Positions 1 through 64,000 of a stretch of DNA of 64,000 nucleotides are shown here, one piece after another. Origin of the DNA: an uncultured Actinomycetes bacterium (GTDB taxonomy: Bacteria; Actinomycetota; Actinomycetes; S36-B12; UBA10799); assembly GCA_946803585.1 (NCBI GenBank), contig CAMPEQ010000007.1, positions 30,451 to 94,450 of the forward strand, in the 5' to 3' direction. The translations under genes and the position numbers were made by a program. Each line of letters begins with the position of its first letter. Positions within the stretch are counted from its first letter, which is position 1. The notes beneath the pieces were generated by a model. It made no database searches. It was not told the DNA's origin and saw only the letters and a program-made list of their open reading frames with translations.

Positions 1-1
1 C

Positions 2-349
2 ACCCTCGTCGTGGCTGACCTGAGTTTCATTTCACTGCGCACGGTTCTGCCCGCATTACGCAGGTCCTCGGCGCCCACGGCCGATCTCCTTTTGATGGTG
101 AAACCGCAGTTTGAAGTAGGCCGGGCAGCTGTTGGAAAGAGTGGGGTAGTGCGCGACCCGGAACTGCGAGCCGATGCTGTGCGTTCCGTTGCAGAATCAG
201 CGCTAGCTCTTGGGTTGGGGTGTGCAGGAATTGCTGCTAGCCCACTTCCTGGTCCGAGCGGAAACGTCGAGTTTTTCCTTTGGCTACACGTAGATGCGCC
301 TCCAATGGTGGAAGATGACCTGACGGTGGCGATTTCTACCGATACGTAG
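2..349 (+). CDS. tlyA: TlyA-family rRNA 2'-O-methyltransferase, C-terminal part (5' end outside window)
   Basis: The frame is open from the window edge. The tail ...LMVKPQFEVGRAAVGKSGVVRD...GPSGNVEFFLWL resembles the FtsJ-like C-terminal half of TlyA. It is followed by nadK-recN, as in other actinobacteria. Confidence 0.8.
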   Translation, partial: TLVVADLSFISLRTVLPALRRSSAPTADLLLMVKPQFEVGRAAVGKSGVVRDPELRADAVRSVAESALALGLGCAGIAASPLPGPSGNVEFFLWLHVDAPPMVEDDLTVAISTDT

Positions 350-401
350 TAATGGCAATGTGCTGATAGTTACGGCCTGAGTAGCAGGGGAGGTGTGAGC
401 A

Positions 402-1391
402 ATGGCAGCGAGTGACGACAATGTCGGCCAACGTCGCATTCTCATCGTTCCCCATAGCGGACGTGCTGATGCGAACGCAGTCACAGCCACGGCCGTCGAT
501 GGGCTGCGCGCGGCCGGTATCGACGTCTGCCTCCTGGCCGAGGATGCTCAGAAGCTTGGCCGCACAGATGTCACAGTCGTTCAGACCCGAGATGCCGCGC
601 TTGGTTGCGAACTCGTGATGGTCTTCGGTGGGGACGGGACGATCCTGCGGGCTGCCTATCTGGCTAGTGCCTACGATGTTCCACTTCTCGGTGTAAATCT
701 AGGCCACATGGGCTTTCTTGCTGAGTCCGAACCAGATGGGCTCAGCGATGTTCTCGCAGCAGCGATTGACCGTGATTACCAAGTCGAATCACGAATGGCG
801 CTTGAGCTGAGTGTGTTGACGCCTCAGGGAGATCGGAGCCTGGGCTGGGCGCTCAACGATGTCACATTAGAGAAGACCGAACGCGGCAGAATGGTGGAGT
901 TGGTACTGGCGATCGACAACGAGCCGTTGTCTTCCTGGGCTGCGGACGGAGTGGTCTGTGCGACTCCGACGGGCTCCACGGCGTATGCCTGGTCAGCTGG
1001 CGGCCCCGTCGTGTGGCCGGAGGTTGAGGCCCTCGTTGTTGTGCCCATTAGCGCTCACGCCTTGTTCAGCCGCCCGCTCGTGGTTAGTCCAAAGAGCGAG
1101 ATTGATATCGAGGTATTGGCTCAGTCCTCGCCAGCCTTGGCGTGGTGCGATGGGTCGCGCCAGATAGAGGTGCCACCGGGGTCTCGATTGGAAGTCAGAC
1201 GAAGTAAGGCTTCTGTGAAACTAGCGCGTCTTCACGACAGCAGGTTCGCTCGTCGACTCGTCGCCAAGTTCAACTTGCCAGTGGAAGGCTGGCGCGGCCG
1301 TGACGACTTTCGCGCTGGTTCGGTGATTGACGAGCCCGCCGACGCCGAGCCTGCCGGTCTCGGTCGAGACGCAGAGGATTCCGCACAATGA
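402..1391 (+). CDS. nadK: NAD kinase
   Basis: 329 aa with the VFGGDGTILRAA motif and the ATPTGSTAYAWSAGGP motif. ATGA overlap with the next gene. Confidence 0.9.
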   Translation: MAASDDNVGQRRILIVPHSGRADANAVTATAVDGLRAAGIDVCLLAEDAQKLGRTDVTVVQTRDAALGCELVMVFGGDGTILRAAYLASAYDVPLLGVNLGHMGFLAESEPDGLSDVLAAAIDRDYQVESRMALELSVLTPQGDRSLGWALNDVTLEKTERGRMVELVLAIDNEPLSSWAADGVVCATPTGSTAYAWSAGGPVVWPEVEALVVVPISAHALFSRPLVVSPKSEIDIEVLAQSSPALAWCDGSRQIEVPPGSRLEVRRSKASVKLARLHDSRFARRLVAKFNLPVEGWRGRDDFRAGSVIDEPADAEPAGLGRDAEDSAQ

Positions 1392-3148
1392 TCGAGTTCT
1401 TGCGACTTCGTCACTTAGGCATCATTGATGATGCGCAGATTGAACTACGCCAGGGACTAACCGTAATCACAGGTGAGACCGGCGCCGGAAAGACGATGGT
1501 CCTGTCTGCACTGAGCCTGCTTCTCGGTGGCAAGACGGTATCCGGGCTTGCTGCAGCGAAGGACACTGCGGTTCAGGGCGGGTGGCGGATCTCCGCTGAG
1601 AGTGAGCTGCTCGAGACGATGACTGAAGCCGGCATCCTGGTTGAGGATGGCGAACTGTTGGTAAATCGAACGATGCCTCACGAGGGTAGAAGTCGCTGTT
1701 CGGTAAACGGTACGGCGATCACAGCCAGCACGATGGCGGAGTGGTCACACGATCTAGTTGCGGTTCATGGTCAGGCTGAGCAGGGAATGCTGCGCCGGCC
1801 CGCTCGGCAGCGTGCCGTACTGGACCGGTTCGCGGCCGACACCATCAGCGCGGTCAAGGCCAAGTATGAGGACCTATTCGAGGTTGTTCGTCAGGTCGAT
1901 GCCGAGTACTCACAGGCGACGAACAATTACGATCAACAAAGGGCTGAGCTGGCGGTGCTGACAGAACAACTTGAGTTGATTGAGAAGGCCGCCCCTATTT
2001 CCGGTGAAGACGACCAGCTCGCCGAGGCTGCGGCACGGCTAGGAAATCTCTCGGAACTTCAAGCCGGGGCAAGCGCGGCCCTGAGTTCTATTAGCGGCGA
2101 TGACACAGGGGCTAGCGCGAGCGGCGGAGCAGTCGAGGAGGTACATCAGGCCCGACAGTCAATCGAGTCTCTGGCGGGGCTCGATCCTGAACTCGAGGCG
2201 ATCGCTAGTCAGATTCGGGAAGCCTCCGTCCTACTGAATGAGGTGGGCGTCGATCTCTCGCGGTACCTCGCTGACCTCGATGCCCAACCGGGAGAACTCG
2301 AGAGCATCCAAAGTCGGCGAGCGCAGTTGGCATCGCTGACTCGCCAGTTTGGTCCGAGCGTCGACGACGTCTTGGCATGGTCGCAGCGGGCTGCGATCAG
2401 AGTTGACGAGTTGACTCGCTCTAGCGACCTGACCGCGTTGGCATCGCGCCGCGAGGAACTCAGAGCGCAGCTAGGGGAGCTTGCCGCGGAGCTGTCTTCC
2501 CGCAGAGCCGATGCCGCGACCCGTTTTTGTCAGATGGTGACGACGGAGCTCCAGGGTCTTGCGATGCCACATGCGGTCCTACAGATCGAGATCCGGCATC
2601 GAGCGCCGAGTACATCCGACGACGGTCTGTCGGTACCGGGAATCGAGGGCACGGTGGCCTTTGGCATCTCGGGAATCGACGAGGTTGAGTTCATGCTTAA
2701 GGCTCACGCGAGTGCCGATCCCGCCCCGGTCTCACAAGCCGCATCCGGTGGGGAGCTATCGCGCATCATGTTGGCGCTCGAAGTCGTCTTGGCGGATAGC
2801 GCGAGCGCGCCGACGTTTGTCTTCGACGAGGTTGACGCCGGGGTAGGCGGCAAGGCAGCCGTCGAGATCGGTCGTCGACTAGCGAGGCTGAGCCGCAGCG
2901 CACAGATCCTCGTTGTCACTCACCTGCCGCAGGTTGCCGCGTTCGCGGACAACCACCTGGTGGTGTCTAAACAGCAAGACGGCCACGTCACCTCTTCCGG
3001 GGTCGAGGATCTCGATGAGGAATCCCGAGTACGGGAGCTCGCTCGCATGTTGGCTGGCCAAGAACAGTCTGAACATGCCGCGGCACACGCGCATGAGTTG
3101 CTTGACCTCGCCGCTCATGAAAGGGCGCGACACGCGCAGTCCAAGTGA
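1388..3148 (+). CDS. recN: DNA repair protein RecN
   Basis: 586 aa. Walker A GETGAGKT, long coiled-coil middle, signature ASGGELSRIMLAL, Walker B FVFDEVDAGVGG. Confidence 0.95.
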   Translation: MIEFLRLRHLGIIDDAQIELRQGLTVITGETGAGKTMVLSALSLLLGGKTVSGLAAAKDTAVQGGWRISAESELLETMTEAGILVEDGELLVNRTMPHEGRSRCSVNGTAITASTMAEWSHDLVAVHGQAEQGMLRRPARQRAVLDRFAADTISAVKAKYEDLFEVVRQVDAEYSQATNNYDQQRAELAVLTEQLELIEKAAPISGEDDQLAEAAARLGNLSELQAGASAALSSISGDDTGASASGGAVEEVHQARQSIESLAGLDPELEAIASQIREASVLLNEVGVDLSRYLADLDAQPGELESIQSRRAQLASLTRQFGPSVDDVLAWSQRAAIRVDELTRSSDLTALASRREELRAQLGELAAELSSRRADAATRFCQMVTTELQGLAMPHAVLQIEIRHRAPSTSDDGLSVPGIEGTVAFGISGIDEVEFMLKAHASADPAPVSQAASGGELSRIMLALEVVLADSASAPTFVFDEVDAGVGGKAAVEIGRRLARLSRSAQILVVTHLPQVAAFADNHLVVSKQQDGHVTSSGVEDLDEESRVRELARMLAGQEQSEHAAAHAHELLDLAAHERARHAQSK

Positions 3149-5557
<2,409 letters not shown>

Positions 5558-5577
<20 letters not shown>

Positions 5578-6577
5578 CCAGACCTCAGCTGGCAGCACCT
5601 CTGCCGAAGCTGAGTCGACCGAACCGACACTACTCACGGCCCAGATCGACTCGTACTTAAGCCACATTGCGGTGGAACGGGGTCTATCGGCAAATACCGT
5701 GGGCGCGTACCGGCGTGATCTACAGCGCTACGAGGCTTTTTGTCGCCGGGTCGGCGTTACCGATGCAGTCGAGATCGATCGACCTCTTGTTGCAGACTTC
5801 GCAACGTCGTTGGTACGCCCAAACTCCGACTCCCGAACCGCTGGACAGAATGGGCCGACAGTCCTCGCAGCAACCTCGGCTAGCCGGATCGTTAGTGCCG
5901 TCCGGGGTTTTCACCACTTCATGCTCGTCGAGAACGTCACGTCGGGAGATCCAGCGCACGAGGTCAAACCGCACGTCCCGGTCAGGCGATTACCAAAGGC
6001 ACTCAGCGTTGACGAGGTGTTAGCCATGTTGGCGGTGCCTTCGGCGGAGACAGCGGTTGGCCGCCGAGATCGGGCACTGCTGGAGTTCCTCTACGCCACC
6101 GGCGCCAGAATCAGCGAGGCTCTCGCTCTCGACGTCGACGATCTTGATCGTCAGGTTGGGATGGTCGTGGTTCGGGGTAAAGGAGGTAAACAGCGCTTGG
6201 TTCCCGTGGGTAAGTACGCACTGGCGGCAATCGAGGCATACCTCGTCCAGTCTCGACCGGAACTACTTGCTGCCGCAAAGAGCGGATCTGCTACCCCGGC
6301 ACTGTTCTTGAATCAGCGTGGTCGTCGGCTCTCGCGGCAGAGCGCGTGGCTGATCATCAAGTCGACTGCTGAGGTGGCCGACATATCTGCTGCCGTCTCG
6401 CCACACGCACTCCGGCACTCGTTTGCGACTCACCTGCTCGACGGCGGGGCGGACGTTCGCGTCGTGCAGGAACTTCTCGGCCACGCATCGGTTGCGACCA
6501 CGCAGATCTACACGATGGTGACGGTTGATCGCCTCCGAGAGGTATATGTCACCGCTCACCCGCGTGCCCTGTCCTGA
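5558..6577 (+). CDS. xerD: Tyrosine recombinase XerD
   Basis: N-terminal SAM-like domain and a catalytic domain with ATGARISEAL, HALRHSFATHLL and LLGHASVATTQIYT. I placed the start at ATG 5558; the ORF-track start 5501 would overlap the Nudix gene by 77 nt. Confidence 0.9.
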
Positions 6578-6607
6578 ATAGTGGCGATCTCCGCTTAACG
6601 TAGCTTC

Positions 6608-7525
6608 GTGAGCACGGAAGCCGACGTTATCGATCTAACCGATACTGATCTAGCGGATACGGCTGCCCTCGAAGCCCCTATTGATGCAGAAGCGATTACT
6701 GCCGAGCCGAGTGGTGGATTCGAAGTCCATCTCGAAGAGTTCGCAGGTCCCTTCGATGTGTTGCTCGGCCTCATCGCCAAGCACAAGCTTGAGGTCACCG
6801 AGCTCGCCCTGAGTCAGGTAACCGACGATTTCTGCGCCTACATTCGCGAGCAGGATGCTAACTGGGACTTGGCCGAGGCAACATCGTTCCTCGTTGTCGC
6901 TGCGACCCTGCTCGACCTCAAGGCAGCCAGACTGCTGCCTAGCGGAGAGGTCGACGACGAGGAAGACCTCGCATTGCTGGAAGCGCGGGATCTGCTGTTC
7001 GCTCGACTCCTGCAGTACCGGGCGTTCAAGGAGATGGCCGCAGTGTTTGGCCGACGAATTAGCGAGAACACCGGTCGTGTTCCGCGAACGATCGGGCTCG
7101 ATCCACAGTTTGCCAACTTGCTACCAGAGGTCGTCATCTCGATCAGTCCTGATCGGCTCGCTGAGCTGGCTTCGGCGGCGCTGGCCCCACCGGCTGATCC
7201 CACCGTCTCAATCGATCACATCCACGCGCCCGCGATCAGCGTCGCAGAGCAGACTGTTCTGGTGGCAGCTCGATTGGAGCGCGACGGTACCGTCACATTC
7301 CGCGGGCTCGTCAGCGATGTATCAGAAGTCGCCGTCATCGTCGCTCGATTCCTCAGTCTGTTGGAACTGTTCCGGCAAGGCCGAATCGCCCTCGATCAAG
7401 CTGGCGCACTCGGGGACCTACACATCCGCTGGACGGGGCAGCCCGAGGACTCGACCGTCAGCGACACAGCAAGCGAATTCGATGAAGACGACCGGTCAAC
7501 CGAGGAGACCCCCGCTGATGTCTGA
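6608..7525 (+). CDS. scpA: Segregation and condensation protein A (kleisin)
   Basis: 305 aa with FEVHLEEFAGPFDVLLGLIAKHKLEVTELALSQVTDDF, typical of ScpA. Adjacent to scpB. Confidence 0.9.
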   Translation: MSTEADVIDLTDTDLADTAALEAPIDAEAITAEPSGGFEVHLEEFAGPFDVLLGLIAKHKLEVTELALSQVTDDFCAYIREQDANWDLAEATSFLVVAATLLDLKAARLLPSGEVDDEEDLALLEARDLLFARLLQYRAFKEMAAVFGRRISENTGRVPRTIGLDPQFANLLPEVVISISPDRLAELASAALAPPADPTVSIDHIHAPAISVAEQTVLVAARLERDGTVTFRGLVSDVSEVAVIVARFLSLLELFRQGRIALDQAGALGDLHIRWTGQPEDSTVSDTASEFDEDDRSTEETPADV

Positions 7526-8351
7526 GCAATCCGTGCCGTTTGAATCAGCAGCGGCCCCAGAGGTAACGACAGATCCAGAAGGATCACCTGAGGTAGTTCT
7601 CGATGCCGGCGCCGCCAACGCCGATACCGCCACCCCCGACGCCGACGCCGACGCGAGTGTGCTGGTCGTGGATGTAGCTGAAGCCTCCGAAGTTGTCGAC
7701 GTGACTGAAGGTCGGCCGCAGACACCCGACTCTTTGGGCGAGCCCGACGACGAGACAGACGTCGGTGAGGTGGCAGCCGACGCCGACAACGACGCGCTCC
7801 CTCGACCACCGCTGGCGATGGCGTTGGAAGCACTACTCATGGTGACCGAGGAACCGATCTCCACACTTGAACTTGCCACGATCGTCGAAGAGCCCCCTGA
7901 CGATGTCGAGGACGTCCTGCAGGAGTTGGCCGCGGGATACCTGGAGCAGGGTCGCGGATTTGAATTGCGCCGACTCGGCGCTGGCTGGCGCTACTACTCG
8001 GCGGCTGCGTGCGCCGACGTGGTTCGGAAGTTCGCAACTGATGGACGGACTTCGAAGCTGAGCCAGGCTGCGCTCGAGACCATGGCCGTTGTTGCCTACA
8101 AGCAGCCCGTCAGTAGGGCACGTATCGGAGCGATCCGTGGGGTGAATGTCGATGGTGTGATGCGCACATTGTTGACTCGAGGTCTGGTGGCCGAGGCCGA
8201 GGTCGATGCGCAATCTGGTGCGGTGCTCTACGGGACCACTGAGTTCTTCTTAGAGCGGATGGGGTTGACCTCCCTCGAGGATCTGCCACCGATCGCTGAC
8301 CACCTACCCGACATGTCTGTCCTTGATGAATTCATCGAACCCCTCGCCTAG
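7518..8351 (+). CDS. scpB: Segregation and condensation protein B with acidic N-terminal extension
   Basis: The C-terminal ~180 aa carry ScpB winged-helix repeats (ALEALLMVTEEPIS, LSQAALETMAVVAYKQPVSRARIGAIRGVNVDGVMRTLLTRGLV). ATG 7518 overlaps the scpA stop by 8 nt. The 6855 start in the ORF track is an out-of-frame run through scpA. Confidence 0.9.
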   Translation: MSEQSVPFESAAAPEVTTDPEGSPEVVLDAGAANADTATPDADADASVLVVDVAEASEVVDVTEGRPQTPDSLGEPDDETDVGEVAADADNDALPRPPLAMALEALLMVTEEPISTLELATIVEEPPDDVEDVLQELAAGYLEQGRGFELRRLGAGWRYYSAAACADVVRKFATDGRTSKLSQAALETMAVVAYKQPVSRARIGAIRGVNVDGVMRTLLTRGLVAEAEVDAQSGAVLYGTTEFFLERMGLTSLEDLPPIADHLPDMSVLDEFIEPLA

Positions 8352-9108
8352 CGAGGAGCCAACCGGAATTCGGTTGCAGAAGGTTCTCGCCACGGCAGGT
8401 TTTGGAAGTCGCCGCAAGTGTGAGGAGCTCATCGAGAATGGTCGGGTCAGCGTTGCAGGGGTAACAGTCGACACTCAGGGCAAGCGGGTGGATCCAATGA
8501 CGGATGTCATCCGGGTCGATGGGAAGCGGATCGCCGCGCCGACGGGCACCGTCGTGATCGCAATGAATAAGCCGCGGGGAGTCCTCACCGCGATGTCCGA
8601 TGATCGTGACCGCCGCTGCGTGGGCGATTTGCTGCGCGAATCCGCTGTGGCGAGTTTGGGAACTGGCCTCTTTCACGTTGGCCGCCTCGATTCTGATACT
8701 GACGGTCTGTTGCTACTCACCAACGATGGTGACCTTGGACATCTGCTGACTCACCCCTCGTTTGGGGTACACAAGACTTACGTCGCCACCGTATCCGGCG
8801 AGATGCGCACGGCTGATGTCACGCGCATCGGCAAGGGCGTCTTGGTCGACGATCGAGTCGTCGATGTGACGAAGGCAAGGTTGCGGGGGAGTCGCTCGGG
8901 GGAGTCACTCATCGAGTTAACGATTCACGAGGGCCGCAAGCACATCGTCCGGCGGCTATTGGCTAACTCAGGATTTCCAGTGCTGACGCTGACGCGGACG
9001 AAGTTTGGCCCGATCGACGTCGCGGGGCTAGGGATAGGCGAGCTGCGAGTTCTTAACGACGCGGAGATCAGTTCGCTGTTCGATTCCGTCGAGACGCAGA
9101 CCCCCTGA
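8323..9108 (+). CDS. rluB: Pseudouridine synthase, RsuA/RluB family
   Basis: S4 domain (IRLQKVLATAGFGSRRKCEELI) followed by the catalytic motif HVGRLDSDTDGLLLLTNDG. Confidence 0.9.
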   Translation: MMNSSNPSPSEEPTGIRLQKVLATAGFGSRRKCEELIENGRVSVAGVTVDTQGKRVDPMTDVIRVDGKRIAAPTGTVVIAMNKPRGVLTAMSDDRDRRCVGDLLRESAVASLGTGLFHVGRLDSDTDGLLLLTNDGDLGHLLTHPSFGVHKTYVATVSGEMRTADVTRIGKGVLVDDRVVDVTKARLRGSRSGESLIELTIHEGRKHIVRRLLANSGFPVLTLTRTKFGPIDVAGLGIGELRVLNDAEISSLFDSVETQTP

Positions 9109-9230
9109 CCCTGTCTGCGGGTTGAACAACGCGCAAATACCCAGATCTCCTGACCCGCAGATGAGTACTCGTGACACTATTGGCCATTGTCGGCGCGAGC
9201 GATGCGCTGACGGGTGAGGAGGAGAGAACT

Positions 9231-9596
9231 GTGCCGATGCGGGCGATCAGGGGAGCAACCTGCCTTACTGCGGATGAGCAATCCGAGATGACGGAGTCAG
9301 TCGCCGAGATGCTTAGCGAGATTCTCGTACGCAACGGCCTGGCGGAGGAAGACATCGTCAGTGTGCTGTTCACCTCCACCCCAGACCTGGTGTGCGGTTT
9401 TCCCGCTTCTGCGGCTCGAACGATCGGCTTTCGCGATATCCCACTGATCTGCGCACAAGAGATCGACGTTCCCGGAGCGCTACCTCGGGTAGTTCGAGCA
9501 ATGGTCCACGCCGAGACAGATCGACCGCGCGCTGAGATCCAACACGTATTCCTGCGCGGCGCTCAAGTTCTGCGGGAAGATCTTAATCGTGAATGA
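9231..9596 (+). CDS. aroH: Chorismate mutase, AroH class
   Basis: MRAIRGATCLT...VSVLFTSTPDL...RVVRAMVH...HVFLRGA is collinear with B. subtilis-type AroH. GAGGAGGAG lies 6 nt before GTG 9231. ATG 9237 is an alternative start. Confidence 0.85.
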   Translation: MPMRAIRGATCLTADEQSEMTESVAEMLSEILVRNGLAEEDIVSVLFTSTPDLVCGFPASAARTIGFRDIPLICAQEIDVPGALPRVVRAMVHAETDRPRAEIQHVFLRGAQVLREDLNRE

Positions 9597-10710
9597 GCCC
9601 GCGGTGAGCGATCGCGAAGACCGTCAGGTCCTCGTTGTTGGGACGGGCCTGATTGGAACATCCATTGGTCTAGCGCTGAGTGCTGCCGGCTCTCAGGTCT
9701 GGCTTTCCGACCGCGATCCAAAGGCCTGCAAGGTAGCCAGCGAACGCGGTGCCGGTGACCCGCTTGCTGGCGACGCAAAACCGTCGCTGGTTGTTATTGC
9801 GGTGCCACCGCGGTCAGTCCCAGTTGTTGCCGCCGAGTACCTCACACTCTTTCCCGAGGCCACTGTCACCGATGCAGCGAGCGTCAAGACCATGCCCCTG
9901 ACACGGCTCGCAGAGATCGCGCCGAATCAACTCGATCGGTTCGTCGGTGGGCACCCGATGGCTGGGCGTGAGGTCGCTGGCCCACAGGCAGGTCGCTCTG
10001 ATCTATTCGAGGACAGGCTGTGGGTGATCACCCCAAGCGAGTCCAATGAGCCCGCAACGGTGGACGACGTTCGGTGGCTAGCGCGCACATGCGGGTCCCT
10101 CGTTGTCGAGCTGACTCCAGTCGAACATGATCGCGCGGTCGCACTGACATCACACGTTCCCCAGTTGCTGGCCTCCGTACTGGCAGCCCAACTTACTGAC
10201 GCCGATTCAGGTGATGTCGCGGTATCGGGACAAGGATTGCGCGACGTCACGCGTCTGGCTGACTCCGTGCCGGAGTTGTGGGCAGAAATTCTGGCGAGTA
10301 ATGCCCCGGACGTCCTGGCGGTCCTGCGGCGGGTTACTGCCGAACTCCAGCAGGTCGCCGAATCGTTGGAACGAGTTGCCCAAGCCGACTACAACCGCGA
10401 ACTGCCCGCTGACTTTGCACCAGTTCGGGAGGTACTTGAACGTGGCAATCAGGGCCGAAATGCACTGCCGGATAAGCACGGCGGGGCCGCGCATGACTAC
10501 GACGTCATCCCGGTTGTGGTTGACGATAAGCCGGGGGAGTTGGCACGCCTCTTTGCTGCCGCGGGAGAGGCCGACGTCAACCTCGAGGATGTTCGTATCG
10601 AGCACACAGTTGGCCGGTTACGGGCCATCATTGAACTCGATGTCGATCCGACGGCGAGCCCACGGCTGCGCAAGTTGCTTCAAGAGTCCGGCTGGCAGAT
10701 TCGCGGTTAG
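9589..10710 (+). CDS. tyrA: Prephenate dehydrogenase
   Basis: Rossmann motif VVGTGLIGTSIGLAL, catalytic region GGHPMAG, C-terminal ACT-like domain. Overlaps the aroH end. Confidence 0.9.
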   Translation: MNEPAVSDREDRQVLVVGTGLIGTSIGLALSAAGSQVWLSDRDPKACKVASERGAGDPLAGDAKPSLVVIAVPPRSVPVVAAEYLTLFPEATVTDAASVKTMPLTRLAEIAPNQLDRFVGGHPMAGREVAGPQAGRSDLFEDRLWVITPSESNEPATVDDVRWLARTCGSLVVELTPVEHDRAVALTSHVPQLLASVLAAQLTDADSGDVAVSGQGLRDVTRLADSVPELWAEILASNAPDVLAVLRRVTAELQQVAESLERVAQADYNRELPADFAPVREVLERGNQGRNALPDKHGGAAHDYDVIPVVVDDKPGELARLFAAAGEADVNLEDVRIEHTVGRLRAIIELDVDPTASPRLRKLLQESGWQIRG

Positions 10711-10766
10711 CCAGCGCGAGTGCCTCAGACCCTCACCTGCCAACCACGACCGTTAGGCTGACCCTC

Positions 10767-11477
10767 ATGTCTGAGGAACTAAAGCGGCGCCCTGCCTTTG
10801 TTGTTGCTGTTGACGGACCCTCAGGCTCCGGTAAGTCCAGCGTGTCTCGCGGGATTGCCACTATGTTCGGTTTCCGGTACCTCGACACCGGCGCGATGTA
10901 TCGCGCGGTTGCCTGGTGGCTGCTGCGCAACGATGTTGATGTCAACGACGCTCACGCTGTGGTTAGCCGCCTACCAGAGATTGAGATCGAGAATGGTACC
11001 GACCCGCTGCGGCCATTTATCGCCGTGAACGGAACGGATGTCTCTCGGGAGATCCGCGAGCAGTTCGTCACGAGTGCGGTCAGTGCGGTCAGTGCGGTTC
11101 CCGAAGTCCGAGCTGCGATGGTCCAGGCGCAGCGGGCTGAGGTGATTGCCGCCCGCGACGACCAAGCAGGAATCGTTGTCGAAGGCCGAGACATTGGGAC
11201 AAGTGTCTTGCCCGACGCGGATCTGAAGATCTTTTTGACGGCCGACAATGCCGCACGTGCCGCCCGTCGAGCGGCCCAGGACAACGATGAGGGCCGACAT
11301 GCGGAAGTAGCTCAAACGGCCGCCGACCTCGCGGCTCGAGATGCAGCTGACTCCTCCCGAACGGCCTCACCACTCGTGCAGGCACATGACGCAATAGAGA
11401 TTGATGCCACGGCGCTAGGTTTCGATGAGGTCGTTGCGGAAGTTGAGCGTCTGGTTCGAGATGGGCTGGGCCAATGA
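10767..11477 (+). CDS. cmk: Cytidylate kinase
   Basis: P-loop AVDGPSGSGKSSVSR and YLDTGAMYRA. Confidence 0.95.
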   Translation: MSEELKRRPAFVVAVDGPSGSGKSSVSRGIATMFGFRYLDTGAMYRAVAWWLLRNDVDVNDAHAVVSRLPEIEIENGTDPLRPFIAVNGTDVSREIREQFVTSAVSAVSAVPEVRAAMVQAQRAEVIAARDDQAGIVVEGRDIGTSVLPDADLKIFLTADNAARAARRAAQDNDEGRHAEVAQTAADLAARDAADSSRTASPLVQAHDAIEIDATALGFDEVVAEVERLVRDGLGQ

Positions 11478-12187
11478 CAACGACCACAGCCTTGGCCCTG
11501 CGGGTTCCCTCGGCTAGGGGCGCGGCGAATGGCCGCAATATTGGGCGGTTGCTGTTTCGAGGCCTGTATCGGCTCGATGTTCGCGGGGCTGAGCATGTTC
11601 CGCCACACGGTCGAGTGATCGTGGCGTGTAACCACATTGGTCTGCTCGACGGTGGTCTGCTGTTTAGCGCAGCGCCTCGGCCGTTGAACATCGTGGCAAA
11701 GTCCGAACTGTTCCAACCGCCACTCGATCGCCTTCTGCATAGTTCGGGCCAGATCCCGGTTGAGTACGAGGCGCCTGATCGCGCCGCAGTTCGCTCCGCA
11801 CTGGGGGTCCTCGAACGCGGTGGTGGCCTCGGGATCTTTCCTGAGGCGCATCGAGGGATTGGCGACTTTGGTCGGGCCCGGAACGGAATCGCCTACCTGC
11901 ACAGTCGAACAAATGCGCCAATAGTGCCCGCAGCAATGTTTGGCACACGCGAAACGGGAATGGGCAAGAACGATTTGCCCAAACTGCGCTCTCAGCTGAC
12001 GGTGGTCTTTGGTGAGCCGTTCTCTGTTGCGCCATACGGCGATATCGATCGACGATCGACACTGGCCGCTATGGGGGAATCAATCCGGCAAAAGCTAGCC
12101 GACCATTTGCAATACGCACTGGACCTCACCGGTGAGCAACTTCCAACAGACGACGTCTCAATCGGGGCAAAAGGAGTAACTCCATGA
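11474..12187 (+). CDS. 1-acyl-sn-glycerol-3-phosphate acyltransferase-like
   Basis: HX4D motif NHIGLLDG and FPEAHRG motif. ATGA overlaps with both neighbours. Confidence 0.85.
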
Positions 12188-13653
12188 GTTCCGAGGATTT
12201 CGTCGAGGACGAAGAGTCAGTTGCGACCTTTGATGTCGATGGAGATCAGGATGATCTCGCTGCGGCAGAGGCTGCAGCCCTCGCCGAGTTCGGTGACGAG
12301 GATGTTGTCGAGGATCTTGCGGTCGTGCCCGAGGAGATGCTTCCGGTCGCGGCAATCGTGGGCCGTCCAAACGTCGGCAAGTCAACCTTGGTCAATCGAA
12401 TCCTTGGCCGACGCGCTGCCGTCGTTGAAGATATTCCTGGCGTCACGCGCGATCGTGTTCGCTACGAGGCGGAGTGGGCCGGAACCAAGTTCTGGTTGGT
12501 CGATACCGGCGGGTGGGACCTGCGCAGTCAGGGCATGGCCTCACAGGTCAGCGAGCAGGCACGACGGGCCGCAATCGACGCCGATGTTGTGGTTCTCGTC
12601 GTCGACGCAACCGTTGGCATTACCGACGGAGATGCCGAAGCCGTCAAAATGTTACGCAAGAGCGGCACCCCGGTGCTCCTTGTCGCGAACAAGGTTGACT
12701 CCGCGCTGCTGGAGAGCGAAGCGGCAGCGCTTTGGTCCCTCGGCGCCGGCGAGCCGATATGCGTGTCCGCTCTTCACGGTCGAGGAAGCGGCGACCTACT
12801 CGAAGCACTGGTCAATACCTTCCCTGAAGAAGGCTCCGGGAAGGCAAGCGAAGAAGGTCCTCCCCGTGTTGCCTTACTCGGACGACCAAACGTCGGCAAG
12901 TCGAGTCTGTTGAACAAGCTGGCCGGCTCCCAGCGCTCAGTCGTTGATTCCGTGGCCGGAACCACCGTGGACCCGGTCGATGAGCTTGTCGAAATTGCTG
13001 GCCAAACCTGGCGCTTCGTGGACACGGCAGGGATCCGGCGCCGGGTTAAGACCGCAAGCGGCCCGGAGTGGTTTGCCAGCCTGCGCACCCAGACGGCGCT
13101 AGAACGTTCCGAAGTGTGCCTGGTGTTGTTCGATGCGAGCGAAGAGCTCAGCGAGCAAGACGTGCGCATTGTGTCCAAAGTGGTGGACTCCGGTCGGGCT
13201 CTAGTGTTGGTCATGAACAAGTGGGACCTCGTTGATGAGGACCGGCGGTACATGCTCGATCGGGAATACGACCGTGATCTACACCATGTGGACTGGGCTC
13301 CGCGAGTGAATATCTCGGCGAATACTGGTCGGCATCTGGACCGTCTTGCGGTGGCACTTGATGCCGCGCTCGATGGCTGGCAGACGCGAGTCTCAACCGG
13401 TCGTCTCAACCAGTTCCTTAAAGAGATCGTCGCGGCACATCCTCATCCGATCCGTGGTGGCAAGCAGCCGCGGATTCTTTTTGGAACTCAAGCCAGCGTC
13501 GCGCCGCCTACTTTTGTTCTCTTTACGACGGGATTTCTCGAGGCAAACTACCGTCGCTTCATCGAGCGACGCCTGCGTGAGGAGTTTGGATTCGAGGGCA
13601 GTCCGGTTCGGGTAGACATGCGAATCCGAGCCAAGCGCAAACGTCGAAAGTAG
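12184..13653 (+). CDS. der: Ribosome-associated GTPase Der (EngA)
   Basis: Two GTPase domains ([17 protein letters not shown] and [17 protein letters not shown]) plus a KH-like C-terminus. Acidic N-terminal extension of ~55 aa. Confidence 0.95.
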
Positions 13654-13681
13654 TGGTGCGATACCCTACGGATGCTTGTCG

Positions 13682-13755
<74 letters not shown>

Positions 13756-13771
13756 CAGGTGTTTTAGCAGG

Positions 13772-13820
13772 TGAGAGGCTATTTCCTAATTCGGGAGATG
13801 GCCTCTCATTCTGTTTCTGT
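13772..13820 (+). terminator. Putative intrinsic terminator after der/tRNA-Pro
   Basis: Hairpin TGAGAGGC..TTTCC-taattcg-GGAGA..GCCTCTCA (8 bp, 2x2 internal loop, 5 bp) followed by the T-rich TTCTGTTTCTGT. Confidence 0.45.
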
Positions 13821-14014
13821 CCAAACCCTGTCCAAACACGCAGTAACCGGTGGCGTGAACGGGCCGTCAGATCCCGCCCAGCAGCGGGGCTGTTTCGTGA
13901 TCGATCCTGGCGAGGTGCACACGAACCCGCGAGAAGGGTTACTGCCTTGTGCGTCCCATCAGGGCTTGAGTGAGGCTCTCTCAGTGCCGCGGGCTATACA
14001 AACTGGGCGCGACG

Positions 14015-14605
14015 CTATGGCGAACCTGTGCGCGACCTGACGCCCGCGGGTGGGCTGCTCACCGGGCAACTGCAGCGATTGGCAGGACAAGCACAAGCCG
14101 TCGCCTTCACTAGTTTGAGCTGCGGCGTACCGAGACCGGCTGTTGAGTTTGGAAGCTCGGTCAACGCAGTGTCACACCAGCCGACCAGATTTGGGACATC
14201 GATAGAGTAGGGGGAGTCTGCGCTGTGTGGGGCGATGTTGGAACGAGCGCGCCGCAAAACTGCTTCTGCCCCCGCCGTATTGCCGCGCTTAGCGTGGGTG
14301 ATTGCAACCGCGATCTGTGCGAGTCCCTGCCAAAGGCTACGTTCTGTGGCTGGGGCCGACTTCCAGGCAAACTCGAGTACTTCGTGAGCTTGGAACGGGC
14401 GTCCATGACGCAGTAGGTCCTGCGCAAGGTCAAGAGCCTCTTCGGGTTGGAGGTCGATGACTTCAGGTAGAGGATCGACTCCGACTGCGTCTCGGGCAAG
14501 CGGTCGACCAAGTTCATCTCTTGGCCGGGAGCTGAGTGGACGTCCATTGACGTCTCTGTCACGGTCCACTCGGTAGCTCACTTTCGCTCCTAGTTGTCGC
14601 CCCAT
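14015..14605 (-). CDS. DUF309-domain protein
   Basis: The core FQAHEVLEFAWKSAP...WQGLAQIAVAITHAKRGNTAGA matches the DUF309 signature. The C-terminus is Cys-rich (CACPANRCSCP). Confidence 0.7.
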   Translation of the reverse strand: MGRQLGAKVSYRVDRDRDVNGRPLSSRPRDELGRPLARDAVGVDPLPEVIDLQPEEALDLAQDLLRHGRPFQAHEVLEFAWKSAPATERSLWQGLAQIAVAITHAKRGNTAGAEAVLRRARSNIAPHSADSPYSIDVPNLVGWCDTALTELPNSTAGLGTPQLKLVKATACACPANRCSCPVSSPPAGVRSRTGSP

Positions 14606-14805
14606 TTATTGGGCAGGAAGAGGCTGGCGACGCGATTAATCCATCTCAGGATATGTCAATCTCAGAGGTATCGCAGGTATCGCGCTCGGACGGCATCATC
14701 ACTTGCTGAACCTAATCCGGCGCCTTCCTGGTTGTTGCTGCAACATGCGCCATCCGGCCCTTCGTTGGTGATGACTGGCGGGCGCAAGCGCCCTGCGCGC
14801 TCGAG

Positions 14806-15552
14806 CTATCGATATTCGGGGTTGGGGTAGTCGAATCTGCAGCCTGCGTCCCACTCAGACCTCTGGTTACCGTGAGCGGGCAACCCACCAGAACTCTTGA
14901 GCAGGTTCGCCATATGCATGAGGTTCCAGGTCATGAACGTCGTGTTGCGGTTGGTGAAGTCGTTGTCTAGTCCGCCACCGGGGGAGTCCAGGTAGGACGG
15001 TCCGGGGCCCGCCTCGCCGATCCAACCGGCATCGGCCTGCGGCGGGATCGTGTAGCCGACGTGCTGGAGTGCGTACAGGATTCCCATGGCGCAGTGTTTG
15101 ATCCCGTCTTCGTTTCCGGTCACCAGGCATCCACCGACTTTGCCGTAGAAGGCGTATTGGCCTTCGGTGTTGAGGTTGCCCGATTCTCCGTAGAGGCGCT
15201 CGATCAGTTGGGTGGCGACACTGGACTTTTCTCCGAGCCAGATGGGGGTTCCGACGACCAGAATGTCGGCTTCCTTCACAACCTGGTACATCTGCGGCCA
15301 GTCATCGACGTCCCACCCGTGATCGGTCATGTCCGGGTAGACACCCGTAGCGATCTGGTGGTCAATAGCTCGGTATTCGCTGACCTCAACCCCGTTTGCT
15401 TTCATGATTGCGATTGAGCGATCCATCAGTGCCTGGGTATTCGATACCGACGGCGAACGCTTCAACGTGCAGTTGATGTACACCGCTGTCAAGTTCGAGT
15501 AGTCGCCGGGGAAAGTGCTGCAAAGCTGCTCATCGCGCTCAGAAACGCTCAT
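14806..15552 (-). CDS. Flavodoxin-like NAD(P)H-dependent FMN reductase family protein
   Basis: NCTLKRSPSVSNT...ADILVVGTPIWLGEKSS...GNEDG is typical of the flavodoxin-like fold reductases. ATG 15552 is preceded by GGAGG. The ORF-track start 15714 runs into the DUF427 gene. Confidence 0.8.
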   Translation of the reverse strand: MSVSERDEQLCSTFPGDYSNLTAVYINCTLKRSPSVSNTQALMDRSIAIMKANGVEVSEYRAIDHQIATGVYPDMTDHGWDVDDWPQMYQVVKEADILVVGTPIWLGEKSSVATQLIERLYGESGNLNTEGQYAFYGKVGGCLVTGNEDGIKHCAMGILYALQHVGYTIPPQADAGWIGEAGPGPSYLDSPGGGLDNDFTNRNTTFMTWNLMHMANLLKSSGGLPAHGNQRSEWDAGCRFDYPNPEYR

Positions 15553-15592
15553 TGAAACCTCCAAAATAGGGACTCTCTCCACGACTGGGTCG

Positions 15593-15883
15593 TCATGGCG
15601 ATTGGACGATCTGAATGACCGGTGAGAACGCAACGTGGTCACGAATGCCACGAATCCAGATCGGTGGGTGCGGGTAGAACCAGGCGACGTTCTTGACTTG
15701 TTCGCCGTCAACATTGAGGTGGTAGTAGGACGCGAGACCCTTCCAGTAACAGGGAGTGCGGAGGCGGGATGTTTCCAGCAGATTTTGATTCACCGCGTCA
15801 GGCGGGAAGTAGTGGTTGCCTTCCACAACACGGGTCGCGTCAGCCTCGGCGAGGACTGTGTCATTCCAGACTGCACGGATCAA
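15593..15883 (-). CDS. DUF427-domain protein
   Basis: 96 aa with VVEGNHYFPPDAV...RTPCYWKGLASYYHL...NVAWFYPHP (DUF427 pattern). TTG start with GGAGG 5 nt upstream. Confidence 0.8.
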   Translation of the reverse strand: MIRAVWNDTVLAEADATRVVEGNHYFPPDAVNQNLLETSRLRTPCYWKGLASYYHLNVDGEQVKNVAWFYPHPPIWIRGIRDHVAFSPVIQIVQSP

Positions 15884-15924
15884 GGCGCCTCCATATAGTG
15901 AATGTCAGGTCGGGCTGCTAGTTG

Positions 15925-15953
15925 CGAAACCCAGGTGGGGCGGCGTTCATTCC
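15925..15953 (-). promoter_or_regulatory. Candidate ECF-type promoter (tGGAAT-N18-GTTTCG) in front of the DUF427/FMN-reductase genes
   Basis: On the minus strand, GGAAT sits at 15953-15949 and overlaps the anti-sigma stop codon. An 18-nt spacer separates it from GTTTCG at 15930-15925, 41 nt upstream of the DUF427 TTG. The same motif occurs at three other sites nearby. Confidence 0.5.
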
Positions 15954-16234
15954 ATCTCTTGGGTGAGGTTTCGGCCGAAGTCGACGAGGTCGGCTACGGC
16001 TTGGGAATCTGCTGGTTCACTGAACTGCGTCGCCAGGCTTTCCTTGATTGCCCGGTATGTTTCGGCCTCTAATCCGCAGCGTTTACACGCCTCGAGGTGA
16101 CGCAGCACGCGGGTGTGGGTTTGTTCATCCGTTTGACCGTCTAGGACGGATTGCAGTAGTCGCGTTGCCTCCCGGCAGCTTGCGACATCTTTGTCACCGA
16201 CGAGGCGACGCCACATGGACAGTTGACTAGTCAT
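15947..16234 (-). CDS. Zinc-associated anti-sigma factor (ZAS, RsrA/RshA-like), cytoplasmic
   Basis: 95 aa with no TM segment. HxxxCxxC motif (RHLEACKRCG) plus an upstream Cys (VASCREA). 4-nt overlap with the sigma gene. Confidence 0.8.
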   Translation of the reverse strand: MTSQLSMWRRLVGDKDVASCREATRLLQSVLDGQTDEQTHTRVLRHLEACKRCGLEAETYRAIKESLATQFSEPADSQAVADLVDFGRNLTQEME

Positions 16235-16782
16235 GACGGGATCCCTTCATGGAGTGCGGTCCGTTTGGCCACCACGCGGTCACGAATCTTTCGCCGAGCC
16301 CGGTGAAGTCTGCTCATCACGGTTCCTTCCGGAATCCCTAGGTAGGCGGCAGCCTCGGCGTAGGACAACCCATCAATATCGACGAGGACTATGACCTGGC
16401 GAGAGTCCTCGGATACTTCGGATAAGGCGGCGGCTACGACGTCATCTAGCTCTGTACGCATCACATGGTCCTCGGCTGAGAGTCCTTCGTCGGCATGTCG
16501 TTCGCGGGTAGTGTTTTCGGTTAGGTCAATCGGTTCAGGGCGCCGACGGCGGTGATTGTTGTAGTTGGCGTTGCGCATGATGGTGAGCAGCCACGACCGT
16601 GGGTGTCTCCCATCGAAGGTGTCCAGCGAACGCCACGCACGCAACAGCGTGTCCTGAACAAGGTCGCTAGCGTCAGCCGGTTGCGCCGTTAACGACTGTG
16701 CCACCCGAAGGAGGACCGGGACTTCTGGCAATACATCCCGTTCGAAGACCGCTCGAGCGTCACGTCGTTGAGGTTGTCCCAC
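16231..16782 (-). CDS. ECF (sigma-70 family group 4) RNA polymerase sigma factor
   Basis: 183 aa. Region 2 has DASDLVQDTLLRAWRS. Region 4 has LSYAEAAAYLGIPEGTVMSRLHRARRKIR. GTG start. Confidence 0.9.
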   Translation of the reverse strand: MGQPQRRDARAVFERDVLPEVPVLLRVAQSLTAQPADASDLVQDTLLRAWRSLDTFDGRHPRSWLLTIMRNANYNNHRRRRPEPIDLTENTTRERHADEGLSAEDHVMRTELDDVVAAALSEVSEDSRQVIVLVDIDGLSYAEAAAYLGIPEGTVMSRLHRARRKIRDRVVAKRTALHEGIPS

Positions 16783-16787
16783 CTAGA

Positions 16788-16818
16788 GGAAACCCGGTAG
16801 CCATATGCCCGTATTCCC
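16788..16818 (-). promoter_or_regulatory. Candidate autoregulatory ECF promoter (GGGAAT-N19-GTTTCC) of the sigma gene, probably leaderless
   Basis: On the minus strand, GGGAAT is at 16818-16813 and GTTTCC at 16793-16788. The GTT core ends 8 nt before the GTG start at 16782. Confidence 0.55.
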
Positions 16819-16861
16819 AAACTGAGGATCCCATTTCCGAGGGAGAATTTCTTTCAGAGTT

Positions 16862-16892
16862 GGGAAGGTTCGGCGGCGTCCGGGGGGTTTCC
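16862..16892 (+). promoter_or_regulatory. Candidate ECF promoter (GGGAAG-N19-GTTTCC) for the Met-rich membrane protein / ccdA / tlpA unit
   Basis: On the plus strand, GGGAAG is at 16862-16867 and GTTTCC at 16887-16892, ~50 nt before ATG 16944. It mirrors the motif on the other strand. Confidence 0.55.
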
Positions 16893-16943
16893 AGCCCAGA
16901 ACGACATGACCACCCACGCCAACAAGAGGAGACACACGACAGC

Positions 16944-17411
16944 ATGGCAAACACAACAACAGTCGCACCCAAAACGACATCGACCACAACCGAGACAAGC
17001 ATCGGCCAAGCGGCTATCTACGGCGCGCTCGGCGGCATCGTTGGGGGCATGGTCTTCGGAATGATGATGAGCATGCTCGGCATGATCGAAACGATCGCGA
17101 TGCTCGTGGGCAGCGAAGCGCTCATCGTCGGGTGGGCAGCACATATGGCCATATCCGTCTTTATCGGCGCAACCTTTGGAGTGATTGCAAGGGCTCAGCT
17201 CACCAGTTGGGGAACAGGTATCGGGATTGGCGTTGCCTACGGCATGTTCTGGTGGGTGCTCGGGGCCCTCGTTCTGATGCCAGCAAGACTAGGTATGCCC
17301 GTTTTTCAATTCAACACGATGGCGTGGCAGAGCCTGATGGGGCATATGGTCTTTGGGCTCGTCATGGGTGCGGGCGCTGTAGCACTGGCCCGTCAATCCA
17401 GTAGGAACTAG
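16944..17411 (+). CDS. Methionine-rich small integral membrane protein (about 4 TM), function unknown
   Basis: ATG 16944 is preceded by AAGAGGAG. 155 aa with 16 Met by my count (GMVFGMMMSMLGMIETIAML...). The ORF-track start 16698 lies inside the sigma gene region. Confidence 0.7.
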   Translation: MANTTTVAPKTTSTTTETSIGQAAIYGALGGIVGGMVFGMMMSMLGMIETIAMLVGSEALIVGWAAHMAISVFIGATFGVIARAQLTSWGTGIGIGVAYGMFWWVLGALVLMPARLGMPVFQFNTMAWQSLMGHMVFGLVMGAGAVALARQSSRN

Positions 17412-17431
17412 CTCCTTGCGTCCTTGACCGA

Positions 17432-17483
17432 GAGCAGGTGTGTTGAACCGCTACCCGACGTAGTGGGTTCAACACACCTGCTC
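17432..17483. repeat. Perfect 18-bp inverted repeat (hairpin, 16-nt loop) between the membrane-protein gene and ccdA
   Basis: GAGCAGGTGTGTTGAACC (17432-17449) and GGTTCAACACACCTGCTC (17466-17483). There is no U-tract downstream. Confidence 0.8.
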
Positions 17484-17540
17484 GCTATGACGGTCCGGGA
17501 CCTACTGCTCTGTTACTCAACGTTGCCCGATGGGGAATCG

Positions 17541-18464
17541 ATGGAAATTGCTGTTCTCACAACTGCTCTGACTGCTGGGATGTTGGCCGCCTTCAATCCG
17601 TGCGGTTTCGCGCTACTGCCCGGTTACCTTGCACTATTTCTCAGCGATTCGACGAATCAACGTCCTGGTAGCGCGGTCCGCCGCAGCCTACGGGTGAGTG
17701 CATCCATGACTGCCGGGTTTATTGCCGTCTTCACATTCGTCGGGCTGCTGATCTCGGCGCTGTCTTGGCAGATCACCGCGTACACCCCCTACTTAACCTT
17801 GGCAGTCGGGCCAGTTCTCGTGGTGCTAGGAATGTACCTACTTTCTGGTCGCGATTTGAAGTTCGGGATTCCTCGGATGAAAGGACGCGTTGGGTCCTCG
17901 GCGGCCGGAATGTTCATGTATGGCATGACATACGCGATCGTTTCACTGTCGTGCACATTGCCGATCTTCCTCGTCGCTGTCGTCGGGGCCACGCGGACCT
18001 CGAGCTTCGCAGCCGGACTCTTCACCGTTGTGGTGTACGGCCTGGGCATGGGCCTGGTCATCACCGCGTTGACCTTCGCTGTCGCACTGGCTCGTGACGG
18101 CTTTGTCGCAGGTAGTCGAAGGATGGTCCGCTACGTTAACCGCATTTCCGGTGCCCTCCTCGTGCTGGCAGGTGCCTACCTCGCGTGGTACGGCTTCGCG
18201 GAAGTACAGGTCCTGCGTGGAGACTCCGAGGCAAGCTTGCCTGAGATTGGTGGCCAGATAGCGGCCACCTTCACATCGATAATCGACCAAGAGAACCTGT
18301 TCGTCGTTGTCGCGGGGGCGCTGACCATTATCGGTACCTGCGCAGTCGCCATCATTTTGATTAACCGTCGTAACAGCAAGCAATTACCTTCATCAAATCC
18401 AGACGATCTCGCACCAGAGACTGCGCTGGACGAATCACAAACCTCCCAGTTAGGACAGTCATGA
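17541..18464 (+). CDS. ccdA: Cytochrome c biogenesis protein CcdA / DsbD-family thiol-disulfide transporter
   Basis: Conserved membrane cysteines in AAFNPCGFALLPGYL and VSLSCTLPIF, with a multi-TM profile. I placed the start at ATG 17541, downstream of the hairpin. Confidence 0.85.
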   Translation: MEIAVLTTALTAGMLAAFNPCGFALLPGYLALFLSDSTNQRPGSAVRRSLRVSASMTAGFIAVFTFVGLLISALSWQITAYTPYLTLAVGPVLVVLGMYLLSGRDLKFGIPRMKGRVGSSAAGMFMYGMTYAIVSLSCTLPIFLVAVVGATRTSSFAAGLFTVVVYGLGMGLVITALTFAVALARDGFVAGSRRMVRYVNRISGALLVLAGAYLAWYGFAEVQVLRGDSEASLPEIGGQIAATFTSIIDQENLFVVVAGALTIIGTCAVAIILINRRNSKQLPSSNPDDLAPETALDESQTSQLGQS

Positions 18465-19042
18465 GAATCAGTGCGCGTCAACTTTCGATCACAGCGGCCC
18501 TCACACTTGCCGGAGTGGGACTTGCGGCGTGTGCAGGGGCTACCGATGCCCAGGTGTCGCCTCAGCCGCCGATCCCGACCGTGACCGCGCCCTCGCCGGT
18601 TGCCCCGGCAGCTCCGCAGTCCGCTGTGCCTGCTGCGCAAGCGATCTTGCCTGCTGTCACGGTTCGCGAGGTGAACAGCGGCAATTCTGTTGATCTTGCC
18701 TCGCTCACCGAGGCTGGGACTCCGACGCTGGTCTGGGCGTGGGCGCCTCACTGCCCGTACTGCAACGCCGAGGCACCCAAGTTGCAGAAGTTCGCGAGTG
18801 AAAACGTCGGCAAAATCAACGTTGTCGGTGTCGGAACACAGGATAGCTTTGGCCAGGCCGAAGACTTCGTAGCCAAACATGACCTGACCACGCCCACCAT
18901 GGTGTGGGACGAGAGCTTCGAGTCATGGACGACCATGGGGATTACTTCCATGCCGACGTGGATCCTGATAGGGGCAGACGGAGAACTCGTACTGCGTCAC
19001 TCTGGGCAGTTCCCGGAATCAGACATCGCTTCGCAAATCTAA
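18461..19042 (+). CDS. TlpA/ResA-like thioredoxin-fold lipoprotein (thiol-disulfide oxidoreductase)
   Basis: Lipobox LAGVGLAAC and CxxC active site WAPHCPYC. ATGA overlap with ccdA. Confidence 0.85.
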   Translation: MRISARQLSITAALTLAGVGLAACAGATDAQVSPQPPIPTVTAPSPVAPAAPQSAVPAAQAILPAVTVREVNSGNSVDLASLTEAGTPTLVWAWAPHCPYCNAEAPKLQKFASENVGKINVVGVGTQDSFGQAEDFVAKHDLTTPTMVWDESFESWTTMGITSMPTWILIGADGELVLRHSGQFPESDIASQI

Positions 19043-19098
19043 GCCTAGAACGAGACAGCAGGCATTGGTCGTGCAATCCAACCCAGGTCGCTGCGTGT

Positions 19099-19127
19099 GG
19101 AAGGAATCAGTCAGTCACCGGGTTTCC
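19099..19127 (+). promoter_or_regulatory. Candidate ECF promoter (tGGAAG-N18-GTTTCC) in front of the mycoredoxin gene
   Basis: GGAAG at 19099-19103, an 18-nt spacer, GTTTCC at 19122-19127, ~90 nt upstream of ATG 19219. Confidence 0.5.
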
Positions 19128-19218
19128 CTGGGGAATCGGAATCATATTCCGCCGCTACCCGCGGTATTGAAGACACGCTGCAGAACCTCAACTAGTCCAC
19201 GTCGGAAAGGCGCCACCA

Positions 19219-19473
19219 ATGAACCCTCAGCTCACTGTGTACTCAACGCGATGGTGCGGGTACTGCCTCCGTCTCAAATACCAACTAAAACGAGCGGGCA
19301 TTCCGTACACCGAGATCGACATTAACAAGGACCCTGCTGCTGCCGCCGCGGTTGAACGATTCAACGGAGGTAACCGAACTGTGCCGACGGTGGTTTTGGC
19401 TGATGGCACTGCCCTGACCAACCCGTCGCTGGCCGATCTCCAGCGAGCGCTTTCTTCCGACGCTCGTGGCTGA
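19219..19473 (+). CDS. Mycoredoxin / glutaredoxin-like protein
   Basis: 84 aa. The N-terminal TVYSTRWCGYCLRLK (CGYC) and the RTVPTVVL motif are typical of mycoredoxin-type glutaredoxins. Confidence 0.85.
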   Translation: MNPQLTVYSTRWCGYCLRLKYQLKRAGIPYTEIDINKDPAAAAAVERFNGGNRTVPTVVLADGTALTNPSLADLQRALSSDARG

Positions 19474-19500
19474 GGACATCCGAAATCGGACGGCTCGGTC

Positions 19501-20865
19501 GTGACAGATAGTCCAGATCTGCTGGTCATTGGCGGTGGCACGGCCGGGCTTTCCGCTGCACGAACTGCTCGACGGTTCGGGCGCTCGGTGGTGATGGTGA
19601 CGGACGGAGAACCGGGCGGAGATTGCACATTCACGGGCTGTGTTCCGTCGAAGACGTTGCTCGCTAGCGGGCGCCTGCCGTTTGCTGAGGCGATCAGCCG
19701 CGTGCACGCCACTGTTGACGAGATCGCCGCAACAGAGAACTCTGATGTGCTTCGGGCCGAAGGTATTGACGTAGTTGTTGGGCGTGCAGACGCGCGTGCG
19801 CGGGATTGCGTTGAGGTTGATGGTCGTGTGCTTACGCCAGAGTCGTTGGTCATCGCCACAGGTAGTGGTCCGGTAATACCGCCGATTCTCGGGATTCGCG
19901 ATGTCGCCTATCTGACGAACGAGAACCTGTTCGAGCTCACGGAACTACCTGAGCATCTGCTAGTCGTGGGTGGCGGAGCAATCGGGGTCGAAATGGCTCA
20001 GGCATTTATCCGCCTTGGCTCGCGAGTGACTATCCTTGAAGCCGGTGCCAGGCTGATTGGCAAGGAAGAGCCTGAAGCATCCGCTGTTGTTGGCGAGGTG
20101 CTGGGCCGTGACGGAGTTGACGTGTATCTGGACACCACCATCTCCGAAGTTGCCCGAACGGGGACGGTGATTACGGCCACGACTAGCAGAGGCGACATCC
20201 ACGCCAGCCACCTGCTTGTCGCCGCTGGACGTCAAGCCCGGGCCTGCGGGTGTGACGCTTTAGGGATAGTCCGCAGTGAGCGTGGTGCAATCAGGGTGGA
20301 CGCGCGGATGCGCACCAGTGTTGCTGGGGTGTACGCGGCCGGTGACGTGACTGGGCGCTTGGCGTTCACTCACGCCGCCGATGAGATGGGACGGGTGGCG
20401 GCCACTAACGCGCTACGTAAACTCCCGCTTCGATTCAAGGAACACGCTATTCCGTGGGTGACCTTCACCAGTCCAGAAGTGGCTCGTGTCGGTCTGACGG
20501 AAAGCCAAGCAGCTCAGCACACTCGCGGTGCCCGCGTCGTCGAACTTCCAATGGCAGACGTCGATCGCGCCCGAACGTCCGGACACACCGACGGGTTCAT
20601 CAAAATCATCGTCGGCCCACGAACGATCTTGCGTAACGCCGGTGGAGGCAGGGTGCTCGGAGCCACGATCGTCGCTGATCGAGCTGGCGAAATGATCGCC
20701 GAACTTGCCCTTGCTATCCGAACAACCATGTTCACCGGGAGACTGGCCCAATCGTCCCATGCCTATCCCACCTGGTCAGTCGGCGTGCAGCAAACTGTCG
20801 GCCAGATTTTTGGGGTTGGTGACCGTAAACCGCGGCCCGCCCGAAAGGAGTTCCACCGTGCCTGA
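19501..20865 (+). CDS. FAD-dependent pyridine nucleotide-disulfide oxidoreductase (glutathione/mycothione reductase-like)
   Basis: GGGTAG FAD motif, redox-active GGDCTFTGCVPSK, second Rossmann motif VVGGGAIGVEMAQ, and a C-terminal dimerisation domain with HAYPTWS. Confidence 0.9.
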   Translation: MTDSPDLLVIGGGTAGLSAARTARRFGRSVVMVTDGEPGGDCTFTGCVPSKTLLASGRLPFAEAISRVHATVDEIAATENSDVLRAEGIDVVVGRADARARDCVEVDGRVLTPESLVIATGSGPVIPPILGIRDVAYLTNENLFELTELPEHLLVVGGGAIGVEMAQAFIRLGSRVTILEAGARLIGKEEPEASAVVGEVLGRDGVDVYLDTTISEVARTGTVITATTSRGDIHASHLLVAAGRQARACGCDALGIVRSERGAIRVDARMRTSVAGVYAAGDVTGRLAFTHAADEMGRVAATNALRKLPLRFKEHAIPWVTFTSPEVARVGLTESQAAQHTRGARVVELPMADVDRARTSGHTDGFIKIIVGPRTILRNAGGGRVLGATIVADRAGEMIAELALAIRTTMFTGRLAQSSHAYPTWSVGVQQTVGQIFGVGDRKPRPARKEFHRA

Positions 20866-21736
20866 CCAGGTGACGCGCATTGTCGTCGATTCCGGCGCGC
20901 AAATGACGCCCGTGCTGCGCGAACGGTTCAAAGCAGAGGTGGTTCCGGTCGGTATCGTGGTCGACGGAGTGGCCTACAGCGAGGGCGAGGATATCGACCT
21001 CGCGAAGATCAGCGAAGTGCTCGCGCGAGGTGCCACGGTCAGCACCTCGACACCGAGCCCCGGAGACTTCCTCCGAGCATATGAGCGCTGCGCCCGAGAC
21101 GGGGCGACCCAGATCTTGTCGGTGCATACCGGCGGCACGCTGTCGTCCACGGCCAGTACCGCGCGGCTGGCTGCCGCCTCTGCTGAGATTCCAGTAGTCG
21201 TCGTTGATACCGGCACCGCCTCATTCCCGGTGACGATGAGCGCGTGGAGTGCTGCGGACGCATTGGCTGCCGGTGCCACTCTGAAACGGGCAATGACAAT
21301 CGCAATGGCTACTGCTGCGGCCATCGATAGCGTCTTCATTTTGGGTGCGCCTGAGCTTGCTGCCCGCGGGGGGCGTCTCATCGATCGCGATGCAATCGAA
21401 GGGACAGCGGTCGTCGCGTTCACTGACGGCGAGATGAAGGTCGTTGGTCATGTCAAAAGTCCCGAAGACGCGATCGCTGCCATGGCGGACTATGTTCAAG
21501 CGCGGAGCGACGGTGAGCTCCTACGAATCGGAGTGGGTCACATTGGTGCCTCCGAGTTGGCCGCCACCTTGGCCGACGTGCTGGAATCCCGGCAAAGGGT
21601 TGAGAACCTCGTTCACTACGACATCGGTCCTTCTATCGCAGTCCACACCGGACTAGGAACAGTCGGCTGCGTCTTTCACAAGAGCCAGCCCATTCAGGGC
21701 ACCTTCACGGTGCCGGTACGCGAGAATCTCCTCTAG
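20858..21736 (+). CDS. DegV-family fatty-acid-binding protein (FakB-like)
   Basis: IVVDSGAQM... with a DegV-like length and profile. GTG 20858 is preceded by AAAGGAG and overlaps the upstream stop by 8 nt. Confidence 0.8.
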   Translation: MPDQVTRIVVDSGAQMTPVLRERFKAEVVPVGIVVDGVAYSEGEDIDLAKISEVLARGATVSTSTPSPGDFLRAYERCARDGATQILSVHTGGTLSSTASTARLAAASAEIPVVVVDTGTASFPVTMSAWSAADALAAGATLKRAMTIAMATAAAIDSVFILGAPELAARGGRLIDRDAIEGTAVVAFTDGEMKVVGHVKSPEDAIAAMADYVQARSDGELLRIGVGHIGASELAATLADVLESRQRVENLVHYDIGPSIAVHTGLGTVGCVFHKSQPIQGTFTVPVRENLL

Positions 21737-21762
21737 ACATCCGAAGCCGCTTGAATCGTTGT

Positions 21763-22470
21763 ATGAAGGGATCCATGAACGGCACGAGCGTTGCGCGCCT
21801 TCGCCTAGATCGCCATGCTGCAGGGCCTGCTGTTCTGCTTAGAATCGCAACCGTTGCCGGGGGATACTTGCTGGGCTCGCTACCCGCTGCAGATGGCGTT
21901 AGTGCGATCGCCGGTGCGAATATTCGTGCGTCCGGAACAGGGAATCCTGGCGCGCTCAACACCGCAGTCGTCGCGGGGAAGCGCTGGGCGAGCGTTGTCG
22001 CAGGACTAGACATCAGCAAAGGCTGGTTGGCGTCGGCGATCGGGGCACACGTCTCACCCGCGACCGCCAATGCCGCCGGTGTCGCCGCCGTCGTCGGCCA
22101 CATATTTCCTATTTGGTCTGGCGGGCGCGGGGGTAAGGGTGTGGCGACGTCTTTCGGGGTGGTGCTGGGAACCTTTCCTGCCTACGCGGTCCCCGACCTC
22201 GCGATCGCCGCGGCTTTCGCGAAAGCCACGGCCAACCCAGTGCGTGCGAATCAGTTGGCAAGTGCGGCCTGGACGGGGGCAGCCACGCTTTGGTGGTGGC
22301 GAGCGTGGCCCAATCTGTGGGGGCCGAGGCCGACGATCGCGCTGCCGTTGAGCGCACTGTTAACCAGCGTCCTGTTGGCATGGCGAATGAATCAGCCCGA
22401 CTCAGTCAGTGGCGGCGACCGTTGGGCGAAGGCAACGTTTGGTTGTCCGCAATCGAACGGACCGTCATGA
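21763..22470 (+). CDS. plsY: Glycerol-3-phosphate acyltransferase PlsY (acyl-phosphate dependent)
   Basis: GYLLGSLP, IRASGTGNPGALNT and SGGRGGKGVATSFG motifs. The start is ambiguous (TTG 21751, ATG 21763 or ATG 21775). Confidence 0.85.
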   Translation: MKGSMNGTSVARLRLDRHAAGPAVLLRIATVAGGYLLGSLPAADGVSAIAGANIRASGTGNPGALNTAVVAGKRWASVVAGLDISKGWLASAIGAHVSPATANAAGVAAVVGHIFPIWSGGRGGKGVATSFGVVLGTFPAYAVPDLAIAAAFAKATANPVRANQLASAAWTGAATLWWWRAWPNLWGPRPTIALPLSALLTSVLLAWRMNQPDSVSGGDRWAKATFGCPQSNGPS

Positions 22471-23699
22471 AGTGGGCAGTTATCGGCGCCGGCTATAGCG
22501 GCATCGCCGCCGCCGCTGCGATGCTGGCAGAGGGAATCGACGTCGATGTGCTGGATAAGCGCGCTGATGTTGGAGGTCTGTGGCTAGACGGTGTCTATCC
22601 CTCAGTCCGGTTGATCACCACAAAGGACCGCAGCGCCTACCCGGATCGGCCGATGGCCAGCTCCGGAGTCTTTCCGTCGAGCACCGAGATGCTGACGTAC
22701 CTGCACGACGTTGCAGTTGACGCCGGTGTGCGCGACCGCCTCATCAATCGCGATGTCAGTTCCGTGACTCCAACTGGGGACCACTGGGATGTTGACGGGG
22801 AACGATACGCCGGGGTAGTGCTGGCCACCGGATTGTTTAGTGAGCCACACCTTCCTCATTTACCCGGCGATTCGACAATCCCGTCCCTACATACAAGTGC
22901 ATACCGAACCGTAGGGGACCTTGGCGACAATGTCCTCGTCGTGGGGATGGGGAACTCGGGGGCTGATGTCGCCCACGACTGTGTTAAGGCGGGAAAGCGC
23001 GTCACCATCGCAGTTCGGCGCGGGCGCCACATCATACCCAAGCGAATCCTCGGTCGACCTGTCGTCGATATGGAGCGGCCCCGGTTTCTACCAGACTTGG
23101 CGACCCGGGTCGCAATGGATCTATCCGCCAGAACTATCTCAGCGTTCTGGCGACGTGGGCGCCTGGCCAAGCCACGCCATCTTTTTCTCGCGGAAACACC
23201 GGTCATCCATTCAGCGCTCCTCCCGCTCATTAGCAACGGCTCCATCGTGGTTCGTCCGGGCGTCGCGCGCTTCGATGGACGGGTTGCGGAGTTCGCTGAT
23301 GGATCATCAGAACGCTTCGACACCATTGTCTGGGCAACTGGCTACCGCTATGACCTGCCCGTAGATCGCCGACTCGTCGATGGCTCGACTGCTGGCTACG
23401 GGGCTTCTGGACTGTCACTTGTTGGCGGCGTGTGGTCGCCGATCACGCCTGGTCTCGCCTGTGTTGGCTATCGGGAACCTCGCAACGGTCGCGGTCCCTA
23501 TCTGCACGCTGCAGCCGGCCTGACCGCTGCCGGTGCTCGCGCTCAAAGCCAGACACTCGAACCGATCGGTGCGCTGCTAGCTGAAACTGCCGCGCCAACC
23601 GCGAAGACCCTCATTGACGACGGCCCCGAAATTCGCCGCGTTCAACGGCTCACGGATGCGGCGAGAACAATCGCTGCCTCACCGCCAAAGCGGGGTTGA
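22467..23699 (+). CDS. Flavin-containing monooxygenase-like NAD(P)/FAD-dependent oxidoreductase
   Basis: Two dinucleotide motifs (VIGAGYSGIAAA...DVGGLW and VVGMGNSGADVA). ATGA overlap with plsY. The ORF-track start 22290 lies inside plsY. Confidence 0.8.
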   Translation: MKWAVIGAGYSGIAAAAAMLAEGIDVDVLDKRADVGGLWLDGVYPSVRLITTKDRSAYPDRPMASSGVFPSSTEMLTYLHDVAVDAGVRDRLINRDVSSVTPTGDHWDVDGERYAGVVLATGLFSEPHLPHLPGDSTIPSLHTSAYRTVGDLGDNVLVVGMGNSGADVAHDCVKAGKRVTIAVRRGRHIIPKRILGRPVVDMERPRFLPDLATRVAMDLSARTISAFWRRGRLAKPRHLFLAETPVIHSALLPLISNGSIVVRPGVARFDGRVAEFADGSSERFDTIVWATGYRYDLPVDRRLVDGSTAGYGASGLSLVGGVWSPITPGLACVGYREPRNGRGPYLHAAAGLTAAGARAQSQTLEPIGALLAETAAPTAKTLIDDGPEIRRVQRLTDAARTIAASPPKRG

Positions 23700-23937
23700 G
23701 TTCGCTCCGAATCCGAATCGCGGACTGGGCAAGGCGACACCCATCGAATTCGAGGCGCTACATAAAGCCGCACTCGCGGCATTGTCAAGAAGTCGACCAC
23801 GAGTCAACGAAGGCCTGGGCAGACCCGTCAGAGATTCGTCTGCTCGCATGAGCAGTGGATTGGCCCGGAGGAGGGAATTCTTTAGACTCCATGGCGTAGG
23901 GAAGCGCAGTTTCAGAATCGAACGGCGGCGGTCCGGC

Positions 23938-25056
23938 CTACTCGAACAAGACCTTCACGGGCAGCGAGTAGAAATCGCCGTAGCCATCGAAAGCACTATT
24001 TAGGCGCTGGACTTCGCCGGTAGTGGGCATCCATCCTCCGAGTGGTTGGACACGGATAGCGATCGACCGAGTATTCATCGTGCGCTTCCAGGTTGCTTTC
24101 ACTGCGCCATCGATCACGACGGTGCTCCGGAACACCCCGTTGCCTCCCGGGATCACGGCGGCCATGACGTCGCTATCAGCCATGAGGGTCCTAGTTTTGT
24201 AGCCGAGTAGGTATTCGTCGAATCCTGGCAGGATGTTCAGGTACGGCTCCGGATGCTTCGTCGGTTCCGTCGCGGGAAGTTGCTCGAGGAGTGCCGTTGG
24301 GCAGTGCATGAGAGTGTCATTGACTATGACGTCGGTCAGTTCTGAGCCGAGCGCCGCGAGAGCGGCCTTTGTATCGGCTGCCAGCAAGGACGTCCAGCCA
24401 GCAAAGTCCTTGCGGGTTGCGGGTCCGTGACTTCGGAAGAACCGCCTAGCTAATGTCTGGAGAGCCTCATTGCGATTCAGTTTCACTTGGGAAGGAAGCC
24501 ACCGCTCGGCGCTAGCGAATGTCTGTTGTTTGTCGATTTGTGGACCGATGACGATCGCCCCGGTTTGTGCCCCGTGCCAGAGGTAGTGGTACCCGCGCTG
24601 CCCACTAGTCTCCAGACCGGCCGAAGAGAGAACCTCGAGGCATTGAGATCTGGTGAGCAGTTCGTCATCCGTCAACGCATCGATAAGGGCCCGCCGTGCG
24701 GTATCGATCTGATGTTCGTCAATGCCGAGTTGCTCCCACCGCTTCGCCACTCCCTTCAGCGCCAGCGACCCCGTCAGTTCCAGCATCCAGGTCACATCTT
24801 TGGGTGGGACGAAGTGAATCGTGCCGCGCATCGGCCACGTTCGGATGATCTGGCGATCATGGGTGGCTTTATCCACGTCGGTGTCGCTGAGGTGGGGGAG
24901 GCGGGTGCCAAATGACCAGTGGCCTGAGGCGACATCCTGGGCCTGCATCGCACCAAACCACTCGACAACGCCCGCAGGATCAGTGAAGCTATGGTCGCGC
25001 AGTAAGAGCGCCCGTTGCCGAAGATTCAGCGCCTGTGTTTCGGTAAGTTGTTCCAC
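23938..25056 (-). CDS. Winged-helix HTH_42 (AlkZ/YcaQ family) DNA glycosylase-like protein
   Basis: LNLRQRALLL..., FGAMQAQDVASGHWSF and IIRTWPMRGTIHFVP are collinear with the crosslink-repair glycosylase family. The start is probably GTG 25056 or TTG 25059, just downstream of the SnoaL gene stop. The 25278 start in the ORF track overlaps that gene. Confidence 0.8.
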   Translation of the reverse strand: MEQLTETQALNLRQRALLLRDHSFTDPAGVVEWFGAMQAQDVASGHWSFGTRLPHLSDTDVDKATHDRQIIRTWPMRGTIHFVPPKDVTWMLELTGSLALKGVAKRWEQLGIDEHQIDTARRALIDALTDDELLTRSQCLEVLSSAGLETSGQRGYHYLWHGAQTGAIVIGPQIDKQQTFASAERWLPSQVKLNRNEALQTLARRFFRSHGPATRKDFAGWTSLLAADTKAALAALGSELTDVIVNDTLMHCPTALLEQLPATEPTKHPEPYLNILPGFDEYLLGYKTRTLMADSDVMAAVIPGGNGVFRSTVVIDGAVKATWKRTMNTRSIAIRVQPLGGWMPTTGEVQRLNSAFDGYGDFYSLPVKVLFE

Positions 25057-25108
25057 CAAATCAGGATAGATGTGAGATCCGGCTGTGGTGGGAAAGTTAC
25101 CGGTCGCT

Positions 25109-25492
25109 TCAGAACATCCCGTTCTCGTTCGCTGATGTATCCGGAATGACCTGAAGAACATCCCAGTGCTCGACGATCTTCCCCTGCTCATCGAAGCGGA
25201 AGATGTCAATCCCGGCATAGTCGTGGTCCCCGGGCCACTGCTGAAAGCAGTGCAACACGACGCAGTCGCCTTCGGCAATGGCTCGCTTCACCTCAACATG
25301 CTTGCCGGGCCATTCCTTGGCCATACGGTCGAAGTAGTCAACGAATGCCTCTTTACCGTCACCAACATCGGGGTTGTGTTGACGGTATTCGTTCCCGACG
25401 TACAGGTCCACTGCTTCCCGAGGTCGGCTCTCGTTGAACATCAGGTCGTAGAAGGCGATTGCGTTCTTCCTATTTTGCTCCAGGTCGGCCAT
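25109..25492 (-). CDS. SnoaL-like / NTF2-fold protein
   Basis: [14 protein letters not shown]...YRQHNP...VLHCFQ...[21 protein letters not shown] is typical of the SnoaL-like polyketide cyclase fold. ATG 25492. Confidence 0.8.
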
Positions 25493-25564
25493 TGGGTGCT
25501 CATCCCTTTCTAAGTCCATGGGTGGGTTATTCGGTGGCAAGTACTGGTAGAAAGGGCGGCGTTC

Positions 25565-26212
25565 CTAGACCCGGCCGGTCTCGTGGGCCCATATCGCAAC
25601 CTCGACACGGTTACGAGCGCCGAGCTTTCGCATGAGGCTGGCGAGGTGTGCTTTGACGGTACTTGGGGTGATGTAGAGCTCGCTTGCAATCTCGCTGTTC
25701 GTGCGACCTTGCGCGACCGGCAAGAGGACTTCTTCTTCGCGAGCGGTGAGCGGTTCTATCGGCTGCCTCGGTGGTGAGGTTTGGGCGTGGGCGAAGGTTG
25801 CCAGCAGTCGTACCGTCACGCTAGGGGCGATTAGTGCGTCACCGTCGGCGGCGGCGTGAATGGCTTGAGTCAGCAGAGTAGGTCCAGCATCTTTGAGTAG
25901 GAACCCACGGGCGCCTGCCTTAAGGGCTCCGTGAACATACTCGTCGAGGTCGAACGTGGTGATCACCACGATCGGCAGTGGGTCGGTGACATCGGGACCG
26001 GCAAGCAGGCGGGTGGCTTCGATGCCGTCCATAAGCGGCATTCGGATATCGAACAGCCCAACGTCGGGCCGTAACTGGTGGGCGAGGGAGACTGCTTCAC
26101 GCCCGTCAGCAGCAGCTCCGATGACCTCAATGTCGGGTTGGGCGTCGAGCAGCATCGTCAGTCCGGTGCGCACGATGGGCTGGTCGTCGGCGACCAGCAC
26201 CTTGATACTCAT
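25565..26212 (-). CDS. Two-component response regulator, NarL/LuxR family
   Basis: REC domain (VLVADDQPIVR...DVGLFDIRMP) plus a LuxR HTH (LTAREEEVLLPVAQGRTNSEIASELYITPSTVKAHL). Confidence 0.9.
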   Translation of the reverse strand: MSIKVLVADDQPIVRTGLTMLLDAQPDIEVIGAAADGREAVSLAHQLRPDVGLFDIRMPLMDGIEATRLLAGPDVTDPLPIVVITTFDLDEYVHGALKAGARGFLLKDAGPTLLTQAIHAAADGDALIAPSVTVRLLATFAHAQTSPPRQPIEPLTAREEEVLLPVAQGRTNSEIASELYITPSTVKAHLASLMRKLGARNRVEVAIWAHETGRV

Positions 26213-27357
26213 CGAGACATCCCGGTCCGGGGGAGCGTCGCCTCTACTCGCCAGGCCTGCTCGGCGGTGGGTCCCGCGTAGAAGGTGCCACCGAGCAGTG
26301 AAGCCCGTTCCTGCATACCGACTAAGCCGTAGCCGATGCGATCGCGGCTGACACCGCCGGATGAGCCGTCGTTGTCGATGGTCACCCGTACCTCCTTGTC
26401 ATCACCAACAACGGTGACACTGACCTGGGTTGCTTGGCGAGCATGCCTTCGAGCATTGGTGATGGACTCTTGCGTGAGGCGGTAGATCGCGGCCTCGACG
26501 GCCGGGCTGAGATCGTCGAACTGGCCCACAACCTCGACCGTGACGCAGGGACGCGCTCGATCATCGGTTGCGAGTTGCTCGACCTCGGCCAGCCCAGGCT
26601 GCGGCGCAAGCGCGGCCTCCGGTGAAGTCCGGAGGACGCCGACGATCGCGCGCAGCTCGTTGAGGGTGCGAGTCGCGGCCTCCTCGATGACAGCGAAGGC
26701 CGCGTCGGCGCGCTCCGGGTGGGTTACCGCAACAGCTCGTCCTGCTTGGGCCTGGATGGCAATACCTGATACGTGATGGGCGACGGTGTCATGGAGTTCG
26801 CGCGCAAGCTGTTCGCGTTCGCGGGCCTTGGCCTGGTCAATATCGCGGATGCGCACCCTCGTTCCGTAGCGGACCGCGGCGCCGAGCGTGGCGGCGAATA
26901 GGAAGAACGCGTACCCAGCGACGGTTTCTGCCACAGTCATTGGGTCGGCGAGATATGTGACGCCGAGCCACAGCAAGATAATTCCGAGGCCGCAGACGGC
27001 CTCTCGACCTGAGCCCCAACGGAATAGAGCGTAGGCCAGGATTAGCGTCGCAGAAATGCTGGAGAGCAGCTGGCCCTGCGATTCGGTGAGAATCCTGACG
27101 ATATCGATGATCGTCAGGATTCCGAACGCGACGACAACCGCGAGAAGTGGATGAGTTCGGCGCCACAGCAACGGGACGAGCACGGCGAGGACCATGAGCA
27201 ATAGCAGCGGGCGCGGTGCAAGGTCATGGCGAAAGGCCGCCTCACCAAGAGACCAACAAGTCAGTACTGCAACCAAAACCCAGTCTCGTGGACCAAGTCT
27301 TGGGGGATTCGCCGGTCGAGGTTCGCCCCAGAGCGATTGAAGTGTGTTGGCGGCCAC
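26209..27357 (-). CDS. Sensor histidine kinase (HisKA_3 type) with polytopic N-terminal domain
   Basis: H-box LARELHDTVAHHVSGI and a C-terminal HATPase_c (DNDG...GYGLVGMQERA). GTG start. 4-nt overlap with the regulator gene. Confidence 0.9.
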   Translation of the reverse strand: MAANTLQSLWGEPRPANPPRLGPRDWVLVAVLTCWSLGEAAFRHDLAPRPLLLLMVLAVLVPLLWRRTHPLLAVVVAFGILTIIDIVRILTESQGQLLSSISATLILAYALFRWGSGREAVCGLGIILLWLGVTYLADPMTVAETVAGYAFFLFAATLGAAVRYGTRVRIRDIDQAKAREREQLARELHDTVAHHVSGIAIQAQAGRAVAVTHPERADAAFAVIEEAATRTLNELRAIVGVLRTSPEAALAPQPGLAEVEQLATDDRARPCVTVEVVGQFDDLSPAVEAAIYRLTQESITNARRHARQATQVSVTVVGDDKEVRVTIDNDGSSGGVSRDRIGYGLVGMQERASLLGGTFYAGPTAEQAWRVEATLPRTGMSR

Positions 27358-27518
27358 CAGGTCAGTCTAGGCAATCTTCGTGGTCGGCGTATTCACCAAA
27401 AGTACAAGAGATCAGGTATTCAAACGGTCAAGGCCAAAACCGGCTCCAGGCTGATGTGCCAAGCGCTGTCGCCCGTCAAAGTGGAGGTACCAACCCGATC
27501 ACAGCAAGGAGCAGTCCG

Positions 27519-27968
27519 ATGAGTAAGCCTGAAGGTCCGCCCAGTCCACTCGAGAACCTGCACGTCCCAGTGCAGCTGAAGCTCGCGGCAGCGTGGATCA
27601 GCTTCATGTTCCTCTATATTTACGTCGACTACCTATCCCTCTACAAGCCCGGATTCATCGATGAACTACTGGGCGGTACTGTCCATGAGTTCGACATCGG
27701 CCCAACCTTTGTTGCGATGGCGATCACGCTGATGGCTATTCCGATCCTGATGATCCTGCTCTCCACGACACTGCCAGCCCGCTTCAACAGGACTCTTAAC
27801 ATCGTCGTCGCAGCGCTCTATATCCCGGTCTCGATCTACAACGCGGCGGGGGAGTCCTGGAGTTACTCCTACTTCTATGGCCTATCAATTGGTCTCGAAG
27901 TACTGCTACTTGGCTTCATCTTGCGCTGCGCCTGGAGTTGGCCCCGAGGTAGCGCCAGGAGGAGCTAG
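27519..27968 (+). CDS. Small integral membrane protein (about 4 TM), divergent from the two-component system
   Basis: ATG 27519 is preceded by AAGGAG. 149 aa, with hydrophobic segments AAWISFMFLYIYV, FVAMAITLMAIPILMILL and others. Confidence 0.7.
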   Translation: MSKPEGPPSPLENLHVPVQLKLAAAWISFMFLYIYVDYLSLYKPGFIDELLGGTVHEFDIGPTFVAMAITLMAIPILMILLSTTLPARFNRTLNIVVAALYIPVSIYNAAGESWSYSYFYGLSIGLEVLLLGFILRCAWSWPRGSARRS

Positions 27969-28003
27969 CGCCAGAAGATGGAGAGGCTTAGGTGATGGCA
28001 GAC

Positions 28004-28039
28004 TCAGGTGTACCGAGCTATCGAACTCGGTACACCTGA
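28004..28039. terminator. Bidirectional hairpin between convergent genes
   Basis: 14-bp perfect stem TCAGGTGTACCGAG / CTCGGTACACCTGA with an 8-nt loop. The 3' arm overlaps the last codons of the Gly-rich gene. Confidence 0.6.
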
Positions 28040-29139
28040 ACGACCTTGAAGGCTGAGGTCTTGTTCTTGATCTTCTTGGCCTTCCACACTAGTCGCACCT
28101 TCTTACCTCGCGCTGGGGCCTTGTACACGATCTTGCCGTGAGCCTTCTTGGTGTATTTACCCTTTGGGGAGTGGCGAACCTTCACCTTTCGGTCGGCGCT
28201 TGTTCGGCAGTTCTTCTTGAGCAGGGTTACCCGCTTGTGCGCCACAAGTTTCTGAGGAACTGCGACACAACTCTTAAGCGGAAGCTGCTTCTTCGACGTA
28301 GAAATCTCGACGCGGCCCGACCCGGATGCGTTCGCTATGCCATAAGAGCCAGTAGAAGCGAAGCGGTGTAGGAAGCTCGACCCTCCGCCACCGCCGCCAC
28401 CATCGTTGATATTGGTTCCACCCCCACCGCCACCGAAGTAGCCAGCGCCACCCCCGCCTGCAGCGCCGGGACCGCCCAACCCGCCATCGCTGCCGGATCC
28501 AGATCCGCCATCGCTATTTGATCCGTTGCCACCGGCGCCGGCCGCAGCCTGGGTACCTGCGTGCCCACCAGATAGGGCACCTCCGGCACCTGCTCCGCCG
28601 CTGGATCCGGTGGGATCGCCGCCGGCGCCACCGCTACCTGTCGATGCGAAGTTCACCACTCCAGCTCCGCCGCCTCCACCACCGGCTACGACCCGCCGCT
28701 TGCCGTTCACCTCCACCTGGCTGAGTCCTCCACCGCCACCGCCGAACGCACTTCCGCCGCCGCCTCCGCCGAACCCGCCTGGAGGGACCGCGCCGATTCC
28801 AGGCGCGCTAGCACCCGTACCTCCGACGAGGATCTGGAGTTGGTCGCCCGGTGAGACTCCAAGTGTCGCAAGCACTCGCGAACCATGTCCGCCAAGCCCG
28901 ATCTGGCCCCCTATGGCTACCACTGCTCCGTTTCCGCCACTACCTCCGCTGACAGTCAGGTTGACCGAATAGACCCCATCTGGCACCGCATAGACATAGT
29001 TCCCGGATTCCGCAAAACCCTGGCCGCCGGCAGCAGTAGCGGAAGGTGTAGCAAGTGCGACCGATCCGCCGAACGCAGTTGCACACGCGACCCCGAAAGC
29101 GAGCAGGCGTCGGCCGCTTGGCGCATTGTGGTTGATCAT
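28018..29139 (-). CDS. Secreted glycine-rich protein with lysine-rich C-terminal tail
   Basis: Signal peptide (RRLLAFGVACATAFGGSVALATPSATA). N-terminal NYVYAVPDGVYSVNLTVSGGSGGNG...PGDQLQILVGGTG module, long GGx tracts, and a last ~90 aa with 23 Lys by my count. Confidence 0.75.
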   Translation of the reverse strand: MINHNAPSGRRLLAFGVACATAFGGSVALATPSATAAGGQGFAESGNYVYAVPDGVYSVNLTVSGGSGGNGAVVAIGGQIGLGGHGSRVLATLGVSPGDQLQILVGGTGASAPGIGAVPPGGFGGGGGGSAFGGGGGGLSQVEVNGKRRVVAGGGGGGAGVVNFASTGSGGAGGDPTGSSGGAGAGGALSGGHAGTQAAAGAGGNGSNSDGGSGSGSDGGLGGPGAAGGGGAGYFGGGGGGTNINDGGGGGGGSSFLHRFASTGSYGIANASGSGRVEISTSKKQLPLKSCVAVPQKLVAHKRVTLLKKNCRTSADRKVKVRHSPKGKYTKKAHGKIVYKAPARGKKVRLVWKAKKIKNKTSAFKVVQVYRVR

Positions 29140-29194
29140 CTCGCCATTCTCTGGTCATCCATCCGCGCGCGCAACGCCATCCGTGTTCTTGTCA

Positions 29195-29224
29195 CTCGGA
29201 TGCTCGGATGCTCGGATGCTCGGA
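29195..29224. repeat. 8-bp tandem repeat CTCGGATG x3.75
   Basis: CTCGGATGCTCGGATGCTCGGATGCTCGGA, read directly. It lies 56 nt upstream of the Gly-rich gene start. Confidence 0.9.
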
Positions 29225-29271
29225 ACTGTCGAAGCGACGATTGGGGCAAGTGGGCCACAGCCTAGAGTGCC

Positions 29272-29688
29272 CTAGCCCACGCCTAGGACCTCCGCCAATC
29301 TCGTCGGATTCTCGACCACAATCGAACACTCCCAAGGTTCAGTCCCGCTCGCGATCCCGATGCCCTCGTACGGAGTCGCCCGGATTCCGTAGCGAGCCAG
29401 ATCAATGCAGATGGCTTCCAGCGCTTCGCAAATTGGCTCAACCGGTGAGAGCGTTGCGGCCGCAGAGGCGTCGAAAGATCCCCAGCGATCGGGGTGTCGT
29501 GCCAGTGATTCCTTGGCATTGCGAAAGAGCTCCAGGACGGCTGGACTCAAATGCTGAGGTTCTATCAGGGACTCGATTGGATCAAACGAGCGAAGGATCA
29601 CGTGGTCGGCTATCTCGCCCGCGCAGTCAGGCACTTGTGCGTCAAGCCAGTTGGTGAGTTGTAGGTGGTTGTCTGTTGGTATTGCCAT
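29272..29688 (-). CDS. Hypothetical cytoplasmic protein (138 aa), no family recognised
   Basis: Clean ORF with genome-typical codon bias, directly upstream of and co-oriented with the Gly-rich gene. I saw no TM segment or signal peptide. Confidence 0.55.
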   Translation of the reverse strand: MAIPTDNHLQLTNWLDAQVPDCAGEIADHVILRSFDPIESLIEPQHLSPAVLELFRNAKESLARHPDRWGSFDASAAATLSPVEPICEALEAICIDLARYGIRATPYEGIGIASGTEPWECSIVVENPTRLAEVLGVG

Positions 29689-29771
29689 TCCGGATTCATC
29701 CCTTCAAGTGGTGATGCCTGAGGCTATGTGCGGAGACCGACAGTCTGGCTAGCCGAAGGGCAGACCTGATC

Positions 29772-31577
29772 GTGGATACTTTGATTCCTATGGACACTGC
29801 ACAGATAACGATTGCCCTCGGAACGATTGTCGTATTTGGAGTTGGCGCGCAGTGGCTTGGGCGCAAGACCGGGATCCCCTCCATCGTCTTACTACTGCTC
29901 GCTGGAATCTTGGCCGGTCCCGTGACCGGGTTAGTCGATCCAGACGAACTTCTCGGCGCAACGCTGGATCCAGCCGTGACCTTGGCCGTTGGCCTACTGC
30001 TCTTCGACTCAGGATTTGCTCTGCGATTCCGAGATTTCACGGAGGGCCGCAGCGTGGCCTACACCCTCGTGTCGGTGGGAATGTTGATCACCTGGGCCGT
30101 TGGTTCAGTCGCTTCGTACTTCATTTTCGATCTTTCGCTGGCTGTAGCCGCACTGCTTGGCGCTGTGCTGGTGGTCTCAGGTCCCACCGTTGTGGGGCCG
30201 ATTCTGAAGATGGCTCGGCCCAGCCGAACTACCGGAAAGATCCTGGAGTGGGAAGGCACAATGCTCGATCCCATCGGAGCGACGCTGGGAATCGTGGTGC
30301 TGACAGCAATCACGACGACGTCAGAGCACCCACTGCTCGGAGCTATCGGGCTAACCCTCGCGACCGCACTGGTCGGGATAGCAATCGGTGTCGCGTGTGC
30401 AGTTCTGCTTGTCCTGGCGATTCGCTACTTCGCGATGCCAGATGATCTGGAGGTCCCCGTTGCCTTCATGTTCGCCGTGTTGGCCTTCTCGGCGGCTAAC
30501 GTACTGTTCTCTGAGGCCGGGCTGTTTGCGACTCTGACGCTCGGCTTAGTACTTGCCAACCAGAAGTACGCCTACGTCGCAAGAATCGAACGGTTCCAAG
30601 CCAGTATCGGGACGTTGGTGATTGCCACTCTCTTCATCGTGTTGGCGGCAACTATCGACCTCGCGGCTTTGACAGAAGTTCTTCTGCCGTCCGCGTTACT
30701 GCTTGCCGTACTGGTACTGGTCGCCCGGCCGTTGGCGGTCTTCCTTTCAACACTTCGATCAGGACTAGAACCTCGGTCGCGCGGCTTCATCGCGTCGGTA
30801 GCGCCGAGGGGTATCGTCGCGGCCTCGACAGTGTCCTTCTACGCGATCACGCTGGCCGACAACGACATTGCCGCTAACCAAATCGTTCCGATCACCTTCG
30901 CGATCATCATTGGAGCCGGAATCGTCTATGGATTCGGATCCCCCGCGATGTCCAGGATCCTCGGGGTGAGCCAGGGGACGCCCAAGGGTGTTGCGCTCGT
31001 GATGCCGGTCCGAGACGCACACCCAGTGGCCGCTGCGCTAACAGAGGCGGGCGTACCCGTGTTGGTGTCGGACAATGACGTGAGCGATGTTGGTGCGTCG
31101 GAACATCGAGGCTACGAGATTATTGGAGCGGAGTTTGATGACGAGGCAATGGCGGCCAAACTCGAGGACATTGGAATCGGGACCGCGGTGATTGGAACCG
31201 GACTAGGTGAGCGCGATCTCCTCGCAATGACCCTAATTGGGAGCGACTTGGGAATGCGAAATGTCTATTACCTCCCACGCCATGCTCAGGGGCATGGGTC
31301 CGGCGTAGACGAACGCTGGCGAGCCCAAACCCCTGCGAGCCACATCGCATTTGGTCCAACGATGACCCGCGGAAAGTTGGTGGAACTGATTCATGGGGGA
31401 GCGGACTTGCAGTGGTACTCCGCAGATGCTGATCTCTCGGAGTTGCCGACTGGGACGACGCCGCTCTTCATCGTGACAAGCCAGGGTCGCGCGGTCATCG
31501 CAAATCAGGCCAGTATTGGGAAAGCACGCGGAACTGCAGGTGAGCGCGTTCTGTGCCTGCACCCCACCGCGCCGTGA
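29772..31577 (+). CDS. CPA1-type Na+/H+ antiporter with C-terminal cytoplasmic RCK/TrkA-like extension
   Basis: About 400 aa of Na_H_exchanger-type TM helices (LLLLAGILAGP..., WEGTMLDPIGA) followed by ~200 soluble aa. The start is GTG 29772 or ATG 29790. Confidence 0.85.
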   Translation: MDTLIPMDTAQITIALGTIVVFGVGAQWLGRKTGIPSIVLLLLAGILAGPVTGLVDPDELLGATLDPAVTLAVGLLLFDSGFALRFRDFTEGRSVAYTLVSVGMLITWAVGSVASYFIFDLSLAVAALLGAVLVVSGPTVVGPILKMARPSRTTGKILEWEGTMLDPIGATLGIVVLTAITTTSEHPLLGAIGLTLATALVGIAIGVACAVLLVLAIRYFAMPDDLEVPVAFMFAVLAFSAANVLFSEAGLFATLTLGLVLANQKYAYVARIERFQASIGTLVIATLFIVLAATIDLAALTEVLLPSALLLAVLVLVARPLAVFLSTLRSGLEPRSRGFIASVAPRGIVAASTVSFYAITLADNDIAANQIVPITFAIIIGAGIVYGFGSPAMSRILGVSQGTPKGVALVMPVRDAHPVAAALTEAGVPVLVSDNDVSDVGASEHRGYEIIGAEFDDEAMAAKLEDIGIGTAVIGTGLGERDLLAMTLIGSDLGMRNVYYLPRHAQGHGSGVDERWRAQTPASHIAFGPTMTRGKLVELIHGGADLQWYSADADLSELPTGTTPLFIVTSQGRAVIANQASIGKARGTAGERVLCLHPTAP

Positions 31578-31580
31578 TGG

Positions 31581-33314
31581 TTACGGAAGGATCGGCTGCC
31601 AGAAGTCATAACGCTGGGTAGGAATCAGCTGACCAGTGCTGACAGGCGAATCCCACACCACGTAGTCGCTGCCAGTCACTTCGGTGATCTTTGGGTACCC
31701 GAGGCCTTGACTCGGGTTCTTGGCGAAGTTCGCCCAGGCCTGGGTCATTAGGTCTCCTAGTTTGCGCTCCTCATCGGTGACGGTCTGAGCCGGGACGAAC
31801 TCACCCTCGGCATTCTTTGCCAGGAAATTGGAGAAGACGTAGGGCATCTCGGTGGTATGGCAAATATTCTGCGACGGTGGGTTGCAACGCAACATACCGG
31901 CGAAGTTGAAGCCCGAGTCCTTGACGAAGTGATATCCGAATGACGGCAAACCAGCGGCCTGCATTGCCGGTAGTGCCTTTGACGCGGCTTTCATATTCGC
32001 TGCGGCAACGGCATAGTCGGTTTGTAGTTGACCGAGCGCCTGGCTCGCCGAGGTCATCCCGGCAATCGGAAACGGCTCGTAAGCGGATGGGTTGTAGAGC
32101 TCCTTGCCATCCTCGCTGTAACTCTTGATCTTCTTTAGGTTCTTAGCGCCGAACGTCACGGTCATCGCCTGGTCAAACTGTGCTGGGGTCATGGTAGAAG
32201 GCGCGGGTAGGAAGAAGACCCCTTCATTATGATTGACTCCGAATGCGTAGGGCTTGGGATCGTTGCCAGGGTGGTAGCCCTCGATCGGCTGGCCCGTGAT
32301 TGGTGCGACATCAACGGTAGGCGCCCAAGACATCCCTAACGTCATCCCCAGGGTGAGCAAGCCTGTGAGACCGCCTGAGGGCAATGTGAGGTTCTGTGAC
32401 TGGGCGACTTGTTCAGTCGTCAGGGAACGGAGCCACTCGCCACTTGCTGGACATGGATCGGACCCTGAGTAGGCACCGCACAGCAGGTCGACAAAATCCC
32501 TTCCGTACTCCGAGGCTTTTGCTGCGGAGTTGAACGGCGGACTCATGATATTTGATTCCATGATCGCGGCCTGGAACAAATCGTTGCTCTCTGGCACGGA
32601 GAACAGGTGTAGACCAGTCGACATGGCCCCAGCGCTCTCGCCGAAGAGGGTTATCTGCTGGGGATTGCCTCCGAAGTTGCCGATGTTGTCCTTGGCCCAC
32701 TTCATTGCCAGTTGCTGATCCTGGATTCCGAAGTTCCCGCCGATACCGGCTTGCTCGTCGGTGTAGCGCAGATAGCCCAGCGACCCGAGCCGGTAGTTCA
32801 TTGTGACGAGAACGACGTCTTGGTTCACGAGGGCGGTTCCCTCCATGACTGGCTCACCGCCCTGTCCCACGATGAAACCTCCACCGGGAATCCAGACCAT
32901 CACCGGTAGGTCGGTCTTCGTGCTGTCAGATGGCCGGTAGACGTTGAGATACAGGCAGTCCTCGCTGCCGGCAAATCCTGAGAGCTCGCCAGAAGGCTGA
33001 ATGCACTGGTCGCCGAGTTGGGTGGCTTGAAACGGGTCGCCAGGAAGCGAGTCCAGTGCGACTGGCGGTTTCCACCGCAGATCATCGACCGGAGGTTTGG
33101 CAAATGGGATACCGAGGTAGGCATGGGATTGTTGGTTCTGTGCGTTCGTTGCGACGATCCCGCAGAGCTTTCCTGTGTTGACCTCAATCACCGCGACAGC
33201 TGAGTCGCATTCCGGCGGTTGTGTTGAGGAGCTATCAGTCGAGCCGTCGGAGCTCTGCGAACACGCTCCCGCAGTCAACACGACAACCGCCAAGGCGGCT
33301 AGAAGCCTCTTCAT
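31581..33314 (-). CDS. Carboxylesterase/lipase type B family lipoprotein
   Basis: Lipobox LTAGAC, nucleophile elbow FGESAGA, and upstream GGGF oxyanion region (VWIPGGGFIVG). ATG 33314 is preceded by GGAAGGGA. Confidence 0.9.
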   Translation of the reverse strand: MKRLLAALAVVVLTAGACSQSSDGSTDSSSTQPPECDSAVAVIEVNTGKLCGIVATNAQNQQSHAYLGIPFAKPPVDDLRWKPPVALDSLPGDPFQATQLGDQCIQPSGELSGFAGSEDCLYLNVYRPSDSTKTDLPVMVWIPGGGFIVGQGGEPVMEGTALVNQDVVLVTMNYRLGSLGYLRYTDEQAGIGGNFGIQDQQLAMKWAKDNIGNFGGNPQQITLFGESAGAMSTGLHLFSVPESNDLFQAAIMESNIMSPPFNSAAKASEYGRDFVDLLCGAYSGSDPCPASGEWLRSLTTEQVAQSQNLTLPSGGLTGLLTLGMTLGMSWAPTVDVAPITGQPIEGYHPGNDPKPYAFGVNHNEGVFFLPAPSTMTPAQFDQAMTVTFGAKNLKKIKSYSEDGKELYNPSAYEPFPIAGMTSASQALGQLQTDYAVAAANMKAASKALPAMQAAGLPSFGYHFVKDSGFNFAGMLRCNPPSQNICHTTEMPYVFSNFLAKNAEGEFVPAQTVTDEERKLGDLMTQAWANFAKNPSQGLGYPKITEVTGSDYVVWDSPVSTGQLIPTQRYDFWQPILP

Positions 33315-33355
33315 CTGAGCGTTCCCTTCCCTAGGCGTCATTGGCACTCAACTTG

Positions 33356-33835
33356 CTAGCTGTAGTCCTCGCACTTCGCGGTGATCGCCGAGGTCTGGGC
33401 CTTGCACACGTCGAAGAAGGTCTTCTTTCCTTTTGCTGCCCCGGCATCGATCGATACATAGCCACAGTTCTTCTTACGCATGGTGACGCCCCACCCACTT
33501 CCGGCTCCGGCGCCGAGATTGGTCGCTCCGCCGCCCCACGTAGTTGTCCTATAGCCGCGAGCCTTGCCCGCCTTCTTGTAGTAGCGAACTATTGAGTAGG
33601 GGCTGTTTTTCTTGGTTTTGTACGACTTATAACGCACCCCGTCGGACCGAGACTTACCGATCATCTTTACCCCAACGGGGACCGAAGGAACCGAGCAGCT
33701 ACTCGAGATATCACCTCGAGGATCGGCCTGTATCGCCGAGGTAGTGGACGGTACTGCGATACCAACGCCAAAGAGCGCAACTGCCGCGGACGCCGCGATC
33801 AATGGACGTCGGGTGAGGTTCCCAGCCGGTGTCAT
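33356..33835 (-). CDS. Small secreted Lys/Gly/Cys-containing protein, function unknown
   Basis: Signal peptide (RRPLIAASAAVALFGVGIAVPSTTSA). The mature ~125 aa has four Cys and many Lys. Confidence 0.6.
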   Translation of the reverse strand: MTPAGNLTRRPLIAASAAVALFGVGIAVPSTTSAIQADPRGDISSSCSVPSVPVGVKMIGKSRSDGVRYKSYKTKKNSPYSIVRYYKKAGKARGYRTTTWGGGATNLGAGAGSGWGVTMRKKNCGYVSIDAGAAKGKKTFFDVCKAQTSAITAKCEDYS

Positions 33836-33880
33836 GAGTGCAAATATTGCAGAGCGCGTAGGCGAACGCAGATCAAGTCC

Positions 33881-35176
33881 ATGATCGTCGTAGCTGGGTC
33901 GAATCAGCAGGCCTTGCGCCGCTATCGTTCGTGCGTGGAGGCAGAACAGATCCTGGTCGGAATCGCGATCATCGTTGGACTTGCTGTGGTCTGTCAGTTG
34001 TTAGCCCCGACATTGCGGACTCCGGCGCTGGTCATACTCCTTCCGGTCGGGTTTGTTGCAGGAATACTCTTCCCCTCAGCCAACGCCGCTGAGATCCTCG
34101 GCGACGCGTTTTCCCCCATGGTAAATGTTGCGGTTGGCCTCATCCTCTTTCACGGCGGGCTTGAACTCGTCGAGGAACGAGTTGACCGACCGGATAAGAA
34201 GGTCATCCGTCGACTGGTGATGTTCGGGGCCCTGATTACGTGGGGATGCGCCGGACTCGCGGCGTACGCATTCCTCGGACTACCTTCCCAGCTCGCAGTC
34301 CTACTAGGGGCGATCGTCATCGTTTCTGGCCCCACCGTCGTCGCTCCGTTGTTGGCGTTCGCTCGCCCGCAGATGCGCATCCGCAAGATCCTTGCGTGGG
34401 AAGGGACGCTCATTGATCCGGTGGGCGCGCTCATCGCGGTGATCGTGTTTCAGGGGGTCCAGCTCACCTCAGAACCCAGTTTTGGGGACGCGATCATCAG
34501 CTTCCTCACGAGTGTCACAATTGGAGTGGCCGGCGGGCTCGTCGGGCTCGCCTGTATCTGGGTGGGAATGCTGCTGGCAGGGCCCAGCAAGGTCCTCGGA
34601 ACACAGGTGTTGCTTGGTGCCGTCATCGCGACGACCGCGTTCACTGATGCCATCTCTGATGACTCAGGGCTCGTAGCGGCCGTCATCATGGGGATGATTG
34701 CGCCACTGATGGATCGAGAGAAGTTGGCAGCAGTAAAGCCATTCTTCGATACGGTTGTGAGCTTCTCGATCGGCGTGCTCTTCATCTCGATTTCAGCACT
34801 TGTCAGTCCAGATTCCCTACACGGAATTGTTCTTCCCGGGCTGGGGATTGTGGCGCTACTGGTGCTTATCGTGCGGCCGCTCTCAGCCTTCATCCTCACA
34901 TTCGGGACAACCCTGACAAATCGCGAACGGCTGTATATCGGCTGGATGGCCCCACGTGGGATTGTGGCGGCCGCGACCGCGGCTAGCTTCAGCGCGACGC
35001 TGATCACGGCCAACGTCGCTGGAGCTGAGAAGTTGCTCCCGGCCACCTTCGTGATTATCGCGGGGACAGTACTTTTCTATTCGGCGACCGCCGTTCCAAT
35101 GGCGAAGCTCCTCAAAGTTCGAGACGACGAAGAAGAAGAGGACTTGGCCGACCTACCGCCGAGTTCGGTCGAATGA
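33881..35176 (+). CDS. CPA1-type Na+/H+ exchanger family protein
   Basis: 431 aa, polytopic. It shares blocks with the 29772 gene (VSGPTVV.P.L, ILAWEGTLIDPVGA, APRGIVAA). Confidence 0.85.
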   Translation: MIVVAGSNQQALRRYRSCVEAEQILVGIAIIVGLAVVCQLLAPTLRTPALVILLPVGFVAGILFPSANAAEILGDAFSPMVNVAVGLILFHGGLELVEERVDRPDKKVIRRLVMFGALITWGCAGLAAYAFLGLPSQLAVLLGAIVIVSGPTVVAPLLAFARPQMRIRKILAWEGTLIDPVGALIAVIVFQGVQLTSEPSFGDAIISFLTSVTIGVAGGLVGLACIWVGMLLAGPSKVLGTQVLLGAVIATTAFTDAISDDSGLVAAVIMGMIAPLMDREKLAAVKPFFDTVVSFSIGVLFISISALVSPDSLHGIVLPGLGIVALLVLIVRPLSAFILTFGTTLTNRERLYIGWMAPRGIVAAATAASFSATLITANVAGAEKLLPATFVIIAGTVLFYSATAVPMAKLLKVRDDEEEEDLADLPPSSVE

Positions 35177-35905
35177 GCTAGCAACGTTCGAGAGGAATAC
35201 GTTGATGAGTCGCGATCCCAGCGCCGCGACTGCGGCAAAGCCGCGCTCGTACTCACCTTGGAGGTCTTGGGGCGACACATCATCAGGTAGGTCATGAAGC
35301 ATCGTTGGTTCTCGGAGCCAGTGCGCAAGCACACTAGGGGAGACCTCGATATGGAACTGGATGCCGATTGCCGATTTGAATCGAAAGGCTTGGACTTCGC
35401 AGGTATCCGATGCTGCGAGAACTTCTGATCCGACTGGCGCGGTAACGCTGTCGCTGTGCCAGTGCAAGACCTCCAACTGCTGCCCGCCAACTCCTAGCTC
35501 AGCGCTATCGGTCGTCAACTGAATCGAGCCGATACCGATTTCACGCGCCTGACCTGAGATCAGTCGCGAACCCAGCGCGGTCGCTAGGAGTTGATGACCC
35601 AAGCAGATTCCGAGGACAGGAATGCCGTGGGAGATCGCCAACAAGGAAAGCTCGCGTTCGTGGGCCAGAGCCGGGTGAGCATCGTCATCAAGCGCTCCCA
35701 TCGGGCCACCCATGAACACGAGCCCGTCGTACGCGTCGAGCACCTTAGAGGGACGCGACTCGCTAACGACTCCCATGTCGAGGATGTCGACCGAAAAGCC
35801 GCGCGACTGCGCTAGTTCTGCCACGAGTCCCGGTTCTTCCCAAGCCACATGCTGGATGATCAATAGTGCGGGTACCAAGTCGACTCCTCTCAAAGCGCTA
35901 GGCAC
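35153..35905 (-). CDS. Class I glutamine amidotransferase-like protein
   Basis: GATase1 nucleophile elbow GICLGHQLLA and FHIE near the C-terminus. Its 3' end overlaps the 33881 gene convergently by 24 nt. Confidence 0.85.
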   Translation of the reverse strand: MPSALRGVDLVPALLIIQHVAWEEPGLVAELAQSRGFSVDILDMGVVSESRPSKVLDAYDGLVFMGGPMGALDDDAHPALAHERELSLLAISHGIPVLGICLGHQLLATALGSRLISGQAREIGIGSIQLTTDSAELGVGGQQLEVLHWHSDSVTAPVGSEVLAASDTCEVQAFRFKSAIGIQFHIEVSPSVLAHWLREPTMLHDLPDDVSPQDLQGEYERGFAAVAALGSRLINVFLSNVASSFDRTRR

Positions 35906-36072
35906 GAACTGTCAGCGCCGCCTTCCTAGGTTGGTGTGCGACACATAGCGTGGCGGTCGGAATTCTACGGAAGCTCCGATAGCGTGGCGGCTTAGGGGAA
36001 ATACGTGGGCGCGCATCCGTTCTGGTAGCTCACGGTCTTCACAGATGCGCCACGTGACGGGAGAGGGCAGGG

Positions 36073-36987
36073 ATGAAGCGGGGACTACAGGCATTCTTCG
36101 GGGCGGTTCTACTGGTGATGGGGTTAGTCGCAGCTAGCGGCGGTGGCTTCCTCGCTGTTCTTGTGGGACCTGAAGGGGAGATCTCGACACCCGCCGGTGC
36201 GGTTGCCGGGGAGGGGTACGCCCTGGTCCTCAACGAGTTCTCGATAGATACTGCTGGCGATCCGAACACCGTGCGCAGTTTTGCCGACTTCCAAGTCGGA
36301 GCAGAGTCGACTGAGAACGAGCGCATCTTCATGGGGATTGCCCCAGCCGCTGAAGTTAATCGTTACTTGGCCAGTAGCGCCCGCGATGTTGTCTCTGATA
36401 TTTCTGGAGGAACCGCGCGAATTGTGCCAATCCCAGGTGCCATTGAGCCTGGAGATCCGGCGGACGAGACGTTCTGGGACGCGCAGGCTGAAGGGGCGAA
36501 TCCAGTCCTTTCCCTCGAGCAATCCGGCGTCAGTCAGTCCTTGGTCATCATGAACTCCAACGCGAGCGAAGGCGTAAGCGTCAACTTGACCCTTGGCCTG
36601 GTATCTGCGGCGCTGTTCCCGATCGGACTAGGTCTGCTGATTATTGGTGTCCTGCTACTGCTGCTAGGTGTGCTGCTGATCATCAAGGCTTCTCGTGGCC
36701 GCAAGGTGGACGTAACTGACAACACGGCCGCGACGGCAGTACCTGCTCCGGTGCCGACATCTGCACAGTTCGTGACAGCGGGCGCAGCCACCCAGACAAT
36801 CCCTCCAGTTCAAGGAACGCAACCTCAATCAACGGAGATGACGAGCCCGCCGAGTTTTACGCGGCCAACGGATCCCGCGAGTCCGGGAGGCGCACCTGCA
36901 CCCGCGTCGGCACCTGCGGCTGACCAGCCGGGTGAGGCAGACGGGAAACCAGAGGCGTCACCCAAAGAACCCCCGGCCGGATCGTAG
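36073..36987 (+). CDS. Membrane protein with N- and C-proximal TM segments and Pro-rich tail, function unknown
   Basis: TM at FFGAVLLVMGLVAASGG, a second TM cluster at LFPIGLGLLIIGVLLLLLGVLLII, and a Pro/Ala-rich C-terminus. Confidence 0.65.
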   Translation: MKRGLQAFFGAVLLVMGLVAASGGGFLAVLVGPEGEISTPAGAVAGEGYALVLNEFSIDTAGDPNTVRSFADFQVGAESTENERIFMGIAPAAEVNRYLASSARDVVSDISGGTARIVPIPGAIEPGDPADETFWDAQAEGANPVLSLEQSGVSQSLVIMNSNASEGVSVNLTLGLVSAALFPIGLGLLIIGVLLLLLGVLLIIKASRGRKVDVTDNTAATAVPAPVPTSAQFVTAGAATQTIPPVQGTQPQSTEMTSPPSFTRPTDPASPGGAPAPASAPAADQPGEADGKPEASPKEPPAGS

Positions 36988-36992
36988 CGACT

Positions 36993-37607
36993 GTGGAGGT
37001 TCAAGAGACCGAGGTTCAAACGGACCGGGTTCTGACTGTTCCCAACCTGCTGTCCTTCGCCCGGTTACTCGGTGTACCGCTGTTCCTGTGGCTGATTTTG
37101 GTGCCGGAAGCCGACGGCTGGGCGATCGTCGTGCTGATCTTTGCGGGGGTATCGGACTACCTCGATGGGAAGATCGCGCGTCGGTGGAACCAGATCAGTC
37201 GGGTGGGACAGATCCTCGACCCGCTTGCCGACCGTCTCTATATCTTGGCAACCTTGATCGGCCTCCTACTACGCGGGCTCATCCCTTGGTGGCTTGTAGC
37301 CGTGCTGGTAGGCCGCGACATCATCATGGGAATTGTCCTATTCATCATTAAGCGGCGAACCGGTCTCGTGGGACTGCCGGTTCACTTCATCGGTAAGGCA
37401 GCGACTTTCTGCCTGCTCTACGCCTTCCCTCTCATTTTGATGGGGGCTGGCGATGGACCAATCTGGACCGTTTGTTTGGTTTTCGGTTGGGCATTCGCGT
37501 TGTGGGGGACTGGGCTGTACATCTGGGCCGCAGTGCTCTACCTAGAACAAGCGGCCCGAATTCTCAAGCAACGGCCAGCAGTTGGCCGACCGTCTCCCGC
37601 TAGCTAG
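36993..37607 (+). CDS. CDP-alcohol phosphatidyltransferase (PgsA/cardiolipin-synthase-like)
   Basis: Signature DYLDGKIARRWNQISRVGQILDPLADR (D-x2-DG-x2-AR-x8-G-x3-D-x3-D). Confidence 0.85.
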   Translation: MEVQETEVQTDRVLTVPNLLSFARLLGVPLFLWLILVPEADGWAIVVLIFAGVSDYLDGKIARRWNQISRVGQILDPLADRLYILATLIGLLLRGLIPWWLVAVLVGRDIIMGIVLFIIKRRTGLVGLPVHFIGKAATFCLLYAFPLILMGAGDGPIWTVCLVFGWAFALWGTGLYIWAAVLYLEQAARILKQRPAVGRPSPAS

Positions 37608-37616
37608 GATGCAGCC

Positions 37617-37994
37617 ATGATTCCTGATCACTTGCGCTACACCAACGAACATGAGTGGGCACTACTGACCGAGACCGGCAATGTGCGATTCGGCGTCACC
37701 CACCACGCCCAAGGCGCCCTCGGTGACATTGTCTTCGTCACGTTGCCCGAGGTGGGCACTGTGCTTGAGGTCGGTCAGAGTTGCGGAGAGATCGAATCCA
37801 CCAAGAGCGTGTCAGAGATCTTCGCACCAATTACCGGTGAGGTTGTCGCGCGTAACGACGCGGTTGAGACATCACCCGAGTCGATTAATGCGGACCCATA
37901 CGGCAACGGCTGGCTCGTTGAGATCGCTCCGTCAGACTCAGAACAGCTCGATGCGCTGCTTAGTGCTGCAGCGTACGAGGCGTCGCTGTCCTAA
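37617..37994 (+). CDS. gcvH: Glycine cleavage system protein H
   Basis: 125 aa with the lipoyl-lysine motif GEIESTKSVSEIFAP. Confidence 0.95.
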   Translation: MIPDHLRYTNEHEWALLTETGNVRFGVTHHAQGALGDIVFVTLPEVGTVLEVGQSCGEIESTKSVSEIFAPITGEVVARNDAVETSPESINADPYGNGWLVEIAPSDSEQLDALLSAAAYEASLS

Positions 37995-38057
37995 CTATCC
38001 ACAACAATGTGGAAAATGAGTTGACCGGCGTCACCCTTAACCATAGGTTTAGGCCTT

Positions 38058-38558
38058 GTGACCGATATTTGCACATCCTGCGGAAAGCCGCTGACCCCAG
38101 GCGCAAAGTTCTGCGCTGAATGCGGTGCTGTTGTTGTCGCTATGCCAAGCTCGCCCGATGTCACGGGCACGATTCACGCGCTCGGCACCACAGCGGACTC
38201 CGGTCCGTTAACTCCTATTCAAGAGCCCGAGCGCGAGTCGGTGGAACCTGGGACCTATGCGTTGCTGATTGTTCGCGGACCAGCAGCGGGGGATCGCATC
38301 GAACTAGTCGGTGAGGAGATGATCGCGGGTCGGTCGCCTGAAGCAGAGATATTCCTCGATGACATTACGGTCTCGCGGCAACACGGGCGGTTCGAGAAGG
38401 CTGGTTCAACGTGGCGACTCGTCGACTGTCAGAGCCTGAACGGTACCTACGTCAACCGAAACAGGGTGGACACCATCGAGCTGAACCATGGTGATGAGAT
38501 CCAGATCGGCAAGTACCGATTTCACTTCTTAGGCGGATCCGTACGAGGTGACGTGTAA
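38058..38558 (+). CDS. FHA-domain protein with N-terminal zinc-ribbon (GarA/OdhI genomic position)
   Basis: CTSCGKPL...CAECG zinc ribbon. C-terminal FHA domain (AGRSPEAEIFLDDITVSRQHGRF...SLNGTYVN). Confidence 0.85.
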   Translation: MTDICTSCGKPLTPGAKFCAECGAVVVAMPSSPDVTGTIHALGTTADSGPLTPIQEPERESVEPGTYALLIVRGPAAGDRIELVGEEMIAGRSPEAEIFLDDITVSRQHGRFEKAGSTWRLVDCQSLNGTYVNRNRVDTIELNHGDEIQIGKYRFHFLGGSVRGDV

Positions 38559-39311
38559 ATGGGCGCCGAAGCCGTCGAGGACCGGATGACGATTGGTGTT
38601 GTCCTATCGATTCTCGAAGATGAGTTCCCGACAATGGACGTCACGATCTCGAAGATTCGGTTCCTTGAGGCAGAAGGCCTGGTTGAACCTGCACGGACTC
38701 CAACGGGGTACCGCAAGTTCTCCCCGGCCGATGTCGACCGGTTGCGCTACACCCTCACGATGCAGCGTGACCACTTCTTGCCATTGAGAGTTATTCGCGA
38801 GCACCTCGACAAGATCGACCGTGGCTTTGTTCCCGCACTGGTGACAGAAAGCGAGCCGTCAGTTCCCGAAGCGGGGACAGCAAGCGATTCAGTGCGGGCT
38901 CCTAGGGTGCGCCTAGACGATCGCGATCGAGTCGTCTCCATGTCGGCCGAGAGCCTGGCTCAAGAATCCGGACTCACTCCGGCAGAGATTAGCAATCTGC
39001 GGCGGATGGGCGCCATCAGCGTTGACGATAAGACCGACGAATATGGCATGAGCTCGCTGGAGATCGCCCGAAGCGTCGCTCGGTTGCAGCGTTACGGGAT
39101 CGAGGCCAAGCACTTGAGTCGGGTATTTACGGCGGCAGATCGTCAAACTGAGCTCGTTGCCGGGCTTATCCGGCCGCAGATTGCTCGACGGCCGGCCAGC
39201 GACGAGCAATCTCAGGAAGCCCTCGATCAGGCCGACGAGATGGCACGGGAGCTGCTGCAGTTACAGAGCATCGCGATGAGTGTCGCGCTCCAGAATGAGT
39301 TTGAGATCTAG
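38559..39311 (+). CDS. MerR-family transcriptional regulator (FtsR / Rv1828-like)
   Basis: N-terminal MerR HTH (MTIGVVLSILEDEFPTMDVTISKIRFLEAEGLVEPARTPTGYRKF). The start abuts the FHA gene stop. Confidence 0.85.
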   Translation: MGAEAVEDRMTIGVVLSILEDEFPTMDVTISKIRFLEAEGLVEPARTPTGYRKFSPADVDRLRYTLTMQRDHFLPLRVIREHLDKIDRGFVPALVTESEPSVPEAGTASDSVRAPRVRLDDRDRVVSMSAESLAQESGLTPAEISNLRRMGAISVDDKTDEYGMSSLEIARSVARLQRYGIEAKHLSRVFTAADRQTELVAGLIRPQIARRPASDEQSQEALDQADEMARELLQLQSIAMSVALQNEFEI

Positions 39312-39377
39312 CCCTGGCCTTTGCCGCAATCGTGCGTGGGCATGGATCTGTTACCTCGCGCCGCGTAGAGTGTCAGC

Positions 39378-39866
39378 GTGATTGACGTTGAGGTCGTTGG
39401 CGTTCGGGTGGAGATGCCGAGCAATCAACCGGTACTGCTCTTGCGAGAACGGTCAGGGACTCGCTTTCTGCCGATTTGGATCGGGGCAGTCGAGGCAACG
39501 GCAATTGCATTCGCTCAGCAAGATGTTGAGCCACCACGACCATTGACTCACGACTTGCTCTGCCAGGTCTTGGCGACGTTTGAGCACCCAATTACTGCGG
39601 TACACATCGATCGACTCGACGAGGGTGTGTTCTACGCCAACCTGGTGTTCGCCGATGGGATGACGATCAGCGCACGCCCATCTGATGCGATTGCGATTGC
39701 GTTGCGAGTTGGCGCCCCAACGCTGGTCAGCGAAGAGGTATTCGACACAGCGGGTGTCGAAACACCGGAGGTTGAAGAAGAAGTAGAGGTCGAGGCATTT
39801 CGAGAGTTCCTCGACAATGTCTCTCCCGAAGATTTCGGCGGCGAAGACCCGTACCGCGGCAACTAG
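39378..39866 (+). CDS. Bifunctional nuclease family protein (DUF151)
   Basis: VVGVRVEMPSNQPVLLLRE...FLPIWIG..EA.AIA...PRPLTHDL pattern of DUF151. Confidence 0.85.
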   Translation: MIDVEVVGVRVEMPSNQPVLLLRERSGTRFLPIWIGAVEATAIAFAQQDVEPPRPLTHDLLCQVLATFEHPITAVHIDRLDEGVFYANLVFADGMTISARPSDAIAIALRVGAPTLVSEEVFDTAGVETPEVEEEVEVEAFREFLDNVSPEDFGGEDPYRGN

Positions 39867-40003
39867 GCCAGTCTGCCTATTTTGTCGGCCCTCCCTGGAT
39901 CTCATGAGGAACAGTCGAGCTCCGGCCCATCGTCCTCTAACTCTCAACTTTAGCTTTAGGGTTTGAGAAAACTTGGAAAGTTTCGTGTTCGGTGCGTGGC
40001 GGG

Positions 40004-40032
40004 TTGACGGTAGGTTGTGAGTTCCCTACGTT
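40004..40032 (+). promoter_or_regulatory. Candidate housekeeping-type promoter for the second MerR gene
   Basis: TTGACG (40004-40009), a 17-nt spacer, TACGTT (40027-40032), ~40 nt upstream of the TTG 40072 start. Confidence 0.45.
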
Positions 40033-40071
40033 TCTCATTGGGTGTTAAACGCTGTTTGGTTGGAGGAACCG

Positions 40072-40662
40072 TTGATCGAGTCAGAGTCAAGTGGCGTACA
40101 GGGCCCAAATGTGGCGTCTGGAACATCTCACCAAGAGACGCTGTTCGAGACCTCGGGAGACAGCCTTTCGCCCGATATCGGCTACCGCGGACCAATCGCG
40201 TGCAGCGCCGCCGGGATCACTTACCGTCAGCTGGACTACTGGGCGCGCACTGGTTTGATCGAGCCAAGCATCCGTTCCGCTAGTGGATCTGGCTCGCAGC
40301 GCCTCTACAGCTTCCGCGACATCCTTGTTCTCAAGGTCATCAAACGACTCCTTGACACGGGAGTTTCGCTTAACAACATCCGTACTGCCGTCGACCATTT
40401 ACGAGGCCGGGGAGTAGATGACCTCGCTGAAATCACCCTGATGAGCGATGGGGCGAGCGTCTACGAATGCACTTCTGAGCAAGAGGTGATCGACCTCGTA
40501 CGCGGTGGCCAAGGTGTGTTCGGAATCGCTGTAGGCAGAGTCTGGCGTGAAATCGAAGGAAGTCTCGCCGAGTTGCCCGGTGAGAGGATTGATGGCGGCG
40601 AGAGCGACTCAACCGAGTTCTCAGACGAGCTCGCTCAGCGTCGCGCACTTCGCACGGGCTGA
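40072..40662 (+). CDS. MerR-family transcriptional regulator (Rv1830-like)
   Basis: YRGPIACSAAGITYRQLDYWARTGLIEPS...GSGSQRLYSFRDILVLKVIKRLLDTGVSL. TTG 40072 follows GGAGGA by 4 nt. The ORF-track GTG 40042 is an alternative start. Confidence 0.85.
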   Translation: MIESESSGVQGPNVASGTSHQETLFETSGDSLSPDIGYRGPIACSAAGITYRQLDYWARTGLIEPSIRSASGSGSQRLYSFRDILVLKVIKRLLDTGVSLNNIRTAVDHLRGRGVDDLAEITLMSDGASVYECTSEQEVIDLVRGGQGVFGIAVGRVWREIEGSLAELPGERIDGGESDSTEFSDELAQRRALRTG

Positions 40663-40821
40663 TTCGCTGGCATTGGCCGCAACCTGCATCCGATACGAAG
40701 CCGGCTAGCTGTTCTCGGAAGTTTTTGTGCCGATGGCATCAGTCCAGGGTTTGGCACAGGTACCGTTTACCTCGGGCGTCCGCGCTAAGCGGGTCATGAC
40801 GAGCGAAAAGGCACAGTAAAC

Positions 40822-43680
40822 GTGAGCACGCAGTATCAAGATCGCCATATCGGCGCAGACGAGGCAGCAAGCCAGCAGATGCTGGAGACGCTCGGCTACG
40901 ACTCGCTCGCCGAGCTCATCTCGGCAGCAGTTCCGGAATCTGTTCGTTCCCACGACTACCAGTCCGTTATTCCGCCAGCAGCAACGGAGGCAGAACTCCT
41001 ATCGGAGCTAACGTCGCTTAGTAACCGCAACGAGGTCCGCGTTCCGATGATCGGTCGGGGCTATTACCGCGCGCACACCCCGGCAGTTTTGCGCCGGAAT
41101 GTGCTGGAGAACCCCGCTTGGTATACCGCATATACGCCGTATCAACCAGAGATCTCCCAGGGTCGACTCGAAGCGCTCTTGGTCTTCCAGACGATGGTCG
41201 CCGACCTCACCGGTTTGGCGACCTCAAATGCCTCGCTCCTCGATGAGTCAACGGCGGCGGCCGAGGCCATGGCGATGGCTCGGCGAGTTAGCAAGAACTC
41301 GTCCAACAGGTTCCTCGTCAGCGAGGACACGCACCCCCAGACGATCGCCGTATTGCGAACCCGCGCTGAACCGATCGGCCTCGACATCGTTTTGTTTAGC
41401 CCAGCAGATTCCCTCGACAATGTGGAGTTCTTTGGCGTCTTGTTTAGCTACCCGGGAACATCCGGCGCGGTGTCAACACAACTGGCAGCTCAGGCGAAGG
41501 CGGCCCACGACCAGGGCGCGATCGCCGCAGTGACGAGCGATCTGTTGGCCTTGACCCTACTTACCCCACCGGGGGAGTTGGGGGCCGACATTGTTGTCGG
41601 TTCAGCTCAACGGTTCGGAATCCCGCTTGGGTTCGGTGGACCACACGCTGGCTTCATGGCAGTTCGTGAGGGGCTACAGCGGAACTTGCCCGGACGTCTC
41701 GTCGGGGTCAGTACCGATTCTTCCGGCAATCCGGCTTACCGATTGGCGCTACAAACCCGCGAGCAGCACATCCGACGCGAACGAGCCACCAGCAACATCT
41801 GCACATCGCAGGTTCTACTCGCGGTCATGAGTGCCTTCTACGGTGCCTATCACGGTCCCGACGGTCTGCGTGAGATCGCGGAAGGCGTGAACCGGCGCAC
41901 GCGCTCCCTGGTTTGGCAGTTGGACCAGCTTGGTGTGGCAGCAACAACGCGGTACTTCTTTGACACGGTGACCTTTCGCTTGACCGGAGCTGCCGAGCAA
42001 GCAGTCAAGGCAATTGCCCACGCCGGTATTGACGTGTTGGCTCTAGATTCCGACCATTTCAGCGTCTCAGTAGATGAAACGACGACCGATGCCCATATCG
42101 CGAGTATTGGCGCGGCGGTCGCACAGGTTGTGGGGGAGTCGGCACCCGCGGCACCAAAGGAGTTTGGCCAACTCGCGGAGTCGATTCCCGAGCAAGCGCG
42201 CAGGACTAGCGAGTTCATGATCCACCCGTGGTTTCACCAGTACCGAAGTGAGACTGCGATGATGCGCTGGCTGCGACGACTTGCCGACGCCGATCTCGCT
42301 CTGGACCGCACAATGATTCCGCTGGGATCGTGCACGATGAAGCTGAACGCGGCGGCCGCGATGGAGCCGATCTCGCTACCAGGTTTTGCCGGTATCCATC
42401 CGTTCGCGCCGATCGACACCGTGACGGGTTACCACGAGCTAATTGAGCGATTGGCGACCTGGCTGGCGGATATTACTGGCTACGCCAAGGTCAGCCTGGC
42501 GCCCAATGCGGGATCCCAGGGCGAGTTTGCGGGATTGATGGCGATACGCGGCTACCTTCGCAGCCTCGGGCAGGAAGACCGCGACGTTTGCTTGATCCCC
42601 GCAAGTGCGCACGGGACGAATGCGGCGAGCGCAGCGATGGCCGGGATGCGGGTCGTAGTGGTGGCCTGCGACGACACCGGTGGTGTTGATCTCGAGGACT
42701 TGCGGACTAAAGTTGATGAGCATCGCACTGATCTCGCTGCGGTGATGGTCACCTATCCGTCGACCTATGGCGTCTACGAAGACACAATCTCAGAGGTATG
42801 CGAACTGGTTCATGCTGCGGGTGGTCAAGTCTACGTGGATGGAGCCAACCTCAATGCCCTCGTTGGCGTGGCGCGTCCTGGCACCTTTGGTGCGGATGTC
42901 TCCCATCTAAATCTGCACAAGACCTTTTGTATCCCGCACGGTGGTGGTGGGCCGGGGGTTGGGCCCGTCGGCGTAGGGGAGCACCTGATGCCCTTCCTGC
43001 CCAGCCACCCTCTCGATGCTGCCGATGGTCGCCCAGGATCGGTGGGCGCAATCACCAGCGCACCATTTGGTAGTGCAGGTATTCTCCCGATTCCGTACGC
43101 CTACATTCGGATGATGGGTCCGGCCGGTCTCCTGGCGGCGACCCAGAATGCAGTGCTAGCGGCGAACTACGTCGCACACCGACTCTCAGCGCATTTCCCG
43201 ATTCTGTACACAGGTAGCGAGGGGCTGGTCGCACATGAGTGCATTCTGGACTTCCGCGAAATTACCCGCGAAACAGCGGTATCCGTCGACGACGTCGCGA
43301 AACGCCTAGTCGATTACGGTTTTCACGCCCCAACCATGTCGTTCCCCATCGCGGGCACTCTCATGGTTGAACCGACAGAGAGCGAAGACCTGGCAGAACT
43401 CGATAGATTCTGTGACGCCATGATTGCCATCCGGGAAGAGATTGCTCAAGTCGCAGTGGGAGCTTGGGATATTTCGGATTCGCCACTGCGAAATGCCCCC
43501 CATACGGCCGCTGTGCTACTAGCTGATGAGTGGGATCGGCCGTACAGCAGGCAGTTGGCGGCATACCCGGCTGCGCATCTTCGTCACGACAAGTACTGGC
43601 CGCCGGTCGGGCGAATCGATGGCGCATATGGCGACCGGAACCTGATGTGCTCGTGCCCACCGATTGAATCGTTTACCTGA
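40822..43680 (+). CDS. gcvP: Glycine dehydrogenase (decarboxylating), P protein
   Basis: 952 aa single-chain P protein. The PLP lysine region is [19 protein letters not shown]. Confidence 0.97.
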
Positions 43681-45280
43681 CGTGGAGTCCTACGCATTCC
43701 CGCTGATTCTTGTTGCGATTAGCGTTGGAGCGATCTGCCGTTATCGCAACATCAACCCGGCGCTGCCACTTATCGCGGCTGGATTGATTTTTGAGTTCAT
43801 TTTTCCAAAGACTCTGGGAGATCTGCCTGATCCAGAAGTCATCTTGACGTTGATCCTTGCCCCGCTCGTGTTTGCCGCGGGATTGTCGAGTTCTGCGGTC
43901 GACTTGCGTAAAGTCGGTCGCCGGATCCTGCTGTTGGCAGTTGGATTAGTCGCGATCACCACAATCGTCGTCGGGTTGCTGGTCTCCGCTTCATTTGCAG
44001 CTCTATCGTTCGCCGCGGCCTGTGCCCTTGGCGCGGTATTAGCCCCGACGGATGCTGTTGCGGCTGCGGTCGTGGCGGCTCGTAGCGGACTACCCCGTCG
44101 AGTGACCCTCGTTATCGAGGGGGAGAGCCTTGTCAACGACGGTACCGCCCTCACAATCCTGCGGGTAGCGGTGTTGGCGGTAGTCGCTGGGTCGGTCACC
44201 CTAATGCAGAGCACCGGGATTCTGCTCGCAGCAGTCGTCGGGGGAATCGCAATCGGGGCAATTGGCGGGTTCTGCGTCTCGTGGCTGATGCGTGCAAGTC
44301 GCCAAGCCATTGTTGCCAACGCGATCCTGCTGCTTACTCCGTTTGCGCTCTACGAGATCTCCGAAGAGATTGGTGGCTCCGGGCTACTGACGGTCGTTGT
44401 GGCAGGGGTATGGATCTCGCACTCGAATGCGATCAAGGGAAACCCCAAGACCCGGCTCCAGGGTGATTCCATCTGGTCGTTGATTACCTTTCTACTCGAG
44501 AGTTTCGCCTTCGTCCTCGTTGGTGCGGAGTTCCTCGATAGCTACTCGCGCCTGGACAATCCGAATCTGCTGAACCTCGTCCTCATCGCGGTCGGTTTGA
44601 CGCTCCTGCTGATGGTTATCAGGTTCCTATTCATGGCCCTGTGGTTCCTAGTAGGGCCGAAAGTACGGCCCGAACTGTTTGCCAATCGCAAGGGAGCAGC
44701 GAAGGAATTCGTGGCGATCGGACTGTTGGGTGTTCGCGGACCAGTGTCAGTGCTCGCGGCCTTCTCGATTCCACTCACCGTTGACAGTGGCGAACCATTC
44801 CCCGGTCGTGACCTCATCCTCATCTTGACCTTTGGGGTTGTCACGCTTTCGCTCATAATGAGCCACTTCTCTGAGCCCATCATTCGCAGGCTCAATCTCT
44901 CCACGAGTAAGGACCAGGCAGTTGAGGACAAAGCGCGCCTCACCATCGCTAAGGCGTCATTGCGGCGTCTCGACGAGATCGCCGTTGAGGCAGACGAGAA
45001 CGGCAGCAGTATCGACACCGCCGCGTTCAATGACTTGCGAGCAATAGCGGTGGCGAGGATCGAGACCCTGCACGCCGTGGCTGATCCCGAGGCGCAGTTG
45101 GCGGACGAGTCTGAGATTTGGATGTCTCGCCGCGACATTCGACAATCAATGCTCAACGCGGAGCGCGAGGCGCTGAACCGTCTGCGCAGTGAGCGACGTG
45201 CTCCAGGGGAGGTTCTCAAGGATCTGACTCGAGAACTCGACATCCGACAGGAAGTTCTCGGCGATCCAGGCACAAGCTAG
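43664..45280 (+). CDS. NhaP-type (CPA1) Na+/H+ antiporter with cytoplasmic C-terminal coiled region
   Basis: Polytopic N-terminal ~400 aa ([27 protein letters not shown]) typical of NhaP. The start is TTG 43664 or GTG 43682, at the gcvP stop. Confidence 0.85.
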
Positions 45281-45290
45281 GGTTCGATAT

Positions 45291-45761
45291 ATGGGTATGG
45301 ACTTGGAAGCAGTCAGAGTTGGATTTCCGCAAGCGGTTCCGATGGTGGGAACGCTCGGACTTGAGTTTGTCGAACTCGATGAACAAACCGCCACTATGCG
45401 GCTACCTGACCAGTCGGTCTTCCACAACCACGTGGGCGGACCGCACGCGGGCGCTATGTTCACCTTGGGGGAGTCGGCAAGTGGCGCGTTAGTGCTTGCA
45501 AACTTCGGTGACCGGCTCGCGGACGCGACGCCATTGGCAGTCGAATCCAAGATTCGTTACCTCAAGCTTGCGATGGGTCCGGTAACCGCAACAGCACGGA
45601 TGGTTCGGCGCGGCGAGGAAGTGCTTGCCGAGCTCGATGCTGGTGGCCGCCCGGAGTTCTTCGTTGAGATTGAGATCAACGACGCGGCGGGGGCGACAAC
45701 TGGCGAGATGTCGATTGTGTGGACGCTGAAGCCCAACCGAAAGCCGGATTCATCTAGCTAG
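45291..45761 (+). CDS. Hotdog-fold thioesterase (PaaI/DUF4442-like)
   Basis: 156 aa with VPMVGTLGLEFVELDE...HNHVGGPHAGAMFTLGESASG, typical of PaaI-type hotdog proteins. Confidence 0.75.
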   Translation: MGMDLEAVRVGFPQAVPMVGTLGLEFVELDEQTATMRLPDQSVFHNHVGGPHAGAMFTLGESASGALVLANFGDRLADATPLAVESKIRYLKLAMGPVTATARMVRRGEEVLAELDAGGRPEFFVEIEINDAAGATTGEMSIVWTLKPNRKPDSSS

Positions 45762-45793
45762 GGGATTTCCCATTCTGCGGGTGTTTCACGCCG

Positions 45794-47017
45794 TTGAATC
45801 GCCAAAGAAGCGTCTTAGGATTTCCTCTGATGTCGTCTTTCTTTGGGGTAGAGCGCGTGCGGGGAACACTTGGCCGACTGGCCGCAGTAGCGGTGTGTAG
45901 CGCGATTGCGCTCGGGGGATCCGCGACAGTTGCCTCCGCTTCACCTCCGCCGAGTCCGACCGCCTCGGCTACCGCTCAAGCCGCCCAGGGTGCTTCTGTG
46001 CCCCTGCCCAAGATGCGGAATTGGACGTGGATCGTCGCGGATGCCGACACTGGCGCTGTGCTTGGGGGTCGGGACTGGAAGTGGCCGCTTCCTCCGGCGA
46101 GCACAATGAAGACGCTGACAGCTCTGACCTTGGTTGATCGGCTGCAACTCGATTCCGAGTACGTTGTGCGCAAGGATGAGGCAGAAGCTGAGGGAAGTAG
46201 CGTTGGTATAGAGGCGGGCTCGTCGTATCAGGTCAGTGACCTGTTCAACGGAATGCTGATGCCTAGCGGCAACGACGCGGCGGCGGCTCTTGCCGGTGCC
46301 TACGGGGGACTAGACCGGACCACCGAGGCAATGAACGCCGAGGCGCAACGCCTAGGCGCGGAGCAAACCGTTGCCAAGAACACTAGTGGTCTCGATGAGC
46401 CAGACCAGATGTCGAGTGCCTACGACCTGGCGCTGATCATGCGAGAATCCCTAAAGAACCCGGAACTTCGCCGGATCTACCTCCAGCACGATGTTCAGTT
46501 TCCAGCTGAACAACCGAAGAAGCCCGACGAGGAGCGCAAGAGCTACACAATCTGGACGGAGAATCGACTCGTTCTGAACTATCACGACGGGGCGTTGGCT
46601 GGGAAGACCGGATTCACTTCTCAAGCAGGACGCACATTCGTCGGCGCGCTCGAACGGGACGGACGCACGTTGATCGTTGCACTTATGCGTTCGGCAGAGA
46701 ACACCGAAGCTGCTGCGACTAGAGCATTGGACTGGGCATTCGACAACTATGACGACCTCGTGCCCATCGACCAACTTGTTGAAGCTGGTCCAAAGCCAGA
46801 GGTATCTGCTCAACCCGCTGTTACCTACGGCGAAGGGGGAGTGAGTAACCTCGCGGAGATTTCACCGGATGCCATTGCCACGAGCGGCTCCAAGACAACA
46901 CCTCTGCTCCTCGCGGTAGTTCTCGCCGGAATCGCGGGCGGAATTATTTGGCGACGACGCGTGGTTGCGGCTGCAAATGAGCGTCGACGCACCCGTCCAC
47001 CTCGCGCAGAGAGCTGA
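45794..47017 (+). CDS. D-alanyl-D-alanine carboxypeptidase (PBP5/DacB-like), C-terminal TM anchor
   Basis: SxxK (PASTMKTLTAL), SxN (MPSGNDAA) and a KTG-like motif (GKTGFTSQAG). Signal peptide and C-terminal TM. The start may be ATG 45830. Confidence 0.85.
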   Translation: MNRQRSVLGFPLMSSFFGVERVRGTLGRLAAVAVCSAIALGGSATVASASPPPSPTASATAQAAQGASVPLPKMRNWTWIVADADTGAVLGGRDWKWPLPPASTMKTLTALTLVDRLQLDSEYVVRKDEAEAEGSSVGIEAGSSYQVSDLFNGMLMPSGNDAAAALAGAYGGLDRTTEAMNAEAQRLGAEQTVAKNTSGLDEPDQMSSAYDLALIMRESLKNPELRRIYLQHDVQFPAEQPKKPDEERKSYTIWTENRLVLNYHDGALAGKTGFTSQAGRTFVGALERDGRTLIVALMRSAENTEAAATRALDWAFDNYDDLVPIDQLVEAGPKPEVSAQPAVTYGEGGVSNLAEISPDAIATSGSKTTPLLLAVVLAGIAGGIIWRRRVVAAANERRRTRPPRAES

Positions 47018-47089
47018 TTTGCTCGCAGCGTGCTGCTACACGGGAACGTCCAAGTTCTAGCTGGTCTCTGGTTGGTGAGTAGGACGTAT

Positions 47090-48670
47090 CTACTGGGGCG
47101 AATCATCGTCGTATGTTTCTCGTGGCATCCGGTTGTGGCCGCCACGCGCGGATAGGTCGGAGATGCCCTCCTCGACTAGTGGTTCGACTGATTGCTCGAG
47201 CCACACTGCAATCCCAAAGTGCGAATGCACCGATGGGTGCCGTGTCTGCTGGCAGTGCTTGATCACTAACGCAGCAGTCACGCCCGCAAGCGCAATGACG
47301 ACGGCCAAGCCGATCGCCATGACGGCGAATGAGACGCTGAACGCCTCAGCTCTTCCCGTACCAGCACTGGTTTGGGTCTGGGTAACTCGCGCAATCACGA
47401 CGGTCGAGATTGACAATCCGACTGCGTACCAGAACTGCCCGATCATGGGCCTTGATGAGGAGACCACCCCAAGGTGTTGAGCGTCGGCCTGGGCAAGCAC
47501 GAGAGCGCCGTACGGAATCGAGGGGAGGATGACACCGAAGCCGCAAATGGCTAGCGCCGGGACATACGCCCATATCGAGTCAGGCTGGCCGAGGGCAGTA
47601 ACAGCGAAGATCAAGAGACCGACGATCAGCGTCACCGTTCCGAGTCCAACCGCTGCGCTCTCGCTCATCCGACCGCTTCCGACCAGGCGCCCAACGATGA
47701 CAATCCCCGCGATCATGGCAAAGAGGTAGGGGAGTTGAGCAGTTGCGACTCCCATACCGCTCAGGCCGTTCTCGAACTGGAACAAATTGCTAAAGGAAAG
47801 TAGTAGCGCACCATTTCCAAGGTTGAAGACGAGGCCTGCCAGAATCGCCGCCGCAAATATGGGCTTGCGAAACAGCCCAACGGGAAACATTGCCGCCTCG
47901 CCTCGATGATGCTCGTAGACGACAAAGGCAACGAGAAGGCCGCAACCGAGGGCGATAGGGCCGAGTGACTGGGGGGCCGTAAGGCTCTCAGTGGCACTAG
48001 ATACTCCGTATAGGAGCCCGATGATTCCGAAGGCTAGTAGCAATTGAGCTACGACATCCCAGTCCTCGTTGGTTGTGATGCTGCGGCGGTCGCGGGGGAG
48101 AACTAGCAGCGTCACTGGGATCGCGATCATTGAAAAGATCGGGATCAATAGGAACGCAGTGCGCCAATCCAAGCCCACGAGGGATGCACCCGAGAACGAC
48201 AAGATCAGGCTGACCGAGAGAGCAGATCCGCCCCACACAGCAATCGCACCTGCGATACCGGCGCTACCTTTGGCGAACTGTTTGATGTAGGCAAAACTCG
48301 CTCCATAGACTGCTCCTAGGCCAATTCCTGCTGCTGCGCGTCCCGCGATGAAGATCCACGAATCGATCGCTACGAATACCAGGAGGTCACCAAGAGCAGT
48401 GACTATCAGCGCCGCGATCAGTACTTTGCGTCGGCCGAGTCGGTCGGCGAACATCCCTGTCGTGATGACAGTGGCCGCTAGCATGAAGGTGCTGACACTG
48501 GCTGCTAAGGCCACAAGAGAGCCCATTCCCAGTGAGCTTCCAGCGGTCAGCAGTGCACTAGAGCTTATGTTTGGATCGGCGTATTGCAGACCAGCCAAGA
48601 AACCCAGGAACATCAACGCAAGGACATGGGAGTTTCCGGACCTGGTGCCTGCGACCCTCGTCTGATTCAA
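47090..48670 (-). CDS. MFS transporter (DHA2/EmrB-like, about 14 TM)
   Basis: 526 aa, polytopic, with MFS motif A-like GMFADRLGRRKV. Confidence 0.85.
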   Translation of the reverse strand: MNQTRVAGTRSGNSHVLALMFLGFLAGLQYADPNISSSALLTAGSSLGMGSLVALAASVSTFMLAATVITTGMFADRLGRRKVLIAALIVTALGDLLVFVAIDSWIFIAGRAAAGIGLGAVYGASFAYIKQFAKGSAGIAGAIAVWGGSALSVSLILSFSGASLVGLDWRTAFLLIPIFSMIAIPVTLLVLPRDRRSITTNEDWDVVAQLLLAFGIIGLLYGVSSATESLTAPQSLGPIALGCGLLVAFVVYEHHRGEAAMFPVGLFRKPIFAAAILAGLVFNLGNGALLLSFSNLFQFENGLSGMGVATAQLPYLFAMIAGIVIVGRLVGSGRMSESAAVGLGTVTLIVGLLIFAVTALGQPDSIWAYVPALAICGFGVILPSIPYGALVLAQADAQHLGVVSSSRPMIGQFWYAVGLSISTVVIARVTQTQTSAGTGRAEAFSVSFAVMAIGLAVVIALAGVTAALVIKHCQQTRHPSVHSHFGIAVWLEQSVEPLVEEGISDLSARGGHNRMPRETYDDDSPQ

Positions 48671-48812
48671 CTCACACGACCCTCAGTTCTGGCTGGCCCG
48701 CCGGACCCCTTAGAACCAACCTACTCGCTGTTCACGAGAGGTTGCGCGCAGAAAATTCCCGTCACAAGTCCGGTTGGCTCACCAGGTCGAACTTTGGATA
48801 GATGGCTAGGTT

Positions 48813-49496
48813 CTAGCAGCAAGCGTCGGAGCAGGATGACTCTGCCGAATTGTCCACTGTTATGGGGCCGCAGCAGTTCTTCCCGCGCCATGCATCAAGA
48901 CCCTCCTTCGCAGCGACGGCAGCGATGATCAGGGCCGCGATGGGATCGGCCCACCACCAGCCGAGCCAACCATTGAGCACCAATCCAAGGAGTAGCACCG
49001 CGGACAGGTAGGTGCAGAGCAGGGTTTGGGTGGAGTCCGCCACCACAGTCGCTGAACCAAGCGCGCGCCCCGTTCGGCGCTGAGCAAGGGATAGGAGGGG
49101 CATGATCGCCAGAGATGCGATAGCTAATCCGATTCCTACCAGTGATTGCTCGGGTCGATGCTGTTGGAACAGCGCCAACACTGCATCCACAGCGACATAG
49201 GCGGCTAGAGCAAGGAAGGAAAGCGCAATCATGCGCAAGGCCAGCTTCTCACGTGACTCGGGTACTCGGTGACGGAACTGCCACAAGATGATCAGTCCGC
49301 TAGCGACCTCAACAATGGAATCTAGCCCGAAGCCGATCAGTGCGCCGGAGCCCGCGACCGTGCCCGCCGCAATGGCGATCCCTGCCTCGACGATGTTGTA
49401 TGAGACGCTGGCGCCAGCGAGAAGTTGCGCACGCCGCCCGAGTTTGACTCGATCTTCAGTCGGAGACAACTGCCGATCATCCGTTGAGGTGCTCAC
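48813..49496 (-). CDS. Cation diffusion facilitator family metal efflux protein with Cys-rich C-terminus
   Basis: Six-TM CDF core (SVSYNIVEAGIAIAAG..., FGLDSIVEV). The tail is GKNCCGP...SSCSDACC. GTGA overlap with the ArsR gene. Confidence 0.85.
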   Translation of the reverse strand: MSTSTDDRQLSPTEDRVKLGRRAQLLAGASVSYNIVEAGIAIAAGTVAGSGALIGFGLDSIVEVASGLIILWQFRHRVPESREKLALRMIALSFLALAAYVAVDAVLALFQQHRPEQSLVGIGLAIASLAIMPLLSLAQRRTGRALGSATVVADSTQTLLCTYLSAVLLLGLVLNGWLGWWWADPIAALIIAAVAAKEGLDAWRGKNCCGPITVDNSAESSCSDACC

Positions 49497-49867
49497 AGTG
49501 CTTGCTCTCCATAGATGGGGCAGAGCGACACCGCATTGCCGGTTGCTCCTAGTAGCGTTTCGGCCGCTTGAAGTAGATCGATCAGTTCCGGCCGCGCCAG
49601 CGAGTACACCGACGCCCTACCTTGTGCGCGCACGCTGACTAGGCCGCAATCGCGCAAGCATGCCAGGTGCGCTGACACCGTAGATTGAGCCAGACCAAGA
49701 TGCGTGGTCAGCTCCACTACTTTGTGATCGCCGCCTGCCAGGTGGCGGACGATCCTTAGCCTGGTGGGGTCACCCAGACTACGGAAGAGTGCACCAGCGG
49801 CTGATACATCGTCGAAGGTTTGTTGGTCTTTGAAGTCCGACCTCGTACCCGTCTCATTCATCGCCAT
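49493..49867 (-). CDS. ArsR/SmtB-family metalloregulator (CmtR-like cysteine pattern)
   Basis: HTH region LGDPTRLRIVRHL...LAQSTVSAHLACLRDCGLV. Cys residues in the CLRDC motif plus a C-terminal LCPIYG. Confidence 0.9.
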   Translation of the reverse strand: MAMNETGTRSDFKDQQTFDDVSAAGALFRSLGDPTRLRIVRHLAGGDHKVVELTTHLGLAQSTVSAHLACLRDCGLVSVRAQGRASVYSLARPELIDLLQAAETLLGATGNAVSLCPIYGEQAL

Positions 49868-49873
49868 TTATCG

Positions 49874-49903
49874 ATGATAGCGCTTGATGGCTGTGAATGT
49901 CAC
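49874..49903 (-). promoter_or_regulatory. Candidate promoter of the arsR-CDF operon, leaderless
   Basis: On the minus strand, GTGACA is at 49903-49898 and TATCAT at 49879-49874, with an 18-nt spacer. The -10 element ends 6 nt before ATG 49867. TATC-gat-GATA dyad overlaps it. Confidence 0.5.
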
Positions 49904-50199
49904 GACCCGTCAGGATGCGGCAGATCGCTCTAGCAGGTGTCGCTAAGAGAGGGTCCGTAAGAAACCTTGTGGGTGAGTCTTCTGTCTGATTTCCACAGCT
50001 AGCCGCTGTGGGCTGGAGAAGATAAATCATGGAGGAGAAGAGCAGTAGGAATGAGTCGGTGTCGGGAGTTGTGATCCCCGCATCGCTACCTCGACCGTTT
50101 TCCCCTGCTCCGTCCAACCCACCCACGGACACCGCATCGCCCGCAGACAATAAGGGCCCTAATGTGCCGCCGCAACCTCCTTGGGCCAGCGGGGTGGCA

Positions 50200-50898
50200 A
50201 TGATCAGCTTCAGATGCCTGAGGTCACTACGGTCGACACTGATGAAGCCACAAACCGCCGCGGTTGCCCTCGTCCCACTGGTCACGCTCTGCGTTTCGCT
50301 TGCGCCAGCAGCGGGCGCGGCCTCGGCGGCAGACGGTGCGACGGCGGTGGTTGGGCAGTGCCCGTCGAGTGTGTTTGTGATCGGTGACTCGCTGACGGAT
50401 GCTTCGCGTGGGGGAGCGGGCAAGTACGTTCCCCGGGTGTTTTCTCGGATGGGGATCCACGCCAGTGTGTATGGCCGAAATGGTCTCTCCACTCGGGGTG
50501 CGCTGAATGAGAGGTTCCGGGCGGGGTTCGGCTCGAAGCAGGCAAAAGCAGCGCCGGTGTGGATTGTTGCGCTGGGAACTAACGACCAAGCCCGCTACGG
50601 TTTCGGCACCAATGTTCGTGCGGTGATGCGCCTGGCGAACAAGCTGGACAAGCAGGTGTGGTGGGTGAACACCTCTCGGCCGCGGGGCTGGCAGGAGGGG
50701 CCGGGCGGGCCGGTCAATCGGATCTTGCGTAAGGAATCGAAGCGATACACAAACCTGCGGATCATCAACTACCGCAAACTCGTCAAACAACAACCACGCC
50801 TACTCGCCGGTGATCGCGTCCATATGACGACCCGGGGTTCGAAGTGGCGCGCCCGACTCTACGCTTCACCATTTCACGGATGTGTCCCCACGAGTTAG
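50200..50898 (+). CDS. Secreted SGNH/GDSL-family hydrolase
   Basis: Signal peptide followed by block I VFVIGDSLTD. ALGTND and a late D..H (GDRVHMT). The start is ATG 50200 or 50242. The Pro-rich N-terminal part of the ORF-track model is unlikely to be coding. Confidence 0.75.
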   Translation: MISFRCLRSLRSTLMKPQTAAVALVPLVTLCVSLAPAAGAASAADGATAVVGQCPSSVFVIGDSLTDASRGGAGKYVPRVFSRMGIHASVYGRNGLSTRGALNERFRAGFGSKQAKAAPVWIVALGTNDQARYGFGTNVRAVMRLANKLDKQVWWVNTSRPRGWQEGPGGPVNRILRKESKRYTNLRIINYRKLVKQQPRLLAGDRVHMTTRGSKWRARLYASPFHGCVPTS

Positions 50899-50990
50899 CG
50901 TCATCCGCAGAGTCCGATCCGAAATGCGCAGCGCTCCAGACACGACCGTAGGAGCCACAGGTGGGTCCGGATAGCGCACTAATCGAATCG

Positions 50991-51054
50991 ATTGCATGAG
51001 ATGCGATATCAACCTTCAAGTTGACATGATATATCTTATCGGTGCTTTTGTACG
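50991..51054 (+). repeat. Copy 1 of a ~62-bp palindrome-rich element (upstream of phd/relE)
   Basis: ATTGCATgagATGCGATATCA-7nt-AGTTGACATGATATATCTTATCGGTGCTTTTGTACG. Roughly three quarters of positions match copy 2 by hand alignment. Confidence 0.8.
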
Positions 51055-51103
51055 TCACCGTTTGATATGTACGTTCTCGCACATTGTTGCTACCCTGGCA
51101 ACT

Positions 51104-51364
51104 ATGTCCGAGATCAGCGTGACCGAAGCGCGCACCAAACTGGCCGACGTCGTCGACGACGCCCGCGTCAGTCACACACCTGTCTATCTGACCAGGCGAG
51201 GGAAACGAATCGCCGCCGTCGTCGATGCCGATGACCTTGACCAGCTACTCAGAGACGCCGAGGATGCGGCCGATATTGCGGCAGCGGCACAGGCGCGCGA
51301 CGGCCTCGCGGGCGGCGATGTCTCCATCCCGTGGGACGAGGTCAAAGCCGATCTCGGAGTGTAA
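51104..51364 (+). CDS. Type II antitoxin, Phd/YefM family
   Basis: 86 aa. The N-terminus ISVTEARTKLADVVDDARVSHTPVYLTRRGKRIAAVV is the Phd/YefM fold signature. Confidence 0.85.
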   Translation: MSEISVTEARTKLADVVDDARVSHTPVYLTRRGKRIAAVVDADDLDQLLRDAEDAADIAAAAQARDGLAGGDVSIPWDEVKADLGV

Positions 51365-51368
51365 GGCT

Positions 51369-51632
51369 GTGCGCTACACCGTTGAGTTGACACCATCGGC
51401 AGCCCGCCGTCTCAAGAAGTTGGACCCTGCCGCCCGTGCACGGATCCGCGGCACTATCGAACTTCTGCACGACAATCCGCGCCCGCCAGCAGCAACCCAA
51501 CTCGTCGGTGGTGGCGGTGAGTGGCGGGTCCGGACCGGCGACTACCGCGTCATATACGACATCGACGACCACATCGTCCGGATCCTCGTTGTGGCCATCG
51601 GCCACCGAAAAGACATCTACCGACGACGCTAG
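51369..51632 (+). CDS. Type II toxin, RelE/ParE family
   Basis: GTG start 4 nt after the antitoxin stop. 87 aa with ...WRVRTGDYRVIYDIDDHIVRILVVAIGHRKDIY, a typical RelE/ParE C-terminus. Confidence 0.85.
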   Translation: MRYTVELTPSAARRLKKLDPAARARIRGTIELLHDNPRPPAATQLVGGGGEWRVRTGDYRVIYDIDDHIVRILVVAIGHRKDIYRRR

Positions 51633-51634
51633 CC

Positions 51635-51829
51635 GACACGATCGTGTCCGACATGCTGGCCTGGCAGAACCGGCCCCTGGACGCGGCGTATCCGGTCATC
51701 CTCATCGACGCGATCGTCATCAAAGTTCGGGAAGGCCAAGTAGCTAATCGCCCCGTCTATGTGGCCCTGGGAATCACCATGGACGGCCAACGAGACGTCC
51801 TGGGCATGTGGATGGGGCCATCGGGAGAG
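51635..51829 (+). pseudogene. Internal fragment of an IS256-family (mutator-type) transposase
   Basis: TIVSDMLAWQNRPLDAAYPVILIDAIVIKVREGQVANRPVYVALGITMDGQRDVLGMWMGPSGE matches the central WQxRPL...DA...KVR...G...DG.RDVLG.W block. Only ~65 codons are present, with no start and both ends missing. Confidence 0.75.
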
Positions 51830-51831
51830 AT

Positions 51832-51893
51832 ATTGCATCAGATGCAATATCAGGTCGTTTAGTTGACATAATGTACATTATCGGCACTTTACG
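51832..51893 (+). repeat. Copy 2 of the ~62-bp palindrome-rich element
   Basis: ATTGCATcagATGCAAT is a perfect 7-3-7 dyad. It is followed by AGTTGACATAATGTACATTATCGGCACTTTACG, which contains the perfect 14-bp palindrome ATAATGTACATTAT (51868-51881). Confidence 0.8.
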
Positions 51894-52172
51894 AATGGAC
51901 CACTGCATGCCCGCAATCAGGATGAGCGGTGTCTGAGGCACGTAGCTATTGAACGTCGATCGACGATATTGTTGGGGCGCTCTGCGTTGGTGGCCTTGAG
52001 GTTGCGGCCACTCTTGGCGTACCTCTGATCATGCTGTCGTTGGCGATTCCGCTGCAACTGGTGCTCCTGTATGCCCTCGCGCATAGTTCTAAATCGAAGA
52101 CAGGACTGCGCGAATTTTCGTCGAAAGATCTGGGTTCGGCTTAGGTTCGCCTCGATCCAACGTAGTCTCGAA

Positions 52173-54137
52173 ATGATGTCTGCTCTTCGAAGTCACAAGT
52201 CTCTGCGCAATTTTGTCACCAGTTCACTCGTTCTAGGAGTGATCGCGACGACGATTGTTGACTCCCCCGCCAGTGCCATCGAACCTCAAATTGGTTTACC
52301 GACGGCCGCACTCTCGTCGCCAATTACAGCGGATGACCCGCTCTACGCGGAACCGGATCCCGGTGTTCTGCCGGAATTCAGTGAACCAGGAATTCCACAA
52401 AGTAGGGCTCAATCGTCAAGGGCCGCCAGCCAGTGCCAGTACGGCACATGGGCAGCAAACGACAAGGACGAGGCAGACGCCAAGAGGATGATGGCGGGTT
52501 GGGCACGCGTCGGACACTATGGGACTTTTCGGCTGAAGAAGAACCCCAACTGGCGCCACACCAACGCGCTCGATTACAGCGGGAACGGCCACATGCACTC
52601 CTTGGATTGGGCACTTCCCCTGCTGCGCCACGGCTTGCGCGCGGGAAAGCAAAAGATGGTCAAGCGCTTCTACAAAATCGTTCTGGACTGGATCAAGGAC
52701 AATCCGCCGAATAACCCGCGGCAGTGGAAGGCATACGGCCAGATCGAGTCCGGTTTCCGCATGATCACGCTGACATGTGCGCTAGCCGGGCCTGTTCCAA
52801 CTAAGAAGAAACGTAAGAAGATCGTCAAGTCCATGAAGCTCCAGGCAACCGTGGCACAGAAGCGATGGGTGAACTACAACAATGTGTCGTTCCTGCAAGC
52901 TGCTGGAATCTTTGCCGTCGGATGTGCCCTTGGTCAGAAGAAGACGCTGAAAAAGGGTAAGAAGTTGATGGGTAAGAACTCGAAGAAGATGATTGCCAAA
53001 GATGGGTCTGTTCGAGAGGGCTCGTTGCTCTACGCCCGCAACACCTATCTGTGGACCGGCCAAGAGATTGCCCGAATGCGCGCGTGCGGGAAGGCGCCTG
53101 GTCCTAAGCTGCGTCGGTCCGAACGGATAGCCGACTTCCTCGCTCAGGGAGCGAGACCTGATCGACGCTACGAAGCCCTCGGTGATGGTGGAACCAAGAA
53201 GGTTAAGAAAGCCGAAACCCCGGCGGGTTCGCTACTGCGGTACGTGGCAACGAAGGGCGCTGACGGTTCCCGACCGCAGAGTTTGTACCGGACATACTCG
53301 TCAGGGTTCATCTTTGGCCACTCAGGTTTTGGCCAAGAGCGCAAGTACGCCAAGGAGACCTACTACTCCGTTCGGACCGGACCTGGCCCGGCGTCGGAGT
53401 ACCACGCACATTACGACGCGGCGGCACTGACGGTCGCATCGCGAGGCGACCAGCTGCTGTTCGATACCGGGCCGTACCGTTACATCAAGAACTCGAAGGC
53501 GACCTACATTCGCAGTCGGAGCGCTCACAACAACGTCAATATCGACGGCCTATCCGCTGGTGGGCCACGTCCAACAGTTACTGCCGCCGCATCATCGGTG
53601 GCCGGTGACTTCACCTCAATCGTCGACGGCGCGTACGCGAACACACACCTCCAGCGAACAATTTGGTACGACCGGATCGGCGACTTCTTTATCGTCATGG
53701 ACGACGTCGGGCCAGCTAGCCCCGCAACGTTCTACGCCAACTGGAATCTTGGTCGATATCGGACAGTGGTGATCGACGGCCAGAGCGCAGCAACCGAGGG
53801 CACGGGAGCGAACGTTTCGATTATCAACGTAGCGAGCCCAGTCACGCTATCGAGTGCGGCGGGCAGCAAAGACCCTTGGCGCGGATGGAACTCCACGGAG
53901 TACGGCGAGTTGGTGGCTTCACCGACATTGCGAGCGGCCGCAGCCAGTCCCACAACCCGGCTCGTCACCGTGATCGTTCCCCGATCGGCCGGGGTAGCTG
54001 CCGACACGGTCAGCGCGACCGGTGATCTGACCGCGACGGGCGCGGTGGTGACGACGGTCGTGAATGGCGTTGAGTACAGCCGTTCGATCTCCACGACAGG
54101 TGTGACATCGATTGATGTAGAGCCTGAACTACCCTAG
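52173..54137 (+). CDS. Secreted heparinase II/III-like (alginate-lyase-fold) protein
   Basis: Signal peptide (VLGVIATTIVDSPASA). N-terminal alpha/alpha-toroid-like region (HSLDWALPLL...) and C-terminal Hepar_II_III block (YHAHYDAAALTVASRGDQLLFDTGPYRY...RSAHNNVNIDG). I placed the start at ATG 52173. Confidence 0.8.
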   Translation: MMSALRSHKSLRNFVTSSLVLGVIATTIVDSPASAIEPQIGLPTAALSSPITADDPLYAEPDPGVLPEFSEPGIPQSRAQSSRAASQCQYGTWAANDKDEADAKRMMAGWARVGHYGTFRLKKNPNWRHTNALDYSGNGHMHSLDWALPLLRHGLRAGKQKMVKRFYKIVLDWIKDNPPNNPRQWKAYGQIESGFRMITLTCALAGPVPTKKKRKKIVKSMKLQATVAQKRWVNYNNVSFLQAAGIFAVGCALGQKKTLKKGKKLMGKNSKKMIAKDGSVREGSLLYARNTYLWTGQEIARMRACGKAPGPKLRRSERIADFLAQGARPDRRYEALGDGGTKKVKKAETPAGSLLRYVATKGADGSRPQSLYRTYSSGFIFGHSGFGQERKYAKETYYSVRTGPGPASEYHAHYDAAALTVASRGDQLLFDTGPYRYIKNSKATYIRSRSAHNNVNIDGLSAGGPRPTVTAAASSVAGDFTSIVDGAYANTHLQRTIWYDRIGDFFIVMDDVGPASPATFYANWNLGRYRTVVIDGQSAATEGTGANVSIINVASPVTLSSAAGSKDPWRGWNSTEYGELVASPTLRAAAASPTTRLVTVIVPRSAGVAADTVSATGDLTATGAVVTTVVNGVEYSRSISTTGVTSIDVEPELP

Positions 54138-54141
54138 AGCT

Positions 54142-54969
54142 GTGAACGCATCGGCTGGCCGGGACAGCGCACACCCGTTTCTGGCGATACCGGGGCCTAT
54201 CGGGTTAGCACACCGAGGCGGTGGCCGCGAGGCTCCTGAGAACTCACTCACGGCATTCCGTAACGCTCACAAGCTAGGGTTTCGCTACTTTGAGACCGAT
54301 GTTCGTGCCACCGCAGATGGCAAAGTCATGGTCTTTCACGATGCGACTCTTAGCCGCGTGACCGGGCGGGTTGGTCGCATCAGCGCGCTGCCGTATAGCG
54401 AGGTTCGGCGCGCGAAGATTGGCGGTGTCGACGAGATCATGCGGCTTGAGGAGCTCTTCGAGGAGTTCCCTGAGACCAACATCAATATCGATGTCAAGGA
54501 CGACAGAACCGTCGAACCGTTCTTAGCGATGATGCGCGGTAGCGCCTATGCGGATCGGGTATGCGTCGCGTCTTTTAGTAATTCACGGTTGCGGTCTATT
54601 CGTCGTGAGCTCGGTGGATCCATTGTTACTGCCCTTTCCCCCAATGAGGTTGCGGCCCTGGCAGCATCATCTCGAATGGGTCCGATCGCGAGGCGGCTCT
54701 CAGGTCTTGTTCTGTCCGACTCGGCTAAGTGCGTGCAGGTGCCGGTCAAGCAAAGCGGAGTGCCAATCGTCACGAAGCGATTTGTCGACACCGCGCATAG
54801 AAAGGGCCTAGTCGTTCACGTATGGACGATCAATGATGAGGACGAGATGCGTCGCCTGTTAGACCTAGGTGTTGATGGCATCGTGACTGATCGCCCAACT
54901 GTGTTCAATCGACTCCTGGCGAAGCGGAACGAAGCGAGGGCGCTACCCTCGAAACCCGTACTCAATTGA
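54142..54969 (+). CDS. Glycerophosphodiester phosphodiesterase family protein
   Basis: GLAHRGGGREAPENSLTAF...FETDVRATADGKVMVFHD, the GDPD catalytic motifs. Confidence 0.9.
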   Translation: MNASAGRDSAHPFLAIPGPIGLAHRGGGREAPENSLTAFRNAHKLGFRYFETDVRATADGKVMVFHDATLSRVTGRVGRISALPYSEVRRAKIGGVDEIMRLEELFEEFPETNINIDVKDDRTVEPFLAMMRGSAYADRVCVASFSNSRLRSIRRELGGSIVTALSPNEVAALAASSRMGPIARRLSGLVLSDSAKCVQVPVKQSGVPIVTKRFVDTAHRKGLVVHVWTINDEDEMRRLLDLGVDGIVTDRPTVFNRLLAKRNEARALPSKPVLN

Positions 54970-55067
54970 CATCGAAGAAACTGCCTGACAAGACGGCACC
55001 GATGTGCAGCTGGGTACGTCCAACAGAAAGAAAGAAATGCTGAATGAGGTTTCGGACAACCTTGTCT

Positions 55068-55093
55068 GGGAATAACAGCCAACAAGTCACGTT
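55068..55093 (+). promoter_or_regulatory. Candidate SigR/SigH-type promoter upstream of rbpA
   Basis: GGGAAT (55068-55073), a 17-nt spacer, GTTG (55091-55094), ~70 nt before the rbpA start. Confidence 0.4.
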
Positions 55094-55163
55094 GTGGAGT
55101 TAGCACCACGACATTAAGTGTGAGCAGAGAAAACAACCAGACGACAGCGTCTGAGGGCGAAAG

Positions 55164-55553
55164 GTGACAGATATGAGCGACGGAGCACTGCGCGGTTCGC
55201 GTCTTGGAGCAACGAGCTACGAGACAGACTCCCACGTTGAAATGGCCCCACGTCAGCCAGTTTCCTACGACTGCCCCAACGGCCACGTAACGACAATGCC
55301 GTTCTCCCTCGAGGCGGAGGTCCCACTGGTGTGGGAATGCCGCTGCGGGTCAGAAGCGCTTCTGCGCGATGGTGATCGACCGGAGCCAAAGTACGTAAAG
55401 CCAGCCCGTACTCACTGGGACATGCTGATGGAGCGTCGTACCAAAGAGGACCTACAGGTTCTGCTTGATGAGCGACTAGATCTTCTCCGCAGCGATCGGG
55501 CAACTGTCAGCGCTGGCCGTCCAAGCGCACCGCGCCGTAAGAAGAGCGCCTAG
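55164..55553 (+). CDS. rbpA: RNA polymerase-binding protein RbpA
   Basis: LRGSRLGATSYETD..., zinc/core region YDCPNGH...WECRCG, and sigma-interaction helix ARTHWDMLMERRT. The start is GTG 55164 or ATG 55173. Confidence 0.9.
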   Translation: MTDMSDGALRGSRLGATSYETDSHVEMAPRQPVSYDCPNGHVTTMPFSLEAEVPLVWECRCGSEALLRDGDRPEPKYVKPARTHWDMLMERRTKEDLQVLLDERLDLLRSDRATVSAGRPSAPRRKKSA

Positions 55554-55561
55554 TACTAGCA

Positions 55562-55606
55562 CAAATGAGCCCGTGCACCCCAAATCTGGGGGCACGGGCT
55601 CATTTG
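55562..55606. terminator. Bidirectional terminator hairpin between rbpA and fxsA
   Basis: 19-bp stem with one bulge (CAAATGAGCCCGTGCaCCCC / GGGGGCACGGGCTCATTTG) and a 6-nt loop. It lies between convergent genes. Confidence 0.7.
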
Positions 55607-55667
55607 CAATTTCGAACGCGATTCGGTGCCGTGGCCCAGGAAGCAATAGCTCGGCCAATAGTGGTTG

Positions 55668-56225
55668 CTAGTCGTCCGAGGTAGTGCTGTCGGGGAGCTC
55701 TCCGCGCGGACCCCTTGGGGTATCGGGATGCTGCTGTTCGCGCGTATCAGCATCCGGGTCGGCATCCTCGCGGTGAATAACGTCGCCAGCGACGACATCC
55801 CCAGGTACCACCCTGGTGACGGTCGCACCGTCAACGTTGGTCTTGATTACTGACATGTTCTTACCACGTGCCCAGCGAACGAACCAGAGTGCTGCACCCC
55901 GTCGGGCAAGCGTGCGAACCGGTGGGATCAGCAGGATTAAGCCGATCACGTCCGTGACAAAACCGGGGGTTGTAATCAGTGCGCCCGCCACGAACTTGAT
56001 CCCCGAGTCACCGACCTCTGAACCGTCTGCGGGCTGCTGGTGTTCGCTTGCGGTTCGTAGACTCTGAGCTGCCTGGATCCCGGCGTTTTGTATGACGACT
56101 AGGCCCAACACGAAGAATGCAACAGTTAAGCCAATGACCAACAGCCACCCAATAAGTGACGCGAGCCAAATCGCGACAACGAGCTCGATGAAGACGTAGA
56201 CCAAGAAGACGATGAAGCCGCGCAA
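55668..56225 (-). CDS. fxsA: FxsA-family membrane protein
   Basis: N-terminal TM pair and the conserved ITTPGFVTDVIGLILLIPPVR motif. Confidence 0.85.
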   Translation of the reverse strand: MRGFIVFLVYVFIELVVAIWLASLIGWLLVIGLTVAFFVLGLVVIQNAGIQAAQSLRTASEHQQPADGSEVGDSGIKFVAGALITTPGFVTDVIGLILLIPPVRTLARRGAALWFVRWARGKNMSVIKTNVDGATVTRVVPGDVVAGDVIHREDADPDADTREQQHPDTPRGPRGELPDSTTSDD

Positions 56226-56226
56226 G

Positions 56227-57069
56227 TTAGGCGCCGATCTCTCGTTGCGATTGTTGCTTAGTCAGCGCACGGGTTTGTTTGATCCGAGATCGTCCTTGCT
56301 TTGTTACTCGCTCGCGGACGCCCCATACGGTCACTTTCCAAAGCGCCTCGGTCACGATGGATTGGCTCATCTTTGAGGTACCGATCTCGCGTTCGGTGAA
56401 CTGAATTGGTACCTCAACGACCCGCAGACCGGCTTGGATGACGCGATATGCGAGGTCGACTTGAAAAATATATCCAGCGCTGCCTACTCCGTTGAGGTCT
56501 ATCGCCCGCAAAGTACTCGCGCGGTAAGCGCGGTAGCCACCTGTGGCATCCCTCAATGGCAGCGCCAGGGCCACTCGGGTGTACCAGTTACCTCCGCGTG
56601 AGAGGATCTCGCGGCTCTTCGGCCAGTTCTGGACTGATCCCCCTGGTACCCAGCGCGACCCTAGGACGAGGTCGGCATCTCGGAGGGCGTCAAGTAACAG
56701 CGATAGTTGTTCTGGACGGTGGCTTCCATCGGCGTCCATCTCGATCATGACGTCATAGCCGTTAGCAAGCGCCCACTCGAATCCCGCAAGGTAGGCCGCG
56801 CCTAGTCCCTCTTTCCCTTGTCGGTGCAGGACGTGAATCTGTTCGTCGGCCGCGGCTAGCTCATCGGCGATATCGCCCGTGCCATCGGGACTGTTGTCAT
56901 CAGCGACGAGAATGTGGACCTCGGGGATCGCAGCACGCACCCGGTCGGTAATGAGTCGAACGTTCCCGCTCTCGTTGTAGGTGGGGACTATAACCAGGAT
57001 CTTTCCAAGGTCGCTGAAGTCAGTCTCCGGCGATGATCCTGGCGCGGGTTCAGACGCGGAGTCGGTCAA
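56227..57069 (-). CDS. ppm1: Polyprenol-phosphate mannosyltransferase (GT2, Ppm1-like)
   Basis: GT2 motifs VIVPTYNES, VADDNSPDGT, EMDADGSH. Sits directly downstream of lnt, as in the mycobacterial lnt-ppm1 arrangement. Confidence 0.85.
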   Translation of the reverse strand: MTDSASEPAPGSSPETDFSDLGKILVIVPTYNESGNVRLITDRVRAAIPEVHILVADDNSPDGTGDIADELAAADEQIHVLHRQGKEGLGAAYLAGFEWALANGYDVMIEMDADGSHRPEQLSLLLDALRDADLVLGSRWVPGGSVQNWPKSREILSRGGNWYTRVALALPLRDATGGYRAYRASTLRAIDLNGVGSAGYIFQVDLAYRVIQAGLRVVEVPIQFTEREIGTSKMSQSIVTEALWKVTVWGVRERVTKQGRSRIKQTRALTKQQSQREIGA

Positions 57070-57100
57070 CGTAGGCCCTTCGATCTAGATGGTGAGTTTC

Positions 57101-58780
57101 TCACTCTATCTCGTGAGACGGGTGCGAAGTCCCGCTGCCGGTCGTTTTCGGCGCCCGATCCTCTCGAGGTCGGATTCGTCGGGCTCTGAGCGCCACTACG
57201 ACCGCTACGGCCGTTGCCAAGAGGAGGAGCCATTCGGGTACGGCGCCAACCCTCGTAGCGATCGTCTGCGAATCCCGCAGTGGGATATCCCCCACTAGTT
57301 GGCTCGCTGTCAACAGGGGTGCCTGCTGGCTGACGGTGCCGTCTGGGGAGAGGATCGCCGTCACGCCAGAGGTAGATGCGATGAGGACAGATCGACCATG
57401 CTCGACCGCTCTGATCGCTGACATGGCAGCTTGCTGCTCTGGTTGTGCTGCTCCCCCGGGGCCGACGAACGAGTAGGTAGCGTTGTTGGTTTGCACGGCA
57501 ATCGCCCGTCCGCCCGCACGGACGCCGTCGCGAACGACCTCGTCGTAGGCGATCTCAAAGCAGATTACGTCGGCGATTCTGGCGGGTCCCACTTGGAGCA
57601 CTCCGGGTTCAGGACCTGCCGCGAAGTCGAATGGAATCCGTTCGAATCTGGTGATGAAGCGTTGAAGAACCGACCGCCCAGGTAGGTACTCTCCGAAAGG
57701 CACCGGATGTTGTTTGACGTAGAACTCGCTTGGTCCAGTTTGTGGCTGCCAGACAATCCCGACGTTCCATAGGGTCGTTGGGTCGGTGGGATTGCGCGTG
57801 ACGGCGCCAACAAGAATCGGGACGCCGATATCGTCAGCGGCGGAGCTAATGGCGGCTGCTGCGCTCTGATCGCTGAGCGGGTCGATATCGGTTGAGTTCT
57901 CCGGCCAGATCACCAGCTCCGGTGCTTGAAGCTCCCCCGAGCGAACCTTGGCGGCTAGCTCGTGCGTCCCAGCAACGTGATTATCGAGAACGGCACGACG
58001 CTGTGACATCGCGTTGAGACCCGAATTCGGGACACTGCCCTGGACTAGGGCGACGACTGCGCTCGCCGGGCCATCGGCGGTCTCACCAGCAGTGGGCCGT
58101 GGAATAGCGAGCCCAATGGTCCAGATTCCGATTGCTCCAACGAGTGCGAGGGCTAGCACCCGGAGGTGACGCGGCTGGTTTTCGTCCCCGGACGGCCGTG
58201 GGCTCTGGAAGCCGGAGCGCCTGCGCAGGAACTCAAGTGCAGCCCAGGCGATGAGTCCACCGCTGAGGGCAACGGCTGCGGTGATCAGCGGCGCGCCAGC
58301 GACACTGGCCAAGCCCAGCGTCGGGCTATCTGACTGGCTGAACGCCAGGCGCCCCCAGGGGAAGCCACCAAGCGGGTACCGGTCGCGCAAAGCCTCTTGG
58401 GTGACCCAAACGCCGGCAATCCAGAGCGGCCAATACGGAAGTCGAATGATGATCCGGGTCAGCACTCCAACGAGGCCTAGCCAAAGCGCGCAGTAGATCG
58501 CTAGCGCAATCCAAGCATCGGCACCTAGGACAGTCATCCATCGTAAGAGGATTCCGAAGAAGAGCAGGCCAGCGATGAATCCGAGCCCGAACGCCCCTCG
58601 AAGCCGTACGGTCGTGCCAGTCGCAAGGGTAATGAGAGCGACCCCCACCGGAGCGAGCACACCGAAACCGAAGGGCGGGAAGGCCCCGGCAAGTAGCACT
58701 CCCCCGATGACGACGGCGGCCCATCGCCAGCCGGTGCCGGGACTACGCCACCGGCTGGTGGGAGCAGCCCGGCTACTCAC
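57101..58780 (-). CDS. lnt: Apolipoprotein N-acyltransferase
   Basis: Polytopic N-terminal half plus a C-terminal CN-hydrolase domain (WPENS..., ADVICFEIAY). Confidence 0.9.
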   Translation of the reverse strand: MSSRAAPTSRWRSPGTGWRWAAVVIGGVLLAGAFPPFGFGVLAPVGVALITLATGTTVRLRGAFGLGFIAGLLFFGILLRWMTVLGADAWIALAIYCALWLGLVGVLTRIIIRLPYWPLWIAGVWVTQEALRDRYPLGGFPWGRLAFSQSDSPTLGLASVAGAPLITAAVALSGGLIAWAALEFLRRRSGFQSPRPSGDENQPRHLRVLALALVGAIGIWTIGLAIPRPTAGETADGPASAVVALVQGSVPNSGLNAMSQRRAVLDNHVAGTHELAAKVRSGELQAPELVIWPENSTDIDPLSDQSAAAAISSAADDIGVPILVGAVTRNPTDPTTLWNVGIVWQPQTGPSEFYVKQHPVPFGEYLPGRSVLQRFITRFERIPFDFAAGPEPGVLQVGPARIADVICFEIAYDEVVRDGVRAGGRAIAVQTNNATYSFVGPGGAAQPEQQAAMSAIRAVEHGRSVLIASTSGVTAILSPDGTVSQQAPLLTASQLVGDIPLRDSQTIATRVGAVPEWLLLLATAVAVVVALRARRIRPREDRAPKTTGSGTSHPSHEIE

Positions 58781-59597
58781 CTATCACCGACAGCTGCATA
58801 CCGGTCATTGTTGCCCACAGAGTTGGTAGTGACGCATCCGGTGAGAGGTCTGGTAGCGGTGGCGTTCCCGCACGAACATCAGTGGACCACGCCGCAATCC
58901 GATCATCAGGAAGTTGTACGACCAGATCATCGCAACGCCAGAGGTTGAGGCGGGCAAATGACCCCACCGCTGCCTCTCCTGCTTCGGGAGCGCCGAGGAT
59001 TCGCCAACCTGCTCTCGTCGCCGCGTTGAAGGCGGCACGGCCCGAGATTCCGCCTGGTCCCCCGTAGACGGCGTGTCGAACCGCTCCCCAGATATCAAGG
59101 TCAGCACCGAACGAACCAAAAGCGAACGGGACGCCAGCTTGGGCCAACTCGGTCAGCAACGTCGGTTCCGTCGTCGTCGGGAGGACGGCGATCTCGCGGC
59201 GACTGAGCATCTCGCTAATCGCGACGGATATGGGTTGCTCGAGAATGCCATCATGGCGAGACGTAGCCCTCGGAGCTTTGAGTCTCACTGCCGCTGGCTC
59301 GGCACCCCTAGTGAACTCGTAGGGAACGAGTTGTTCCTCAACTCTGAAGAAGGCAGCGCCGACCTCAGCTGAGAGGTTCCGCATGACGCCAGCATTCGCA
59401 TCCATGAATGCTGGGGCGATGAAGGCGCCCTGGCAATCGATAACGGTGTCATCAGCGAGTAGCTGACCGGAGAGCCCCTCCTCATCGCCAATCCAGGCAA
59501 TTATCCCCTCATCAACAATTACTGTCGTCGAAAACGGGAAACGCTGCGAATACACGACGCCGGCAGTCAGTACAATCCGGCCCAAGGCTAAGGTCAC
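58773..59597 (-). CDS. Short amidohydrolase-like protein lacking the HxH metal motif
   Basis: The N-terminus VIVDEGIIAWIGDE...VIDCQGAFIAPAFMDANAG aligns to the amidohydrolase composite-domain start, but DANAG replaces DxHxH. The C-terminus FNAATRAGWRILG...GSFARLNLW is amidohydrolase-like. Only 274 aa. Confidence 0.6.
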   Translation of the reverse strand: MTLALGRIVLTAGVVYSQRFPFSTTVIVDEGIIAWIGDEEGLSGQLLADDTVIDCQGAFIAPAFMDANAGVMRNLSAEVGAAFFRVEEQLVPYEFTRGAEPAAVRLKAPRATSRHDGILEQPISVAISEMLSRREIAVLPTTTEPTLLTELAQAGVPFAFGSFGADLDIWGAVRHAVYGGPGGISGRAAFNAATRAGWRILGAPEAGEAAVGSFARLNLWRCDDLVVQLPDDRIAAWSTDVRAGTPPLPDLSPDASLPTLWATMTGMQLSVIGE

Positions 59598-59615
59598 ACC
59601 CCCAATCCTGTCAGG

Positions 59616-60845
59616 ATGTCTCGCATGTCCCCCGATGCCCTCCTCGCTTCCGGAGGAGACTCAGTCGCAACGTCCCTTGTGGGGTTCGGCGCGCTGCTGC
59701 TCGGACTCGGCATTCTGGCTCGTCTTGCGGCAGTTGTCGGGGTCTCCCCTATCCCGCTATTCCTTATCGCGGGGCTGGCGTTCGGAGAGGGCGGATGGTT
59801 CGTTCTCGGCGTTGACGAGAACCTCGTCGCGGTGACCGCTGAGATCGGGGCAGTCATGCTCCTTCTTCTGTTAGGGCTTGAGTACTCGGGTCGCGAGCTT
59901 GTAGCGACGATGAAACATCAGTGGCGCTCAGGTATTTACGACATCGTGCTGAACTCGCTGCCTGGTGTGGCGTTCGGGCTCTTGCTGGGATGGGGTCTGC
60001 TCGGTGCAGTGGCGCTCGGTGGTGTCACTTACATCTCGAGTTCGGGCATCGTGGCACAGGTTGTTCGAGACTTGAAGTGGCGGCGGAAGGCAGAGGTCCC
60101 CGGGGTAGTCGGACTACTTATCGTCGAGGACATCGTGATGGCGCCCTATCTGCCTATCGTGACGGCGATTGCTACGGGTGCAGGCCTCGTGACTGGACTC
60201 ATCAGTGTCGGTGTTGCACTCACGGTGGTTGGATTCGTGCTGCTGCTGTCGGTGAAGCGGGTCCATTTCATCAATCGACTTCTCGACGCGAATCAGCCTG
60301 TCGCATTACTGTTGACCATCTTCGGCGCCACGATTCTGGTCGCCGGGTTCGCTACCCTGTTCGACTTCTCGTCGGCAGTCGCTGCATTCCTTGTGGGCCT
60401 TCTCTTCACCGGTGAGGTCGCTGAGGCCGCGCGAGCTCGTTTGGCACCACTGCGGGATCTCTTTGCTGCCGTCTTCTTTGTCTTCTTCGGCTTGTCAACC
60501 AATCCTGCTGATATCCCGGCCGTCTTCCCAGTCGCGCTCGCACTAGCCGCTGTGGGTGTCGCAACGAAGCTGCTGACTGGGCGAATCGTTGCAAAGCGCG
60601 CCGAGTCAAGCGAGCGTGGCAAGTGGCGAGCTGGCACCATCTTGATTGCCCGCGGTGAGTTCAGTGTCGTCATCGCCGGAATCGTCGCGGTTTCTCCGCT
60701 TGCCCCACCAAAGCTGGCGCCGCTGGTTACCACCTATGTGCTGATAACCGCTGTCGTCGGACCTGTATTGGCCCGTCTGGCGGAGCCATGGAGTAACTGG
60801 CGTGAGACACGTAAGGGCGACGGGTCGGTTCCTGCCACCACCTAA
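59616..60845 (+). CDS. CPA2-type cation/proton antiporter (Kef-like membrane domain, no RCK domain)
   Basis: 409 aa, polytopic, with LLLLLGLEYS and RGEFSVVIAG blocks typical of Na_H_exchanger/KefB membrane domains. Confidence 0.85.
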   Translation: MSRMSPDALLASGGDSVATSLVGFGALLLGLGILARLAAVVGVSPIPLFLIAGLAFGEGGWFVLGVDENLVAVTAEIGAVMLLLLLGLEYSGRELVATMKHQWRSGIYDIVLNSLPGVAFGLLLGWGLLGAVALGGVTYISSSGIVAQVVRDLKWRRKAEVPGVVGLLIVEDIVMAPYLPIVTAIATGAGLVTGLISVGVALTVVGFVLLLSVKRVHFINRLLDANQPVALLLTIFGATILVAGFATLFDFSSAVAAFLVGLLFTGEVAEAARARLAPLRDLFAAVFFVFFGLSTNPADIPAVFPVALALAAVGVATKLLTGRIVAKRAESSERGKWRAGTILIARGEFSVVIAGIVAVSPLAPPKLAPLVTTYVLITAVVGPVLARLAEPWSNWRETRKGDGSVPATT

Positions 60846-60866
60846 CGCAGCGGCGCGAACAGGGAG

Positions 60867-62018
60867 TTAGGACCTGAGTAGATTCCGAGCGATAACATGC
60901 CGCTGAATCTGGTTCGTACCTTCCACGATTTGTAAGACCTTCGCCTCACGGAAGTAGCGCTCGGCGGGAAAGTCCTGCACATAGCCCGCCCCACCGAGGA
61001 TCTGCACGGTGTCGATAGCTACCTGCATACACATGTCGGTGGCAGCGAGCTTCGCCATCGCCGCCTGAGTCGAGTAGGGCAATCCAGCGTCTTTACGTCG
61101 TGCTGCGCTCAGATAGAGGGCGCGAGCCGACTCAATTGCTGTCGCCATGTCAGCAATCATGAACCCGATGCCCTGGAAGTCACTGATTGCTCGTCCGAAC
61201 TGCTGGCGCTGCTGCGAGTATCGGATCGCTTCATCGAGGGCTGACTGGGCCAACCCGACTGCACAGGCCGCAATGCCTAGTCGTCCAGCATCGAGGGCCG
61301 CGAGTGCGATCGTGAGCCCTTGACCCGGATCCCCGATCATTCGGTCTTCGGTAAGAACAACCTGATCCAATATGACCTGTGCAGTTGTGGAGGCGCGCAT
61401 CCCCATCTTGTTCTCAGGCGCCGCCGCGCTGAGGCCTGGGCTGTCACCTGGGACTAAGAAGCAGCTGATACCAGCGTTGCGATCAGGGGACGTGCGAGCC
61501 ATCACCGTATAGAAATCAGCGACTCCTCCGTGAGTGATCCAAGCCTTAGTCCCGTTGAGTTCAAATCCATCCGCAGTGCGCTGGGCGTTCGTGGTCAGCC
61601 CCGCTGCATCCGATCCGCTCTGGGCCTCTGACAGGCAGTAGGCGCCCAATAGGTCCCCGCCCAGCATCGAGGGCAGCCAGCGCTGCTGTTGATCGGCCGT
61701 GCCAAAGTTCGCGAGCGCGTGGGCAGAAAGAGTATGAACGCTGACACCAAGGCCAACTGCTAGCCACGCTCGAGCGAGCTCCTCGACTACCTGCAGGTAG
61801 ACGGTGTAGGGAAGGCCAGCACCACCGACCTCAACGGGGTACGGAAGTCCAAGAACCCCAACCTGGCCGAGGGTACGAAAAACCTCACGCGGGAAGGTCT
61901 CGGTCTGCTCGAACTCATCGGCGAGGGGTCGCAGTGTTTGGTCTGCCACCTGCTCCACGACGCGTAGAAGCTCACGGGCCTCATCATCGGGCAACTCTCG
62001 TTCTATCGACGGTGCCAC
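60867..62018 (-). CDS. Acyl-CoA dehydrogenase
   Basis: 383 aa with YCLSEAQSGSDAAG, KAWITHGG, and the C-terminal catalytic region ILGGAGYVQDFPAERYFREAKVLQIVEGTNQIQ. Confidence 0.9.
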   Translation of the reverse strand: MAPSIERELPDDEARELLRVVEQVADQTLRPLADEFEQTETFPREVFRTLGQVGVLGLPYPVEVGGAGLPYTVYLQVVEELARAWLAVGLGVSVHTLSAHALANFGTADQQQRWLPSMLGGDLLGAYCLSEAQSGSDAAGLTTNAQRTADGFELNGTKAWITHGGVADFYTVMARTSPDRNAGISCFLVPGDSPGLSAAAPENKMGMRASTTAQVILDQVVLTEDRMIGDPGQGLTIALAALDAGRLGIAACAVGLAQSALDEAIRYSQQRQQFGRAISDFQGIGFMIADMATAIESARALYLSAARRKDAGLPYSTQAAMAKLAATDMCMQVAIDTVQILGGAGYVQDFPAERYFREAKVLQIVEGTNQIQRHVIARNLLRS

Positions 62019-62086
62019 TACATCTCCGGATCTACTGTGGGTGCTTGCTAAGGGAAGGAAACCGCTGCGCAGGACTGAGGTGCGCT

Positions 62087-63211
62087 CTAGGAATCGCCTT
62101 CGACGATCAGCAGCTCACGGGGGCGATCGTTACACAGGATTGGACCGTCTGGCCCACAGACGACAATGTCTTCGATCCGTGCACCAGCGACGCCTTCTCG
62201 ATAAAAGCCTGGTTCGATACTGAAGGCGTTGCCTTCCACCAGCTTGTGAGGGTTGCCCGCCACCATGTACGGCTCCTCGTGGGTTTCCAACCCAATCCCA
62301 TGGCCGATTCGATGGAGAAAGAAATCGCCGAGGTCTGCCGCTGTCAGCGCATTCCTTGCGATGGCGTCGACCGATTCGCAGCTCACACCTGGTTTGACCG
62401 AAGCGGTCGCCCGCAGTTGTGCAGAAAGTAGCTCGGCGTATTCACTTGCGAAGTCTGCCGAGGGCTCCCCCATCGAGTAGGTGCGGGTCGAGTCACTGCA
62501 GTACCCCGTGGCCGTGGTTCCACCAATATCGATGACGACAACGTCACCATCCTGGAGCCGTCGATTGCTCGGGAGATGATGCGGACTGGCGCTATTGGGT
62601 CCGGCCGCCACAATCACAAAATCGGCCTGTTCATGCTCGACAGCGATGGCCTCGGCAATACGCGAGGCGATTTCCCGCTCGGTGCGTCCTACCTTGAGGA
62701 ACTGCGGAACTTGTTCATGAACTCGATCAATCGCTGCGCCGGCCGCCTGAAGTTCGATGATCTCTGCCGCGGACTTGACCATGCGTAACTCGTTCATGAC
62801 TGGCCCGGCCGGTACTTGGTGGGCTTTGGGCATGTGCTCGCGAAGGTAGTAAGCCTTAATCGCCCACATGCGATCGTCAACCGCAACGCGACGGGCAGTC
62901 GTGAGGACAGAGGCGGCTAGTTGATAAGGATTCTCGGTCTCTTCCCACGGGATGAGTTCGATATCGAGCTCGCTGAGCGGGCTAGCGAGCGCGGTACCGC
63001 GCTCTAGAGTTGGGATGATCAGTCGATTGGGGCCGTTTGCAGAAACGACGAGACAAGTCAGCCGCTCTGACGCGTGGGCGTGGTACCCGACGAGATACCG
63101 CAAGTCTGGACCTGGCGTAATCAACAGCGCGTCGATCTCTAACTCGCGGCATCGTGCTGCAGCCCGATCCAACCGGGATTGGTACTCGGCGATATCGAAG
63201 TATGAACTCAC
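62087..63211 (-). CDS. M24-family Xaa-Pro dipeptidase (PepE-like)
   Basis: Creatinase-like N-domain plus metal ligands in DVVVIDIGGTTATGYCSDSTRT, HRIGHGIGLETHE, SIEPG and ARIED. GTG start. Divergent from the 5'-3' exonuclease gene, as in the mycobacterial Rv2089c/Rv2090 pair. Confidence 0.9.
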   Translation of the reverse strand: MSSYFDIAEYQSRLDRAAARCRELEIDALLITPGPDLRYLVGYHAHASERLTCLVVSANGPNRLIIPTLERGTALASPLSELDIELIPWEETENPYQLAASVLTTARRVAVDDRMWAIKAYYLREHMPKAHQVPAGPVMNELRMVKSAAEIIELQAAGAAIDRVHEQVPQFLKVGRTEREIASRIAEAIAVEHEQADFVIVAAGPNSASPHHLPSNRRLQDGDVVVIDIGGTTATGYCSDSTRTYSMGEPSADFASEYAELLSAQLRATASVKPGVSCESVDAIARNALTAADLGDFFLHRIGHGIGLETHEEPYMVAGNPHKLVEGNAFSIEPGFYREGVAGARIEDIVVCGPDGPILCNDRPRELLIVEGDS

Positions 63212-63260
63212 ATCCGAAGGCTATCGCCATGACTGGCATCCATCGCGCACAATGTCACCT

Positions 63261-64000
63261 ATGGCTACCAAACGGTTGATGGTTCTCGATACCGCGTCCC
63301 TGTACTTCCGCGCGTTCTATGGGGTTCCGTCTTCGATTATGGCTCCGGATGGGACACAAATAAACGCCGTGCGCGGACTCCTCGACTTCATTAGTCGGCT
63401 TGTGGAGGATCACCAGCCAACGGATCTGATCGCTGCCTGGGACGACGACTGGCGACCAGACTTTCGCGTGGCCGCAATCCCGACCTACAAGGCTCACCGC
63501 GTTGTTGAGACGCCGGACACTGACGGCTCGGATGACGGCGAGGACGTGCCGGACGAGTTGGGACATCAGGTTCAGCTAATTATCGAGGTTCTTGAGCTGA
63601 TTGGGATCGCGAGGCTCGGCGCACCCGGCTACGAGGCAGACGACGTGATCGGATCACTCGTCGCACAGTCGGACTACCCGGTCCTCGTCGTGACCGGTGA
63701 CAGAGATCTATTTCAACTCGTCGATGATTCCCGCCCGGTTCGGGTCCTCTACACCGCGGCCAAGGGTGTGGGCAACGCAGAGGTCATCGACGATTCCGCG
63801 ATCCGCGAACGCTATGGGGTTGGCGCCCATCAGTACGCGGACTACGCGCTACTACGCGGTGACACATCCGATGGATTGCCGGGAGTTCGCGGTATCGGTG
63901 AAAAGACAGCATCCGCGATGATTAGCGAGTTCGGCGATATCGATTCGCTGGTTGCTGCCGTTCAGGCAGGTAACAGCGGAGTGAAGGCCGGCGCGCAACG
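63261..64000 (+). CDS. 5'-3' exonuclease (FEN/PIN-like, Rv2090-like stand-alone type), 3' end outside window
   Basis: Not in the ORF track because there is no stop in the window. My own translation from ATG 63261 gives LMVLDTASLYFRAFYGVPSSIMAPDGTQINAVRG...WDDDWRPDFRVAAIPTYKAHR...VVTGDRDLFQL...LRGDTSDGLPGVRGIGEKTA. Confidence 0.8.
   Translation, partial: MATKRLMVLDTASLYFRAFYGVPSSIMAPDGTQINAVRGLLDFISRLVEDHQPTDLIAAWDDDWRPDFRVAAIPTYKAHRVVETPDTDGSDDGEDVPDELGHQVQLIIEVLELIGIARLGAPGYEADDVIGSLVAQSDYPVLVVTGDRDLFQLVDDSRPVRVLYTAAKGVGNAEVIDDSAIRERYGVGAHQYADYALLRGDTSDGLPGVRGIGEKTASAMISEFGDIDSLVAAVQAGNSGVKAGAQ

Follow-up and report, generated by a model that had tools for sequence, protein, structure and literature searches.

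Why is a toxin–antitoxin (TA) cassette of an uncultured actinobacterium bracketed, together with a fragment of an IS256 transposase gene, by two copies of the same palindrome-rich element? The first-pass annotation of this stretch of DNA (64 kb, hereafter the window) had read copy 1 as the autoregulated promoter/operator of the cassette, and copy 2 as an orphaned or decoy operator of a deleted second cassette or as the edge of an 841-bp repeat unit that arose by recombination. Judged by their sequence, neither repeat is a TA operator; both are dif-type sites of Xer recombination. Copy 2 is quite probably the chromosome's own dif, the site at the replication terminus where dimers are resolved, and copy 1 a decayed dif-like site that travels with phd/parE (Table 1).

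Two direct repeats with a dif-type core

The two copies are direct repeats, 841 bp apart and approximately 72-78% identical. MAFFT and a repeat finder both aligned 50991-51048 to 51832-51890, with 19/21 identical positions in the first block, 24/30 in the second and a 1-nt indel separating the blocks, and a global alignment of the 61-nt modules gave 44/61, all of which agrees with the positions, the match at about three quarters of positions and the indel first reported for them. Degenerate patterns of either half matched these two copies alone in the 64 kb (0 expected from 100 shuffles), and no third copy was found within the window. A profile derived from about 70 independent relatives likewise matched copy 2 (51824-51894, E=1e-16, 55.5 bits) and copy 1 (50992-51056, E=1e-7, 26.7 bits), and nothing else in the window. 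Several further details of the first-pass annotation held up: the perfect 14-bp palindrome of copy 2 (ATAATGTACATTAT) is there, its dyad is real and larger than the 7-3-7 originally described (a perfect 10-3-10), copy 1 lies 50-113 nt upstream of the phd ATG (51104), the Transposase_mut match ends at codon GE (51829), at the copy 2 dyad, and a heparinase II/III-like ORF starts near 52173, after copy 2.

We found that the opposite strand of AGTTGACAT, the 14-bp palindrome and TTATCGG, taken together, forms a 28-bp XerC/XerD dif site, GTGCCGATAA-TGTACA-TTATGTCAACT; in conventional orientation the copy 2 core reads AGTGCCGATAA-TGTACA-TTATGTCAACT. This core (the reverse complement of 51861-51888) is identical at 23 of 28 positions to the dif predicted for Frankia alni, and the halves that serve as the Mycobacterium tuberculosis dif occur within it. 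It has the 11-bp arms, inner inverted repeats, 6-bp centre and phylum consensus of a dif site; the same 11-6-11 architecture characterizes actinobacterial dif as predicted in F. alni and 66 genomes and as used experimentally in mycobacteria, where markers flanked by two such sites are resolved, and the arms (..CCGATAA and TTATGTCAAnT) agree. A family matrix built from 68 independent cores (maximum 46.8 bits) scored copy 2 at 43.3 bits. Copy 1 has the XerD arm AGTTGACATGA, the centre TATATC and the XerC arm TTATCGGTGCT (reverse complement AGCACCGATAA-GATATA-TCATGTCAACT); its arms are mutated, it matches the F. alni dif at 19/28 positions and it scores 31.3 bits. The window thus holds one high-scoring dif site and one weaker one; no other site in the 64 kb reaches 8 bits, and none in 0.37 Mb of shuffled sequence reaches 18 bits.

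Table 1. Window coordinates of the features discussed, with the basis of each assignment.
Feature	Position	Strand	Basis
xerD	5501..6577	+	TIGR02225 XerD equivalog, 333.6 bits vs cutoff 329.6
Copy 1 dyad ATTGCATGAGATGCGATATCA, imperfect	50991..51011	.	13 bp outside copy 1 XerD arm
Copy 1, degenerate dif-like core	51019..51046	-	31.3 bits; sole other site in window
Cassette-conserved upstream region	51036..51103	+	Alignment of cassette upstream regions; BLASTN
phd/yefM-family antitoxin gene	51104..51364	+	PF02604 E=9e-15; TIGR01552
parE/relE-superfamily toxin gene, GTG start	51369..51632	+	PF05016 E=1.3e-14
IS256-family transposase gene, internal fragment	51635..51829	+	PF00872 E=1.4e-20
Copy 2 dyad GATATTGCAT-CAG-ATGCAATATC	51829..51851	.	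Direct sequence reading
Copy 2, dif core	51861..51888	-	Frankia alni likeness, matrix score, L155 conservation, polarity switch
Copy 2 XerD arm AGTTGACATAA	51861-71	+	Reading of the + strand
Copy 2 centre TGTACA	51872-77	+	Reading of the + strand
Copy 2 XerC arm TTATCGGCACT	51878-88	+	Reading of the + strand

A chromosomal dif is expected where the strand bias of polar motifs switches. In an unbiased k-mer search of the window, the most strand-biased oligomer was GGGGGAG, with 16:0 copies (+:-) left of copy 2 and 0:5 right of it; the counts for GGGGAG were 33:2 and 2:7. The switch falls between the last plus-strand copy at 50410 and the first minus-strand copy at 52262, an interval that includes copy 2. 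GC skew gave no such switch: it was +0.031 on the left and fell only to about +0.016 over 12 kb on the right, with no turn to negative. A plasmid origin of the window was considered and rejected, as megablast gave no plasmid match for 16 kb and the genes are housekeeping genes (recN, pyrG, xerD, scpA, der, gcvP and lnt). The xerD gene is set within a recN-pyrG-xerD-scpA cluster, and its real start is probably downstream of 5501; XerD is the recombinase expected at the dif core. No xerC gene was found within the 64-kb window.

In addition, we observed the same core in related sequence (L155/L156), in which an identical 28-bp core lies about 250 nt upstream of a heparinase-like gene whose protein is 78% identical to that of the window, with a syntenic GDPD gene. 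Copy 2 and the L155 site are identical at 28/28 positions (30/30), the polarity of the motifs flips at the L155/L156 site as in the window, and no TA cassette, dyad or second site is present there. Because copy 2 lies in a chromosomal window with xerD, sits at the GGGGGAG strand switch, shares its 28 bp with L155 and scores 43.3 bits, we read it as the chromosomal dif: it resembles described dif sites in its replichore polarity switch, its status as the one canonical site of the 64 kb, the nearby xerD and its conservation in a relative. Unlike described dif sites, it has a weaker direct-repeat site 841 bp away and a conserved palindrome 14 bp outside its XerD arm. The two 11-bp arms of copy 2 would be bound by XerC and XerD, and at septation FtsK-activated XerC/XerD would exchange strands across TGTACA, thereby resolving chromosome dimers.

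A portable phd/parE cassette and its upstream region

The toxin gene had been named relE; PF05016 places the product in the ParE/RelE superfamily, and PF02604 assigns the antitoxin to Phd/YefM. By BLASTN, the phd/parE cassette recurs at 84-87% nucleotide identity in five other contexts, with homology that starts at 51030-51037, at the junction of the centre and the XerC arm, and ends at 51633-51636. A dif-like site accompanies the cassette in at least three unrelated contexts. Specifically, in L157 and L026 a single canonical dif (42.6 and 39.0 bits, respectively) lies directly upstream of the cassette, and in L157 the dyad is present as well; no second dif site was found within 5-8 kb of either, and no dif-like arm follows the parE stop codon in any cassette context examined. 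Copy 1 is like the L157 site to the left and right of the centre as well as in the dyad, which is homologous to the L157 dyad GATTGCATCAGATACAATATCA: 48 positions are identical between copy 1 and the L157 site, against 44 between copy 1 and copy 2. The L157 site, next to the same cassette, is itself canonical. As the first-pass annotation had supposed, copy 1 is associated with the TA cassette, in the sense that it physically travels with phd/parE. In the window, the IS256 fragment (Transposase_mut, profile positions 145-205 of 379) fills the space between the parE stop codon and the copy 2 dyad, and BLASTN matches to IS256 transposases span 51624-51819. Further copies of the cassette also lie amid IS debris.

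Does copy 1 also control the cassette? The reading of the element as an autoregulated phd/parE promoter-operator, in which Phd or Phd-ParE binds the dyads and copy 2 is the orphan or decoy of a lost cassette, would account for the position of copy 1 upstream of phd and for the dyad and dif-like module beside the cassette in L157 (degenerate in L026). The motif TGTACA, found at the centre of copy 2, is the core motif of E. coli YefM operators. The palindromes of a type II TA operator should, however, be specific to the cognate cassette, and these are not: about 70 family members are followed by unrelated genes or by none, and mostly lack phd/parE, and the L030 and L034 cassettes keep the promoter-proximal region while missing the dyad and the XerD arm. 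A sigma-70 promoter scan found none in copy 1 or copy 2, the central 6 bp are free to vary across the family, the second half of the repeat is a canonical dif, and copy 2 sits at the replichore switch and keeps all 28 positions in a relative that lacks a TA cassette at this place. We consider an operator function of the dyads very unlikely, and with it the proposal that copy 2 is a leftover of a deleted cassette. The first-pass annotation had named a dispersed repeat unrelated to TA loci as the outcome that would speak against it; with about 70 further contexts plus plasmids, this is essentially what the search for additional copies revealed, for copy 2 only.

The conservation shared by all orthologous cassettes begins only at TTATCGG and extends into two TACGT repeats; these repeats are found downstream of copy 1, and copy 2 lacks them. 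The conserved upstream region starts with the XerC arm, takes in two direct TGTACGT repeats (51050-56 and 51069-75) and ends with ATTGTTGCTACC. It is the probable promoter/Phd operator region; transcription of phd/parE is most likely controlled via the TACGT repeats that follow the XerC arm and precede the start codon, and not via the dyads. Other functional readings of the repeat failed. TTGACA as a sigma-70 -35 element was rejected, as the scan gave no promoter and no conserved -10 follows 16-19 nt downstream across the family. On the minus strand, GCCGATAA equals the sigma-28 -10 consensus, yet no TAAA lies 15 nt upstream as a sigma-28/WhiG promoter would require; we take the likeness as coincidence because the 8-mer is the XerC arm. 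A protein-coding tail ('..LT*', ending in TTGACATAA) is interrupted by in-frame stops in many family members, and Rfam at E<=1 returned no known RNA in 50500-52500.

From these observations we infer how the unit may have arrived and why it would be stable. Each copy is a composite of the 13-bp palindrome TGCATCnGATGCA and a 28-bp actinobacterial dif-type XerC/XerD site 13-14 bp away. Copy 1 is a second, partly decayed dif-like site within a portable unit ordered dyad, dif-like site, TA promoter, phd and parE; in other replicons, the same cassette immediately adjoins a canonical dif, next to its XerC arm. A plasmid segment or an element carrying a dif would have joined the chromosome at dif by Xer-type or dif-module-type recombination and later been trimmed, leaving as its remnant the tandem, direct arrangement of dif-like site, phd/parE, IS256 scrap and dif. 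Two simple routes were rejected: a single-step integration of the IMEX type would give a hybrid copy 1 with a chromosomal left half, and copy 1 is cassette-type on both sides, which also argues against a crossover within the dyad. The unit must therefore have arrived in at least two events, or through a crossover at the module's outer edge. Excision of the 841-bp unit by XerCD/FtsK should be disfavoured because the arms of copy 1 are mutated, its centre differs and an addiction module lies inside. The earlier suggestion of a unit boundary created by recombination pointed in the right direction, in that the two direct repeats are sites of site-specific recombination.

Alternatively, a local rearrangement without Xer, for example an insertion or deletion mediated by IS256 or an illegitimate duplication around dif, might by chance have placed the TA cassette and its dif-like relic beside the resident dif. 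This would fit the IS256 fragment truncated at both ends in the gap between parE and copy 2, the IS debris around other cassette copies, and copy 1 itself, in which no Xer crossover can be read because the sequence to the left and right of its centre is of the cassette type. We nevertheless regard it as highly improbable. Elsewhere, family sites occur once per locus or plasmid; chance would hardly put two direct sites, 841 bp apart, exactly at the terminus; an independent locus (L123) has the same architecture with a different TA-like pair; and copies only about 72-78% identical are not a recent in situ duplication.

A conserved palindrome beside the XerD arm

In copy 2, the family-conserved 13-bp core of the dyad, TGCATCnGATGCA, occupies 51834-51846, 14 bp outside the XerD arm. 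About 70 unique metagenomic instances, as well as plasmids, keep this palindrome and its 14-bp spacing, and the central 6 bp vary freely across the family. The contexts (about 70 plus many actinobacterial plasmids) mostly lack phd/parE; neighbours include type III PKS, TnsA, Xre-RES and transporter genes, and some sites lie upstream of no gene. Plasmid records from Gordonia, Rhodococcus, Arthrobacter, Pseudarthrobacter, Paenarthrobacter and Mycobacterium each carry one dyad+dif copy, and viral contigs gave no family match. No inverted second copy was present in any family locus, and the terminal inverted repeat of a recombinase-in-trio or other element was rejected on this ground. A strict dyad-pattern scan of genome contigs returned mostly chance matches in low-GC genomes, with L007 alone informative. 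A literature search for the dyad sequence yielded nothing relevant and no paper describing this palindrome.

The strongest competitor to a host dif starts from the observation that dyads of this type recur beside Xer-like integrase genes. The dyad and dif-like core might form the att or resolution site of a mobile-element Xer-like tyrosine recombinase system (integrase, Cro/C1 HTH protein and a second recombinase of ~500 aa) and not a substrate of host XerCD, in which case the window would hold two relic att sites. Consistent with this, about 10 loci and plasmid pCZY have such gene sets beginning some 210-235 nt away on the dyad side, with sets on both sides of the module in pCZY, where HTH_26 proteins are encoded; CATC-N-GATG dyads adjoin the integrase start codon in four loci (L055, L041, L007 and L148); and the orthologous chromosomal dif of L155 has no dyad. 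However, the 28-bp core is a canonical host dif, conserved without an integrase in L155 and in the window; neither window copy has such an integrase beside it, and most family members have none in the sequenced flank. This alternative may well account for the dyad, but it does not account for the core, and as an explanation of the whole locus we judge it improbable.

We tentatively propose, as a possibility that we would not yet favour, that TGCATCnGATGCA at 14 bp outside the XerD arm marks an 'extended dif' of actinobacterial plasmids and integrative elements. It might be bound by an element-encoded Cro/C1-type HTH protein or another dimeric factor beside XerD, and this factor would permit or prevent Xer recombination without any need for FtsK. 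Small TA cassettes, phd/parE among them, would ride on the site and become locked beside the chromosomal dif by addiction. If this is true, the extended-dif factor would be a functional analogue of XafT or of the cer/psi accessory proteins, with a new architecture. The sequence TGCATCAGATGCA could serve as bait for the putative dyad-binding factor.

Relation to known Xer-dependent systems

As in the cer/ArgR-PepA and psi/ArcA-PepA systems of plasmids and that of XafT, a phage-encoded Xer activator, a core Xer site is combined here with a palindrome resembling a protein-binding site, at fixed spacing and with one copy per plasmid. In cer and psi, the accessory sequences span about 180 bp next to the XerC arm, whereas the putative binding site described here is a single 13-bp palindrome on the XerD side.

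The overall arrangement is IMEX-like or dif-module-like. Like the IMEXs (CTXphi, TLCphi, VGJphi and the gonococcal genetic island), which are flanked by dif-like sites, the unit consists of foreign DNA that lies at a chromosomal dif and has no recombinase of its own: between the sites we found only phd, parE and the inactive IS256 fragment. The two sites (51019-51046 and 51861-51888) are on the same strand, a canonical dif on one flank and a deviant dif-like site on the other, and the L155 site is empty. In IMEXs, changes in the XerD arm are believed to guard against excision driven by FtsK (PMC9226527), and the deviant XerD arm of copy 1 may block it likewise. Unlike the IMEXs, the unit measures only 841 bp, encodes only a TA pair and IS scrap, and has no known circular or replicative form. 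Moreover, its flanks are not attL/attR hybrids: copy 1 is closer to the L157 site than to copy 2, and with cassette-type sequence to the left and right of its centre it cannot be recognised as an attL hybrid.

The unit also resembles the dif modules of Acinetobacter, among them the 768-bp TA module 'add', in being small, of similar size, bounded by an XerC/XerD site, built around a TA pair and portable among several contexts (PMC6449649). Those modules are carried by Rep_3 plasmids between inversely oriented pdif sites, whereas the window has direct, chromosomal sites, belongs to an actinobacterium and carries a site at just one end of its portable unit. A second actinobacterial locus, L123, has a dif-like site (32 bits), genes for an RHH protein and a BrnT-like protein, and then a dyad and dif (36 bits), with the two sites in direct repeat 979 bp apart. 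The window and L123 are therefore two independent actinobacterial cases of TA pairs between direct dif-type sites.

Together, these two loci carry the concept of IMEXs and dif modules beyond Vibrio, Neisseria and Acinetobacter, and suggest that addiction modules exploit a locus that the cell cannot delete. The reinterpretation corrects a misreading at the level of annotation, in that a 'palindrome-rich TA operator' turns out to be a replication-terminus dif, and the terminus of the chromosome is thereby located. Finally, the palindrome held at a fixed spacing from the XerD arm in plasmids and mobile elements is a candidate for a new accessory control element of actinobacterial Xer recombination.

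Two direct repeats with a dif-type core

We found that the two direct copies at 50991-51054 (copy 1) and 51832-51893 (copy 2) align as the first-pass annotation had stated, with 19/21 identity in a 21-nt block and 24/30 in a 30-nt block, and that a one-nucleotide offset between these blocks gives spacings of 841 and 842. Neither block, searched as a degenerate pattern, had a further match in the 64 kb, and shuffles expect zero. The dyad of copy 2, a short palindrome at the start of the repeat, is a perfect 10-3-10 at 51829-51851 and so larger than first described. The neighbouring genes are likewise those already named, namely a phd/relE-type pair, an IS256 fragment and a heparinase-like gene (see table). 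At the repeat region, Rfam returned no RNA family and a sigma-70 scan no promoter. Directly left of the GDSL-lipase ORF, on the minus strand (48813-49867), genes for an ArsR-family regulator and a cation-diffusion-facilitator efflux protein form a pair.

The second half of the element contains AGTTGACATAA-TGTACA-TTATCGGCACT, which on the opposite strand reads AGTGCCGATAA-TGTACA-TTATGTCAACT, an 11-6-11 site like dif, the XerC/XerD recombination site. Specifically, the core of copy 2 is identical at 23/28 positions to the predicted Frankia alni dif (CACGCCGATAATGCACATTATGTCAAGT), which Kono et al. used as the seed to predict dif in all of their 66 actinobacterial genomes (PMC3025954), and the primers for a mycobacterial dif-excision cassette contain the same halves, GCCGATAAGCGACA and ACTTGACATAATGTC (PMC5364183). 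Given this match, the XerD arm corresponds to AGTTGACAT and the XerC arm to TTATCGG; the 14-bp palindrome noted at first pass consists of the inner arms and the central region between them. On a weight matrix built on 68 unique family cores (maximum 46.8 bits), copy 2 scores 43.3 bits and copy 1 31.3 bits; no other site in the window exceeds 8 bits, and 0.37 Mb of shuffled sequence gave zero sites at 18 bits or more.

Scanning genomes for the strict dyad yielded mainly chance matches, together with an Arthrobacter contig (L007) in which the entire dyad-plus-core architecture lies upstream of an Xre-RES pair. A looser composite pattern run over metagenomes returned 107 stretches, about 86 of which (70 unique) clearly form a single family in high-GC contigs, with the consensus t-GCATCnGATGCaATa-(11 nt)-aCTTGACATAA-(6 nt)-TTATCGGCg. 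In the window the family profile matches only the two copies, at 55.5 bits for copy 2 and 26.7 bits for copy 1, which are therefore a canonical and a diverged member, respectively. The genes flanking the family are diverse, including type III polyketide synthase, transporters, several toxin-antitoxin (TA)-like pairs, TnsA-like genes and tyrosine recombinases. The initial reading of the element as a TA operator is thus largely wrong, as the family of 70 unique members is not TA-specific and its second half is dif-type.

Features of the window and of the loci compared with it (L numbers)
Feature	Position or locus	Remark
xerD	window 5501-6577	above XerD equivalog cutoff
GDSL lipase-like ORF		upstream of repeats
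TACGT-containing direct repeats	window 51050-56 and 51069-75	
Phd/YefM antitoxin gene	window 51104-51364	
ParE/RelE-superfamily toxin gene	window 51369-51632	
IS256-family transposase	window 51635-51829	internal fragment
Heparinase II/III-like gene	window, starts ~52173	
Three-gene set	L041, L055, L107, L007 (6990-8000), L148 (843-3766 and 4240-7181), L150, L152	
Tn7-like ends beside dyad	L039 (3200-3900), L143, L085, L118; L153	L153, Gordonia p174
GGATATTGCATGAGATGCAATATCC copies	L001 2101-2120, L013 748-767, L014 7154-7173	

Copy 2 as the chromosomal dif

Copy 2 is the chromosomal dif, a site of an already known kind. The window is chromosomal, holding recN, pyrG, scpA, der, gcvP, lnt and a XerD equivalog (TIGR02225; score 333.6 bits, cutoff 329.6). 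We regard as decisive the identical dif core in a relative (L155/L156) found through the heparinase-like protein (78% identical), which has the downstream GDPD gene in common with the window. Its 28-bp core is identical to copy 2 (30/30 nt), about 250 nt upstream of the heparinase-like gene, and its dif is without a TA cassette, second site or upstream dyad. Compared with L155, the right flank of dif is syntenic (heparinase-like, GDPD) and the left is not, with rhodopsin and FG-GAP genes there in L155. We also observed that recN-pyrG-(ORF)-xerD-scpA-...-der, a conserved actinobacterial cluster (1388-13653), is only about 45 kb from dif.

FtsK-orienting or architecture-imparting motifs are expected to switch strand around dif. 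In an unbiased strand-skew search, the most skewed oligomers of the left 51.8 kb were GGGGAG (33 on the plus strand, 2 on the minus strand) and GGGGGAG (16:0), and these ratios are reversed in the right 12 kb (2:7 and 0:5). The switch brackets both repeats, the final plus-strand copy being at 50410 and the initial minus-strand copy at 52262, and the same flip is seen at the L155/L156 dif. Because they are polar and flip at the dif site, GGGGGAG/GGGGAG are candidates for the FtsK-orienting (KOPS/AIMS-like) motif of this lineage. Left of dif the GC skew is positive; to the right it only levels off.

Copy 1 and the portable phd/parE unit

Copy 1, a dif-like site that has decayed, belongs to a portable phd/parE unit. 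A Phd protein search with context look-ups placed the cassette in five more, mutually unrelated neighbourhoods at 84-87% nucleotide identity, and by BLASTN its homology to the window always starts at 51030-51037 and stops 1-4 nt past the parE stop (51633-51636). In one of them (L157), whose Phd falls in the same 90% cluster as that of the window and whose gene context differs, the cassette is preceded by GATTGCATCAGATACAATATCAACCCTTGAAATTGACATAATATATGTTATCGGCGCT, which combines the dyad with a fully canonical dif (42.6 bits), the only such site within 16 kb; in L026 a 39-bit site lies directly upstream of the cassette. The dyad of copy 1 and both sides of its central region resemble the L157 module, with which copy 1 shares 48 identical positions versus 44 with copy 2; relative to L157, the XerD arm of copy 1 has CATGA for CATAA and its XerC arm GGTG for GGCG. 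It follows from this likeness that [dyad - dif-like site - promoter - phd - parE] forms a single portable piece of about 645 bp, inherited as a whole. Its own site is decayed in the window, and the resident dif 841 bp away is perfect. The dyad and XerD arm adjoin the cassette in L157, are degenerate in L026 and are missing in L030 and L034.

Common to all cassettes is the upstream sequence TTATCGG-YGCTTT, two TACGT-containing direct repeats 19 bp apart, ATTRTTGCTACC and ATG, in that order. These TACGT repeats, which lie downstream of copy 1 as originally drawn and not in copy 2, are the best candidates for a predicted Phd operator. The longer database calls for the antitoxin (P0001, 112 aa; P0123, 122 aa) begin upstream, within the dif-like site and dyad (window 50996-51364), and are probably over-extensions, since a start at 51104 (86 aa) agrees with the family and with the orthologues. 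Cassette copies in L030 (6530-6730) and L034 (5262-5450) are likewise followed by IS debris, in L030 C-terminal fragments of the IS3 and IS256 families, and in L034 parE itself is truncated; decaying mobile DNA is generally the setting of this cassette.

The pairing of copies 1 and 2 in an actinobacterial chromosome is IMEX- or dif-module-like, a new variation on a known arrangement. The signature of integrative mobile elements exploiting Xer (IMEXs) is also found here, with two direct dif-type sites at the chromosomal dif and the flanked DNA without its own recombinase; in IMEXs, deviant XerD arms are thought to block FtsK-driven excision (PMC9226527). A further parallel is 'add', a dif module of 768 bp on Acinetobacter plasmids, which is likewise small and carries a TA pair (PMC6449649). 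The same architecture recurs independently in L123 (1249-2255), where two direct-repeat sites 979 bp apart are ordered as a 32-bit dyad-less dif-like site, genes for an RHH and a BrnT-like protein (the latter by a sub-threshold Pfam match, E=0.055), and a dyad with a 36-bit dif. The TA-like pair of L123 is on the minus strand, toxin gene first.

One-step Xer integration predicts a hybrid left site; copy 1 is instead L157-like on both sides of its centre and in its dyad. Because that hybrid is not seen, we favour the joining of a dif-bearing segment followed by deletions: Xer- or dif-associated joining of a plasmid or element segment to the chromosome would have been followed by deletions that trimmed it. 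The IS256 fragment is truncated precisely at both ends, at the parE stop on one side and at the dyad on the other. The unit could plausibly be stabilized by the decayed arms of copy 1, by the differing centres (TATATC versus TGTACA) and by post-segregational killing upon excision of the TA circle.

The XerD-side dyad and its mobile elements

The dyad core TGCATCnGATGCA lies 14 bp outside the XerD arm (13 bp in copy 1), and no conservation was seen to its left across the family. Plasmids of Gordonia, Rhodococcus, Arthrobacter, Pseudarthrobacter, Paenarthrobacter and Mycobacterium carry one dyad-plus-dif copy each. Other plasmids have a dif core with a different palindrome or without any, and the chromosomal dif of L155 is without a dyad; the dyad is therefore frequent yet outside dif proper, and seems tied to mobile DNA. 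A set of three genes recurs at about 10 loci, starting some 210-235 nt away from dif on its dyad side (and on both sides in plasmid pCZY); its products are a Xer-like integrase of ~365 aa, a ~110-aa Cro/C1 HTH_26 protein and a second recombinase (~490-510 aa) with CxxC motifs and a weak Phage_integrase match. This set may be a dif-targeting integrative element family. Further dyads of the same kind as the core, CATC-N-GATG / TTGCAT..ATGCAA, directly adjoin its integrase start codon, which, with the position of the set near the module, suggests that an element-encoded DNA-binding protein may recognise the dyad.

Tn7-like transposon ends (three or four GGACCACCTTTAGTGAGACA-type repeats), accompanied by TnsA-like genes, come within about 25 nt of the dyad, suggesting that a Tn7-like family has its attachment site in the dif region. 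In addition, the motif (C/T)GCAGGTCAG(G/A)G, found on one and the same strand to either side of the module at many loci, lies 15-25 nt right of the XerC arm (e.g. L058, L083, L100) or 60-90 nt left of the dyad (L041, L042, L099, L148), and may be an end or att site of elements inserting there. A 12-3-12 palindrome resembling the window dyad, GGATATTGCATGAGATGCAATATCC, has three copies with similar flanks and no adjoining dif core in one Verrucomicrobiae MAG. On a 73% GC contig, ATTGCATCAGATGCCATATC (L017 7737-7770, minus strand) lies between TTGACA and the ATG of a VapB-like antitoxin of a vapBC pair; it may have matched by chance or be a genuine TA operator resembling the dyad. We found no published description of the dyad in the literature, and this conserved XerD-side palindrome is the newest and most testable part of the system.
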